Source: Selaginella moellendorffii
Taxonomy: Eukaryota > Plantae > Lycopodiophyta
NCBI RefSeq assembly: GCF_000143415.4
Contig: NW_003314290.1
Span: 372,001 to 436,000, forward strand
Reading direction: 5' to 3'
DNA: 64,000 bases
Shown: positions 1-64,000 of the stretch, piece after piece
Layout: the number at the start of each line of letters is the position of its first letter
Numbering within the stretch: position 1 is the first letter of the stretch
Made by a program: the position numbers and the translations under genes
The notes under the pieces: model-generated
The model's database searches: none
Told to the model about the DNA's origin: nothing
The model's input: the letters and a program-made list of their open reading frames with translations, nothing else

Positions 1-2
1 GT

Positions 3-212
3 CATCATTTATGGCATGTATATTGTCTAGCCAAGCACTATCCGCATCTCCATAATCTGCTCAACCGGATGGGTTCTTCGACCACTGAACATGAGCGTGG
101 ACGTATTAGAGAAGAGATGGCATTACTATTGGGTTTAAATCCTGATAGTGTGGAGAGTGATGAAATTCCAAGATTATTGTATAGGTGTTGGAGGCAAAAA
201 ATAACAGTCTGA
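3..212 (+). CDS. Possible 3' end of an unknown CDS entering from the left edge
   Basis: Stop-free frame of 69 codons (HHLWHVYCLAKHYPHL...RQKITV*). The HxWHxxC start resembles the tail of a zinc finger. No other support. Confidence 0.2.
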   Translation, partial: HHLWHVYCLAKHYPHLHNLLNRMGSSTTEHERGRIREEMALLLGLNPDSVESDEIPRLLYRCWRQKITV

Positions 213-2314
213 GATGGCATGTATTTATTTAAAAATGTAACTTATTATGGCATGGGGTTCCATGCCATTGTATTAATATTAAAAGACAATTCTTTGAGAG
301 GATTTGCATTATACTAGAAGTGTTACAGCATGTTATTGGAAGTCTGCGAAGTTGTTTTATTAATAAGGGGAAAGTAAAGATTGAATGGGGACTTGGGCTC
401 CACCTAGACTCGGAGCAACTGAGCCAATATTAAAAGGATAGAAAGAAATTGGACGACGATGACAAGGAGAAGAGAGAGGTGAAGCAGTGGCAGGGGGAGG
501 AGAAGTGATTGAGTAGACATTTCCTTGTTTAAAATAAAATGGCATGTGCCTCAATGCAATTGAATTTTGTTATATTTATATACTATATAAAGGTTTGGAA
601 ACCTTATTTTACAAGTGGGATAATGACAATTCCCACTTTAACGAAATAGAGCTTAGAAGAACCAACTCTCTCTTTTATAAGCAACAAGCTTATATCAATG
701 GTTTTTTTTTTTTTCCAAACAATTATATGGCCTTATATAGAATATTATTTCAAATTTAATAACTTTGAAATTTTCATAAAACTGAATTTATTAGCTAGAA
801 AGCACAGAGTACAAATTTAAAGAAGTGAAAAGAATACTTTTTCTATAAACATCTTATTTTATATTCTAATAAACATCCTTGTTATTGCATATAGTTAATA
901 TTTAAATTGTTAGAACAAGAAGTGTCCTTTAGAACATTTTTATCTATATAATATGTAGAGAGTTGTGAACTTATTAGGTTTTCCATAACTATAATATTTT
1001 AAAATTTATAATATTTGTATTAAATTAAAATTGAAAATTGAGCTCAACTCATAAACTCAACTTTTCAGCTTGTGAGCTCAAAAATATCTTATCCAACCTA
1101 CGCAACCATTATCCCTACTTTGTCACACTTCGGAGTTTAATGATATATTTACAAGCATTTTGCTTGGTAGTCAATGATATCTTTAAGTAATTTTTTATAA
1201 GTTGTTTAGCATGTTATCTGCAATTTTGGTAGTTAAGCTTTATCATTAAGTTTTTTTTTTATGATACACTTACTATTGAATTTTGTTAGATGGTTAATCC
1301 TATGACTTTATACTCTAATGATCTTAGTGGTTCCTACTCTATATTGGTTTATCGGATGATAACTTAATTGGAATACTTTTGTATTCTAATATAAAACTTT
1401 TTCACTAATAATTTATTCTTTAAGATATCATTATTTTTAACTTTGATATTGTCCATCTATTGATCTTTAGGTTTGTGTTAGTATAGGCAAATTAGCTTTA
1501 ACACTTTATATGCATAATGAAATCTTTAGTTATGGAATAGTTATTGTAGATTGGGCACATCATTTGTCTCTTTTTCAATGTTTTTTATTCCATTGAAAAA
1601 GGTGTGACCATGTAAACAACTTTAATTGCTTGTTTACAATAATCTATCTAAACTTTATCAACCAAGTTTAGTTTATTTGTTCATAAGGGATGAGCTCTCT
1701 GACTTTTCTTCTATACCACCTATAAATAGGGGCATATTGTAAGTGACTAAATTTTTCATTTTATTTTAGTTACTTAACCACACTTTCAACCACCTGAAGG
1801 AGTCTCACTCACAACCTCCATAAGTCATATTTCGGACTTGAGGACTTGTTAACCCCGAAAATAGCATCTATGCCACTCAACTTTTGCACTTTGTCCAAGT
1901 GCTCTACGTGTCCGATCCCATGATCAATACCCAAAGGTACCATCGACATATCAATTTGTTACACTAAGGTCATGCCCATTCACCTTTGTCACACTGATGG
2001 TCCAACATCACCTACATCACAGTCCCATCTCCTAATGACTAAGCCATCCGCCCATGAGTGATCATCCCTTGACCAAACCTTAGCACCCTTAAAATGCCTG
2101 GAGACATAAGGAACACCCTGTGAGACACAAAATCCCTAGGCCCCAAAGTGGAGCTGGAAGGGCGCCACGTGGTAGTGGCCGAAGCGAAAGCCAAACGAGC
2201 GTAACACGTTTGGACTAAAAGCTCCAACTTGAAAGGTCGAGAGCGGGAGTGGAACTCCCAACAAAGTGCTCGAGGAATGAGTACGAAGCGAGCCATAAGT
2301 GAGGCTCTAAAAAG

Positions 2315-2822
2315 GGACCCGAGATGGAGTCCGAGATGGACCCGAGATGGACCCGAGATGGAGTCCGAGATGGACCCGAGATAGAGTCCGAGATGGACCC
2401 AAGATGGAGTCCGAGATGGACCCGAAGTGAAGTCCGATATGGAGTCCGAGATGGAGTCCGAGATGGACCCGAAATGGAGTCCAATATGGAGTCCGAGATG
2501 GAGTCCAAAATGGAGTCCGATATGGAGTCCGAGATGGAGTCCGAGATGGAGTCCGATATGGAGTCCGAGATGGAGTCTGAGATGGACCGAGATGGAGTCC
2601 GAGATGGACCCGAGATGGAGTCCGAGATGGACCCGAGATGGACCCGAGATGGAGTCCAAGATGGACCCGAGATAGAGTCCGAGATGGACCTGAGATGGAG
2701 TCCGAGATGGACCCGAGGTGGAGTCCGAAATGGACCCGAGGTGGAGTCCGAGATGGAGTCCGAGATGGAACCAGGACCGGGACCAGGACCGAGACCAAGA
2801 CCGAGACCGAGTCCGAGTCCAA
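2315..2822 (+). repeat. LTR-internal minisatellite of 11-12 bp units (GAGATGGAGTCC / GAGATGGACCC) followed by a 6-bp GAGACC/GAGTCC array
   Basis: Directly visible. Recurs in every family-A LTR (approx. 8550-9150, 10780-11230, 18105-18580, 20010-20625, 32350-32695, 35940-36510, 39745-40125). Confidence 0.95.
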
Positions 2823-3303
2823 NNNNNNNNNNNNNNNNNNNNNNNNNNNNNNNNNNNNNNNNNNNNNNNNNNNNNNNNNNNNNNNNNNNNNNNNNNNNNN
2901 NNNNNNNNNNNNNNNNNNNNNNNNNNNNNNNNNNNNNNNNNNNNNNNNNNNNNNNNNNNNNNNNNNNNNNNNNNNNNNNNNNNNNNNNNNNNNNNNNNNN
3001 NNNNNNNNNNNNNNNNNNNNNNNNNNNNNNNNNNNNNNNNNNNNNNNNNNNNNNNNNNNNNNNNNNNNNNNNNNNNNNNNNNNNNNNNNNNNNNNNNNNN
3101 NNNNNNNNNNNNNNNNNNNNNNNNNNNNNNNNNNNNNNNNNNNNNNNNNNNNNNNNNNNNNNNNNNNNNNNNNNNNNNNNNNNNNNNNNNNNNNNNNNNN
3201 NNNNNNNNNNNNNNNNNNNNNNNNNNNNNNNNNNNNNNNNNNNNNNNNNNNNNNNNNNNNNNNNNNNNNNNNNNNNNNNNNNNNNNNNNNNNNNNNNNNN
3301 NNN
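2823..3303. other. Assembly gap (481 N) inside the 5' LTR of A1
   Basis: Run of N. Confidence 1.
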
Positions 3304-4211
3304 TTGGAGCCCAGTGGAGCCAGTTTGGTCCAGGTAACCCAGGCTCAGTGTTGGGTGATGAGCTGACCACTGGGAAGCCCAAGACTAGAGTGAACACGGA
3401 CCGACAAGCTGGGTAGCTTGGTGAAGTGTTCAAGAACTGGGTCTAGTTCCCCTGGGAGATCGATTGGCCGATGCTCCCAGTCCAAGTGTGGGTGGCACTA
3501 CTTACTTGGATACCAGGTGTGGCTCAATGGAACCTCGCTCTAAGCCCATGGCTAGAGCACCCAAGGGTGGAAGGCGGGGAGAGTACCCAGGTGGCTCGCG
3601 TAAGGCCACGGTGTTTCGAAATGTTGTCCCAAAGGCCTAGACTGTGGAAAGGAAGAGGAGCAGTCCTCTGGGGCAGTGACCAAGGACGCAGTCGTGTGGT
3701 GAGGAAGTCCCAGAGGACCGTGGGACTTAGTGGTCGGGCCTGTGGGCCTCGATCCAGTGGCAGTGTTGGCAAACACGGCCAAGGGCAGAAAGGGACTTAG
3801 TGGGGACTGACAGAGGGATATTGGGGAAGGCTATTCCCCTTGTTGGTGGGCATCCTAAGGATGCTAAGGAGTGGATCTGAGATGACCACTCACGGATGGT
3901 TTGCCTAGCCTTGGAGAGCCAAGACTATGATGCAAGTGGTATTGGACTACTAGTGTGGCAAAGGTGATTGGGCATGGCCTTAGCATAACAAGCTGCCATG
4001 TCGGTGGTACTTTTGAGTGTCGGTCATGGGATCGGACACGTGGAGCACTTGGACCAAGTGCAAATGTTGAGTGGCATGGATGCCATTCTCGGGGCTAGCA
4101 AGTCCCAAGTCATGAATTGGACTTATGGAGGTTGTGAATGAGACTCCTCCAAGTGGTCGGAGGTGTGGTTAAGTGACTAAAGTAGAATGGAAAATTTAGT
4201 CGCTTACAGTT

Positions 4212-4223
4212 TGGTATCGGAGC
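4212..4223 (+). promoter_or_regulatory. Primer-binding site (tRNA-iMet type) of A1
   Basis: TGGTATCGGAGC three bases after the LTR end, one mismatch to canonical TGGTATCAGAGC. Confidence 0.9.
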
Positions 4224-6645
4224 CGTTCCTTAGTCCGACTTTTATTGGTGCTCAAGTATATCACCATTGATATTAGCATTGGAAGGTCCTAGGAGTGGGC
4301 TTATCCTTGAGGAGTAGCATGCCGAGAGGACATGGCTCTCCACTCAAGTTCATGTGCGACTTAGGCACGATGTGGTGGATAGAAAAGGGGCCGGTAAGGG
4401 AACGACTTTGGGATCTTGGGAACAGTATATGGTTTTCCTCAAAGAGTTGAGGATGTGATCCAGATGAGCGTTTGACTCAGTAAATGGCCAATGTAGTTGT
4501 GGTAAACAACTAAAGTTGGGATCACAGGAAAGATAAAAACTCCAAAGCAATAAGGGAGTCACAAGATTATCCTCATATAGTTGAGGTTGGTGCTCATGAA
4601 TGTGAGACCAGAAGTAATGACCGTGGGAGGTCAAATACGGAAGAGGACTCAAGTCCTTGAAATGGTAGCCGGAGCTACCTTTAATAAATGCGGGAACAAC
4701 CCAAGGAGTTGGGGGGTGTACTTAGAGATGAGTTGGTATTCTCATCGCATGGACAAGTAATCCTAAGGAGCAAAGGTTGGCCCCAGAGAACAAAATCAAA
4801 TGTCAGAGTAACACCTGTGAAAATAGTCCTTTTGAGTAGGACAGGAATGCAAGAAGTGTATTCCAGTGAGCTAGTGCCTCACAAGTAGGACCTTACGGGT
4901 CTGTGGATTAACCAAGTCCAAAACTGCTAGATGACTCAAGTAGAGTCAAGGGATGGTCCTAAAAGGACTGATGGAAACATTTGGACTGAGGTGTGTGGTG
5001 CCCCATGAAGGATGGGCAGGATTTTAAGATCCAAGTATGAGAACAGTAGGTATTTCACTGATGGCAGACGTGGGAAAGAGTTTCCCAGAGGAAAACAACT
5101 TTGACACAAAGTTGTGCATAAACTCTATGGTGCAGTGCTAATGGATAATTGGCATAAGTGACAACCATATTAGTCTTGGCAAAAAGACCTAGACACAAGT
5201 AAGGAGTGTCATAAAGGTAGGCTCGTGGAGCCGAGGGTGTGGAGACACCGAAGGTGCCAAAGCGTGCTACCTTGAGGTCAAGTTGGTGGGTTCATGAGAA
5301 CCCTATCCAAAGGAATCCCAATGGCATAGCCTAAGTTAGAAGGCATGTGGTTAGAGTGTGGTGACCCAGATAATGATGGAGGTGTGGAAGCATCAGCAAT
5401 GAGTTGTAGGACTTGACAACTATGAGGCAACTAAGCAAAATAATTCGTTAAATTGGTAGAAGGTAACTACCTAAAACTTCTTATTGGGATAAGGAAGTTA
5501 GATATACCCTTAAGGGGGATAACTTGCTTATGTTGCAATATAGTAAGTCAATGTCGAAAGAGGAATGCTCATTGTCAGAAAGACCTCATTGGGACATCTA
5601 AACACTCTAGAACACTAAAAGGTGGTGTTTAGTGTTGCAAAGGCAATGGATAATGCCCAAGGGACAAAGTCCCTAGCAAATGATGGATAGGAGGTGCTAT
5701 CCAAATGTCCAAGGTTGCGGTGACGGGAGAAGTCCGTATACCCAAATCGAACAAAGCCAAAGACGGGATTTTGGTGGGGCTAGTGATGGGCATATGAAGG
5801 CCCATAAGTAGCAACGGTAATCCTAGTATGGGGGATTACAAGGTGAGCAACCCCGGATTGAGGAACCACTCCCTAGGTGGTCGAGTAGGTTCATCCTTAC
5901 GAATACTTGCCAAGGCATGGTAGAAAATGCAAAACTATCTTCCTAGTCTGGAAGAGAATAACCGAAGGAAATGTATGAGGCAAAACAAAAAGCAAGTAAT
6001 ATAAGGATAGAACCGAACCATAGGAATTGACAGGCATGACCAAGGGTGGTTATGCAAGTTGGGAGTGGAGAATCAAGTGGGTGCTCAAGCATGTTGTTAC
6101 TAACGACTAGGATTTCATGGAGAGTCTAAAACATAGGATTGTCCATGTTAGACTATATGGCAATTGAAAAGCTTGTGAAAGGAGAGACCTTAGCAAGCTA
6201 AAGAACATAGTTCTTTGAACGTTCCTCCTAGGTAGATAAGTACCTAGACGTCCAAGTGTAAATGGTTTATAGAGCGCACGAAATCAGAGTGGCGCAGCAG
6301 AAGCGTGGTCTTGAAGCTTGCAAGAGGCGAGGCTATCAAGGTTAGGAAAGTAGTTCCCGAGTGTTCAAAGAGAGGGCTTTGAATGAAAGTCAATGGTTAA
6401 GGACTTTCACGCTTATGCATGAACCATGTTACGGTGGCCAGATAACTTGCTAAGTGAGATTGGCAAGTTGGGGGAACGAATACCCTAGTTGAAGGAGCCA
6501 ACTTCAAAGGGGTGGCCCATGAGGCCAAGCATGGAGGAGTCCATGCATGATCACAAATTTGTCAAGTGAGAGGACTTGGCAGTGCGGAGGAACTAGGTTC
6601 CTAAGTTGTGATTTGTAGCGCGCTTTAAATATAAGTTGGTGCACC

Positions 6646-6875
6646 GGCGTGGGGAGTCACGCCAGGCATCCTAGGTGATGCTGTCCGTAGATGCATATAC
6701 GAAAGTTGGGTTCGAGTCCCGACCCTTTAGTGCTTGGGTTCGAGTCCCAAATCACTAGGGTGTGGTGATGGTTTGGAATATGAGGACACTCATATTTCGG
6801 TGGTCATGGACTCTTAATGAGGATATTGGCTTGGGCACACCGCCAAGTGGGGGATGCCCCGGAGTCGTGATGCAC
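6646..6875 (+). ncRNA. Candidate cis-acting structured RNA with two T-loop-like hairpins (A1 copy)
   Basis: Series of inverted repeats including two GGG-TTCGAGT-CCC hairpins. Homologous to 30721-30965 with compensatory changes. Confidence 0.6.
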
Positions 6876-8072
6876 GGTTAGATTGCTTAGTGTGGCTCAG
6901 CATATCTAACTTGAACACTTTAGTGCCAGTGGCACCAAAGACGTGGTGAATGAGATGGGGACACCCAGTCTCAGTTGCTATGGACCCTTGGCCGGAAGGG
7001 CTAGCTTGGGTGCACCGCCAAGTGTGGGGGATGCCCCCGGGGTCGTAGTTAACAAGTTAAAGGTCTGAAAGACCTAGTACCTATTAGCAAACCTGTTAAG
7101 GTGCCGAGGTGAGATCACTAGGTGATCTTGTGGCTAAATAAGGACAAAGTCCTTGTTTGAGTTAAGGAATAAGGTTTCTAGTTCAAAGTGTTGATTTGAA
7201 CTATTGATGATGGTGTGGCTTGGTCAAGGTGACCAAGTGGGAAAAGCACCTTAGGGAAATGAGCTATGTCATTGCGATGGCATAGTGTGTCCAAGGAAAG
7301 TAGTCTCTAAAGAGACCCATGGGAGGGTCACAAAGTTGGGCCGTGGATAGAGCCCACAGTAGAAGATGCTAAAGAGACTTACTAGGGGTGAACACCCTAG
7401 TCTTGGCAAAGCAGAGCCTTTGCTATGGAATCAAAAGAATACCTCAAGGAGGGAGGTAGAGATTCGATATTGCTTGGTACAACAATCAACGAATAGGAGC
7501 AAAAGATGAGTGGCCAAGATAGGGCCGTGGAATCCCTTGGAAGGAATCCAAGTGACAAAGTTAGGCGAGGAACACTAATGTGTTGGACGCTAACAAATTG
7601 CGGGAAAGGAAGTGTGTTTCCAAGGATGGATTCCGAATTGCTCTGATTTGGCGAAAGTGGAAGCTCCAAGGGAGGGAGCGATAAGGTAGCCAAATGATAG
7701 GGCCATGGACAACCCTAGCACAAAGTATGATAAATGGAACTTAGTGCCTAAGGTGGCACGAAATAGAAGAGAGGATGATAGTGCCCTCAAGTAATGAACT
7801 TCTTAGGATGGGGAAGTGGAGTTGCACAATCGGTGCAATGCAAGGTGTTGGAGACACCTAGGAAATTGACTTCCAAAAGTCAAAAGAGTAAAAGTTCCAA
7901 GGTGCAAACGTTCAATAGATGGAAATTGAGACTACTCGATGAGTAGTGAGATTGACTTAGAGAAGGGTTTCTAAGAGGTTTAGCGAGAACTAAACTAATA
8001 AAAGGAGAGAACCACTACATGTGGTCCAATCAGTCTCTAAGTTGGAGAGACTACCCTCCTTAGAGGATAGGC

Positions 8073-8250
8073 AAGGCATGGTGAGTCTTTGGTGTCAAAC
8101 CATTGAGGAATATGCAAAAGGCATGGTGAGCCTTTGGTGTCAAACCATTGAGGAATATGCAAAAGGCATGGTGAGCCTTCAATGTCAAACTATTGACGAA
8201 TATGGAGAAGGCATGGTGAGCCTTCAATGTCAAACCATTGACAAATATTG
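8073..8250 (+). repeat. Four tandem 45-bp units upstream of the A1 PPT
   Basis: AAGGCATGGTGAGC...CAAACCATTGA starting at 8073, 8118, 8163 and 8208. Confidence 0.9.
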
Positions 8251-11200
8251 GCTAGGTGCTAAGGATGGAAATGGTAACACATGCGGGTGTTACTTTATAA
8301 AATGGTTTACCGTTCGATGAGGACATCAAACTTCGTCTATAGGTGGTGGAGTTGTGAGACACAAAATCCCTAGGCCCCAAAGTGGAGCTGGAAGGGCGCC
8401 ACGTGGTAGTGGCCGAAGCAAAAGCCAAACGAGCGTAACACGTTTGGACTAAAAGCTCCGACTTGAAAGGTCGAGAGCGGGAGTGGAACTCCCAACAAAG
8501 TACTCGAGGAATGAGCACGAAGCGAGTCATAAGTGAGGCTCTAAAAAGGGACCCAAGATGGAGTTCGAGATGGACCCGAGATGGACCCAAGATGGAGTCC
8601 GAGATGGACCCGAGATAGAGTCCGAGATGGACCCGAGATGGAGTCCGAGATGGACCCGAAGTGAAGTCCGATATGGAGTCCGAGATGGAGTCCGAGATGG
8701 ACCCGAAATGGAGTCCAATATGGAGTCCGAGATGGAGTCCAAAATGGAGTCCGATATGGAGTCCGAGATGGAGTCCGAGATGGAGTCCGATATGGAGTCC
8801 GAGATGGAGTCCGATATGGAGTCCGAGATGGAGTCTGAGATGGACCGAGATGGACCCGAGATGGAGTCCGAGATGGACCCGAGATGGACCCGAGATGGAG
8901 TCCAAGATGGATCCGAGATAGAGTCCGAGATGGACCCGAGGTGGAGTCCGAGATGGACCCGAGGTGGAGTCCGAGATGGACCCGAGGTGGAGTCCGAGAT
9001 GGACCCGAGGTGGAGTCCGAGATGGAGTCCGAGATGGAACCGAGACCGGGACCAGGACCAAGACCGAGACCGAGACCGAGACCGAGACTGAGACCGAGTC
9101 TGAGTCCAAATCTGGGACCGAGACCGAGTCCGAGTCCGAGTCCGAGTCTGAATACTAATACAGGCAGTTGGGTGAAAGCCCAAAGCAATCGTCCCCCAGA
9201 GGGGGGCGGGGGCTACGGGGGGTTCCAAAAGTATAGTAGGGAGAGTGTGGGGGTTGGAGCCCAGTGGAGCCAGTTTGGCCAGGAAAGGCCAGTTTGGCCC
9301 AGGCAAGCTAGGCCCAGTGTTGGGTGATGAGCTGACCACTGGGAAGCCCAAGACTAGAGTGAACACGGACCGACAAGCTGGGTAGCTTGGTGAAGTGTTC
9401 AAGAACCGGCTCTAGTTCCCCCGGGAGATCGACTGGCCGATGCTCCCAGTCCAAGTGTGGGTGGCACTACCTACTTGGATACCAGGCGTGGCTTAACGGA
9501 ACCTTGCTCTAAGCCCATGGCTAGAGCACCCAAGGGCGGAAGGCGGGGAGAGTACCCAGGTGGCTCGCATAAGGCCACGGTGTTCCGAAATGTTGTCCCA
9601 AAGGCCTAGACTGTGGAAAGGAAGAGGAGCAGTCCTTTGGGGCAGTGACCAAGGACGCAGTCATGTGGTGAGGAAGTCCCAGAGGACCGTGGGACTTAGT
9701 GGTCGGGCCTGTGGGCCTCGATCCAGTGGCAGTGTTGGCAAACACGGCCAAGGGCAGAAAGGGACTTAGTGGGGACTGACGGAGGGATATTGGGGAAGGC
9801 TATTCCCCTTGTTAGTGGGCATCCTAAGGATGCTAAGGAGTGGATCTGAAATGACCACTCACGGATGGTTTGCCTAGTCTTGGAGAGCCAAGACTGTGAT
9901 GCAAGTGGTATTGGACTACCAGTGTGGCAAAGGTGATTGGGCATGGCTTAGTGTAACAAGCTGCCATGTCGGTGGTACCTTTGAGTGTCGGTCATGGGAT
10001 CGGACACGTGGAGCACTTGGACCAAGTGCAAATGTTGAATGGCATGGATGCCATTCTCGGGGCTAGCAAGTCCCAAGTCCTGAATTGGACTTATGGAGGT
10101 TGTGAATGAAACTCCTCCAAGTGGTCGGAGGTGTGGTTAAGTGACTAAAGTAGAATGGAAAATTTAGTCGCTTACACACCCTTCCCCAATATCCTTTTTT
10201 CGATCCTCACCAAGTCCCTCTTTATCCATAGTTGTGGTTGCCAACACTGCCACTAAGTCAAAGCCCAAAGGCCCGACCATTAAGTCCCACTGTCCTTTAG
10301 GACTTCCTCACTATATGACTGTATTTTTGGTTACTACACTAGAGGACTGCTCTTTTTCTTTTCCATAGTTTAAGACTTTGAAACAACATTTTGAAACACC
10401 GTGGCCCTACATGAGCCTCATGGGTACTCTCCTCACCTTCCGCCTTTAGGTGCCTTAGCCATATAGCTAAAGCAAGGTTCTGATAAGCCATATTAGGTAT
10501 TCAAGTAGGTAATGCTACCCACACTTGGATTGGGAGGATCATTCGATCTCCTGAGGGAGCTAGAGCTGGTTCTTGAACACTTCACCAAACTATCTTACTT
10601 GTCTATCCATATTCACTCTAGCCTTGGACTCTTCAATGGTTATATCATCATCTAACATATAGGTATAACCCTTCTTGGTCACACTGGCATTTCCTAGCCA
10701 AATTGGCTATACTAGAGTCCTCCCCCAACTATACTTCTGGAGCTCACCAACCCCCCAAGGTCTAAAAGACAAATGCTTTGGACTCGAACTCGAACTCGGA
10801 CTCAATCTCAATCTCGGTCTCGGTCTCGGTCTCGGTCTCAATCTCGGTCTTGACCTCGGACTCCATCTCAGGTCCATCTTAGACTCCATCTCGGACTCCA
10901 TCTCGAGTCCATCTCAAACTCCATCTTGGGTCCATCTCAAACTCCATCTTGGGTCCATCTTGGACTCCATCTTGGGTCCATCTTAGACTCCATCTTAGGT
11001 CCATCTCGGACTTTATCTTGGATCCATCTCAGACTCCATCTTGGACTCCACCTCGGACTCCATCTCGGACTCCATCTCGGGTCCATCTCGGACTCCATCT
11101 CAAACTCCATCTCGAGTCCATCTTAGGGTCCATCTTGAACTCTATCTCGAGTCCATCTCGGACTCTATTTGGGAACCATCTCAAGCTTCATCTCGGATTC

Positions 11201-14124
11201 CATCTCAGGTCCATCTTAAAATCCATCTTAAATCCTCTTGTGTCCCTTTTCTAAAATCTCACTTACTGCTTGCTGCATGCTCGTTCCTTGAGCACTTCAT
11301 TGGGAGTTCCACTTTTACTCTTGACTATCTAAGTCAAAGTTCTTAGTCCAAATGTGTTATACTCGTTTGGCTTCCACTTCAGCCACTACCACATGGCACT
11401 CTTTTGGCTTCACTTTGAGGCTTAGGGATTTGTGTTTCACATATATCATTTTTTGTAAGTTGGGTGATATCCAAATTAGCAAGGGTGGCTAACTCTATTG
11501 GTAATTTCTTTGTTAATGATAGTCAGAAGATGTTTGAGTGGTATTGCATTTGCATTAGATAAAAAAACACCTTTAACTTATTTAAGTTGGTGCATTTCTC
11601 ACAAAGTGTAAACATTGTAAACTTTTTCTTGAGTTGTTTCTTTAACAGTATTCTAAATTAGAGTATGTATCAACAAGGATGTCAATTTTCCCTAGAAGAG
11701 GGAAAGTGTTATAAATATGACTGTGGGTATTGAAAGTTATCTATCAGCAAATCTTTTTAAATATTCTTTCCTTATTGCCATGGCATAGTATTGGGTTCCA
11801 TACATTGAGCCTGCTAGACCTTTTATCAGTTTCTTTTCAAATTAGTTGAGAAACTAGTTATCATATGTGCACTTAGATCAGAAGAGCACTAATCCTAAGT
11901 TGTCATTAATCAAGCATACTTAACATGGTGATGAAAAACTCATATTGTTAATTTGCACTTGCTAGTGTTGGGAACCCCTACAATATTGAATTTGGTCCCT
12001 CAATACTCATTAGATGATAATTTACATATCCCTCAAGACACTCTTGCTATTATTCCCTAAATGTTTGTTTTGTTCGATCCTATTAGCTATTTATAGAAAA
12101 TATCTAGATCTGCTAGTTAGGCATATTTACAGAATGCAAAGATTATCTTAAACATGATGATGTTGTTCCCGCATCCAGATTTACAATTTAACACTATTTC
12201 ATATTTAATAAATTTTTATGATTGTTCCAAAGATTAACTCCTAAGACTAGAGTGCCCAAAACATGCATTCTTGATTACTAGGGGGGAGAATTCCAAATGT
12301 ATACTAGGGATAATGGGTAAGTCAGCCATAGCTTACCAACTTGAGAGGCATAGTTTAAATTTTGCTTGCATGCTTATCCTTGTTTAGCATCCAGCTTGGG
12401 TCTAAACTTCATACCATACTAACTGGTAGAATGCTTATATCCTTGTGTTATGCCATTGATATACTGAAATAATGTCAAACTTTATTTAGCTTTGTTTTGT
12501 GTGTTAGTCTTGGCATTGGATGTTAAATGCTCTAGGATTATTTTAATGTCACTTTATACTTCTGTCCCTTCACTCCTTGGTTGAATGCTTAGGAATCATT
12601 CCATACTCTAATTTCTTCACTCCTTGATTGTATACTTAAGAGTTTGGCTATTCAATGGCCCAAAGCCTTAAACTTATAGTTCTATTTTGCTACCTTTAAT
12701 CTATATATCCAAGGGTTTAAATTCTGCTCTATAGTTATTCTACAGTAAATCATTATAAGATAAAAGGTGAAAATTATGTGCACTATATGCCAGTAAGGTT
12801 TAAATAAACTATTATAAACAAGAAATTAATGTTGTTTACATGGTCATACCCTTTTAACAAAATGTAGAAATATTAAGAGAGAAATGAGTGATATAGTATC
12901 TATCCCATAATTAAAAATTTCACTATACACACTAAGTGTTAAAGCCATCTTACCTATATTGACACAAACTTTGATGCATAATATGAAAGTTAAAGACAAA
13001 AATATCTTAAAGACATTGAATTATCAATAATAAAGTGTAGATTAAAACACAAGTATTCCAAGTAAGTCTTTGGGCTTGTCAATTGGTATGGATATGCAAT
13101 TTCATATAAAGGATGTATTAAGAAAAAAGCTCTTCCACCAAAATCAGTTTACATAAGCCTAAGGAAGGTATGAGTCATATCTAATGATGACAAATAAGAT
13201 ACAAAAATGCAAATAGGACAAAAATGTGGTAAAAGTGGAAAAGGTGGAGAAAGTTGTTGGAGAAGTGGAAAAATTAGAGAAGGTAAAAGTGGAGGATATG
13301 ATACTCAAACTAAAGGTCAATAGTTTTGACACAGTCATGGCTTAATTATGGCCCCATTCCAGTTTCAAATAATTATTTAGAAGTTAATAAAAGAATCATG
13401 GAAATCATGGAATGTCTGTCTTAACTTGTTTTGTCATTCGATGATCAATCGATCATTCTTCTTAGTTCTCTCGGCTTTCTCGAGATGCATCACTCAAGTC
13501 TGCCACCACATGAACACCACACAGCATGCTTCACAGCTTGCATTTGTTCATCCTTACCCTCTTGCCATGGACAGGGCAGCTAAAGAACCAAACTCAGAAA
13601 GGAATCCTGGTAGCTGTGTGGAGACCGACAATTTCTTCCCTCTAACTACCTCTTTACATCATCTCCATATATTTATATACACTTAGCATGCCTCTTAAAT
13701 GCTCACTTTTGCCACTTCTCCTACTCTCCTTCTCAGCCGTGACATTCTAGGAGTCCCATCTCTACACGATGCTGCTGAAACTTATCTCTTGCTAGAGACG
13801 TTGTCATGATATTGGCAGTCATTTGCTGTGTAGAAACATAAGATAAAAGAACCTTGTTTACCAGGACTTATTCTGAAATGCACTCAAAGTGTTTTGTACG
13901 TCCATAGAATTTCAGTTTTTTCAAGAGCTAATAGCACTTCTATTGTCACATAGAAGTGGCACAGATTTCTTCACAGAACATGAATCTGTGTCAAGACTCA
14001 AACACCATGATTCTGAGATGGAGCATAAAGTAAGACTTGTTTCATATTTCAAACGATGTAATATTGCTAGTCTTTAAGTTATTAAGGAGCACAAAGTGGA
14101 CCAAGATGCTGATCACCTACGGAG

Positions 14125-15606
14125 TTAAACCTGCGTACCTTCAACATATACAACTTCGTCCTTGACCACATAGAGGTTTGAAGAAGAATTAACCTTGACA
14201 AAGTAGTGACCAAGGCTTTGGTCTGACAGACCCTTGTAGTCCATGGGCACAAGGGATGCCACTACTCCAGTCCCCATGGCTGGCAAATCAATCTCGCCTG
14301 ATGTCATGCCTCTCACCAAGCAGTCCTTGCGGATGGCTTTGATCCGCCCCACCTCTTCTTTGGTGGGAGGGTATGCCTCTGTCTTGAAGAAGTCCCCCAT
14401 CACATGATACATGTTGGGATTTGCAGGAAAACCACTCCAGACACCACCTCCATACCCCATGTTATAGCTGCCCCAGCTTTCAATATCACCCAGTGCCCCC
14501 GATCCTTTGTCTTGAACAACCAGATGACATTGACCACCGTCCGTCTGACCCAGGTAGTACCAGTCGCCACCAATGTCAGGAAGACTCCAGTTATCTTGTT
14601 TGGGTACGTACATAGCTCGAATGGGGCTGGTCCTCTTCTTGCAGTAAGTAGTGCTGTAGAAGTCATGGATCTCTTGCTTCCTCTTCTCTGTGGAAGCTAG
14701 TTCCCAGATCCCGATCAGACTTTGGTCGTCAAGAAACTCGACAAAGGCCATGTAGTTGAAGACGCTCTTGCTCCACTCCGCCGAATGTGCTGGATAGTTT
14801 GCATCTATACATACATTGTCACAGGTGAAATTCTTGGATTTAACTCGAATTTAAGTGGTACCTGCCAGGGCCGGATCCCCGCCCACGGTCTTGATGTTGG
14901 TGGTGCTGTGTTCATTAAAGGACTTGATTTCCTTGACGTAGGTTGCTTTTTCTTCGGCACTGATGCTGCCCACAAGTGCCTTGAACGACATAGTGGCGAC
15001 CACGCCAATGTGGTTAGTGTTGCTGAACTCTGTTTTTGACGTGCTGGCAATGTAGTTCGCAACACCACCCATGACGAGGCTGGCGAGATAGTGAGTGTGG
15101 TATTTGTCGAACAGCTTGGTTAGGTCGGTCATGGTGTCAATGTCGTTCTGGACGCTTGGCTTGAGCATCTTGACATGGTTGGGCTGGAGCTGTAACGTAA
15201 AGAGCCTCACAATTTGCTTGACATTGGTGAATGCGAGATTGGAGCTGTGGGCTTCTGAAATTCCAAAGTCGGCTTCTATGGAAGCAGAAAAGAAGTTGTA
15301 CGACCCCTCAAGCTTTGTGGTTGAGTTGATTTTCTGGGTGAATTCCTGGAGGGTGCTTCCAGATTCCGTGAACAAGTTGGCCGAATAGTTGGTGTGGCAG
15401 GTGATTACCTTGGGTTTTGAGAATGTCCTTTCGCCTATTTTCACTAGCTCGGTATCCTCAGGGAACTCGAAGAGATTGATAGACCCACAGCTCCTTGAAT
15501 CGGCATAGTATTTCAGGACATCGTAGCCACAGCCAATGAAGCCACAGCCTGGAAGTGTATCCTCTTGCTGATCACTAGTAGAACGAGCAGGAACAGGTAG
15601 CGACAT
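14125..15606 (-). CDS. MACPF/perforin-like protein, two exons (15606-14862, 14804-14125), ~474 aa, with a Vps62-like C-terminal region
   Basis: N-terminal GFIGCGYDVL and the MACPF signature region F.KYHTHYLASLVMGG, then ...VGGDPAL...EWSKSV. A 57-nt GT-AG intron (14805-14861) joins the two ORFs in frame. TATA-like sequence ~45 bp upstream. The C-terminal domain call is less certain. Confidence 0.85.
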
Positions 15607-15689
15607 ATTACACTAGAGAGCTCACTAGGCACTAGTCTGGTAGCCACTGGCCTATATATTTCGTGAAGTCTGTTTCTAAGCTCGCTCCA

Positions 15690-16170
15690 CCTCGCTTCAA
15701 GGACCCACTGCCTGTTCATTTTGCGGATGGCAACCTACTTGTGGCTGTTGTCACCCCATCTTCAAGGACCGAGAATGATGGCTATCTAAACTTTAACGCA
15801 CACATTCATTTTGCACCTACTATTGGGCTCATTTTTGGTTTCATGCTTCAGAAAACGAATACAAGTACTTCAGCGATTGCTACAAGTGTTTTGAGCGATT
15901 GCCAAATCCCCAATTGCTTGCCCAATTGTGTTTCTATTTAGCCAAACTGGTCATCCATACGGAAAAAAGTATCAATGGAGCATTAAAGTGAAAAATTGAT
16001 ATCGGGCACACACTGTTCATTTTGCGGATGGCCACCTACTTGTGGCTGTTGTCACCCATCTTCAAGAACCGAGAACGATGGCTTTCTGAACTTTAACATT
16101 TTATACATTCATTTTGCACCTAATATTGATATGTGTGGCCCATCTGCTCGCTTCAAGGACCCACTGTCTA
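15690..16170 (+). repeat. Local duplication of ~120-140 bp upstream of the MACPF gene
   Basis: CTGTTCATTTTGCGGATGGC...ACTTTAAC occurs at ~15711 and ~16013. CTCGCTTCAAGGACCCACTG occurs at ~15691 and ~16147. Confidence 0.8.
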
Positions 16171-16429
16171 GCATGCTGCCTATTATGTGTTTTAGAAGTT
16201 CATTTTGATGCAGCACCAGTTTGAACATAGCTGAAAATCAGTTCAAGGCAGGTCAAAGTTTGTAGGAGGAATATGATTTGGCTTTCCCAAATTTGTCTAA
16301 GTGTTGCATTTATGTTTGTGTCTCTTCTTGCGGTAGTTTTTTATGGAGAAACTTAATGATTTCTTGAATTCTTGATATTTTGATATTTTCTTCTTTTGTC
16401 TTTAAAGTTTTTGAATTTTTCTTTGTGTT

Positions 16430-16860
16430 TGTAACACATGTGATCATGGGATAAGATTTAAATATACTATCACTTAGATGTTTGGAACTTTAGGGGATAA
16501 AATAACTATTAAAGGAAGTAGTTGCCCTTTTTTTAGTTACTTTAAAAGATAGAGTGTATTATATGTGGTATTTGAGCAAATGGCACGGGTTCGATTTCTA
16601 TTGATTAGTGGCTATTTAAAATATAATATACCTTTGAGCAAAGTATATTTTTATCTCTAAAATTGAAATTATCATCCATGAGTATGTCCTTTGTCTTGTA
16701 AAACATCTATAGACAAGATGTCACATGGAATAACTGACACTTGAGCAAGGTATATTCTTATCTTTAAAATTGAAATCATATATATTGGGCATCTATGAAT
16801 CCATGAGTATGTCCTTTATTTTGTAGAGCATCTATGGACAAGATGGAATGACATTATTTT
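16430..16860 (+). mobile_element. Degenerate TRIM-like (miniature LTR) element fragment
   Basis: Short terminal repeat TGTAAC...TATTATA (16430-16563) followed by a PBS-like TGGTATTTGAGC. Homologous to the reverse complement of 41713-42012. No second LTR found. Confidence 0.55.
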
Positions 16861-19800
16861 ACATGGAATAACTAATTTATATAATGAAAGGATTGGTAGA
16901 TTCAGTGGGAAAATGGATATTTAATCTTCAACCTTGATTTTTTCATTTTTCTTGAGCTTTTTTTTTCTCTCTTAGTTGGCTTTTCTTTTTGTTTGGATGG
17001 CTTCTAGCATCCAAACTATTGGTAATCTTTCTTCATCAAGTTTGTCTAGTATTACTAGTTTTCTCTTTTGATCTATCTTGATTTATTTTGTATTGTATTG
17101 CCATTTTGTAAGTGACTAATTTTTCCATTCTACTTTAGTCACTTAACCACACCTCCAACCATTTGGAAGAGTCTCATTCACAACCTCCTTAAGTCCAATT
17201 CAAGAGTTGGGGCTTGCTAGCTTTAAGAATGGCATGGTCCAAGTGCTCCACGTGTCCGATCCCACAACCGATACCCCAAGGTACTATTGATATATCAACT
17301 TGTTTCGCTAAGGCCATGCTCATTCACCTTGGTCACACTGGTGGTCCAACACTACCTACATCACAATTCTATCTCTCACAAATTGGGCCATCCATCTAGG
17401 AGTAATCAACCTAGATCCACTCTTTAGCATCCTTAGGATGCCTGTAGACATGGGAAATAACCTCCTTAATATCCCTTTTTTAGTCCCCACAAAGTCCCTT
17501 TTTGTCCATGGCCATATTCGCCAACACTACCACTGGATCAAGGCCCACAGGCCTAACCACCAAGTCCCACTATCCTTTGGGATTTTTTCACCACGTAACT
17601 ATATTCTTGGTTGCCACACTGGAGGGCTACTCTTCTTCCTTTCCACAATCTAGGATTGTGGGACAACATTTCAAAACACTGTAGCCCTATGCGAGCCTCA
17701 TGGGTACTCTCCCCACCTTCTGCCTTTGGGTGCTCTAGCCATAGGCTTAGAGCGAGGTTCCATTGAGCCACACTAAATATCCAAGTAGGTAGTGCCACCC
17801 ATGCTTAGGCTGGGAGCATCGACCATTCAATCTCTCGAGGGATTTAGAGTTGGCTCTTGAACACTTCACCAAGTTACCTTACTTGTTAGTCCATATTCAC
17901 TCTAACCTTGGACTTCCCAATGGTTATTTTATCACGCAACAGTTGAGCATAGCCTTCCTGGGCCAAGCTAGCCTTTCCTGGCCAAACTAGCCCCACTGGG
18001 GCCAACCCTCATACTCTCCCAACTATACTTTTGGAACCCTCTGCAGCCCCACCCCCCTGAGGGATGATCACTTTGGGCTTTCACCCAACAGCCTGTATTA
18101 GTATTTGGACTCGGTCTCGAACTTGAACTCGGACTTATACTCAGACTTGGACTTGGTCTTGGTCTCGGTCTCGGACTTGGACTCAGACTCAGTCTCGGTC
18201 TTAGTCTCGGTCTTAGTTCCATCTCGAACTCCATCTCGGGTCCATCTGGGACTCCATCTCGGACTCCATCTTGAACTCCATCTCGGACTCCATCTTGGAC
18301 TCCATCTCGGGTCCATCTCGGACTCCATCTTAGACTCCATCTCAGACTCCATCTCGGGTCCATCTCAGACTCCATCTCGGATCCATCTCAGACTCCATCT
18401 TGGGTCCATCTTAGACTCCATCTCAAACTCCATCTTGGGTCCATCTCGAACTCCATCTCAGACTGCATCTTGGGTCCATCTCATACTGCATCTTGGGTCC
18501 ATCTCAGACTCTGTCTCGGACTCCATCTCGGGTCCATCTCGGACTCCTCCTTGGGTCCATCTCGCACTCCTCCTCGGACTCCTTCTTTAACACTTCCATG
18601 TGTTATGTTGGTCCTCTTGTCCCTTTTCCAGAGACTCACTTGTTGCTTGCTTCGTGCTCATTCCTCAAGCCCAAACTAAAAGTCAAAACTTTTAGTTCAA
18701 ACGTGTTACTCCTGTTTGGCTTCTGCTTCGGTCACTGCCACATGGCACCCTTTCAGCTCCATTTTTAGGGCTTTGGGATTTGTGTCACACAACTCCACCA
18801 CCCATAGACAAAGTTTGATGTCCTCATTGAACGATAAATCATTTTATAAAGTAATACCAACATTTATTACCCTTTCCATCTTTGGCACCTAGCCAATTTT
18901 CATCAATGGTTTGACACTGAAGGTTGCCCATGCCTTATCCATCCTTTAAGAAGCATAGTCTATACAACATAGAGATTCATTTGACCACTTGTGGTGGTTC
19001 TTTTCTTTTATTGGTTTAGTTCTTGCTAAACCCATTAAAGACACCTTCTCTATCTCAATCCCATTACTCATTTTTAAGTAGTCTCAATTTTTATTAATAT
19101 AACCTTTGCACTTTGAAACTCTTAATTTTGACTTCTTAAAGTCAATTTCTTGGGTGTCTTTAACACCTTGTATTGCACATATTATGCAAACTCCACTTCC
19201 TCATCCTAAGAAGTTCTTTACTTGAGGGCCACCGTCACCCTCTCTCCTATTTTGTGCCCCTCTAGGCATTAAGTTCCATTTTTCCATATTTTATGCTAGG
19301 GTTGTCCATAGCCCTATCATCTGGCTACATTATCACTCCCTGCTTTGGAGCTTTTATTTTGCCAAATTAGAGCATTTAAGAATCCATCCTTGGAAATTTT
19401 TTTTTTTTCCACAATCTATTAGCATCAACATAAGTGTTCCTTGTCTAACTTTTTCATTTGCATTCCTTCCAATGAATTTCATGGCCTAAACTTGGCCACT
19501 AGTCTTTTGCTACCATCCTTTGATTATTACACTCAACAATATAAGATCACTAGCTCCATTCTTGAAGTATCATTTTGGTTCTTTAGCAAAGACTTTGCTT
19601 TGCCAAGTCCAAAGGGTGTTCACCCCTAGTATGTCTCTTTAGCATTTTCTATTGTGGGTTCCATCCACGGCCCAACTTTGTGACCCTTCTATGGGTCTCT
19701 TATAGAGATTACTTTTTTTGGACACATTATGCCATCGTGTTGATGCAACTCATTTCCCTTGAGTGTTTTTCCTATTTGGTCACCTCGACCAAGCCACACC

Positions 19801-22800
19801 ATCATCAATAATTCAAATCAACACTTTGAACTAAGAACCTTATTGTGAGACACAAATCCCTATGTCCCAAAGTGGAGCCGAAAGGGTGCCATGTGGTAGT
19901 GGTCAAAGTGAAAGCCAAACAATCATAACACGCTTGGACTAAAACCTCTGACTTGAAAAGTTGAAAGCAGAAGTGGAACTCCTAACGAAGTGTTCAAGGA
20001 ACAAGCACAAACCAAGATGGAGTCCGAGATGGACCCAAGATGGAGTCCGAGATGGAGTTCAAGATGGACCCGAGATGGAGTCCAAGATGGACCCGAGATG
20101 GACCCGAGATGGACCCAAGATGGAGTCCAATGTGGACCCGAGATGGAGTTCAAGATAGACTCGAGATGGAATTCGAGATGGACCCGAGATAGAATCCAAG
20201 ATGGAGTCTGAGATGAACCCGAGATGCAGTCCAAGATGGATCCGAGATGGAGTCTAAGATGGAGTCCGAGATGGAGTCCGAGATGGACCCAAGATAGAGT
20301 TTGAGATGGATTCGAGATGGAGTCTGAGATGGAGTCCGAGATGGACTCAAGATAGAGTCCGAAATGGAGTTCAAGATGGATCTGAGATGGAGTCTGAGAT
20401 GGAGCTGGAGTCTGACATGGAGTTTGAGATGGACCCGAGATGGAGTCTGAGATGGAGTCTGAGATGCACCTGAGATGGAGTCCGAGATGGACCCGAGATG
20501 AAGTCCGAGATGGACCCGAGATAGAATTCGAGATAGAACTGAGGCCAAGATTGAGATCGAGATTGAGACCAAGACCGAGTCCGAGTCCAAGTCCAAGTCC
20601 GAGATCGAGACTGAGACCAAGTCTGAATACTAATACAGGCTGTTGAGTGAAAGCCCAAAGCGATCGTCCCCCGGGGGGGGCTATAGAGGGTTCCAAAAGT
20701 ATAGTATAGAGAGTTGGGGGTGGGTTTATTTTTGAGGAGTAGCTAGTTGGGAAGACATAACTCTCCACTATAGTTCATGTGTGAACTTATAGGTGAGATG
20801 GTGGATAGGAAAGGGCCAATAATGGAACAATTTTGGGATCTTGGGAATAATATAAGGTTTTCCTCAAAGAAATGAGGATGTGATCCAGATAAGCATTTGA
20901 CTTAGCAAACTAGCTATTGTAGTTATGGTAAATAACTATAGTTGGGATCACGGGAAAGATAATAACTCCAAAACAATAAAGAAGTCACAAAATTATCCTC
21001 ATATAGTTGAGGGTGGTGTTCATAAATTTGAGACCGGAATTAATGATTATAAGAGGTCAAATACGAATGAGGACATGAGTCCTTGAAATGGTAGTCGGGC
21101 TACCCTTAATAAATGATAGAACAACCCAAGGGATTGGGGGTGTATTTAGAGGATGAGTTCGTACACATGGACAAATAGTCCTAAGGGGTAAAGGTAGCAT
21201 ATATGGAACAAAAAATAATCAAGTATCGGAGTAACATTTGCAAAGATGGTCCTTATGAGTAGGATATGAATACACGAAGTTGTATTCCAACGAGTTAGCA
21301 CTTAAAAAATGGGACCTTATAGGTCGTTGAATTAGTAAAGTCCAAAAAGCTAGATGACTCAAGTGGAGTCAAGAAATAGTCCTAAAGAACTTGTGGAAAC
21401 ATTTGGACTGAGGTGTGTTATACCCCATGAAGGATGGGGAGGATTATAAGATCCAAGTATGAGAACTGTGGGTATCTTATTGATAACAGAATATACCATA
21501 CTAAAGTCGTGGGAAAGAGGTTCCCAGAGGAAAGCAACTTTAACACAAAGTTGTGTGTAAACACTATGGTGCAGTGCAAATGGATAGTTGGCATAAGAAA
21601 CGACTGTATTGGTCTTGGCAAATACTTAGACACAAATAAAAAGTGTCATAAAGGTAGATTCGTGGAGCCGATGGTGTAAAGACACCGAATGTGCCAAGGT
21701 GTGATGCCTTAAGGTCAAATTGGTGGGTTCATGGGAACCCCTTCCCAAAGGAATCCTAATGAAAATAGGAATGGCATAGTCTAAGCTAAAAGGCATGTAG
21801 TTGGAGTGTGGTGACCTAAATAATGATGGAGGTGTGAAAGCACTAGCAATGAGTTGTAAGACTTGACAACTATGAAGCAGCTAAGCAAAATGTGCAAAAT
21901 AATTAGTTAAACTGGTAAAAGGTAGCTACCCAAGACTTTTTAATGGCATAAGAAAGTTAGATATACCCTTATGGGGGATAAATTGCTTATGTTGTGATAT
22001 AGTAAATCAATGTTGTAAAAAGGAATGGTCATTGTAAAAAACGCCATCATTGAGACACCCAAACACTCTAGAACACCATGAGGTGATGTTTGGTGTCGTG
22101 AGGGCAATAGATAAGGCCCAATTGATTAAGTCCCTAGCAAATGATGGATAGAAGGTGCTATCCAAACATCCAAGGTTGCAAAGATGGGAGAAGTCTATCT
22201 ACTTGAATTGGACAAAGCCAAAAAGGGATTTTAACAAGGCTAATGATGGGTATATAAAGGCCCATAAGTAGCAACATTAATCCCAGTGTGCAAGATTACA
22301 AGGTGAGTATATCCAAATTGAGAAACCACTCCCTAGGGTATTGGGTAGATTCATCCTTATGAATACTTGCTAAGACATAGTAGAAAGTGCAAAGCTATCC
22401 TCTTAGTCTAGAGGAGAATGACCGAAGGAAATGTGTGAGGCCAAAAAGCAAGTAGGAAAGGGATAGAACCAAACCATAGGAATTGAAAGGCATAACCAAG
22501 GGTGGTTATGCAAGTTAGAAATGGAAAATCAAATGGGGGCTTGAATAGTTTGTTATTAGCAACCGTGATGCCATGAAAAGTCTAAATATGGAATTATTCA
22601 TGTTAAACCATATGGTAATTAGAAAGCTTGTTAGAATGGTTCATAAAGCACACAAAATCAGAGTGGCGCAGCAAAAGCGTGGTCTTGAAGCTTGCCATAA
22701 GACAAGGCTATCAAAGTTAGGGAAGTAATTCCCGAGTGTTCAAAAAGAGGATTTGAATGAAAGTCAATAGTTAAGGACTTTCACGCTTGTGCATGAACCA

Positions 22801-23020
22801 TATTATAGTGGTCAGATGACTTGCTAGGTAAGATTGGCAAGTCAAGGGAACAAATACTCTAGTTGAAGGTGCTAACTTCAAAAGGGGTGGCCTATGGGGC
22901 CAAGCATGTAGGAGTCCATGCATGATCACAAACATGTCAAGTGAGAGGACTTGGCAGTATGGAGAAACTAAGTTCCTAAGCTGTGATCTATAGTGTGCTT
23001 TAAGTATAAGTTGGTGCACT

Positions 23021-23245
23021 GGCGTGGGGATTCATGCCAAGCATCCTGTGTGATACCATCTGTAGATGCATATACAGAGGTTGGGTTCGAGTCTCGACCC
23101 TTTAGTGCTTGGGTTCAAGTCCCAACTCACTAAGGCATACTGATGGTTTGGAATATGAGGACACTCATTTTTCAGTGGTCATGGACTTTTAGTAAGGAGA
23201 CTAACTTGGGCACATTGCAAAGCGGGGGATGCCCCGGAGTCATGA
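23021..23245 (+). ncRNA. Candidate structured RNA element (A3 copy, more decayed)
   Basis: Homologous to 6646-6875 and 30721-30965. Confidence 0.5.
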
Positions 23246-25852
23246 TGCATAGTTAGATTACTTAGTGTGAAAGCTTGGCATATTTAACTTGAACACTTTG
23301 GTGCAAATGGCACCAAGGACATGGTGAATGAGATAGGGACACTTAGTCTCAATTGCTATGGACCCTTGGCTAAAATGGTTACCTTAGGCACACCACCAAG
23401 TGTGGGGGATGCCCCCGGGGTCATGGTTAACAACTTAAAAGTCTGGAAGACTTAGTACCTATTGATAAACTTGTTAAGTTGCCAAGATGAGATCACTAGG
23501 CAATATTATAGCTAAATAAGGATAAGGTCTTTGTTTAGGTAAGGAATAAAGTTCCTAGTTCAAAGTGTTGATTTAAACTAATGATAATGGTGTGGCTTGG
23601 TTAAGGTGACTAAGTGGGAAGAACACTTAAGGGAAATGAACTATGTCAATGTAATGGCATAGTGAGTCTAAAGAAAGTAGTCTCTAGAAGAGACCCATAG
23701 AATGGTCACAAAGTTGAGCCATGAATGGGGCCTATAACATAAAATGCTAAAGAGACATATTAAGGATGATCACCCTTTAGACTTAGCAAATGGAGCTTTT
23801 GCCATGAAACTGAAAGAATACCTCAAGGATAGAGGTGGTGATTCTATATTGCTTCGTGTAACAATCAATGAATAGAAGCAAAAGACTAGGGGTTAAAAAA
23901 AAAGCTATGGGAATCATGGGAAGGACTTTAAATAGCAAAGTTAGGCCAGGAACACCAATGTGTTGGAGGCTAATGGATTGTGGGAAAGACAATGTGTTTC
24001 TAAGGATGGATTCCCAATTGCTCCGATTTAGTGAAAGTGGAAGCTCCAAAGGAGGGAGCGGTAAAGTAACCAAATGATAGGGCCGTGAATAACCCTAGCA
24101 CAAATTATAATACTTAGAACTTAGTGCTAAAGTTGGCACGAAATAAAAAAGAGGATGATAGTGCCCTCAAATAGAGAACTTCCAAGGATGGGGAAATGGA
24201 GTTGCACAATATATGTAATGCAAAGTGTCGGAGACACCCAAGAAATTGACTTCGAGAAGTCAAAATTTAAAGTTCCAAAGTGCAAAGGTTATATTTATGG
24301 AAATTGAGATTACTTGAGAATGAGTAGTGGAATTGAGTTAAAGAAGGTGTCTCTAACAAGTTTAGCAAGAAATAACCCAATAAAAAGAGAGAACCACCAC
24401 AAATGGTTGAATGAGCCTCTAAGTTGGAGAGATTATACTCCTTAAAGGATGGACAAGGCATGGTGAACCTTCGGTATCAAACCATTGATGAATATTGGCT
24501 AAATGCCAAGGATGGAAAGGTTAATGTATGTTAATATTAATTTATAAAATAATCTATCATTTGATGAGGACATTGAACTTCGTCTATGGGTGGTGGAGTT
24601 GTTGTAAGGAACCAACTCGCCGAGGTGTCGTAGGCTAAAGAACCCCGAAATCATGACCAAAATGACAAAGAGTTCATCGGATGGGACCAAGTCGAAGATC
24701 GAGTCCAAGATCGACTCTAGGACCGAGTTCGAGATAGAGTCCGGAATCAAGTCCGAGACCGACTCGGGGACCGAGTTCGAGTCCGAGACCGACTCGGGGA
24801 CCGAGTTCGAGTCCGAGTTCGAGACCGAGTTCGAGACGGAGTCCGAGATCCGAAATCGGGTCCGAGACCGAGTCCGAGGTCGAGTCCGAGGTCGGGTCCG
24901 AGATCGGGTCCGAAATCGAGTCCGAGATCGAGTCCGAGACCGAATCCGAAGTCGGATCCGAAATCGGGTCCGAGATCGAGCCAAAGACTAAGTCCAAATA
25001 CTAATACGGGTCAAGGGGTGAAAGCCCAAAGCGTGCGTCTCCCAGGGGGGGGGGCGGGGGCTGCAGGGGGTTCCAAAAGTATAGTAGGGATAGTGAGGTC
25101 CAGGAACCAGTTTTGAAGGGACTCTCCAGTTGGGCTTCCAAACCGACTTGAGGTTGAGACTGGGACCGAGGGGCCTTGGGTGGGAGTGAGCATGGACTTG
25201 GTTGGTGCTGGAGGGGCCATCCAAGGAAGTGCTCAAGAGCAACTCTCACTCCCGAAAGGGAAACCGATTGCGGTGCTCCCGGCTCATGTGGAGTGGTGCC
25301 CCACTTGAGTACCATGCGGCTCATTGGTCCTCGCCCTTCCTAGGGGCTTGGGCCTTCCTTCGGGATGGAAGTGGGGGGGTAGAGGTACCCATACCGGGCC
25401 GCTAGGCCACGGTGTTTCGCCCCGGCGTCCCGAAGCAAGTGTTGCACTCAAGACTTGGGATTTAGAGGGTCCCATGATCAAGTCTTGTGGTACTAAGGGA
25501 TGTTAGGAACCTGGAAGCTTGGTGTGCTTGGCTGCTTGTGCTTGCGGGGAGTGTAGCCGAACCTTAAGTCCAGTCTAACCCGGGGAGGGGGATTGGGAGA
25601 GATTGGGAATCCGTGGATGGATGGCTAACGCTCCGTTGCTCGTGCAGTGAGTAGCTAAAAGCAAGTAGGACCAAGTAGGAGTTGGTACCATAGGTGAGAA
25701 CCTTGGCGAGGGAACTTAGCAAAAGCCAAGGCAGTGTCGGACGGATAGACGAGGTAAGCTAGCAAATTAGAAAGGAAAAATTTGTGGCTTACAATTTGGT
25801 ATCAGAGCCTTTTCCTCAGTTCTAGCGAAGGATAGAGGCGGATTGCTGGGAG

Positions 25853-28800
25853 ATGGCAAGGGCAGGGCGTAAGCGAACCCAGGCGGAGATGGAACCTCCG
25901 CCAGAGCTGGAGCCTCCGGTCGAACAAGAGGCTATGGATGAGGAATCCTTGCATGAGGAGGACTCCAGTGAGGAAACTTCCAAACAGGAGTCCGGTGGCG
26001 AGGTTCGGTCGTCGAAGGCTCGATTGGACGTGCTAGAAGGACAATTGGCACAGACCAATGCCCTGCTGGAAACTCTCGTACGCAAGCTAAAGCGTGACGA
26101 GAGGCGGAAGAAAAAGAGAAAGACTGCGGATGCTGGCAGTGCAGAAGGTGCGGACCTTTCGGCAGGGACTGAGGCAAAGCCAGACAAGGTCGAACAGACC
26201 GAAGTAGAATCAGTCCCTCAGGCAGTTCCCAAGTACAAACCAAAGCCCCCACCGGTCTTCAAGGGAGTGAATGACTATAAGGTGGTGGAGGATTGGTTTT
26301 ACGATATGGAGGACTACTTCCGAGCGTTGCGATTATCGAGCTCGAAGAAGGTCCCATGTGCAAAACCATACTTGGCAGATAATGCCAAGTCTTGGTGGAG
26401 AACGACAGAGGCCAACGAAGGACCAGTGGCCACTTGGGACATGATGAAGGCAAGAATCCGCACAACATACGTTCCTCTGAATGCCACTCTGCATCTGAGA
26501 GATGAGCTGAGTAGGCTGAAGCAAACTAGAACCATCCAAGAATATGTGAATGGGTTCATGGCAAAGAGGATACTGGTCACGGACATGGGGGATATGGATG
26601 CGTTCCATGCCTTCATATCAGGTTTGCAAACCTGGGCTCGCGGCGAGGTGATGCGGTGGAACCCGACCAACTACAAGGAAGCGTTGGATGCAGCCATCAA
26701 GGTGCATTTCAATGATAACCTACGAAAGGGGAACACGACGGGGTTGGGATCCACGTTTAGCAAAGGGGCCAAACCAAGGGGAACGTATAGCAGGGGGGAA
26801 TTCAAGAAGAGTTTCTCTAAGAATGAGTCCTCGGGGTTCCGGAAAGGCAAATCCGGTGGCCAGCGAGCGAGTACGTGGGGGAGTCAAGCGAAAAGGGACA
26901 AACCCACGGATAAGAAGGTCAAGTCATATAGCAGCGTGGGAAACAACGTATGCTACAACTGCGGTGAAGCGGGACACTTTTCGAGGGAATGTCCCTACCC
27001 GAAGAAGGCCAGAGCCAATATGGCCATCAAGTCGGGTGAAGTCCAAACTGAGGTATGTGATCCAGTCCCTAACTCAAAGTTACTCATTACACAAGCAACT
27101 TTGGTAGAGAGTCGTTCGCGACATCTACTAGCCTTCCGAGGGAAGCTCGGAGGTAGCTTTGTTAAGATCCTTATTGACACGGGTGCTTCGGATAATTTTG
27201 TGGCTGCAGACATAGTCCGGCAAGCCGGACTAACGGTGCAGCGGCTAGGCGAACCAAGGACTATAGAGTTTGTTCAAGGTAGCCAAAGCACTTATGAGGT
27301 ACTTCGACAAGCGAGAGTCGAAGTAGGGACATGGAAAGTAGACATGGATTTCACCGTGTTGGACATGGCGGGATTTGACGTGATCTTCGGAATGGATTGG
27401 TTCAATCGGTTCGTGGTAGCCTTGCATGGACAAGGTAGGAACCTTGTGGTACTGGCGAATGCCCAAGGAAGAAGATCTAGGGTGGAGGCCCAGGATTTAA
27501 AGGTAGAGCAAAGCAAGGCCAAAGAATCTTGCTTAAACCTGGTGTCCACGAGAGGACAACTCACTAAAGGAACTAAGGCAGCCTTTTTGTGCTTACTCTC
27601 GGTGAAGAGTGACAAAAAGACAGGAACGGAAGAAGTACCTTTAGTGATCCAGCGGGTGTTGGACCAATTCCAGGATACCATGCCAGAGGAACTACCGGCG
27701 GGGTTACCCCCCGCAAAACCGATAGAACATAAGATTGAGCTGGTCGAGGGTGCTGAGGCGGTGGTTCGTCCCCCCTATCGTTTGAACGAAAAAGAACTCA
27801 AGGAGCTCAAGTGCCAACTAGAGGAGCTGGTGGACAAAGGGTATGTTAGGTTGAGCAAGTCGCCGTATGGGGCGCCGGTATTATTTGTGAAAAAAAAAGA
27901 TGGATCTATGCGCATGTGCATAGATTACCGGTTGCTCAACAAGTATACCAAGAAGAACAAGTACCCTTTGCCAAGGATTGAGGACCTGTTCGATAGGTTG
28001 GGAAAGGCAAAATACTTCTCGAGGATTGACCTAAGGTCAGGATACTACCAGATCAGGGTAGCTGAGGAAGATGTCGAGAAGACAACCTGTCGAACGAGGT
28101 ATGGGAGCTTTGAGTTTCTGGTGATGCCCTTTGGGCTGTGCAATGCACCGGCAACATTTTCGGCGTTGATGAACCACATCTTTGTACCCTATCTGGATCA
28201 CTTCGTGGTCGTCTATATTGACGACATCTTGATCTATAGCGAGACGCTAGAGGAGCATGCCGAACACTTGGCGAACGTGTTTGAGAAACTAAGGGAACAC
28301 AAACTGTATGCTAAAGAGAGCAAATGTGACTTTGCTCAACAAGAGGTAAAGTTTCTCGGGCATGTGGTTGGCCAAGATGGGCTCAAGGTGGACCCTGAGA
28401 AGGTCCAAGCGATCCAGGAATGGGAGCGACCATCGAATGTACACGAGTTAAGGGCATTCTTGGGGCTATGCAACTACTATCGAAAGTTTATCAGACACTA
28501 TTCGAGAGTAGCCCTACCCTTAACGGACCAAACGGGAAAAGGGAAGATGGTATGGACAGCGGAATGCGAGGCGGCATTTGTCCACCTCAAGGGGAAGTTG
28601 AGGAAGGCTCCCGTGTTGGCATTACCAGATTTTGGTAAGGACTTTGAGGTAGACACGGATGCTTCGGACTTTGCGTTGGGCGCAGTTTTAAAGCAAGACA
28701 ACCATCCAGTAGCATTCTTCTCGAAGAAGTTGGACAAGGCTCAACGGAAGTGGCCTGCCCACGAGAAGGAATTGTTTGCGGTGGTCAAGGCGCTCAAGGA

Positions 28801-30625
28801 GTGGCGACACTACCTTGGGAGACACTTTAAGGTTTACACAGACAATGTGGCAACGAAACACTTCTTGTCACAGCCCGACCTGAGAGGGAAACAAGGTCGG
28901 TGGGCCAATGCCTTGGCCGAGTTCGATTGCGAAATTCTGTACAAGCCTGGGAAGAGCAACATCGTGGCAGATGCGCTAAGTCGAAAAGCGAGCTTGAGGT
29001 TGGCGATATCCAGCGCAACAGCAACCTTCTGGGACGATGTGCGGACAGCATATGAGAACGATGGTCTAGCACAAGAAGTGTTGCTGAGGAATCTAGAAGC
29101 GCGGGAAGCTCACCAGAGAGGTGAGCTGCCAACGGAAGAGAAAACGGGCTATGCGGAACACAACGGACTCATCTATTACAAGCAAACGAGGGTGTATGTC
29201 CCAGAAGGGGAACTAAGGAAGGTAGCCTTAGAAGAGTGTCATGACGGACCTCTTGCAGGACACGGCGGAGTGCCCAAGACGATGGGCTTACTCAAGAGGA
29301 AGTACCATTGGCCAGATATGGCTAAGGACGTCCAAGACTATGTAAAGACATGTCCAACATGTCAGCAAGTCAAAGCCGTGACTAAGGCTAGTGGGGGCTT
29401 ATTGCAAAGCATCCCAATTCCAGATCGTCCGTGGAAATGTCTTACGATGGACTTCATCACGGGACTACCCCCAAGCGAGGGGTTCGATGCGATATTCGTG
29501 GTGGTGGATCGATTTTCGAAGATGGCACATTTCATACCCACCACAACGGAAGTGGATGCGGAAGGTGTGGCGAAGCTGTTCTTTGAACAAGTGGTTCGAG
29601 TGCGGGGAAGGCCAGAAGAGATTATCTCAGATCGAGATAAGATCTTCACGAGTAGGTTTTGGAGGACCCTCCTGGAACAGTATCACACCAAGTTGAAATT
29701 CAGCACAGCCTATCACCCACAGACAGGTATGGGGTATTAAGTCAAGTTTGGTGGCCCTAACACTTCTTGACAGATGGACAAACGGAAAGGGTGAATAGGC
29801 AGCTGGAGGATTATTTGCGATGCTATGTCTCGGGAGACTAGACCGATTGGGTAAGTCATTTGGGACTTGCGGAAATGTGTTATAACAACTCACCACATTC
29901 GAGTATCGGGGTGAGTCCATGGGAAGTCATCAATGGGCGAGTTATTGAAGGTCCTGTGGAACTCAGCGTGGCCGAGTATCATGGAGAGCTACCCGCAGTG
30001 GAGGCATTCACGGCGGAAAGACTCAACATTTGGAATCTAGTGAGGGATTCCTTGGAACGGGCTCAACAAAGGCAGACCAAGTACGCGAACCTAAAGCGCC
30101 GGGATGTAGAGTTCCAAGCTAGGGAGAAGGTGTGGCTGAACACCAAGAACCTCAGGCTACCAAGTGGGATCAGCCGAAAGTTGACCCAAAGGTAAAAATG
30201 AATGTATTCCTGTAAATGAATTGATCTTGAGTTCCTTAAGCAGGTTCGCGGGGCCTTACGAGATTGAGGCACGAATCGGTAAAGTGGCTTACCGACTCCG
30301 ACTTCCTCGAGAGATGGGGAAGATGCACCCAGTGTTCCACGTGAACTTACTCAAGCCGTACTTTGAGGATCCGCTTCGCAAGGACCAAGTAAGACCTTTA
30401 CCTGAGGTTATCCAAGGGGAAGAGGAATACGAAGTCGAGGCCATCCTCAATGCGCGCAAGAGCAAGCGACAAGGACGCGAGGTGAGAGAGTTCCATGTGA
30501 AGTGGAAAGGATTTCCACACTACGAAGCAACATGGGAACCAGAGGAGAACCTAGCGAACGCGCGAGATCTAGTGGAGGAATTTTTGCAAAGTAGAACTCT
30601 ATGTACTTATGCAAAGTTCAATTAA
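25853..30625 (+). CDS. gag-pol: Gag-Pol polyprotein (Gag, CCHC knuckle, protease, RT, RNase H, integrase, chromodomain); predicted exons 25853-29726, 29774-30191, 30244-30625; one premature TAG at 29839-29841
   Basis: Motifs: [49 protein letters not shown] zinc finger, MDF...SDRD...(spliced)[13 protein letters not shown], and chromodomain EYEVEAIL...FHVKWKGF...ATWEPEENL. Confidence 0.93.
29727..29773 (+). other. Predicted 47-nt spliceosomal intron 1 in the integrase core
   Basis: G|GTATGG...CCCTAAC (branch point)...CTTCTTGACAG|AT. Removal gives [13 protein letters not shown]. Confidence 0.85.
30192..30243 (+). other. Predicted 52-nt spliceosomal intron 2 at the integrase GPY/F motif
   Basis: AG|GTAAAA...TAAGCAG|G, AT-rich. 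Removal gives KLTQ-R-FAGPY. Confidence 0.85.
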
Positions 30626-30720
30626 AAATATCAATTTGCAAAGTTGAGCAAGTGGCATATGTTGGGACCCGAAGGCATGCCGAAGGTAAGCTAATTAGCA
30701 TGGGTTAGCTAGGTCGACCA

Positions 30721-30965
30721 GGTGTAGGGAGCTACGCCCGACTCCCTGCGGGGATGTCGAATCCGTAGACGTATTCTACGGAGGTTGGGTTCGAGTCCCA
30801 ACCCCCTAGTAAAGCAAGGCTGGGTTCAAGTCCCGACCCCATACTAGGGCGTGGTGAGGTGAGGAGTATAGGGACACCTATATTCCGTTGTCATGAGCTC
30901 TTGGCCGGGGAGGCTAACTTAGGCACACTGCTAAGTGGGGGGATGCCCCCGGAGACATGGTCAAC
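30721..30965 (+). ncRNA. Candidate cis-acting structured RNA in the 3' UTR of B1
   Basis: Hairpins: GGTGTAG/CTACGCC, TCCGTAGA/TCTACGGA, GGTTGGG-TTCGAGT-CCCAACC (30783-30803), CCCTAGTA/TACTAGGG enclosing GGG-TTCAAGT-CCC, and GGAGTATAGG-GACA-CCTATATTCC. Confidence 0.65.
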
Positions 30966-33900
30966 AAGTCGTAGGATCAAAAGAGAGACGTTCGATGTGG
31001 GCATCGAACTTCTTCTATGGGTGGTGGAGTTGTAAGGAACCAACTCGCCGAGGTGTCGTAGGCTAAAAGAACCCCGAAAGCATGACCAAAATGACAAAGA
31101 GTTCATCGGATGGGACCAAGTCGAAGATCGAGTCCAAGACCGACTCTAGGACCGAGTTCGAGATAGAGTCCGGAATCGAGTCCGAGACCGACTCGGGGAC
31201 CGAGTTCGAGTTCGAGTTCGAGACCGAGTTCGAGACGGAGTCCGAGATCCGAAATCGGGTCCGAGACCGAGTCCGAGGTCGAGTCCGAGGTCGGGTCCGA
31301 GATCAGGTCCGAGATCGAGTCCGAGACCGAATCCGAAGTCGGATCCGAAATCGGGTCCGAGATCGAGCCAGAGACTAAGTCCAAATACTAATATGGGTCA
31401 AGGGGTGAAAGCCCAAAGCGTGCGTCTCCCAGGGGGGGGGGGCTGCAGGGGGTTCCAAAAGTATAGTAGGGATAGTGAGGTCCAGGAACCAGTTTTGAAG
31501 GGACTCTCCAGTTGGGCTTCCAAACCGACTTGAGGTTGAGACTGGGACCGAGGGGCCTTGGGTGGGAGTGAGCATGGACTTGGTTGGTGCCGGAGGGGCC
31601 ATCCAAGGAAGTGCTCAAGAGTAGCTCCCACTCCCGAAAGGGAAACCGATTGCGGTGCTCCCGGCTCATGTGGAGTGGTGCCCCACTTGAGTACCATGCG
31701 GCTCATTGGTCCTCGCCCTTCCTAGGGGCTTGGGCCTTCATTCGGGATGGAAGTGGGGGGGTAGAGGTACCCATACCGGGCCGCTAGGCCACGGTGTTTC
31801 GCCCCGGCGTCCCGAAGCAAGTGTTGCACTCAAGACTTGGGATTTAGAGGGTCCCATGATCAAGTCTTGTGGTACCAAGGGATGTTAGGAACCTGGAAGC
31901 TTGGTGTGCTTGGCTGCTTGTGCTTGCGGGGAGTGTAGCCGAACCTTAAGTCCAGTCTAACTCGGGGAGGGGGATTAGGAGAGATTGGGAATCCATGGAT
32001 GGATGGCTAACACTCTGTTGCTCGTGCAGTGAGTAGCTGAAAGCAAGTAGGACCAAGTAGGAGTTGGTACCATAGGCGAGAACCTTGGCGAGGGAACTTA
32101 GCAAAAGCCAAGGCAGTGTTGGACGGATAGATGAGGTAAGCTAGCAAATTGGAAAGGAAAAATTTGTGGCTTACAGTTGTGTGACACAAATCCCTAAGCC
32201 CCAAAGTGGAGCCAAAAGGGTGCCACGTGGTAGTGGCCGAAGCGAAATCCAAACGAACATAACACGTTTGGACTAAAAGCTCTGACTTGAAAAGTCGAAA
32301 GCGGGAGTGGAACTCCCAATGAAGTGCTCAAGGAACAAGCATGAACAAGCATGGAGTCCGAGATGGACCCAAGATAGAGTTCGAGATGGACCCGAGATGG
32401 AGTCCAAGATGGAGTCCGAGATGGAGTCTGAGATGGACCTGAAATGGAGTCTGAGATGGACCCAAAATGGAGTTTGAGATGGACCCGAGATGGAGTTCGA
32501 GATGCAATCTGAGATGGACCAAAGATGGAGTCCAAGATAGACCCGAGATGAAGTCCGAGATGGACCCAAGATGGAGTTCAAGATGGAACCAAGGCCGAGA
32601 CCGAGATTGAGACCGAGACCGAGTCCAAGTTCGAGTCCGAGACCGAGTCCGAGACCGAGACTGAGACTGAGCCCTAGTCCGAGTCTTAGTCCGAATACTA
32701 ATATAGGCTGTTGGGTGAAAGCCCAAAGCGATCGCCCCCTAGGGTAGGGGGGGGCTGTAGGGGGTTCCAAAAGTATAGTGGAGAGAGTGTGGGGGTTGGA
32801 GCCTAGTGGAGTCAGTCTGGCTAGGAAAGGCTAGTTTGGCCCAAGAAGGTTGTGCCCAGGTGTCAAGTGATGAGTTAACCACTGGGAAGTCTAAGACTAG
32901 AGTGAATACAAACCAACAAGTGGGGTAGTTTGGTGAAGTGTTCAAGAGCTGGCTCTAGTTCTCCCAAGAGATTGAAATGGTCGATGCTCCCAGTCCAAGC
33001 ATGGGTGGCACTACTTACTTGGATACCTAGTGCTGCTCAATTGAACCTCGCTCTAAGCCTATGGCTAAAGCACCCAAAGGTGAAAGGTGGGGAAAGTACC
33101 CATGAGGCTCGCATAGGGCCACAGTGTTCCGAAATGTTGTCCCAAAGTCCCAAACTATGGAAAGAAAGAGAAGCAGCCCTTTGGTATAGTGACCAAAGAT
33201 ACAGTCATGTGGTGAGGAAGTCCTAGAGGACAGTGGACTTAATGGTCAAGTTCATGGGCTTTGTCTCAGTGGCAGTGTTGGCGAACATGGCCATGGACAG
33301 AAAAGGGACTTGGTAAGGACTGTAAAATAGATATTGGAGAAGGCTGTACCCCATGTTTGCAAGCATCCTAAGGATGCTAAGGAGTGGATCTAGGATGATC
33401 ACTCATGAACAGATGGCCCAGTCTTATAAAAATTGGACTATGATGTGGGTGGTGTTAGACCACCGGTGTGGCCAAGCTGAATGGGCATAGCCTTAGTGTA
33501 ACGAGCTAATATGTCAGTGGTACCTTGGGATGTCGGTCATAGGATTAGACACGTGGAGCACTTGGACCAAGTGCAAAGGTTGAGTGGCATAGATGCCATT
33601 CTCGGGACTAGCAAGCCCCAAGTTTTGAATTGGATTTATGGAGGTTGTGAATGAGACTCCTCCAAGTGGTCGGAGGTGTGGTTAAGTGACTAAAGTAGAA
33701 TGAAAAAATTAGTCACTTACATTTATTCCTTAACCTCACAAGGACCTTATCCTTATTTTAGCCATAAGATCACCTAGTGATCTAACATTGACACCTTAAC
33801 AAGTTTGCCAATAGATACTAGGTCTTCTAGACCTTTAAGTTGTTGACCATGACCCCAGGGGCATCCTCCACACTTGGCAGTGCACCCAAGCCAGCCCTTT

Positions 33901-34069
33901 CGGCCAAGGGTCCATAGCAACTGAGACTAGATGTCCCCATCTCATTCACTACATCCTTGGTGCCACTCGCACCAAAGTGTTTAAGTTAGATATGCCGAGC
34001 CACACTAAGCAATCTAACTATACATCCATGACCACCGAAAAAATGAGTGTCCTCATACCATCACCACGC

Positions 34070-37000
34070 CTTGGCAATGCGGAAGAACTAGGTTCCTAAG
34101 CTATGATCTGTAGTGTGTTTTAAATATAAGTTGGTGCACCGGCGTAGGGAGTCACGCTAGGCATCTTGTGTGATGCCGTTCGTAGATGCATATACGGAGG
34201 TTGGGTTCGAGTCCCAACCCTCTAGTGCTTGGGTTCGAGTCCCAAATCACTAGGGCGTGGTGATGGTTTGGAATATGAGGACACTCATATTTCGGTGGTC
34301 ATGGACTCTCAGTGGGGAGACTGGTTTGGGCACACCGCCAAAAGAGGGATGCCTTGGAGTCATGATGCATGGTTAGATTGCTTATTGTGAAAGCTCGGCA
34401 TATCTAACTTGAACGCTTTGGTGCAAGTGGCACCAAGGACGTGGTGAGTGAGATGGGGACACCTAATCTTAGTTGCTATGGACCCTTGGCCGTAAGGGTT
34501 GGCTTGGATGCACCGCCAAGTGTGGGGGATGCCCCCGGGGTTATAGTCAACAACTTGAAGGTACAAATACCTCTTGGCAACTCTGTTAAGGTGCCAAGGT
34601 GAGATCATTAGGTGATCTTATGGCCAAATAAAGACAAGGTCCTTGGTTGGCTAAGGAAGGAAGTTCCTGGTTCAAAATGTTGATTTGAACTATTTAAGAT
34701 GGTGTGGCTTGGTCAAAGTGATTAAGTGGGAAGAGCACCTAAGGGAAATAAGCTGTGTCTATGCAATGGCATAGTGAGTCCGAGGAAAGTAGTCTCTATA
34801 AGAGATCCATGGGAGGGTCACGAAGTTGGGCCGTGGATAGAGCCCATAGTAGAAGATGCTAAAGAGACGTACTAGGAGTGAACATCCTCCGGACTTGGCA
34901 AAGAAGAATCTTTGCTATGGAATCGAATGGATACCTCGAAAATGGAGATAGTGATCCTATGTTGCTGGGTGCAACAATCAAGGATAGGAGCAAAGGACTA
35001 GTGGCCAAGTTTGGGCCATGGAATTTAATGGAAGGGATCCAAATAGCAAAGTTAGCCAAGGAATACTAATGTGTTTGATGCTAACGGCTTGTGGGAAAGG
35101 AAGTGGACTTCCAAGGATGGATTCCTAAGTGCTCCAATTTGGCGAAGTAAAAGCTCCAAGTGAGGGAGCGGCAAAGTAGCCAAAAGATAGGGCCGTGAAC
35201 AGCCCTAGCACAAAATATGATAACTGGAACTCAGTGCCAAAGGTGGCATGAAATCGAACAGAAGATGATGGTGCCCTCAAGTGGAGAACTTCCTAGGATG
35301 AGGAAGTGGAGTTGCACAATATGTGCAATGCAAGGTGTCGGAGACACCTAGGAAATTGACTTCGAGAAGTCAGAATTAAAAGTTCCAAAGTGCAAGGGTT
35401 ATAGCGCTGGAAAGTGAGACCACTCGAGAACGAGTAGTGGGATCGAGTTAGAAAAGGTGTCTCTAACAGGTTTAGGGAGAACTAAACCAATAAAAGGAGA
35501 GAACCACCACAAGTGGTCAAATGAGCCTTTAAGTTGGAGAGGCTATGCTCCTTAGAGGATGGACAAGGCATGGTGAGCCTTGGGTGTCAAACCATAGACA
35601 GATATTGGCTGGGTGCCAAGGATGGAAATGGTAACACATGCGGGTGTTACTTTATGAAAGGGTTTATCGTTCGATGAGGACATCGAACTTCATCTATGGG
35701 TGGTGGAGTTGTGAGACACAAAATCCCTAGGCCCCAAAGTGGAGCCGGAAGGGTGCCATGTGGTGGTGGCCAAAGCGAAAACCAAACGAGCGTAACACAT
35801 TTGGACTAAAAGCCCTGACTTGAAAGGTCGAGAGCGGGAGTGGAACTCCCAACAAAGTGCTCGAGGAACGAGCACGAAGGGAGCAATAAGCGAGGCTCCA
35901 AAAAAGGACCCAAAAGGACCAACACATGACACGTGGAAGTGTCCAAGATGGACCCGAGTTGGAGTCTGAAGTGGAGTCCAAGAAGCACCCCAAGATGGAG
36001 TCCGAGGTGGAGTCCGAGGTGACCCAAGATAGAGTCCGAGATGGATCCAAGATGGAGTCCGAAATGGACCTAAGATGGAGTCCGAGATGGAGTCTGAGGT
36101 GGAGTCCGAGGTGGAGTCCGAGGTGGACCCGAGATGGACCCGAAATGGAGTCCGAGATGGAGTCCGAGATGGACCCAAGATGGAGTCCGAGATGGACCTG
36201 AGATGGAGTCCGAGATGGAGTCCGAGATGGACCCGAGATGGAGTCCGAGATGGAGTTCAAGATGGACCCGAGATGGAGTCCGAAGTCGAGACCGGGACCG
36301 AGACCGAGACCGGGACCGAGACCGAGACCGGGACCGAGACCGAGACTGAGATCGGGACCGAGACCGAGGCCGAGGCCGAGACCGAGGCCGAGGCCGAGAC
36401 CGAGGCCGAGGCCGAGACCGAGGCCGAGGCCGAGACCGAGGCCGAGGCCGAGACCGAGGCCGAGGCCGAGACCGAGGCCGAGGCCGAGACCGAGTCCGAG
36501 TTCAAGTCTGAGAGGGTGAAAGCCCAAAGCGTTCGTCTCCCAGACCCTAGGGGGTTTGGTGAGCTCCAAAAGTATAGTAGGGTGAGGACTGCAGTGGAGC
36601 CAGTTTGGCCAGGAAAGGCCAGTTTGGCCCAGGAAGGCCGGACCCAGTGTTGGGTGATGAGCTGCTCACTGGGAAGTCCAAGACTAGAGTGAACACAGAC
36701 CGACAAGCAGGGTAGTTTGGTGAAGTGTTCAAGAGCCGGCTCTAGTTCCCCCGGGAGATCGACTGGCCGATGCTCCCAGTCCAAGTGTGGGTGGCACTAC
36801 TTACTTGGATACCTGGTGTGGCTCAACGGAACCTCGCTCTAAGCCCATGGCTAGAGCACCAAAAGGCGAGAGGTGGGGAGAGTACCCATGAGGCTTGCGT
36901 AAGGCCACGGTGTTCCAAAATGTTGTCCCAAAGTCCCAAACGGTGAAAGGGAAGAGGAACAATCCTCTAGTGCCGTGACCAAAGATACGGTCACATGGTG

Positions 37001-37505
37001 AGGAAGTCCCAAAGGATAGAGGGACTTAGAGGTCGGGCTTGCAGGCCTTGATTTAGTGGCAGTGTTGGCGAACACGGCCGTAGACAGAAAGGGACTTGAT
37101 GAGAACTGAAAGGGGACATCGGGGAAAGCTATTCCCCATGTCTGTGGGCATCCTAAGGATGCTAAGGAGTGGATCTGGGATGACCACTCATGGACAGATG
37201 GCCCAGTCTTGGAGAGACGGGATTGCAATGTAAGTGGTGTTGGACCACCGATGTGACTAAGGTGAAAGGGCATGGCCTAGCGTAATGGGCTGGTATATTG
37301 GTGGTACCTTGGAGTGCCGGTCATGGGATCAGACATGTGGAGCACTTGGACTAAGTGCAAAGGGGGAGTGGTATGGATGCCATTCTCGGGGCTAGCAAGC
37401 CCCAAGTTCTAACTGGGACTTATGGAGGTTGTGAACGAGACTCCTCTAAGTGGTCGAAGGTGCAGTTAAGTGACTAAAGTAAAATGGAAAAATTAGTCGC
37501 TTACA
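34070..37505 (+). mobile_element. Element A5: 5'-truncated family-A copy (3' interior plus 3' LTR 35710-37505) nested in A4
   Basis: Orientation flips at ~34070. PPT, then TGTGAGACAC...CGCTTACA. A4 interior resumes at 37506. Includes a structured-RNA copy at 34141-34365. Confidence 0.85.
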
Positions 37506-40500
37506 ATGTCTTTTAGCTTAGGCTATGCCATTCCTATTTCCATTAAGATTCCTTTAGGAAGGGGTTCTCATGAACTGCCAACTTAACCTCAAGGCATCAC
37601 CCCTTAGCATATTTGGTATCTCCACACCATCGGTTCCATGAGCCTATCTTTATAACACTTTCTGCTTGTGTCTAGGTTTTTGCCAAGATCAATACAGTTG
37701 TTTCTTATACCAACCATCCGTTAGCACTACATCATAGTGTTTACACACAACTTTGTGTCAAAGTTGTTTTGCTTTGGAAATACCTTTCCCACGACTTTAG
37801 TATGGCACATTCTGCCATCAATGAGATACCCATTGTTCTCATACTTGGATTTCATGATCTTCCCCATCCTTCGGGGGTACAACACACCTCAGTCCAAATG
37901 CTTCCATTCATTCTTTAGGACCATTCCTTGACTCCATTTGAGTCATCTAGCTTTTTGGACTTCATTAATCTGGTGACTTATAAGGTCTTATTTTTGAGGT
38001 GTCAGCTCATTAGAATACAACTTTTTGTATTCATGTCCTATTTATAAAGACCATTTTTGCAAATGCTACTCCGACACTTGATTATTTTTTATTCCATATG
38101 GGCTACTTTTGCCCCTTATGACTATTTGTCCATGTGATGAAAATACCAACTCATCCTCTAAGTACACCCCCAATCCCTTGGGTTAAACTATCATTTATTA
38201 AGGGTAGCCCTGGCTACTATTTCAAGGACTTGTGTCCTCATCCGTATTTGACCTCACATAGTCATTAATTCTGGTTTCAAATTTATGAGCACCACCCTCA
38301 ATTTGAGGATAATTTTGTGACTCCTTTACTGTTTTGGAGTCTTTATCTTTTCCGTGATCCCAACTACAGTTGTTTACCACAACTACAATAGCCAATTTGC
38401 TAAATCAAATGCTCATCTAGATCACATCCTCAACTCTCTAAGGAAAACTTTATACTGTTCCCAAGATCCCAAAGTCATTTCATTATTGGCCCCTTTCTAT
38501 CCACCATCTCGCCTACAAGTTCACACATGAACTGTAGTGGAGAGCCATGTCTTCTTAACCTGCTACTCCTCAAGGATAACCCCACTTCTAGGATCTTGCA
38601 ATGCCAACACCAGTAGTGATATACTTGAGCACCAATAAAAGTCAGACTAAGGAACAACTCCAATACCAAATTGTAAACAACTAATTTTTCCATTCTACTT
38701 TAGTCACTTAACCACACCTCCAACCACTTGGAAGAGTCTCATTCACAACCTCCATAAGTCTAATTCAAGACTTGGGGCTTGTTAGCCCTGAGAATGGCAT
38801 CCATGCCACTCAACCTTTGCACTTGGTCCAAGTGCTCCACGTGTTAGATCCCACAACCAACACCCCAAGGTACCACTAACATATCAGCCTGTTACACTAA
38901 GGCCACGCCTATTCATCTTGGTCACACCGGTGGTCCAACACCACCTATATCACAATCCCGTCTTTCACATACTAGGCCATCCATCCAAGAGTGATCATTC
39001 TAGATCCACTCCTTAGCATCCTTAGGATGCTCACAAATATGGGAAACAGCCTCTATAATATCCCTTTTTCGGTCCCTACCAAGTCCCTTTCTGTCTATGG
39101 CTGTATTCGCCAACACTACCACTAAATCAAGGCCTATAGCCCCAACCACCAAGTCCTACTGTCTTCTAAGACTTCCTCACCATGTGGCTGTATCCTTGGT
39201 TGCCACTCTAGAGGGCTACTCTTCTTCCTTTCCATAGTTTGAGACTATGGGATAACATTTCGAAATACTATGGCCCTATGTGAGTCTCATGGTACTCTCC
39301 CCACCTTCCGCCTTTGGGTTCTCTAGCTATGGGTTTAAAGCAAGGTTTTGCTGAGCCACACCAAGTATCCAAGTACATAGTCCCACCCATGCTTAGACTG
39401 GGAGCATTAACCATTTGATCTCTCGGGGGAACTAGAGTCGGCTCTTGAACACTTCACTAAGCTACCCTACTTGTTTGTCCATATTCACTCTAGCCTTGGA
39501 CTTCCCAATGGTTATCTCATCACCCAATAGTTGAGCATGGCCTTCTTGGGCCAAACTGGCCTTTCCTGGCCAAACTGGCTCCACTAGGGTCGAACCCCCA
39601 CACTCTCCCAACTATACTTTTGGAACCCCCTGTAGCTCCCCCCCCCGGATGATCACTTTGGCCCAACTATACTTTTGGAACCCCCTTTAGCTCCCCCCCC
39701 CGGATGATCACTTTGGGCTTTCACCCAACAGCCTGTATTAGTATTCAGACTCAGACTCAGTTTCGGTCTTGGTCTTGGTCTCGGTCTCTGTCTTAGTTCC
39801 ATCTTGGACTCCATCTTGAACTCCATCTCGGACTCTATCTCGGGTCCATCTTGGACTCTATCTAGGCTCCATCTCAGACTCCATCTTGGTTTCATCTCGA
39901 ACTCCATCTCGGACTCCATCTCAGGTCCATCTCGGACTCCATCTCAGGTCCATCTCGGACTCCATCTCGGGTCTATCTCGAACTCCATCTCAGGTCCATC
40001 TCAAACTCCATCTCGGACTCCATCTCGAGTCCATCTCAGACTCCATTTTGGACTCCATCTTAGGTCCATCTCGAACTCCATCTTGAACTCCATCTCAGGT
40101 CCATCTTGGACTCCTCCTTAGACTCCTTCTTTGACACTTCCACATGTCATGTGTTGGTCCTCTTGTCCCTTTTCTAAGGACTCACTTGTTACTTGCTTCA
40201 TGCTCGTTCCTCGAGCCCTTCGTTGGGAGTTCCACTCCCACTCTCGACTTTTCGAATCAGAATTTTTATTCCAAACGTGTTATTCCCATTTGGCTTCCAC
40301 TTCGGCCACTGCCACATGGCACCCTTTCAACTCCACTTTTGAGGCTTTGGGATTTGTGTCTCACACATTTGCAATAAAGGAACAATGTGTTCGAGTGGAG
40401 TTAAAGCTTTTACATCATAAGCAAGCTTGAATAGTATTGAGTTTATTGAAACCATATAAACTATTTAGTATGCCCAAAGAGCACTAAAGGTGCATTCATC

Positions 40501-40937
40501 CCAATCTTTTTAATTTGTTTTCATAATCTTTTTAAGTGTTTTATTTGTAAATTTGAGAGTAGTATGATGTTAAAGCTTTGTGTTTGATCGTGAATTCTTC
40601 AGTTAGAATCTTGATTATTTCATTGATCCGGACCTTCTTACCAAATTATAAACTTTTGAATTTAAACTTTTTGGAAAGCCCAACTTAGTATTACTTAAAC
40701 TCAAAGACCATTAACCTTAAATATTTCAAGACCCTTAACTAATTGGGAAAAAGGGTGCACTTTTATTCATGGGCCTTTTCCCTTTATACTTAAACCCTTA
40801 TAAATCACTCTTAAACTTATCTCAACTCATCAAAACCTTGTCCCACCTCCTGATTAACAAGTATATATTTGAGAGAACAATGTAGGCAATCGTGCATCCA
40901 GTCTCCAGTGCTCTCAAAGATCTTTACTATGACTCTT

Positions 40938-42409
40938 TGTAAGGAACCAACTCTCCAAAGTGTCATAGGCTAAAGGATCCCCAAAAGCACGATTGAAATG
41001 ATAAAAAATTTATCAAATGAGACTAAGTCCGAAATTGAATCCGAGACCGACTTTTAGACTGAATTTAATACCAAATCTAAGATCAAGTTTGAGACCAGCT
41101 CCGAGACCAAGTGCGAGACCAAGTCAAAGACCAAGTTTGAGACTAAGTCCGAGATCCAAGATTGGGTCTGAGACCGAGTTCGAGATCAAGTTCAAGATCA
41201 AGTCCGAGGTTGGGTCTGAAATCGAATCCGAGATCGAGTGTGAGACCGAGTCTAAGGTTGAGTCCAAGATTGAGTCTAAGAACGAGTCTAAATACTAATA
41301 TAGGTCATGGAGTGAAAGCCCAAAGCGTGTGTCTCCATGGCTATAGGGGGTTCCAAAAGTATAGTAGGGATAGTAAGGTCTAAGAATCAATCTTGAAGGA
41401 ACTCTCCAATTGTGCTTCCAAACTGACTTGAGGTTAAGATTAAAGCTTAGGGGCCTTAGGTGGGAGTAAGCATGGGTTCGGGTGGTGCTGGAAGGGCCAC
41501 CCAAGGAAGTGCTTAAGAGTAACTCTCACTCCCGAAAAGGAAACCAACTACAATGCTTTTGACTCATATAAAGTGGTGCCCCACTTAAGTACTTTGTGGC
41601 TCATTGGTCTTCATATAGAGTGATGCCCCACTTAAGTACTTTGTGCTTTGTGGCTCATTGGTCTTCATATAGAGTGGTGCCCCACTTAAGTACTTTGTGC
41701 TCCACCAAGAGGAAGGACATACACATGGATGCCCAATATGTACAATTTCAAATTTAGGGTAGGAATATACCTTGCTTAAGGGTATATTATATTTTTTAGT
41801 AGCCACTAATTAATGGGAATCGAACCTATGCCATTTGCTCTAATACCACATGTAACGCACTTTATTTCTCTCCCCTTAAACCAACTGAAAAAGGGGCAAT
41901 TACTTGATAAAAAAGCCTTTAGTGGCTATTTTATCCCCATTTATCTCCCAAGGTTCTAAGGATTCACAGTGACAGTATATCCAAATCTCATCCCATGATT
42001 ACATACGCTACATCTATACTAGGCAGTTAAGCCATAGTGTTTCCCCCCAACACCCCGAAGCAAATATTACACCTAAAGTTTAGAATTTAAAGGGTTTCAT
42101 GATTAAATCTTGTTGTATTAAGGGATGTTAAGGACCTGGAGGCTTGGTGTGCTTAACTGCTTATGCCTATAAGAAGTGTAGTCGAACTTTAAATCCAGTC
42201 TAACCTAAGGAAAGGGATTATGAGAGAATTTAGGAATCCCTAGATAGATGGTTAATGCTTCGTTGCTTGTACAATGAATTGCTGAAACCAAATAGAAATT
42301 GGTACAATAGATGAGAACTTTGGCGAGGGAACTTAACTAAAGCCAAAACTGTAGTGGTCGAATAAATAAAATAAACTAGCAAATTGGAAAGAAAAAATTA
42401 TAACTTACA
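40938..42409 (+). mobile_element. Old solo LTR of family B
   Basis: TGTAAGGAACCAACTC...CTTACA, colinear with the B1 LTRs but with many transitions. TSD CTCTT/CTCTC. Confidence 0.88.
41713..42012 (-). mobile_element. TRIM-like fragment inside the family-B solo LTR
   Basis: On the minus strand, TGTAGCG...GCGTTACA (~160 bp; 42012-41851), then PBS-like TGGTATTAGAGC, then GGTTCGATTCC. Homologous to 16430-16860. Confidence 0.6.
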
Positions 42410-42857
42410 CTCTCTTAGCACAATCTATGATGGAGGAGAGAAACTCCCAATAGTGACATCAAAATCATGACATCTCAAAGGAATAGCATTAAGTTGACAA
42501 GCTCCTTAGCACTCAGAGTTCTCCTGGATCTGCCCAAGATGTTGATCAGGCAAATATAGAGTGCCCTCTCCTCAGCACCATCCCAAAGGCTTGGCTGATC
42601 AAGATGAAGTGTTCTCAGCTTGGCTAGACTGACATGGCCACACAAAGTTACAATGCTCTGGAATGTCACCTAGTCCAGCTCAGGATTCATAAGCTGGAAG
42701 AGTTCCACTGCTCAGACCATGGGCATCCAGGAAACCAAGATGTACATTTTCATGCTCTCCAACATGCTCCTGGTGGGGGCCATGTTGATGTAAACTTGCA
42801 TGAGAGCTATCCATTAGACAATGATCTTGCGTAGGATCTTGTGAACGGCCTCTTGAA

Positions 42858-44200
42858 ATGCCCATTCTCCGAGCTGATCCTTTTGGCGAAAGTAAACTGC
42901 AGGGCATCCAAGAGCTTCTGATGACTACATTCCGGGAGTTTACGTCGCCATTGCCCAAACTTGCTTTTGGTATGCTCAACGCGAGCGATGATAAAGATTT
43001 GGAAGAATCCTTGAAGGAGGATGGAGCGAGTGAAAAAGAGGCCGCCGAGGGTGAGGGTTTCTTTCTTTTGTTGGCTGCTACTTATCCATTGATGCTTTCA
43101 GTCCGGCGAATGAACAAGACAGATGCAAGGTAAGAACCGTTACAGAAACGTACGTACTAATGTAGATCTGATGCCATTGCGCAGCTCCGACTTTGTCATG
43201 GGCTATGCCAAAGAGACTCCAGATCTTTTTGCAGAAGACGATGACGATGTAGAAGACCCGACTAGCCTGCAGCACAGGCACTCCAATGTTTTCGTCAAAG
43301 TTTACTGGGGCTTTTGCGAGGAACTGCGGGTGGCGGTGGACCTCAAGAACAGCACCAGTGGAAGGTACATAAGAAACCAAATAGCTCAAAGCTCTTGACA
43401 TGAAAACATTTGCTGCAGTAGTGAGAATGTCTATCAGCTGGCTGCTGTTGTGATGAAAAACCTGGCTCTAGAACGAAGGGAGCAGTTTGCATCCAGGTGT
43501 GGGGCACGGTGAGATGGTACTACGGGTATGTCGAAATCCACGAGTTTCTTCAAGTGGAAAACGAGAGTCTGGCTTGTAAGTGCAGAACAGAATATTCGTC
43601 TCCTAACTCGATCTAGGTTTTCCTCTGACGAAGAGAGAAGCTCTTTCTTTGACCGTCCCGGGGAGTGTGCCACCACATCGGAGAATGATCCGGAAGAAAT
43701 TTGCGGAATGGAAGGCGAATCTTTATGGTCAAGAGATGAAGATCCCAGATGGGAGGTATCCAGTGGGCAGGCTTTTCATCGATCCATGGGTATAGAGTTT
43801 CAATTTGATCTGTTTTTATTGTTTATTCGCATGAGTTTTAGGGACAAAGGATGTCAGGTTTTCGTCTAGACCAGAAGCTGACGGCGAGCTCGCGGCTGTT
43901 TTACAAAGGGATGCTGAAAACCTTGGTGGGTCGGGAGGTGACGAAATGGACTCCTCGCGACGTGAGTTTTTTTTTTTACAATGCGTATTATAGGAGAGGG
44001 GAGACGGTTAAGTTGGCGGAAAAGATCGGTATTCCAGAGGATCAATGATGTACCAGGGCTCATGCAAGAGTTGAAAAAATCTCGAGAAACTGGAAAATGT
44101 TGTTGATATGCATTTCAATAAAGTTGTATTTTGTTCCTAGTCGATCATTGCATATGTGGTGGCATCCTTGATCCCAGATCCGTGACTGTGAGTCTATGGT
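42858..44200 (+). other. Unidentified multi-exon gene or pseudogene
   Basis: Coding-like short ORFs separated by short GT-AG segments (e.g. GAGG|GTGAGG near 43050, CAAG|GTAAGA near 43130). No family recognised. Confidence 0.3.
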
Positions 44201-44837
44201 TGACTTGATGATAACAGCACACACGCACCAGGGGCAAATTGTGGCAGGGAAATCAACCTTTGACAAAATGCCAGCCAAAGATCTCATGTTGTGGACGAAT
44301 TAGGCGGAGTGGCGAAAAAATCCTCAGACTTCCGCCGCAGCCTCTCTGAGCCTCCCGACTTCCCAATCACCTTCCTATCCACAAAATCGAATGGGTGGCG
44401 GTCTATATATTACATTAATAATATTAAATCAACAAAGGCAAAACCTTTGGCGGCGGGAGATGAGCGACGAGGAAGCGAGAAAAGCAGACCCGGGAACACT
44501 AAGCAGAATAAAAATAGAGTGGCGGGGAGGTACCCTCGAGCGCGCAAACCCAAGATTGATCGGGGGCGGTGTCGATCGAGAGAGCGAAGCGGCAGCGAGA
44601 TTGATCGATCTTTAGGTTGCGAGGGTGATGAATCGGATCCTAGGTTCTTGGAGGGGCGCGGGGGGAAAGGGAAGAGGGGAGGGGAAACATGTTGATTCTA
44701 TCGTTTTCAGGGTGACCGGAATCCATATCCAGTCACCACCCTAACAGCCCTGACTGCTTTAGATCTTCTCCGACGATTTCTAAGAAACAATGCAATTCAA
44801 TTTTTCATGGTGATCTGTTTTTACAGGGACCAAGGAG

Positions 44838-47540
44838 ATGATCGCTGCTCGACGCTTCTGTGACGAGCTTCACAGCGTCAAGCTCGTCGTGTCTAACCAA
44901 GGTATGTTTGTTCCTTCATCTCAAAACCTTTCGGATTATCTTCGCAGGAAACATCCATTCATGAAGCGAGTAGTTTGCTTTCTTTCGAGTAGCATTTTAA
45001 AGGCCTCGTTGCTCCGGTAGCCAGGAAAATCTTCACGTAACTTGTCCCAAGGTGCATAGGTCTATCTTTTTCCCACTCTGTTCTATGTGGCCACTGTATT
45101 GTAGAGCAAAATGTAAGTCGCCCGGATCGAAACAAGACCTTTTCCAAGCAAAGTTGGTTGCCGCTCGTCATGTTCCTTGCGTAGATCCTGCATTTGATCT
45201 CACGCTTTTCTATTGCATCAAGAACCAGACAAGTGTTAAACCTAGAAACCTACTTTAAACGTTTTGAGGGTTAGGGCTTTACAATATTATGGCACTTCTC
45301 TGCTTCGTCGTCGACGCCTCGCGCCTCCAGGGCGCTGTTCTTGGATCGATCCAGCAGGTACGATCGCCATGCAGGCCTGCATTGGCATTGGCTTGGCTGA
45401 TCTTGATCGATTCAGTGCCTGTTGCGGCTTGCCAATCTAGCGGTGTTGCGATCACACCGGAGCGGCGCGCTGCCGGCGATCGAGAGCATAGGCTTGTGCG
45501 CCATCAAATTCGATCCGGGGGAGGAATCTTACAAGGTATGGATCTCTTAGTCTTTACCTTTCTCATGGATCCCTCTTGACTTTCAGCTGGAGATTGTCTT
45601 TGAGCCCCGAGCGCCTTTCAGCTACAGAGATTTCCACTACGCTGTTGTGAATGGTCTCACGGCTGCTTCTGCGATGTCCCAAGAAGGAACTGGACAAGGT
45701 AAACGGACATAACACTTTTCGTTTCACTAACTAACAACTCGATTCGATCGTTCCAGTGTCAAGCTTGTCTTCTCTACTTTCAAGTCAGTGGTCGCCAGAA
45801 ACAGCAACCAAGAGAATTGTCGTGATCACCAATTGTTTCTGTGAGCCCGCTGCATCCTTTAGACAGGCAATTCTCGTAAGTCCTACTCCAAATACGTAGC
45901 TAGTAACTTGGATGAAATCACTCTTTGTGTTTTGCAGGAAGCAGCGGCCAGATGCATCATGATTGACTTCATCGAGCTCGACCTCTCCGATCATACCAAC
46001 GACCAATGCCTGTACCCTCAGCCCAAGCTCACAGGAGAATTTCATGTCGATATCACGGAGTTCGAGAACTGCACCTTTCAGAGACTGCAATGGAGTTCGT
46101 TGCAAAATGGCTCCCTTTGCGTGCTCATGGTGTTTCTGATTGCTTTTGCCAGATTCAGCAAACATGTCACGTCTCGTCAAAGAGTGGCTGCAAGAACTTG
46201 GAACCGATGACGAAGGGTCACTCGAAGGAGTGCTTTGCTTCCAGTCACCTTTGCTCAACTCTACCAGGAAGATTTTTTGCACGCTTTATCCCGCCGTGTT
46301 GCGACTTCATGACGTGATAAAACCATGCCAGGTCTGTTTCCGAGGTTCTATCATATTTTCTTACCTGACATTTACAAATTCAGGCCTGTCGGTGCCATGG
46401 ATTACCGCTCGGTTCAATCTTACACTGCAAGAGAGCGATTTGTCCCGTCACAGGAAGTGACCTGGATGACCATGATCTTGCAAGAAGCTGTCTTCAAGTT
46501 GGAGAGGACACGGTAATGCAAATGCCTTCGCTGGTTGCTCCTCCAGAGCCTGGTGCAGCTGCTTACTTCCACGTAATTGGCTCCGTCTATCTAGCGCTGC
46601 TTAGTGAAAGTGTGCTATTTGGCATGCCGTACGTGGTGGTTTCTTCTTCGGAGGCCGACATTGAACTAAATCCTGGAGGGGCTGTTTCAACAAACAATGA
46701 TCACGGTACCATAGCATGCACTTTACATTTTTAGATCTGCTAACTCTGTCTGTTGTCCAGTCTTCGCAGCTCTTTGCCAAGAGTTGCACTCTAAGGACAC
46801 GGGCCTTCTCTGTAAGTCCGACACCGACATTGAAACTGGATGTCCTACTTCGTTCATCTGTTTCTACATTCTGTTGCCATCACAAAATGGCTCTCTCCTG
46901 GCCAAGGTAAACATTTGTTTTCGTATCTATCCCCATAAACTACGTTTCCCACCTTAGAGAATTGCCACGTCTGAGGAGCTGCTGCCGTTTCCTCCAGCCA
47001 TGCGCACCCCAACAAGCGTGCCTGACGATGTGAGGGACATGGTCAGCTTGTCTTTATCCAAGGTAAAAGGAAGGGAAAGGAGCGGTACTTATTTTGCGAT
47101 TTCTTTAGATGGAAGCGCAATCATACGATCCATTGCAGCATGAACGAGGCTGCGACTCGAAGCTTAGCAACGTTGTAAGCGAAAGCTTGCAGTTTCGGTT
47201 AGTTTATAGGTTTTAGGCACACATACCTCACTTCGTTTTGAATTTCAGTTCGTCAGCTCCGGAAGAGATAAGCCTCAGACCAAATAAGCAGTTTGTAACT
47301 GCAACCGCGGTTCTGGCTCAGAGCGCTGAGCAACCAATTGGAAGGCTTCGGAAGAATCTTCATAACGTTCTTCCTAGGCAGCAAAATTCAACAACACAAA
47401 AGCCATCATTGCCGCTCAACGCCTCACAAGTTTCCAAAGGAAGGTCGAGGAAGACAAAGTCGTGACAACGCAAGCGTCTAATAAGGTGTTGATATTACCA
47501 TTTTATTCTTGCTACTTATTTCATGTTACAGGTCAACGTG
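44838..47540 (+). pseudogene. Degenerate multi-exon gene, possibly a CxC/KDZ-type transposase remnant
   Basis: Many short GT-AG introns and frameshifted Cys/His-rich segments (CIMIDF..LDL.DH..DQCL, ACRCHG). The family call is speculative. Confidence 0.25.
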
Positions 47541-47735
47541 AATAAAATACCGACCAGGTAAGCTTGTAAGAATTATAGTCCTGCTTACGAGTAAAGCTTG
47601 CAGCAACTGATACGTATCGACAGCGTTTTAACTGCAAGAGCTGAGAGTTATGCGGGCATACAGTGGCCGCCGTTAGGAGATTCCGACAATGCCTGATTCA
47701 CTCCATTGGAAGCACCCAATCTTTTTCGAAGGACT

Positions 47736-49910
47736 CTAGAAGAACAGTGGGGATAAATACCTGAAGGACAGAATAGCGCTGGGTACAAATGCGACGACTC
47801 CAAGAGCAACTCCCATCCCAACGATGCCGCCGAAGCCATCGTCGCCACCCCGTGAAAAACTTTGTGGCGTGGCATCAACCGGGGCGGCACAGCCCGGGAC
47901 CTCGAGATGGTTGCACAGGCGGGGATTTCCATCGAGGATAAAAGTTCCAGTCTGGGGGCCCTGGGGAACGATTCCAGACAGGTTGTTATACGAGACGTTG
48001 AGCCGGGTGAGAGTGCCGAGACTCGCAAAGCCGCCCGGAATGCCACCTTGGAGGAGATTGTGCGACATGTCGACCGTGTCCAGAGTCGGGATGGTTCCAA
48101 AGCCTGTCGGGATTTCTCCTGTGAGAGAATTGTAGGCGAGACCAAGGACTATAAGATCCTCCATCCTGCCAAGTTCAAGCGGTATCTCTCCAGTGAGGTT
48201 GTTGTTCGAGACGTCCAAGTAAATGGGGCTGCTGAGATCGAGAGTAACCGGGGGAAAGAAACCGACGTGAGCATCACACCTGGTTCTCGCGGCAAGCAAT
48301 GCTTCAAAATCCTCCAGCGCAATTCCCTGGACTCCGAAAACTCCACTCGCTCCAGTGCAGGTTGGAAGAGCCAGCGCCGGTGTCACGTACCTCAACTCTC
48401 CCAAGTTTCTCTCTACTCGAGGTACCAGTGTCAGGACGCTACTCGAGCTTTTGCCGATGCGAGCAGGGATATTTCCACTCAGCAAGTTGCCGGCAAAGTC
48501 TATCACCAGCAAATTCTCGCACTGCTCGAGCTCTGATGGAATCTCTCCTTGCAGGCGATTGTCTCTTAGCTGGAGTATGGTCATCCTGTGGAGGCGTCCC
48601 AGCGCAGCAGGTATCTCACCACTAAGCCTGTTGTTGCTCAAGCTCAACCATTGCAGGTCTTGCAGGTCGGAGAGCTGTGATGGAACCTCTCCCTCGAAAC
48701 GATTGAAACTCAGCATCAAGTTGACCAGGTTTTTGCATTTTGCCAAAGCGGATGGTATTTGTCCTTCGAAGCTATTCGCCCAGAGGATCAGGTGCCTGAG
48801 CTGCGGATGGTTTTCGCATAGGCTGCTGGGGAGTTCTCCGGCAAGCGTGTTGAAGCTCACGTCCAGCATCTTCAAACTAGCACACCTTTGGAGGGAGGCA
48901 AACACATTGTGCTCACCATCCAGGCGATTGTTCTGTAGGAGCAAACTTTCCAGGCTTGAGTTGGAGCTGCAAAGCTGCTGGTTTCCTATGGTGGTGAGAT
49001 TGTTGGAGCTGAGATCCATGTACCTCGTGAGCACTCCAATATGCGCTGGAACCTCACCCGTGAATTTGTTGTAGGCGGCATCGATCCTCTCAACGACGGG
49101 AAAGAAGCTGCTCAAGCTGGAGTTGTGCGAGCGCTGGCTTGCTCCAAACAGCGAGAAGAAATCCCCGGAGAAGGCGTTGCGAGCGATAGCGAGAACTTTC
49201 AGTGAGGTACATCTGCTTTCGGGAGCGAATAACTCTCCCGATATCTGGTTGAACGAGATGTTGATACTAATCAGGTTTTTGCAGCCGGGGAAAACGATCT
49301 GAGAGAGATTGTTGCTGGACAGGAAGACCTTTTGAAGATCAACGCAAGTGGAGAGGATCCTGGGAGGAAACTCGCCGACGAGCCGGTTGTTTGAGACGTC
49401 CAAGAGCGTCAAGTTGCAAGACCTCTCCCGGGAGAAGAGGGGCAAGGCAAGCATATCATCGCCAGTGAGCTCGTTGGAAGAAAGGTTGAGAGCTCTGATC
49501 GTCCCGCCGCAGTTCTCGAGGATCTGAAGCAGAAGATTATCATCGCCAGTGAGCTTGTTTTGAGACAAGTCGAGAGCTTCCAGGTTGCAACCTCGTAGCG
49601 AACGATTGGTGGACGACCCGGTGAAATTGCTCTGAGAGATGTGGAGCTTCTCTAGATGGGACAGGTCTTGGATCGCATCCAGCAGAGCAGGCCTGGGCAG
49701 TGATAGTGACTGAAGATCAAGTCCAGTGATCCGGCCCGAGCTGGAGCAGTTGACTCCATGCCAGTGACACGAATCTACGGCAGAACTCGTGTTCCAGGTA
49801 CTGAGTGTGGATAATGGATCGCTCACCTGGTTCTTAAAGCTCAAGAGCGTTGCACGATCTTCGCCTTTTGCAGCTGCCAGTGACAGAAGCACGAGAATTG
49901 CGAGCAACAT
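47736..49910 (-). CDS. LRR receptor-like protein without kinase, with BRI1/BRL-like island domain, ~724 aa
   Basis: Signal peptide MLLAILVLLSLAAAKG, LRRNT (LLSFK...DP...W...CHWHGVNC), ~20 plant LRRs, island domain, final LRRs, GNPRLC cap and a TM helix. Start placed at the ATG shared with copy 2. Confidence 0.9.
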   Translation of the reverse strand: MLLAILVLLSLAAAKGEDRATLLSFKNQVSDPLSTLSTWNTSSAVDSCHWHGVNCSSSGRITGLDLQSLSLPRPALLDAIQDLSHLEKLHISQSNFTGSSTNRSLRGCNLEALDLSQNKLTGDDNLLLQILENCGGTIRALNLSSNELTGDDMLALPLFSRERSCNLTLLDVSNNRLVGEFPPRILSTCVDLQKVFLSSNNLSQIVFPGCKNLISINISFNQISGELFAPESRCTSLKVLAIARNAFSGDFFSLFGASQRSHNSSLSSFFPVVERIDAAYNKFTGEVPAHIGVLTRYMDLSSNNLTTIGNQQLCSSNSSLESLLLQNNRLDGEHNVFASLQRCASLKMLDVSFNTLAGELPSSLCENHPQLRHLILWANSFEGQIPSALAKCKNLVNLMLSFNRFEGEVPSQLSDLQDLQWLSLSNNRLSGEIPAALGRLHRMTILQLRDNRLQGEIPSELEQCENLLVIDFAGNLLSGNIPARIGKSSSSVLTLVPRVERNLGELRYVTPALALPTCTGASGVFGVQGIALEDFEALLAARTRCDAHVGFFPPVTLDLSSPIYLDVSNNNLTGEIPLELGRMEDLIVLGLAYNSLTGEIPTGFGTIPTLDTVDMSHNLLQGGIPGGFASLGTLTRLNVSYNNLSGIVPQGPQTGTFILDGNPRLCNHLEVPGCAAPVDATPQSFSRGGDDGFGGIVGMGVALGVVAFVPSAILSFRYLSPLFF

Positions 49911-50199
49911 TCTCCCAAACAACCGAGTAAAGTGACTTGTGACCCCAGTGTCAAATTTGTTTCTTTTATCAGCCACATCAATCATCATCGCTTTTGTTGA
50001 AGTCAAGGGTGACTGCTCGCGCTCATTCTCCGACGCGGAAGTCAAAAGGTGAAGTCATTTTTCTTTCAAAAGTCCGTGTTCCACTAGTTTGCAAGATCAC
50101 AAATCAATAATTTGCTTTGCGCATAGATACATGCTTCGCCCCGCCTGCTATTAAGAAGAGGAGGATGTGGATCATATCCTCAATGTTCCTTGGAGAGCA

Positions 50200-50564
50200 G
50201 AGCAATGACAACATATGACTTACGAGGTATGTGCATTAGGTCTCGGGCGACAAGAGAGAAATCTTTTCAGGAGTTTCTCGTGCGACAAGAGAGAAATCTT
50301 TTCAGGAGTTTCTCGCGCTTGAAGAGAGGATGGGGTTCGCTAGCTCATGGATTACAAAGGTGTGGAAGTTTGGGCATGTTTGCTCGGGATGCCGAGCTCC
50401 AGTGTAATCTCTTTTTGGATTTTTCTTGGAGGGAATTTTGCAATAAGGAGGAAGAACTGCGCGAGTTCGATTGCAGTCTCAAGTTCCACGTACATTGTAT
50501 CAAGCAGTGCCCAATCTGCAAAGTCTGTGACAATCGCGGCATTCACAAGTTGATGGAATGCTAG
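50200..50564 (+). pseudogene. RING-H2 E3 ligase pseudogene fragment
   Basis: Frameshifted remnants of DNMTYE|ELLALEERMG...KFHVHCIKQ...CPICK, homologous to the RING exons at 63.2-64 kb. Confidence 0.7.
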
Positions 50565-52215
50565 ACAAACTTTTCCTTTTCGCATGGACCCAGAGCAGCC
50601 ATGTGTGATGGGGCGATTTGCGAAGAGGGATAGTGGACACCATGATACGAATATGAACCTGATTTCTGATTGCTTTTGTCAGATTCAGCAAACATGTCAC
50701 GCCTCGTCAAAGAGTGGCTGCAAGAACTTGGAGCCGATGACCAAGGGTAACTCGAAGGAGTGCTTTGCTTCCAGTCACCTTTGCTCAACTCTACCAGGAA
50801 GATTTTTTGCACGCTTTATCCCGCCATGTTGCGACTTCGTGACGTGATAAAACCAGGTTCTATCATATTTTCTTACCGCAAGATCATGTTCATCCAGGTC
50901 ACATCCTGTGACGGGACAATCGCTCTCGTGCAGTGTAAGATTGAACCGCCATGTCACCGACAGGCCTGAATTTAGAAATGTCTGCAAGAAGCTGTCTTCA
51001 AGTTGGAGAGGACACGGTAATGCAAATGCCTTTGCTGGTTGCTCCTCCAGAGCCTGGTGCAGCTGCTTGCTTCCACGCAATTGGCTCCGTCTATCTAGCG
51101 CTGCTATCGTGAAAGTGTGCTATTTGGCATGCCGTACGTGGTAGTTTCTTCTGGAGGGGCTGATTCAACAAACAATGATCACGGTACCATAGCATGCACT
51201 TTACATTTTTGGATCTGCTAACTCTGTTTGTTGTCCAGTCTTCGCAGCTCTTTGCCAAGAGTTGCACTCTTAAGGACACGGGCCTTCTCTGTAAGTCCGA
51301 CATCGACATTGAAACTGGATGTCCTACTTCGTTCGTCTGTTTCTACATTCTGTTGCCATCACAAAATGGCTCTCTCCTGGCCAAGGTAAACATTTGTTTT
51401 CGTATCTATCTCCATAAACTACGTTTCCTACCTTAGAGAATTGCCACGTATGAGGAGCTGCTGCCTTTTCCTCCAGCCATGCGCACCGCAACAAGCGTGC
51501 CTGACGATGTGAGGGACATGGTCAGCTTGTTTTTATCCAAGGTAAAAGGAAGGGAAAGGAGCGGTACTTATTTTGCGATTTCTTTAGATGGAAGCGCAAT
51601 TATACGATCCATTGCAGCATGAACGAGGCTGCGACTCGAAGCTTCGCAACGTTGTAAGCGAAAGCTTGCAGTTTCGGTTAGTTTATAGGTTTTAGGCACA
51701 CATACCTCACTTCGTTTTGAATTTCAGTTCGTCAGCTCTGGAAGAGATAAGCCTCAGACCAAATAAGCAGTTTGTAACTGCAACCGCGGTTCTGGCTCAG
51801 AGCGCTGAGCAACCAATTGGAAGGCTTCGGAAGAATCTTCATAACGTTCTTCCTAGGCAGCAAAATTCAACAACACAAAAGCCATCATTGCCGCTCAACG
51901 CCTCACAAGTTTCCAAAGGAAGGTCGAGGAAGACAAAGTCGTGACAACGCAAGCGTCTAATAAGGTGTTGATATTACCATTTTATTCTTGCTACTTATTT
52001 CATGTTACAGGTCAACGTGAATAAAATACCGACCACGTAAGCTTGTAAGAATTTGTAGTCCTGCTTACGAGTGAAGCTTGCAGCCTCTGATACGTATCGA
52101 CAGCGTTTTAACTGCAAGAGCTGAGAGCTATGCGGGCATACAGTGGCCGCCGTTAGGAGATTCCGACAATGCCTGATTCACTCCATTGGAAGCACCCAAT
52201 CTTTTTCGAAGGACT

Positions 52216-54389
52216 CTAGAAGAACAGTGGCGAGAAATACCTGAAGGACAGAATGGCGCTGGGTACAAATGCGACGACTCCAAGAGCAACTCCCATCCCA
52301 ACGATGCCGCCGAAGCCATCGTCGCCACCCCGTGAAAAACTTTGTGGCGTGGCATCAACCGGGGCGGCACAGCCCGGGACCTCGAGATGGTTGCACAGGC
52401 GGGGATTTCCATCGAGGATAAAAGTTTCAGTCTGGGGGCCCTGGGGAACGATTCCAGACAGGTTGTTATACGAGACGTTGAGCCGGGTGAGAGTGCCAAG
52501 ACTCGCAAAGCCGCCCGGAATGCCACCTTGGAGGAGATTGTGCGACATGTCGACCGTGTCCAGATTCCGGATGGTTCCAAAGCCTGTCGGGATTTCTCCT
52601 GTGAGAGAATTGTAGGCGAGACCAAGGACTATAAGATCCTCCATCCTGCCAAGTTCGAGCGGTATCTCTCCAGTGAGGTTGTTGTTCGAGACGTCCAAGT
52701 AAATGGGGCTGCTGAGATCGAGAGTAACCGGGGGAAAGAAACCGACGTGAGCATCACACCTGGTTCTCGCGGCAAGCAATGCTTCAAAATCCTCCAGCGC
52801 AATTCCCTGGACTCCGAAAACTCCACTCGCTCCAGTGCAGGATGGAAGATTCAGCGCCGGTATCACGAACCTCAACTCTCCCAAGTTTCTCTCTACTTGA
52901 GGTACCAGTGTCAGGACGCTACTCGAGCTTTTGCCGATGCGAGCAGGGATTTTTCCACTCAGCAAGTTGCCGGCAAAGTCTATCACCAGCAAATTCTCGC
53001 ACTGCTCGAGCTCCGATGGAATCTCTCCTTGCAGGCGATTGTCTCTTAGCTGGAGTATGGTCATCCTGTGGAGGCGTCCCAGCGCAGCAGGTATCTCACC
53101 ACTAAGCCTGTTGTTGCTCAAGCTCAACCATTGCAGGTCTTGCAGGTCGGAGAGCTGTGATGGAACCTCTCCCTCGAAACGATTGAAACTCAGCATCAAG
53201 TTGACCAGGTTTTTGCATTTGGCCAAAGCGGATGGTATTTGTCCTTCGAAGCTATTCGCCCAGAGGATCAGGTGCCTGAGCTGCGGATGGTTTTCGCATA
53301 GGCTGCTGGGGAGTTCTCCGGCAAGCGTGTTGAAGCTCACGTCCAGCATCTTCAAACGAGCACACCTTTGGAGGGAGGCAAACACATTGTGCTCACCATC
53401 CAGGCGATTGTTCTGTAGTAGCAAACTTTCCAGGCTTGAGTTGGAGCTGCAAAGCTGCTGGTTTCCTATGGTGGTGAGATTGTTGGAGCTGAGATCCATG
53501 TACCTCGTGAGCACTCCAATATGCGCTGGAACCTCACCCGTGAATTTGTTGTAGGCGGCATCGATCCTCTCAACGACGGGAAAGAAAGTGCTCAAGCTGG
53601 AGTTGTGCGAGCGCTGGCTTGCTCCAAACAGCGAGAAGAAATCCCCGGAGAAGGCGTTGCGAGCGATAGCGAGAACTTTCAGTGAGGTACATCTGCTTTC
53701 GGGAGCGAATAACTCTCCCGATATCTGGTTGAACGAGATGTTGATACTAATCAGGTTTTTGCAGCCGGGGAAAACGATCTGAGAGAGATTGTTGCTGGAC
53801 AGGAAGACCTCTCGAAGATCAACGCAAGTGGAGAGGACCCTGTTAGGAAACTCGCCGACGAGCCGGTTGTTTGAGACGTCCAAGAGCGTCAAGTTGCAAG
53901 ACTCTCCCGAGAGAAGAGGGGCAAGGCATGCATATTATCGCCAGTGAGCTCGTTGGAAGAAAGGTTGAGAGCTCGGATCGTCCCGCCGCAGCTCTCGAGG
54001 ATCTCAAGCAGAAGATTATCATCGCCAGTGAGACTGTTTCGAGACAAGTCGAGAGCTTCCAGGTTGCAACTTCGCAGCGAACGGTTGGTGGACGATCCGG
54101 TGAAATTGCTCTGAGAGATGTGGAGCTTCTCTAGATGGGACAGGTCTTGGATCGCATCGAGCAAAGCAGGCCTGGGCAGTGATAGTGACTGAAGATCAAG
54201 TCCAGTGATCCGGCCCGAGCTGGAGCAATTGACTCCATGCCAGTGACACGAATCTACACCAGAACTCGTGTTCCAGGTACCGAGTGTGGATAATGGATCG
54301 CTCACCTGGTTCTTGAAGCTCAAGAGCGTTGCACGATCTTCTTCTTTTGCAGCTGCCAGTGACAGAAGCACGAGAATTGTGAGCAACAT
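52216..54389 (-). pseudogene. Second LRR receptor-like gene copy with a 1-nt frameshift near 53902
   Basis: ORFs 53889-54389 and 52216-53892 match copy 1 in different frames (GACCTCTCCC versus GACTCTCCC on +). Could be a sequencing error. Confidence 0.8.
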
Positions 54390-54654
54390 TCTCCCTTCAG
54401 TCGAGTTTCGTGTTTAGGTTGCAACCGAGTGAAGTGACTGACCCCAGTCAAATTTGTTTCTTTTATCAGCCACATAATCCTCATCGCTTTTGGGTGACTG
54501 CTCGTGCTCAGCCAGTCAAAAAGTGAAGTCATTTTTTTTTTCAAAAGTCCGTGTTCCATTATTTTGCAAGATCACAAATGAATCATTTGCTTTGCCCATA
54601 GATACATGCTTTGTTAAGAAGAGAGGATGTGGATCATATCCTCTGGAGAGCAGA

Positions 54655-54975
54655 TCTGCAATGACAACATGACTTACGAGGTATGTGCATTAGTTCTCGT
54701 GCGACAAGAGAGAAATCTTTTCAGGAGCTTCTCGCGCTTGAAGAGAGGATGGGGTTCGTTAGCTCATGGATTACAAAAGTGTGGCATGTTTGCACGGGAT
54801 GCCGAGCTCCAGTGTAATCTCTTCTCGGAGTTTTCTTGGAGGGAATTTTGCAATAAGGAGGAAGAACTGGGCGAGTTCGATTGCAGTCTCACGTAGATTG
54901 TATCAAGCAGTGGCTTGGAGTGCCCAATCTGCAAAGTCTAACAATCGTGGCATTCAGAAATTGATGGAATGCTAG
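54655..54975 (+). pseudogene. RING-H2 E3 ligase pseudogene fragment (duplicate)
   Basis: DNMTYE|ELLALEERMG...CIKQWL...CPICK remnants with deletions. Confidence 0.7.
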
Positions 54976-55342
54976 ACAATCTTTTCCATTTCGCATGGAC
55001 CCTGTGATAGGGCGATTTGCGGGACAACATGAAACGAATATGAATCTCAGGGATTTTTCTCTCTCTGAGGTTTGTGTGTGATTACTACCTGGCTGCCACG
55101 GCAAAAGTTTTGCGACCAGTGGAAATAATTGTGAAATGTCCCTGCTAGCACCAAGTTGTAAGCTATCCCAATCGCGGACACGAATACGTCGACGTGACGA
55201 GAGATTCATGGCTGGGGAGAATGAGCGATCTCGCTTCCTCCACGCTAAAGGCAGGCGTGTCAGGCGAATCTTTCCGAACATTGTGGAAGATCCTTTAAAA
55301 AATATATATTTGAGATTCCTTCTTCTTCTTTGCGTCCTGGCG

Positions 55343-56638
55343 ATGGAGATCCACTCGCGGATGTGCGTGGCCAAGTCCGACGTCCCCGCCTCCGTCCCTC
55401 GCGTGGTGCTCCTCTCGCCGCTCGACCTCTTCCACACCAGCCAGATGCCCATCGTCCTCTTCTACGAGAACGCCCCCGCCGGGGCGGCGGCGCGCATCGA
55501 ATCGGGGCTGGCAACCGTGCTGGATCACTACCCGGAGCTCGCTGGACGGATCGGGCGCGACGAGCTGGGCCGCCACTGCATCCATCTCAACAACGAAGGC
55601 GCGATCTTCGTCGAGGCGGTATGCGCGTCCGAGGAGCTGGCTCCCTTCCTGGACAAGCGCGGGAACGACGTCAAGGATCTCGTCGGCTCGTCGACGCTGG
55701 AGCTGGGCGATGGGATGAACCGCGTGCCGCTCATCATCCAGGTGACGCGCTTCGCTTGCGGGGGGCTGGCCCTCAGCTGGGAGGGACACCACCGCGTGTG
55801 CGATGGCTCCGCCCACACGCAGTTCTTGCTCAACTGGGCATATGCTGCAAGAACCGGATCCCTCACTCCAGGATTCGTCCCGCTCATCCACGACCGATCT
55901 TTCTTGTTTCCCAGAAATCCCCCGGTCGTGGAGGATCCACTAGTAAAGTTCATCCACAAGAAAATGTCGCGCACCACCGTCCCGGGGCAAGAGGTCCTCA
56001 CTCTCACGTCAAACCTGACGAGCAAGCAGATCTCCCACCTCAAATCTCTCTGCGGGAACAAATACACCACCTACGAAACACTGAGTGCGCACTTCTGGAG
56101 GTGCATGACCGCAGCCAGGAACTTCGAAGACCGGAGCACTCTGGTCGGGCATTTTTGTCCTGCGAATGGTCGTTCCATCCTCAATGCCCCGCCCGGGTTT
56201 TTTGGTAACGCCATTTACCTCACTTTTGTCCAGACGAGCGCCGCGGATCTGCTGGATGGATCGCTGGAGCACGCCGCGGGGCTCATCCGGCAGGCCGTCA
56301 AGCGCGCCAGCAACCGTGTGTTCCTCGAGTCGGTGATCGACTACCTGGCGCTGGAGCAAGCGAGTGAAGATGCCCAGCCGCCGCAGCCCGAGGCCAAGGA
56401 CCAGAGCTGGATCCCAAATGTCATGATCCCGTGCTGGTCGAAGTTTCCATTATATGAGGTTGACTTTGGGTTTGGCAATCCATTCCGGTTCTCCACTGTG
56501 AATATGGGGATTGAGGGGGCGTTCACGATTGGGCCACCGCGCAAGGAGGGAATCACGGAGGTGCTCATCAATGTGCGCAAGGAGCACGCCCAGAGCTTGC
56601 TCACTCACCTTGGCAACTGTACTCAGGGATATTTCTAG
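55343..56638 (+). CDS. BAHD acyltransferase, intronless, ~431 aa
   Basis: HXXXD motif (HRVCDG), DFGFG motif, YPELAGRI, QVTRFACGG and FFGNA. Start placed at the ATG shared with the paralog. Confidence 0.93.
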   Translation: MEIHSRMCVAKSDVPASVPRVVLLSPLDLFHTSQMPIVLFYENAPAGAAARIESGLATVLDHYPELAGRIGRDELGRHCIHLNNEGAIFVEAVCASEELAPFLDKRGNDVKDLVGSSTLELGDGMNRVPLIIQVTRFACGGLALSWEGHHRVCDGSAHTQFLLNWAYAARTGSLTPGFVPLIHDRSFLFPRNPPVVEDPLVKFIHKKMSRTTVPGQEVLTLTSNLTSKQISHLKSLCGNKYTTYETLSAHFWRCMTAARNFEDRSTLVGHFCPANGRSILNAPPGFFGNAIYLTFVQTSAADLLDGSLEHAAGLIRQAVKRASNRVFLESVIDYLALEQASEDAQPPQPEAKDQSWIPNVMIPCWSKFPLYEVDFGFGNPFRFSTVNMGIEGAFTIGPPRKEGITEVLINVRKEHAQSLLTHLGNCTQGYF

Positions 56639-59090
56639 ATTTAAACGTTGCTTGATAGATTTATTTTTCTACAGAGTCAATATGTTAACTACTCGTCAGG
56701 ATCCAGATTCTTAGTGGCCACTTTTTAGCTTTGAAGTACTAATCAGTTCAAAATTACTTATTCCATAGCAGTTTCTTTGCCTTTAGCAGTTGTTGATTTG
56801 GGACTATGACGGAGACAACATTGTTGTCTTATGTTACCACATGTGATCTAAACCACCAGAAACAAAATCTTATTTGGAATCACTATATCAAGCTTAAGTG
56901 AGTTGAAATGATTTATGGCTTGTTAGTTACAACCATTTCTCATGAGCTATCTAACATTAGATTCCAATTTATTAGATCCTTCTTGGGCTGGCATGTTAAC
57001 AAGCTGGAGATCAAACAAATTTTTGGCTTGACCAATCTCTACTTAATTGAGGTAGGTGTTTTGAATTTTACCTTGGCAGTATGGAATTTACCACCAAAAC
57101 CAGCAAGAATTGCATACTAAAACACCTTTTTTTTACCTGACATTTCATGACAGAGTGCTTTTGCTTGATTCATACGTCTCACCATTTCCATCGATTGAAT
57201 GCAACACAACATTCAAAGGCTGAAAAAAGGCCTCGTGGCTGGTCCTAGAAACTATTCTAAGAATATAAATGTTTTATATTTGTAAAGCCCTAATACCATA
57301 TTTAAATTTTTAACTAATTAGTTTTCAAGAGTATGGCTATATATAATGTACCTTTCATAGCACAAAAATGGCCTACAATGTCCACACAACACTGTCAATA
57401 TTGGAGCTACTCTTTGATTGTGATGGAGTTGAGATAATTTATATCACTGAATGGTCATAGTGATATATATCTTAAAATTCTTCTTTAATTATAAATGTTT
57501 CTCCCTTCACAACTTATGATAAAGATAAGAATTTAGTATTTGTATTTGGGAGTAAAAGAATTCTTACTTAAATAGGCATTCTGAAGTTTTCTAGTGAGGA
57601 CATCCTTGTGTCAAGTGTTAAAATCTTTATTGCTTCTTTTATTTATTTATTTATTTTAGCAGTGAGTTCTCTGATGCAGAACATCATTGCCAGTATTGAG
57701 AGGCATAAACTAATCAAGAAATTTACCAAATTAATTAACAACTAAAATATCAGATGCCTTCATCAATATGGAAAATATCAACAAGATTTTAAGTATTCTT
57801 ATAATTTTTTTATTAATTTATAAGTGTTTTATGCTGAACATAGAAACTAAACATAATGCTCTCTAACATATAAAATGATCTAAACCTTTTTTTCTTGCAA
57901 AATTATTTAAGCTTGGCTGGATAAATCATAAGTTAAAATAGTATATACTAATGTTGCTACAATGTAATACACATAAATGTTTTATATTTTAAGAGTTTGT
58001 TATAAGAAAAGAATGAAAATAAAAAATCTAAATTTAATAGAAAGAATGAGGGAATAAACAAAGTAGAACAATTTTGAACACAAATAAGGAAGGATTCTGC
58101 CAACCCTTTACCTACTAATGTGAGTTTTAACTAGATTCAGTCCCAATTGAATAGTTCAGATGTGATTCATATTTACTTGTAATATAATACATGTATATTC
58201 ATACACATAAAATATGTTATTAATATTTAGGATAATTAAGAAGTGAACACAGTAATATTGTTATTCAAGCTTCGCATTGCAAAAGCTCAATAATATTATT
58301 TGTAAGTTATAATTTAGATAGCTAGTCGGCTCGCCATCGCTCGAGTTTTGGGATCTGGAGGCTGATAATCTTATCTAATCATCGTGGTCTGGTCAAAATT
58401 CTTTCTGAGACACCATTTCGGAATTCCACTAGCCTTGGGCAGCGCTCTTCCAGCAGCTGCCATGGTGAGCTTAACAATGATTTCACACCTTAAACGCAAT
58501 TCGAGAGAGGAAAATGTAGTTGTAAAGCCAGCCTGCCAGCTTGGCCCTAGCAAAACGAAAATCGAGAATGTACATGTCACTGTGGTACTTCCTGTGAGGA
58601 ATCACGTTGAAGAGCCTCCAATCGTGAAGGATCTTTATGCTGTGGCGATAAGAATGATAAAACAGGCAAAAACTGTAGCTTTGGAGGTCAAGAAACCTGG
58701 CTATGAAACGATCTGCTAAGTCCAAGAACTTAGAAAAGAAAAGAAAAGAAAAGTGCATGATAAGCGCAGTATTTTAAAAACGAGCAAAGCAGGCTCACCG
58801 ACTCCTAACATTTTTTTTTTGACTTGTCGAGTTCTAGCAGGTAAACGCTACACACTATCCATCAATACTTCCAAGTATCTGCTCAAAAGACAAAATCATT
58901 ATTTGGTGATGATCGGTCCTATTGAGGTGTCAAGAAATTAAAAGCGATCGATCCCTTGTATGTCTTCACTGGAGAGTTCAAGGTAGATGCTGTCCTCGCA
59001 GAATTCTTCCTAGTTTCCCTCCTGTACACTTCTAAATTCCATCGAACATTTGATCAGTCAATGATCTTAATAATTATAAACATCTTCAAT

Positions 59091-60536
59091 TTACATTGGA
59101 CAAAAGGTCCTCACGAATTCGTTCATGCTCTCGTAAGACGACCCTCCCGGCTCCATCGCCGCCGCCACCACTCCCTTCATCTCCATCGCCCTTTTCCTCA
59201 TCGCGGCTCCCTCCTCCCCCGCCAGTAGCCCCTCGATCGCCGCCGCAATACCCCGCTCGTTCACGTCGCAATCCGGCCCGTGCCCGACCTCCACACCGAT
59301 CCCCCACTTGTGCGTCATGAGCAGGCTGTTCATGTTTTGCTCTGCGCCAAACGCCCAGCACAGCGTCGGCACCCCAGCGCACAGCGCCTCCAGCGTCGAG
59401 TTCCACCCGCAGTGCGTAAAGAAGCCGCCGATGGATGGATGATCCAGGATAGCTCTCTGGGGAGCCCAATCCACGACAAGCCCCTGCCCAGCCAGCCTCC
59501 TCTTCACCGAGTCGTAGAACTCGTCCTCGGCCTCGGGTACCACCTTTCTCATGCTCCACACAAACGCCCGCTTGCTCGACTCCAGCCCGGCGACCAGCTT
59601 CTCAAACTGGTGGAGCGGGAGGATGGATTCCGTCCCAAACGCGATGTAGAGCACCGAGAGCGGTGGCTTTCCATCCAGCCAGTGGATGACCGGGTGATCC
59701 ACCGCGTCCTCAAGGACCTCGGGCGGGATGAGGGGGCCGACTGGGAAGTAGCGCTGGAGCTGGCTGCGCTGGACGGCCACCACCTCGGCCTCGATCTCCT
59801 CGACGGTATTGGCCAGGAATCCCTGCGCTCGCGATGAGTTCTCGAAGCAAGCGATCGCGAACGGAGAGAAATCGTGGTCGACGCCGTAGAAGCAGAGTGG
59901 TAGCCGGGTGGTGGCGAGCGGCACCGGCATTCCGGGCAGGACCGAGACGATCTCGTCCTTGTGTGGGCTCGCTGCAAGCAAGCCGAGGTTAGTCAACGGC
60001 CCGAGTTTTAGTCAATGAGAAGTGTTGACTTAACTGTGGACTGGGATGTGGCCCGTGGATATGAGCAGTGGGACGCTGGCGAAGATGCTCTCGCTCAGAG
60101 TGGCGGCGGTCCAGAACACCACCCGTGGAATATGGAGCTCGTCGGCGGTGTCCTGGCACTTGACGAAGCAATCCGAGATGAGGAGGCTGGGCTTCGTGAC
60201 CTTCCCATTCTCTGCTGGGACTGCTGCTTGATCTAGATCTAGCTTGAACTCCTCCCGGATCACCTGGGTCAGCGCCGCGATGGGCTGCGAGGGGTTGTCG
60301 CCGCGCAGTGGCTCCGGGAATGGGACGAGGCGGATGCTGGCGCGAGCGGTGTCGAAACCGGGGGACTTGAGCACCCGGCGTTGGGCGACGGGGAGGTGCT
60401 CGTGGAAGACAATGATAGTTACCTCGACTGCCCGGTGGGCGAGCTGCCGGGCGAGCTCTAGCGCCGGGTTGAGGTGCCCGAATCCAGTCGCCGGCACCAG
60501 CACTACGGTGTGGTGGCGCTGCTTGGTGGGAGCCAT
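59091..60536 (-). CDS. Family-1 UDP-glycosyltransferase, two exons (60536-60035, 59971-59091), ~460 aa
   Basis: N-terminal GHLNP catalytic His and PSPG box WAPQRAILDHPSIGGFFTHCGWNSTLEALCAGVPTLCWAFGAEQ. A 63-nt GT-AG intron with an ACTAAC branch point joins the ORFs in frame. Confidence 0.93.
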
Positions 60537-61314
60537 CGTTTTCCCTCGATTCCAAGATACTTTTAACAAATGTTCTTAGGGTTTGCGAGTAATTGGAGCT
60601 TGCATTGCTTTCACGATACTGCTGTGGCTCTCTTGTTGCCACGCAGCCCATGAAACTATCACGCAAGTTTGAGCTATCTCTGATTTGGAAATCCTACTTC
60701 CTCGGTAACTACTTGAGGATGGACATCGCCCCACACTATCATACCACAAAGTCTCCACCTCCAGTGCGAGGAAATAGAAAGCGATCATCGGGGGTCCCAA
60801 AGGTATTATTGCAAGACCTAAAACTCGTTTTCAAGAAATGATGCAACACTATAGACTAGGCCATGTTCACGGAATCAATTGAAGGCCAGAAAACAAAGAG
60901 CGCACCTGGCTGGTTGGAACGCTGTTGCTCTCAAACGATCCCGATTTTATAGAAAAATATTATAGCGCTAAATGTTGTTGTATCTGATGGAAGGCATGAA
61001 TGAAGACTTTTTGTCAGCAGCCAAACTGATGCCTGGTGGTGGCATTTGGACAAACCAACACGCATTCGAATCAATGTTACTTGGAAAGCGATCTCGTGAT
61101 CCGTCTGACACAAATCAAATAAACAAATCAATGCTTCCAGCTTTCCTGGAGACGTTGCCTGCTGCGCGTTGTTAAAAAAGTAAAAGTTCCGGCAGTGGCC
61201 CATACGTTACTTGCTTGACCTCTCACGTATCATTCATTCCTGTTGTGTTCACATCGTTTCGCAGTGCCTGGGCTCCGTACGTCAAGATCATTTTCTTATT
61301 ACTGAGTAACAAAT

Positions 61315-61395
61315 AGAACAAGAACAAGAACAAGAACACAAGAACAAGAACAAAAACAAGAACAAGAACAAGAATAATAATAATAATAATAACAT
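61315..61395 (+). repeat. Compound microsatellite (AGAACA)n(AAT)n in the 3' flank of the second BAHD gene
   Basis: Directly visible. Confidence 0.9.
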
Positions 61396-61461
61396 AAAGA
61401 CGATCAAAATGAAAGAAAACAATACATGATACAAGCAAGACTCAAGAGCGAGAGAGTCCGC

Positions 61462-62733
61462 TTAGTTGCCGAGGTGAGCGAGCAGGCTCTGGGCGTGCTC
61501 CTTGCGCACATTGATGAGCACCTCCGTGATCCCGTCCTTGCGCGGCGGCCCAATCGTGAACACCCCCTCGATCCCCACATTCACGGTGGAGAACCGGAAC
61601 GGATCGCCAAACCCAAAGTCAACCTCATACAGCGGAAACCTCGACCAGCACGGGATCATGACATTCGGGATCCAGCTCTGGTCCTTGGCCTCGGCCTGCG
61701 GCGGCCGATCATCCTCGCCCGCCTGCTCCAGCGCAAGGTAGTCAATCACCGACTCGAGAAACACCCGGTTGCTGGCGCGCTTGACGGCCTGCCGGATGAG
61801 CCCCGCGGCGTGCTCCAGTGATCCATCCAGCAGATCCGCGGCGCTCGTCTGCACGAAGGTGTGGTAAATGGCGTTGCCAAAAAACCCGGGCGGGGCATTG
61901 AGGATGGAACGACCATTCGCGGGACAAAAATGCCCGACCAGAGTGCTCCGGTCTTCGAAGTCCCTGGCCGCGGTCATGCACCTCCAGAAGTGCGCGCTCA
62001 AAGTCTCGTAGGTGGTGTATTTGTTCCCGCAGAGAGATTTGAGGTGGGAGATCTGCTTGCTCGTCAAGTTTTCCGTGAGAGTGAGGACCTCTTGCCCCGG
62101 GACGGTGGTGCGCGACATGGGCTTGTGGACGAACTCCACTAGTGGATCCTCCACGACCGGGGGATCTCTGGGAGACAAGAAAGATCGGTCGTGGATGAGC
62201 GGGACGAATCCTGGAGTGAGGGATCCGGTTCTTGCAGCAGATGCCCAGTTGAGCAAGAACTGCGTGTGGGCGGAGCCATCGCACACGCGGTGGTGTCCCT
62301 CCCAGCTGAGGGCCAGCCCCCCGCAAGCGAAGCGCGTCACCTGGATGATGAGCGGCACGCGGTTCATCCCATCGCCCAGCTCCAGCGTCGACGAGCCGAC
62401 GAGATCCTTGACGTCGTTGCCGCGCTTGTCCAGGAAGGGAGCCAGCTCGGAGGAGCACACCGCCTCGACGAAGATCGCGCCTTCGTTGTTGAGATGGATG
62501 CAGTGGCGGCCCAGCTCGTCGCGCCCGATCCGCCCCGCCAGCTCCGGGAAGTGATCCAGCACGGTTGCGAGCCCCGACTCGATGCGCGCGGCTGCTCCGG
62601 CGGGGGCGTTCTCGTAGAAGAGGACGATGGGCATCTGGCTGGTGTGGAAGAGGTCGAGCGGCGTGAGGAGGACCAGCGGAGGGGCGGTGGCGGGGACGGA
62701 CTTGGCCACGCACATCCGCGAGTGGATCTCCAT
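61462..62733 (-). CDS. BAHD acyltransferase paralog, intronless, ~423 aa
   Basis: Same HRVCDG and DFGFG motifs. Near-identical inverted copy of 55343-56617. Confidence 0.93.
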   Translation of the reverse strand: MEIHSRMCVAKSVPATAPPLVLLTPLDLFHTSQMPIVLFYENAPAGAAARIESGLATVLDHFPELAGRIGRDELGRHCIHLNNEGAIFVEAVCSSELAPFLDKRGNDVKDLVGSSTLELGDGMNRVPLIIQVTRFACGGLALSWEGHHRVCDGSAHTQFLLNWASAARTGSLTPGFVPLIHDRSFLSPRDPPVVEDPLVEFVHKPMSRTTVPGQEVLTLTENLTSKQISHLKSLCGNKYTTYETLSAHFWRCMTAARDFEDRSTLVGHFCPANGRSILNAPPGFFGNAIYHTFVQTSAADLLDGSLEHAAGLIRQAVKRASNRVFLESVIDYLALEQAGEDDRPPQAEAKDQSWIPNVMIPCWSRFPLYEVDFGFGDPFRFSTVNVGIEGVFTIGPPRKDGITEVLINVRKEHAQSLLAHLGN

Positions 62734-63223
62734 TGCCAAGAAACGATCGCAAAGAAGAAGACGATCGAGAAGAAGAAGTAATCGCTCTCTCGCTCGCGCT
62801 CCAAGATCTACAAAGAAGAAAGCTCTCGGGGAGAGGAAGAGATTATATGGGTGTTTCTTAAGCTAACTCAAAGGGTGGCTATGGTTCTTCCACAATGCTT
62901 GGATTGTTTCGGAGGGGGAGATTCTACTGTGTCGTGCCCGCCTGACACAGCCATTATTTGCGCCTGGCGTCTCGCGACTTGCGTGGAGGACGAGTGATCT
63001 CTCGCTCTCGCGGTCACGCGCGAGCGATGGATCTCTCGCCACGTCTACGTATTCGTACCCACTCCCTACGTAGACCATACGCTCCAACTTGCCTGGACGC
63101 TTGATTCGAATCTTTAGAAGTTTCCTCGCGTGGGCAAATCGCCACCGTTGGTCCTGAGCGATCCATGAAAGCGAAATGGAAAGACTACTAGCATAACGCT
63201 TGGATCCCACCAACTTTCTCTTG

Positions 63224-63507
63224 TCACATTGCTGTGACTTTGCAGATTGGGCAGAAGTTCTTGCGTACAAGCCACTGCTTGATACAGTTTACGTGGAACT
63301 TGTGACCGCAATCGATCTCGCCCAGATCCTCGCCATTCCAAAAGTCCTCCTGGAAAACAATGCCTCAAACTCTTAGTCAAAGTTCTTTACCTGGCAGATG
63401 CTACACTTGTGCTCGCCATCCCGAGAACTTCCACACTTTAGTAAGCTACGAGCTATCGATTTTTCGCTCAATCCAGTGCTCACCACCCCCATCCTCTCGA
63501 GAAGCTC
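63224..63507 (-). CDS. Last two exons of a RING-H2 E3 ligase (MBR/RHG1-like); upstream exon appears broken
   Basis: 63507-63391 encodes ELLERMGVVSTGLSE...KCSICQ, then a 41-nt intron, then 63349-63224 encodes EDFWNGEDLGEIDCGHKFHVNCIKQWLVRKNFCPICKVTAM*. Confidence 0.7.
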
Positions 63508-63764
63508 CTGCAAAGATATTTCTCTGGACGGCCCAATGAAACGAAGATATTTCTCTGGATGGCGAAACGAAGCCTGCGTAGTTTCCAGGAGTTTCTCTCA
63601 CCTTTAAAGTCTATTATTGACTTCGGAAAACAAAGATAGTCTCGAGAATTCCTGCTTTAAAATGCCATTGAAAGAAAAGTCTAGAGTTTATTCTTTCTAA
63701 AAACTAGGATGTGTGTGGAATGAAAGAACAAGGACGTGAAACTCACAAGTTGACGTGCGCGAAA

Positions 63765-64000
63765 TCACGACACTGCTGTGGCCTTGCAGATCGGGCATAA
63801 GTTCTTATGTCCAAGCCACTGCTTGATACAACCGATGTGGAACTTGTGACCACACTCGATCCGCCCCAGCTGCTCGCCATTGCGATACTCCTCCTGGAAG
63901 CGAGAGCCAAACGTTTAGATCTCCTGTTCCAGAATCGCAGTTTTTTTCACCTGGCAAATGCTACACTTGAGCTCCCCATCCTGCCCGCACCCGGCAAACA
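63765..64000 (-). CDS. 3' end of a RING-H2 E3 ligase gene continuing past the window
   Basis: ...ELKCSICQ, intron 63894-63950, then EEYRNGEQLGRIECGHKFHIGCIKQWLGHKNLCPICKATAVS*. Confidence 0.85.

Follow-up and report, generated by a model that had tools for sequence, protein, structure and literature searches.

A predicted RNA structure with twin tRNA T-loop mimics, common to a Selaginella chromovirus and a non-coding LTR family: a candidate cis-acting signal

SM1-Galahad of Selaginella moellendorffii is described as a 7.5-kb element with LTRs of more than 1 kb containing poly-G, a Met primer binding site (PBS) and an open reading frame (ORF) of about 1300 aa without chromodomain, followed by two short ORFs, the last of which codes for a group I chromodomain (PMC3350952). 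Structured RNA elements near the 3′ LTR are known from the MPMV CTE, the IAP RTE and the musD MTE, which span a few hundred nucleotides and contain multiple stem-loops and a possible pseudoknot (PMC4588558, PMC5767303, PMC12786077). In the non-autonomous LTR elements Helenus and Cassandra (TRIMp3), one Selaginella family included, tRNA-like B-box sequence is found in the LTRs of elements shorter than 1.3 kb, with conservation centred on the A and B boxes (PMC10886601). Finally, box B of brome mosaic virus (BMV) matches the TψC loop, is carried by a stem-loop within a non-coding part of the genomic RNA, acts in cis and is needed for replicase recruitment (PMC4083346; PMC5869524).

In a 64-kb stretch of S. 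moellendorffii DNA (hereafter, the window) we analyzed a chromovirus, B1, that shares the above features with SM1-Galahad. The likeness is to the published description rather than to a sequence, and the accessible part of that description mentions neither introns nor a 3′ RNA structure (PMC3350952). Between the chromodomain stop and the polypurine tract (PPT), B1 contains a predicted structured block (positions 30712–30965) with TψC-type loops on stem-loops, as in BMV box B. Unlike box B, which belongs to an RNA virus, is used by replicase 1a and occurs once per RNA, the block has two, perhaps three, T-arms within a 250-nt multi-domain fold of an LTR retrotransposon; a cis role is our proposal for the block. 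Its size, position and predicted stem-loops resemble those of the musD, IAP and MPMV elements, but these are mammalian and NXF1-dependent, and no T-arm mimics are described for them in the available text (PMC4588558, PMC5767303). Unlike TRIMp3 sequences, which are present in both LTRs of short elements, the block is interior, occurs also in an autonomous element, belongs to elements of 7.5–8 kb and has covarying stems.

Element B1 and the non-coding family A

B1 occupies positions 24603–32175, and its LTRs are identical at 1120 of 1142 aligned bases. Pfam searches revealed Gag, zinc knuckle, protease, RT, RNase H, integrase, SH3 and chromodomain in B1; the order Gag-PR-RT-RH-INT with a C-terminal chromodomain is that of a chromovirus. 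The integrase of this copy has an in-frame stop at 29839–29841. The family is present in very high copy, with 27039 contigs from one DNA run aligning to 1.8 kb. In a quick RT-RH-INT tree, built without labelled REXdb references, B1 fell with a clade that includes Riccia and an angiosperm clade regarded as Galadriel-like (SH-aLRT 98). We take the tRNA matching the B1 PBS to be a Met tRNA. With this PBS, a 5-bp target duplication and a group I chromodomain of non-seed plants, B1 has the features given for Galahad/Galadriel (PMC3350952, PMC6317226).

Two GT-AG inserts split the B1 integrase, and the pieces that flank them are contiguous in all six relatives tested. As introns, they would account for the “two additional short ORFs” of the SM1-Galahad description (PMC3350952). 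DNA depth over both is similar to that of the flanks; the introns are apparently kept in most DNA copies. A further candidate GT-AG intron of 66 nt (25754–25819) spans the 5′ LTR end and the PBS, and family A has a similar pyrimidine-AG just past its PBS (around 4222–4233). If this intron is real, spliced RNA would not be primable, and the block would not need to distinguish spliced from unspliced RNA.

In family A, LTRs of about 1.8 kb flank a 4.1-kb interior; the PBS is similar to that of B1 and the PPT is the same. The interior of copy A1 contains no stop-to-stop ORF of 150 aa lying entirely inside it. The first-pass annotation claimed that the block recurs in family A, the rest of whose interior can barely be aligned with B1, and this is borne out: when the B1 interior was cut into 100-nt tiles, 4 of 53 scored above shuffled family A interior, and these correspond to the block and to the pre-PPT hairpin with the PPT. 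By this comparison the block is the only interior sequence that B1 has in common with family A, the pre-PPT hairpin and PPT aside. All block copies in the window are inside LTR elements (Table 1). Family A carries the 3′ module of the block twice (modules a and b); the second copies are at 6937–7061, 23315–23438 and 34435–34559, and at 33834–33958 in an inverted fragment. The block, which is upstream of the PPT in both families, is separated from it by 54 nt in B1 and by about 1.3 kb in A1. We rejected a PPT-tied role of the block because this spacing is free in family A.

Several other features of the window were noted. B1 is inserted in family A copy A2, at its PPT/3′ LTR junction, and other family A pieces, some of them inverted, abut at LTR ends (33723–34070, 37506–40365 and 17106–19838). 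Two family A copies have no TTTT on the sense strand from the block through the 3′ LTR end (6637–10176 and 34132–37505). At 6283–6309 and 22657–22683 family A contains a 5′ piece of the primer tRNA, presumably initiator Met, in sense orientation; this piece starts with the same seven bases as the PBS interior and was likely captured by RT template switching. Tandem duplicates of LRR receptor-like host genes share 91% identity, and there is a weak match to MACPF (46133–55047 and 14854–15612).

Table 1. Positions of predicted features of B1, of its 3′ block and of the family A blocks in the window
Feature	Position	Strand	Remarks
B1 target duplication	24598–24602 and 32176–32180		5 bp, GTTGT
B1 5′ LTR	24603–25793	+	TG..CA ends, poly-G tract
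B1 PBS	25797–25808	+	presumably Met type; within the candidate GT-AG intron (putative splicing)
gag-PR-RT-RH-integrase frame	25826–29726	+	ends at intron 1; Pfam
Putative intron 1	29727–29773	+	47 nt, GT..CTAAC..AG, integrase core
Putative intron 2	30192–30243	+	52 nt, GT..AG, precedes SH3/chromodomain
Final coding piece	30244–30622	+	SH3 and chromodomain with aromatic cage; stop 30620–30622
Palindrome	30712–30719	+	8 nt, GGTCGACC (GGTGCACC in family A); overlaps A-box-like site 30711–30721
Hairpin 1	30721–30738	+	GGAG loop; one A-T/G-C swap relative to family A
Hairpin 2	30739–30759	+	one swap and a bulge relative to family A (by eye)
Hairpin 3	30762–30782	+	
T-arm mimic 1	30783–30803	+	7-bp stem, loop TTCGAGT 30790–30796, also a B-box match
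Helix with T-arm mimic 2	30804–30849	+	30804–30811/30842–30849, capped by T-arm with loop TTCAAGT 30825–30831
GTGGTG strand and GACA hairpin	30851–30886	+	conserved strand; GACA-loop hairpin 30863–30886
Four-way junction	30887–30965	+	P1 30887–30900/30952–30965; hairpins A 30901–30917, B 30918–30935, C 30937–30950
Pre-PPT hairpin	30990–31009	+	older chromovirus feature, common to family A and other chromoviruses
B1 PPT	31019–31030	+	
B1 3′ LTR	31031–32175	+	
Block in copy A1	6637–7061	+	T-loops 6711 and 6739; modules a and b
Block in copy A2	23012–23438	+	more decayed
Inverted fragment	33834–34074	−	module b and part of module a
Block in copy A3	34132–34559	+	

Predicted fold of the block and retention of pairing

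The block is predicted to fold into two domains. The 5′ domain would comprise the palindrome, hairpins 1–3, T-arm 1 and a helix capped by T-arm 2; the 3′ module would comprise the GTGGTG strand, the GACA hairpin and a four-way junction formed by P1 and hairpins A, B and C. Instead of the “about seven hairpins” counted at first, the prediction contains nine terminal hairpins and two enclosing helices. The GTGGTG strand may form a pseudoknot with CACC in the loop of hairpin B. By eye, the 3′ strand of hairpin 1 (30732–30739) has an alternative partner in both families, namely 30847–30854 downstream of the T-arm 2 helix; this might be a conformational switch. The palindrome is still self-complementary in family A despite a changed centre.

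The loops TTCGAGT and TTCAAGT match what we take to be the T-loop consensus. A strict scan of the window (TTCRANY loop, G-C closing pair, stem of at least 4 bp) revealed eight such hairpins, all on the plus strand and all within the four blocks of B1 and the three A copies, confirming the twin T-loop hairpins of the first-pass annotation. Dinucleotide shuffles of the block produced one T-loop hairpin in 4 of 5000 cases and two in none of 5000. A loose end at 30810 continues into another T-arm, which suggests a variant with a third T-arm. An arrangement of the T-arms as a platform for primer capture, after the known interdigitated T-loop motif, is disfavoured by unequal stem lengths and the variable number of T-arms. 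TRMT6/61A acts on GUUCRA hairpins (10.1101/202747); m1A at the T-loops was also considered and rejected, as no sign of RT misreading was seen in run X1 (no A change of at least 3% at 30794 or 30829).

The folding energy of the block (z = −4.66) was rejected as evidence because coding windows of B1 fold equally well, reaching z = −6.8. The window concerned, 29213–29462 in the integrase (30 shuffles), may contain further RNA structure.

Pairing was judged by substitutions, with the observed ones placed randomly among stem positions as the expectation. Between B1 and A1, 33 substitutions fall in 69 pairs; 3 pairs are broken compared to 14.2 expected (0 of 20000 permutations), and 7 double changes are seen compared to 2.74 expected (p 0.004). 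Copies A2 and A3, which are not independent of A1, gave similar results against B1. Between modules a and b of A1 no pair is broken (6.8 expected) and there are 7 double changes (2.2 expected). In eight module copies 239 of 248 cells are paired. In the alignment designated A5, 95.3% of 192 cells are paired compared to 31–52% with slid partners, and 7 of 48 pairs have two-sided changes (as many in 1 of 500 shuffles); three of the seven are single-copy C-G to T-A changes and may be decay. The 5′ domain taken by itself gives weaker results (broken-pair p 0.04, 0.0007 and 0.02). The T-arm stems have no double change in 12 pairs, and pair retention in the three A copies has p of 0.16, 0.13 and 0.013. 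Among genome-wide block variants present at 10% or more in run X1, six are in stems and all keep or create a pair, the other four being at unpaired positions; pair-breaking changes are G>A at 3–8% in CG or CHG context (among variants listed, 40 of 52). The X1 variants include family A contigs and are not fully independent of the B1/A comparison.

Taken over three lineages, with hand-anchored positions and helices partly picked with the copies in view, these comparisons support selection on the RNA structure of the block, as the first-pass annotation had proposed; the T-stems show no two-sided change. Of the covarying stems that it cited, three hold, the one in hairpin 2 by eye. The fourth, GGTGTAG versus GGCGTG in hairpin 1, holds only in part: the T at 30723 is private to the B1 copy (C in 98% of the depth), and only the A-T/G-C swap in this hairpin is covariation.

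Distribution of the block

The Rfam search proposed earlier was carried out and gave only chance-level matches, with E values of 3.9–5.2 (CRISPR-DR41, outside the block; SNORD99; sR4), and no tRNA or ribozyme at E ≤ 10. ARAGORN found no tRNA in the block, which lacks a cloverleaf and an acceptor stem, and no target duplication or A-rich tail surrounds it in the window. A simple tRNA or SINE insertion is, therefore, not supported.

Relatives of the block were sought near other chromoviruses. Profile searches of 80 metagenome loci and 7 loci from a viral collection found nothing at E ≤ 1, so that the block was seen in none of 87. The metagenome loci were the best 80 of 502 and came from 13 of 64 parts; they are mostly fungal- or algal-like with none known as lycophyte, and 11 have less than 300 nt downstream. 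No T-loop hairpin was found within up to 1200 nt downstream of any of the 80, a DNA pattern consisting of T-arm 2 and a downstream 14-mer had no metagenome match, and viral scans with a single exon and with alignment A4 revealed no relatives. Among the best 80 of 502 loci, 22 are nearest the bryophyte-like clade and one is nearest the angiosperm clade. In 21 aligned bryophyte-like loci, which amount to about one family group (one of the 22, with 7 nt downstream, was dropped), and in the angiosperm-like locus the chromodomain runs almost straight into the pre-PPT hairpin, with no 3′ UTR. Because of this, the block looks, within this sample, like a lineage-specific gain inserted ahead of an older hairpin. 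The pre-PPT hairpin itself, with an AGGA-type loop and a stem that varies strongly yet remains paired, is present in 31 of 78 other chromovirus loci and is a widely conserved structure.

Twin-T patterns in phages (at least 121 loci) were mostly tRNA neighbourhoods, with short matches centred on T-arms. In phage tRNA clusters a second T-arm often follows the tRNA's own by 22–51 nt, and 56 of 85 twin-stem matches are beside an ARAGORN tRNA. Of 83 prokaryotic loci with such patterns 70 hold a tRNA, and none matches the 3′ module.

As to RNA evidence, about 12% of three runs yielded 9, 1 and 0 matching raw reads, with no piles of starts or ends and no joints; two likely-RNA contig sets contained no match. 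No prior description of the block was found in open-licence PMC/bioRxiv or in Rfam 15; one may exist elsewhere. The block is, apparently, an undescribed RNA structure of a known kind, that of cis-acting retroelement RNA signals and T-loop mimics.

Possible roles of the block

Because the block persists in a non-coding parasite, where one of the block's modules is present twice, we take a cis-acting role as the best reading. Family A has lost all other interior similarity to B1, bar the pre-PPT hairpin and PPT; since a parasite should retain what helps it in cis, we infer a benefit at the RNA level. By analogy, the block quite plausibly serves as a tag by which Gag or Gag-Pol picks full-length RNA for particles, a proposal that we put first and hold tentatively. 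The T-arms would be protein-binding sites recognised like the arm of a tRNA, as in BMV box B, the 5′ palindrome would promote RNA dimerisation, and the second module of family A would give it an edge in competing for limiting helper Gag. The free distance between block and PPT counts for such a tag, and the possible variant with a third T-arm would fit repeated binding sites. Retroviruses have dimer palindromes, and the one in the block has kept its symmetry between the families, yet by itself it says little, and it overlaps the A-box-like site. Known packaging signals of retroviruses and Ty elements are near the PBS, which counts against a tag at the 3′ end, and sister-clade elements have no 3′ UTR here, so that packaging in the clade does not need the block (21 and 1 sampled loci). 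Known 3′ structured elements, e.g., the musD MTE, are export signals (PMC4588558). The cis role proposed earlier as an aid to family A is retained as the best reading, and it may explain how family A is mobilised; mobilisation would also need the shared LTR termini, Met-type PBS and PPT.

The block could instead be an export or stability element for intron-retaining full-length RNA, like the MPMV CTE, the IAP RTE and the musD MTE, acting through a plant factor such as TREX components or a tRNA-binding factor. We consider this unlikely, though worth keeping in sight. B1 has two integrase introns with DNA depth similar to that of the flanks, so unspliced RNA must leave the nucleus, and relatives without introns lack the block where this can be checked; but exportin-t needs mature tRNA ends, and the co-occurrence of introns and block is a single event. 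Pairing between the block and the introns is not above chance, as shuffles did equally well in 50 and 102 of 300 cases. A 9-nt complement between the intron 1 donor and 30836–30844 was likewise rejected, as most copies differ at the donor and duplex energies match those of shuffles. The block is structured and lies between pol and the 3′ LTR, the position of the MTE, which adjoins the 3′ LTR (PMC4588558); in family A about 1.3 kb separates it from the PPT. The TAP/NXF1 receptor is missing from plants (PMC12786077).

Similarly doubtful is the view that the T-loops are DNA B-boxes for TFIIIC, which together with an A-box-like site would drive Pol III synthesis of a structured small RNA or, alternatively, act as a chromatin barrier close to the 3′ LTR. 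We retain it in view of the missing two-sided covariation in the T-arms and of the A-box-like site in family A. Each block copy has two B-box matches, and 72 nt before the first of them family A has a site (30711–30721 in B1) that we scored against TRGYNNANNNG, assumed to be the A-box consensus. It has no mismatch in any of the three A copies; in B1 the first base is mismatched, and by chance about 0.11 such sites are expected per 90 nt. From block to PPT there is no T4 run in A1 (4.0 ± 1.6 expected) or A3 (3.1 ± 1.4), a post hoc count on related copies, and T4 runs in the interior before the block are at expectation; against this, A2 has three T4 runs, and no terminator is near the block, the first T4 being at +781 in B1 and +3557 in A1. 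A parasite should lose a trans-acting RNA, and covarying stems would be unnecessary for a DNA barrier. Pol III promoters are known in Helenus/Cassandra LTRs (PMC10886601) and in BLV (PMC12498455).

A processing element, i.e., a tRNA-like RNase P/Z site or a self-cleaving ribozyme in the four-way-junction module, is very unlikely. T-arm mimics, a compact predicted four-way junction with a possible pseudoknot and the ribozymes that retrozymes bring to plant LTR elements (PMC9695139) would fit it, but the absence of acceptor stem, cloverleaf (ARAGORN) and Rfam ribozyme (E ≤ 10) noted above stands against it, and cutting here would separate genomic RNA from the PPT and the 3′ R. Least probable of all is a neutral relic of captured tRNA or SINE pieces with inherited, unselected stems: the primer-tRNA fragment of family A (6283, 22657) implies that tRNA capture occurs in this lineage, and closely spaced twin T-arms arise next to tRNA genes in phages and prokaryotes, but since the B/A and a/b splits substitutions have tended not to break pairs, all other interior similarity save the pre-PPT hairpin/PPT is gone, and the block has neither target duplication nor A-tail. 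The T-arms may nevertheless have originated by capture.

Returning to the packaging tag, a narrower form of it, which we regard as improbable, is that the T-arm array is read by RT or Gag-Pol through the surface that binds primer tRNA. Genome selection would then depend on tRNA recognition. This property would have arisen alongside the integrase introns and been exploited by a non-coding parasite carrying an additional module. The T-arm array would, if so, be the retrotransposon counterpart of bromovirus box B.

How non-coding elements enter helper particles has so far been mostly inferred, and export of plant LTR retrotransposon RNA has not been studied directly (PMC12786077). As a candidate signal, the block is compact and occurs in natural variants: one or two modules, two or perhaps three T-arms, and sister elements without it. 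A few block mutants could separate the packaging, export and Pol III models. If it is a packaging tag, the block would represent a second route, after that of bromoviruses, to the use of a tRNA T-arm as an RNA address.

What the first reader, a model, noticed from the sequence alone, without database searches (positions are those of the whole stretch)
48230..48460. Kinase-less receptor with a brassinosteroid-receptor-type island domain
Seen: between LRR blocks lies GELRYV...TCTGASGVFGVQGIALEDFEALLAARTRCDAHVGFFPPVTLDLSSPIYLDVSNNNLTGEIP, then the final LRRs, a TM helix and no kinase. From recalled knowledge, BRI1/BRL islands follow the pattern F(V/I)RN...C.GAG.L.EF.GIR.E.L...C...Y.G...GSMI(Y/F)LD.SYN; the Cys pair and the C.GA.G...GI..E spacing match. 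Canonical BRI1 receptors are generally regarded as a seed-plant feature. Inference: if this is a lycophyte, it may be a relic or neofunctionalised steroid/small-molecule-binding ectodomain working as a receptor-like protein. The two copies differ in a cluster of island residues (RYVTPALALPT versus RFVIPALNLPS) while neighbouring LRRs are nearly identical, hinting at ligand-site diversification.
Basis: partly seen in the sequence, partly recalled or inferred. Interest (0 to 1): 0.72.

Follow-up and report, generated by a model that had tools for sequence, protein, structure and literature searches.

The report
Kinase-less BRI1-like receptor in Selaginella
This spikemoss locus carries a tandem pair of genes for a cell-surface protein whose outer part descends from the plant steroid-hormone receptor family (BRI1/BRL) but has no kinase and lacks the known steroid-holding residues. 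Selaginella therefore does keep BRI1-family genes, but probably not a classical steroid sensor.

Summary
On the minus strand, 47736-50045 is an intronless ORF in Selaginella moellendorffii. It encodes a signal peptide, an N-terminal cap, about 17 LRRs, a 71-residue island (48228-48440), 4 LRRs, an acidic juxtamembrane stretch, a GxxxG-rich membrane helix and an 8-residue tail. No kinase is encoded anywhere in the 64 kb.

A 95%-identical tandem copy (52216-54389) carries a 1-bp frameshift in this assembly. One RNA contig has the intact frame.

Only BRI1/BRL1-3 align with the protein through the island.
- An island-only Selaginella profile finds only BRI1's island in the whole PDB (E 0.008).
- Island profile against island profile gives 92.7% probability (P 4e-7).
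- Trees place the Selaginella family as sister to seed-plant BRI1/BRL (100/99), also with island columns removed.
- Grouping with Cf-9-type RLPs is rejected (AU p 0.001).

The evidence against a steroid sensor:
- Pfam's Island model does not match.
- AlphaFold leaves the island at low confidence.
- Steroid-pocket residues (Tyr597/Tyr599, Trp564, the NGSM motif) are not kept.

BRL-like receptor-like proteins were reported in 2024, and RefSeq already names these genes BRI1-like. Two earlier notes of this scan reached the same reading on other DNA of this genome.

The parts
47736..49985 (-). Copy 1 coding sequence, intronless. The database protein P0001 (749 aa) starts at 49985. The likely true start is the Met at 49910, which opens a signal peptide MLLAILVLLSLAAAKG. 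The stop codon is 47736-47738.
   Evidence: ORF. P0001 matches 49985..47739 at 100%. Signal-peptide-like start.
49743..49862 (-). N-terminal LRR cap (LRRNT_2, residues 62-101 of the 769-aa ORF) with the Cys93/Cys100 pair
   Evidence: Pfam PF08263, E 3e-10; Cys positions
48441..49727 (-). N-terminal block of about 17 plant-type LRRs (residues about 107-535)
   Evidence: Pfam LRR_1/LRR_8/LRR_4; repeat cores with 24-residue spacing
48228..48440 (-). Island domain, 71 residues (536-606), with Cys563 and Cys590. The core C.GxxG.F.VQGIxLEDFE...C aligns with BRI1 residues 606-638.
   Evidence: Low AlphaFold confidence.
47940..48227 (-). Last four LRRs (the 'C3' region, residues 607-702) that follow the island, as in BRI1, PSKR and LRR-RLPs
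   Evidence: pLDDT 88-99
47943..47954 (-). QxxT motif (Q698-T-G-T701) in the terminal LRR, at the position of BRI1 GQFET. Ngou et al. 2024 tie this motif to SERK co-receptor contact.
   Evidence: Alignment; motif definition from PMC10834447
47838..47939 (-). C-terminal cap (Cys711, Cys719) and outer juxtamembrane stretch ending in ...SRGGDD (net acidic)
47763..47837 (-). Membrane helix GFGGIVGMGVALGVVAFVPSAILSF, with GxxxG at 733, 739 and 745
47739..47762 (-). Eight-residue cytoplasmic tail RYLSPLFF; no kinase follows
   Evidence: tblastn for kinase domains negative over the whole window
52216..54389 (-). Copy 2, a tandem duplicate about 95% identical at DNA level. It is intact from 53892 to the stop (558 codons). 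The upstream part, with a signal-peptide Met at about 54389, is in another frame.
53900..53903 (-). 1-bp deletion in copy 2 relative to copy 1 (GAGAGGTC to GAGAGTC), a frameshift at about codon 188. A contig of run X12 has the missing base; a contig of run X1 matches the window.
   Evidence: table 4: 'put in behind 53901', X12 24 of 24, X1 0 of 66
52708..52920 (-). Island of copy 2. It carries five amino-acid differences from copy 1 (R to Q, Y to F, T to I, A to N, T to S) within 20 codons, spanning the end of the preceding loop and the first part of the island.
47021..55002 (.). The two units of the tandem duplication (47021-50591 and 51500-55002)
   Evidence: blastn, 95.3% over 3298 columns plus 87% over 321 columns

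Best explanation
[quoted passage not shown] It belongs to a small Selaginella family of at least four loci, all without a kinase.

Shown here:
- The architecture is a signal peptide, cap, about 17 LRRs, a 71-residue island, 4 LRRs, an acidic juxtamembrane stretch, one membrane helix and an 8-residue tail.
- The island is a remote homologue of the BRI1 island.
- The LRR scaffold alone places the family as sister to seed-plant BRI1/BRL.
- The genes are transcribed.

Inferred:
- The protein binds some small ligand or peptide in the groove between the island and the inner LRR face.
- It then docks a SERK-type co-receptor on the last four LRRs, where the QxxT motif is kept.
- Having no kinase, it signals through, or titrates, a partner kinase. 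For copy 1 the acidic juxtamembrane stretch and GxxxG helix are the features that let LRR-RLPs bind the adaptor kinase SOBIR1.

The ligand is most likely not brassinolide or castasterone bound in the BRI1 manner, because the pocket residues are not conserved.
For: Organism and family:
- The closest proteins are all S. moellendorffii and lack a kinase: P0001-P0004, P0006, P0027 and P0204/P0268/P0289.
- No kinase is encoded in the window.

Island:
- Only BRI1 and BRL1-3 align in one stretch through the island in the PDB. PSKR1, RXEG1, GSO1 and FLS2 match only LRRs. The same holds for 76 BRI1/BRL proteins against EMS1/MSP1, LRR-XI and LRR-XII.
- Island-only tests: BRI1/BRL profile against the Selaginella islands scores 7-11 bits for the copy-1-type islands and P0004 (2.5 bits for P0006), and at most 1 of 2000 shuffles reaches the observed score for copy 1 and P0004.
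- hhalign gives 92.7% probability, P 4.2e-7, over 55 columns.
- hmmsearch of the six-sequence Selaginella island profile against the PDB hits only the six BRI1 sequences (E 0.008-0.012), at BRI1 606-638. The next hit has E 2.

Trees:
- Selaginella 100/100, seed-plant BRI1/BRL 100/98, both together 100/99.
- With island columns dropped, SH-aLRT is still 99.
- Twelve Cf-9-type RLPs form their own clade, and the AU test rejects Selaginella plus RLPs (p 0.001, lnL difference 25.3).

Other support:
- Foldseek top 22 hits are BRI1/BRL at 34-37% identity, against 26% for PSKR1.
- QxxT motif, acidic juxtamembrane stretch and GxxxG helix. Their meaning comes from Ngou et al. 2024, PMC10834447.
- Transcription: RNA-like runs hold contigs over both copies. 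Run X12 is shown to be RNA by four GT..AG joints of 46-55 nt next door.
Against: - Pfam PF20141 (Island) does not match any Selaginella member at E up to 10, though it scores 111 bits on BRI1 and 69 bits on BRL2.
- AlphaFold leaves the island at pLDDT 26-62 with either alignment, so its fold is not shown. The Foldseek ranking rests on LRRs and on an alignment made mostly of BRI1/BRL sequences.
- The trees lack PSKR/PSY1R, NILR1 and the BRLs of ferns, mosses and liverworts, which I could not fetch.
- SERK docking and use of a partner kinase are inferred from motifs only. GxxxG is seen in the copy-1 type only, not in P0204, P0006 or P0004.
- dN/dS between the copies is 0.71, and copy 2 is frameshifted in this haplotype. 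That fits relaxed constraint on at least one copy.
Confidence: 0.82

Rival explanations
1. It is a working steroid sensor. The divergent island still holds a brassinosteroid or a related sterol, and the kinase-less receptor, with a SERK and a partner kinase, accounts for the growth response of Selaginella to brassinosteroids in the absence of a BRI1 kinase.
For: - Selaginella elongates in response to applied brassinosteroid, makes CYP90-type enzymes, and is reported to lack a BRI1 homologue (Cheon 2013, PMC3862569; Zheng 2022, PMC9223546).
- The island is a BRI1-type island by remote homology.
- Some pocket positions are conservatively kept: Tyr642 to Phe, Met657 to Ile, Phe658 to Tyr.
- The QxxT motif is kept.
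Against: - The Tyr597/Tyr599 equivalents are not aromatic in the MAFFT or the hhalign alignment. Li 2022 (PMC9570414) found that every substitution other than Phe impaired signalling.
- Trp564 is Val, NGSM is LSSP, and the island has an insertion of 6-8 residues and an 8-residue deletion.
- The Pfam Island model does not match.
- BRL2, which keeps far more of the island, is treated as a non-receptor in that literature (PMC9570414).
Confidence: 0.08
2. It is an ordinary immune-type LRR receptor-like protein (Cf-9/RLP23 class), and its likeness to the BRI1 island reflects only the shared ancient 'island plus 4 LRR' plan.
For: - No kinase, a short tail, an acidic juxtamembrane stretch and a GxxxG helix, as in SOBIR1-dependent RLPs (PMC10834447).
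- Tandem duplication and clustered amino-acid changes are typical of immune receptors.
- RLPs and the BRI1/PSKR group share an origin (PMC10834447).
Against: - Twelve Cf-9-type RLPs form a separate clade (100/100), and the AU test rejects joining them with the Selaginella family (p 0.001).
- RXEG1 matches only the last four LRRs.
- The island has no Kx5Y or Yx8KG motif, read directly from the sequence. More than 75% of RLP islands carry one (PMC10834447).
Confidence: 0.06
3. The locus is a decaying relic with no function: remains of a BRL gene on the way to being lost.
For: - Copy 2 is frameshifted in this assembly.
- dN/dS between the copies is 0.71.
- The steroid pocket has decayed.
Against: - Copy 1 keeps a 2.2-kb open frame with signal peptide, caps, regular LRRs and membrane helix.
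- An intact-frame allele of copy 2 is present in RNA.
- Four diverged paralogue groups (about 40% identity) all keep the same architecture and the island core C...QG(I/L)xLE(D/E)...C. That requires long-term purifying selection.
Confidence: 0.04

Closest known systems
BRI1, BRL1 and BRL3 (brassinosteroid receptor kinases, LRR-RLK subgroup Xb)
   Same: - The island of about 70 residues sits before the last four LRRs.
- The island core is alignable, with both Cys, the G after the first Cys, and GI..E.L.
- The QxxT motif in the last LRR is kept.
- The LRR scaffold is the sister group in trees.
- They give the best PDB sequence and Foldseek matches.
   Different: - No juxtamembrane or kinase domain.
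- 21 rather than 25 LRRs.
- The Tyr/Phe pair at 597/599, Trp564 and NGSM are not kept.
- The island has an insertion and a deletion, and Pfam Island does not match.
- The juxtamembrane stretch is acidic and the helix is GxxxG-rich.
BRL2 (vascular BRI1-like kinase that does not act as a brassinosteroid receptor)
   Same: A BRI1-family ectodomain with a changed position 597 (Leu in BRL2). It shows that a BRI1-type island can serve something other than brassinolide sensing (PMC9570414).
   Different: BRL2 keeps the kinase, Trp564 and an island that Pfam recognises at 69 bits. The Selaginella family branches outside the BRL2 + BRI1 + BRL1/3 clade.
BRL-like LRR receptor-like proteins reported by Ngou et al. 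2024 (Nat Commun 15:308, PMC10834447)
   Same: Kinase-less proteins inside or beside the BRI1/BRL ectodomain clade, of unknown function. S. moellendorffii was among their 350 genomes.
   Different: Those described are 'highly similar to BRL1/BRL3' and keep the steroid-binding residues. The Selaginella ones are about 35-40% identical to BRI1/BRL proteins in the island-flanking 270 residues, do not keep those residues, form a lineage-specific family, and are not discussed in that paper's text.
Cf-9 / RLP23 / RXEG1-type LRR-RLPs
   Same: No kinase, a short tail, the island-plus-4-LRR plan, an acidic outer juxtamembrane stretch and GxxxG in the helix (copy-1 type).
   Different: They form a separate clade, and joining is rejected by the AU test. 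The Selaginella island has no Kx5Y or Yx8KG motif. RXEG1 does not align through the island.
PSKR1 (phytosulfokine receptor)
   Same: Subgroup Xb, with an island before the last four LRRs.
   Different: PSKR1 matches only the four terminal LRRs (query 108-204 of the 221-residue piece). It scores 207 bits against 369 for BRI1, and 26% against 34-37% identity in Foldseek. It was not placed in a tree.

Membership tests
BRI1/BRL ectodomain lineage (LRR-RLK subgroup Xb, BRI1 clade) | Island domain inserted before the last four LRRs | tested here: met
   A 119-residue gap between LRR cores, followed by 4 LRRs; alignment
BRI1/BRL ectodomain lineage (LRR-RLK subgroup Xb, BRI1 clade) | Island matches Pfam PF20141 'Brassinosteroid receptor island domain' | tested here: not met
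   No match at E up to 10 for copy 1, P0002, P0004 or P0006. BRI1 scores 111 bits and BRL2 69.5 bits in the same scan.
BRI1/BRL ectodomain lineage (LRR-RLK subgroup Xb, BRI1 clade) | Island homologous to the BRI1 island by more sensitive, island-only tests | tested here: met
   hhalign 92.7%, P 4.2e-7. The PDB-wide hmmsearch hits only BRI1 606-638, E 0.008. Shuffle control: 1 of 2000 (copy 1) and 0 of 2000 (P0004).
BRI1/BRL ectodomain lineage (LRR-RLK subgroup Xb, BRI1 clade) | Ectodomain groups with BRI1/BRL in a tree, not with other LRR receptor classes | tested here: met
   Support 100/99 for Selaginella plus BRI1/BRL against EMS1/MSP1, LRR-XI, LRR-XII and Cf-9-type RLPs. SH-aLRT 99 without island columns. 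Caveat: PSKR/PSY1R, NILR1 and non-seed BRLs were not sampled.
BRI1/BRL ectodomain lineage (LRR-RLK subgroup Xb, BRI1 clade) | Cytoplasmic serine/threonine kinase domain | tested here: not met
   The stop codon comes 8 residues after the membrane helix. There is no kinase Pfam match and no kinase-like sequence in the 64 kb.
Functional brassinosteroid receptors (BRI1, BRL1, BRL3) | Aromatic residues (Tyr or Phe) at positions 597 and 599 of the island | tested here: not met
   MAFFT aligns Arg and Val there; hhalign aligns Pro and Val. No YxY or FxF motif occurs in any Selaginella paralogue. Criterion from PMC9570414. The alignment of this segment is unstable.
Functional brassinosteroid receptors (BRI1, BRL1, BRL3) | Trp564 in LRR21 and the NGSM motif at the island/LRR22 border | tested here: not met
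   Val (Met or Thr in paralogues) in place of Trp; LSSP in place of NGSM
Functional brassinosteroid receptors (BRI1, BRL1, BRL3) | Island folds as in BRI1 (small beta-sheet plus short helix packed on the LRR inner face) | tested here: inconclusive
   Island pLDDT is 26-51 with the Selaginella-only alignment and 36-62 with the BRI1/BRL alignment. The predicted strands and helix resemble BRI1 only in the second model, which depends on its alignment.
Functional brassinosteroid receptors (BRI1, BRL1, BRL3) | Binds brassinolide or castasterone | not testable with these tools
   Needs a binding assay with the purified ectodomain
SOBIR1-dependent LRR receptor-like proteins (Cf-9/RLP23 class) | No kinase, short tail, acidic outer juxtamembrane stretch, GxxxG in the membrane helix | tested here: met
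   ...SRGGDD then GFGGIVGMGVALG..., with GxxxG at 733, 739 and 745, and the tail RYLSPLFF. The paralogues keep the acidic stretch but not GxxxG.
SOBIR1-dependent LRR receptor-like proteins (Cf-9/RLP23 class) | Kx5Y or Yx8KG motif in the island; ectodomain groups with RLPs | tested here: not met
   The island has one Lys and one Tyr, 20 residues apart (sequence). The RLPs form a separate clade and the AU test rejects joining them (p 0.001).
PSKR/PSY1R clade | Ectodomain and island align with PSKR1 | tested here: not met
   PSKR1 aligns only with the four terminal LRRs and scores 207 against 369 bits. No tree with PSKR could be built.

The most novel reading that the evidence does not exclude
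This kinase-less BRI1-lineage family is how Selaginella perceives brassinosteroids or a lycophyte-specific steroid. A divergent island pocket would bind the hormone, and the receptor would signal through a SERK and a separate partner kinase. Steroid sensing by the BRI1-type island would then predate seed plants and would not need a kinase on the same protein.
Probability: 0.07. Interest if true: 0.85.

Novelty: new member of a known kind. Interest (0 to 1): 0.42.

Why it matters
Papers on brassinosteroid evolution state that Selaginella has no BRI1/BRL homologue, yet the plant responds to applied brassinosteroid (PMC3862569, PMC9223546). Those surveys required a kinase domain.

This locus and its paralogues show that the BRI1/BRL ectodomain lineage, island included, survives in a lycophyte as a small family of kinase-less receptor-like proteins. 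The family has diverged deeply, and copy 1 has RLP-like membrane features.

That corrects the 'absent' statement. It gives a natural example of the change from receptor kinase to receptor-like protein inside the BRI1 clade. It also supplies concrete candidates to test for ligand binding.

It is not a new kind of system. BRL-like RLPs were noted in a 350-genome survey in 2024, and RefSeq's automatic names already call these genes BRI1-like.

Tried and rejected
- **AlphaFold with a Selaginella-only alignment** was meant as a non-circular test of the island fold. The island came out at pLDDT 26-51, so it says nothing. With the BRI1/BRL alignment the island was still at 36-62. The Foldseek ranking is therefore given only as weak support.
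- **The exhaustive HMMER search of 1.84 billion representatives** with the full protein. Its best 150 are swamped by giant multi-LRR gene models of 1,300-7,800 aa with up to 31 matched stretches. None has a Selaginella-type or BRI1-type island. It cannot show whether relatives exist outside Selaginella. Its one useful result was the paralogue P0204/P0268.
- **Island-only word search**. It found only the three S. moellendorffii proteins. This is limited by the need for exact 5-residue words.
- **The look-up of encoding contigs for P0002** found nothing on record.
- **PSKR/PSY1R, NILR1 and fern, moss or liverwort BRL sequences for the tree.**
- **Considered and rejected:**
  - a hidden kinase exon downstream;
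  - a generic Cf-9-type RLP;
  - the island match arising from flanking LRRs only (island-only tests);
  - tree placement driven by the island.
- **Copy 2 handling.** I analysed copy 2 as two separate reading-frame pieces and did not join them across the frameshift. The RefSeq model P0003, which bridges it, was used only as the database returned it.
Full report
**What is there**

The window is Selaginella moellendorffii. Its own protein and three near-identical or paralogous proteins of that species head the protein search.

On the minus strand, 47736..50045 is one uninterrupted ORF of 769 codons. The database protein starts at 49985. The Met at 49910 opens a typical signal peptide and is the likelier start.

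Pfam finds an N-terminal LRR cap and many LRRs, and nothing else. The repeat cores show about 17 LRRs, then a gap of 119 residues between cores, then 4 LRRs.

After the last LRR come:
- a Cys-Cys cap;
- the acidic stretch ...SRGGDD;
- the helix GFGGIVGMGVALGVVAFVPSAILSF, with three GxxxG motifs;
- the tail RYLSPLFF and a stop.

tblastn with the kinase halves of a BRI1 and a BRL2 protein finds nothing in the 64 kb (best E 4.2).

**The second copy**

51500-55002 is a tandem duplicate of 47021-50591, at 95.3% DNA identity. From the stop codon back to codon 192 the two copies align without gaps.

They differ at 16 amino-acid-changing and 7 silent codons. This gives dN 0.014, dS 0.020 and a ratio of 0.71.

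Five of the 16 changes lie within 20 codons at the start of the island, including RYVTPALALPT versus RFVIPALNLPS. That is more clustered than chance (permutation p 0.015). Four more cluster in codons 208-219, far from the island.

Copy 2 also lacks one base at about 53901/53902, which shifts the frame at about codon 188. The RefSeq model P0003 steps over this with a 26-nt 'intron' and borrows a first exon at 55084-55281. I take that for a modelling artefact.

I read copy 2 as two separate frame pieces and joined nothing across the break.

**Reads**

Contigs of three RNA-like runs and one DNA-like run were laid on 48201-54200. All are contigs, so they show presence, not level.

- Run X12 is shown to be RNA by four GT..AG joints of 46-55 nt at 51182-51727.
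- Its 1394-nt contig over copy 2 (52582-53974, 1.4% different from the window) carries the extra base after 53901 and so has the intact frame.
- The contig of run X1 matches the window exactly, frameshift included.
- Run X5 covers copy 1 from 48653 to 49979.

Both copies are therefore represented in transcript-like assemblies, and the frameshift is an allele or haplotype difference.

**Is the island a BRI1-type island?**

For:
- In the PDB, BRI1, BRL1, BRL2 and BRL3 align with the protein in one stretch that runs through the island. For example, query 321-719 aligns with BRI1 370-770.
- GSO1, FLS2, PEPR1, PSKR1 and the RLP RXEG1 match only LRR runs.
- Among the 120 best database proteins, 76 BRI1/BRL proteins and the Selaginella paralogues span the island. 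EMS1/MSP1, LRR-XI and LRR-XII do not.
- MAFFT shows the shared core: first Cys, G two residues on, an aromatic or Leu, GI..E.(L/F), second Cys, an aromatic, then S.I(Y/F)LD.S.N.

Because LRR flanks could carry such alignments, I tested the island alone.
- A BRI1/BRL island profile scores copy 1 at 7.2 bits and P0004 at 11.3 bits. These are reached by 1 and 0 of 2000 shuffles. P0006 scores only 2.5 bits, reached by 62 of 2000.
- A profile of six Selaginella islands against a profile of 34 BRI1/BRL islands gives 92.7% probability and P 4.2e-7 over 55 columns.
- The same Selaginella island profile searched against all 177,635 PDB sequences finds only the six BRI1 ectodomain entries (E 0.008-0.012). 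It aligns to BRI1 606-638, the island core from Cys609 to Cys635. The next hit has E 2.

Against:
- Pfam's Island model (PF20141) does not match any Selaginella member even at E 10, although it scores 111 bits on BRI1 and 69 on BRL2.
- AlphaFold leaves the island at pLDDT 26-51 with a Selaginella-only alignment and 36-62 with a BRI1/BRL alignment.
- The Foldseek ranking has BRI1/BRL in the top 22 places (E 3e-16 to 3e-13, 34-37% identity), then PSKR1 at 26%. It is LRR-driven and partly circular.

My reading is that the island is a remote but real homologue of the BRI1 island, and its fold is not shown.

**Where the protein sits in the family**

Ectodomain-only trees (IQ-TREE, LG+C20) give:
- Selaginella family: 100/100;
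- seed-plant BRI1 + BRL1/3 + BRL2: 100/98;
- the two together: 100/99, apart from EMS1/MSP1, LRR-XI and LRR-XII.

One of the first hits, P0120, turned out to be a Cf-9-type RLP, so I fetched its relatives and added twelve. They form their own clade (100/100) and the Selaginella + BRI1/BRL clade stays at 100/99.

Dropping the island columns leaves it at SH-aLRT 99. The AU test rejects Selaginella + RLPs (p 0.001).

The family branches before the BRL2 versus BRI1/BRL1/3 split, as the species tree would predict for a lycophyte.

The trees lack PSKR/PSY1R, NILR1 and the BRLs of ferns and bryophytes. None of the 120 best hits is named as a PSKR, PSY1R or NILR1 protein.

**The family in Selaginella**

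There are four diverged groups, all too short for a kinase or lacking any kinase match:
- copy 1, copy 2 and the other-haplotype allele P0002;
- P0204/P0268 (784/788 aa), with P0204 on the same 1.89-Mb contig as the window;
- P0006/P0289/P0027 (687 aa);
- P0004 (695 aa).

All keep the island core C...QG(I/L)xLE(D/E)...C and an acidic juxtamembrane stretch. Only the copy-1 type has GxxxG in the helix.

**Steroid pocket**

Li et al. 2022 (PMC9570414) showed that positions 597 and 599 are Tyr/Tyr in BRI1 and Phe/Phe in BRL1/3, and that they separate receptors from non-receptors.

- In copy 1 the aligned residues are Arg and Val by MAFFT, or Pro and Val by hhalign.
- The alignment of this first segment is unstable, but no paralogue has a YxY or FxF motif anywhere in it.
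- Trp564 is Val and NGSM is LSSP.
- The island has an insertion of 6-8 residues and an 8-residue deletion.
- Tyr642 to Phe, Met657 to Ile and Phe658 to Tyr are conservative changes.

A BRI1-style brassinolide pocket is therefore unlikely. Some other ligand is possible.

**How it probably works**

- Shown: the architecture, the lineage and the transcription.
- Inferred from motifs and from Ngou et al. 2024 (PMC10834447): the last four LRRs with the kept QxxT motif dock a SERK co-receptor. The acidic juxtamembrane stretch and GxxxG helix of copy 1 resemble the features by which LRR-RLPs hold the adaptor kinase SOBIR1, which that paper reports in all land plants.
- The protein would thus be a ligand-binding subunit that signals through, or sequesters, partner kinases.

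**Comparison with what is known**

- Cheon et al. 2013 and Zheng et al. 2022 state that Selaginella has no BRI1/BRL homologue. Other surveys used its EMS1-like kinases as outgroup. All of these required a kinase.
- Ngou et al. 2024 reported kinase-less counterparts inside the BRI1/BRL ectodomain clade, of unknown function, in a survey that included S. moellendorffii. Their text describes ones highly similar to BRL1/3 that keep the binding residues, and it does not discuss Selaginella.
- RefSeq's automatic names already call these genes 'BRI1-like 3', 'BRI1-like 2' or 'BRASSINOSTEROID INSENSITIVE 1'.
- Two earlier follow-ups of this scan, on other pieces of the same genome, reached the same reading. 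I tested the claims independently here.

**Verdict**

This is a new member of a known kind, the BRL-like LRR-RLPs. It is of moderate interest because it corrects a repeated statement about lycophytes and offers testable candidates. The steroid-sensor reading remains a long shot.

Noticed in passing
window 51182-51727 (+ strand), running on to about 52564: A 1208-nt contig of RNA run X12 shows four GT..AG joints of 46-55 nt. This indicates a small-exon gene on the + strand that converges on, and in the contig overlaps, the 3' end of copy 2. The homologous stretch lies downstream of copy 1 (47021-47736). No ORF of note was seen there.
   Followed up: no
window 49204-49283, inside the copy 1 coding sequence: A contig of run X5 skips 78 nt with GT..AG ends as read on the + strand, which is antisense to the receptor gene. 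Either a spliced antisense RNA overlaps copy 1, or an allele lacks one 26-residue LRR. A similar + strand joint lies in copy 2 at 53499-53555.
   Followed up: partly
window 53905-53930 and 55084-55281: The RefSeq model of copy 2 (P0003, 745 aa) bridges the frameshift with a 26-nt 'intron'. It takes its first 66 residues from a distant exon that overlaps the 5' end of the neighbouring acyltransferase gene on the other strand. This is probably a modelling artefact.
   Followed up: partly
other-haplotype allele P0002 (SELMODRAFT_409609): The other-haplotype allele of copy 1 is modelled 51 residues (two LRRs) shorter, missing copy 1 residues about 358-408 of P0001. Whether this is a real deletion or a predicted intron is not known.
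   Followed up: no
window 55136-56638 (+), 61462-62739 (-), 59091-59996 (-): Two BAHD-type acyltransferase genes (Pfam Transferase, E 1e-49 and 1e-50) flank a UDP-glycosyltransferase fragment, right next to the receptor pair. This may be a small specialised-metabolism cluster.
   Followed up: partly
window 14851-15606 (-) and 14125-14751 (-): Two adjacent ORFs. The first has a MAC/perforin domain (Pfam MACPF, E 6e-6). They are probably exons of one plant MACPF gene.
   Followed up: partly
window 25853-29740 (+); 2039-3433, 8252-9402, 19923-20768, 35727-36692: A 1295-aa Ty3/gypsy-type gag-pol ORF, together with several blocks of a short tandem repeat that translate as GLHLG/SISDS-type runs. A run of N lies at about 2.4-3.3 kb.
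   Followed up: no
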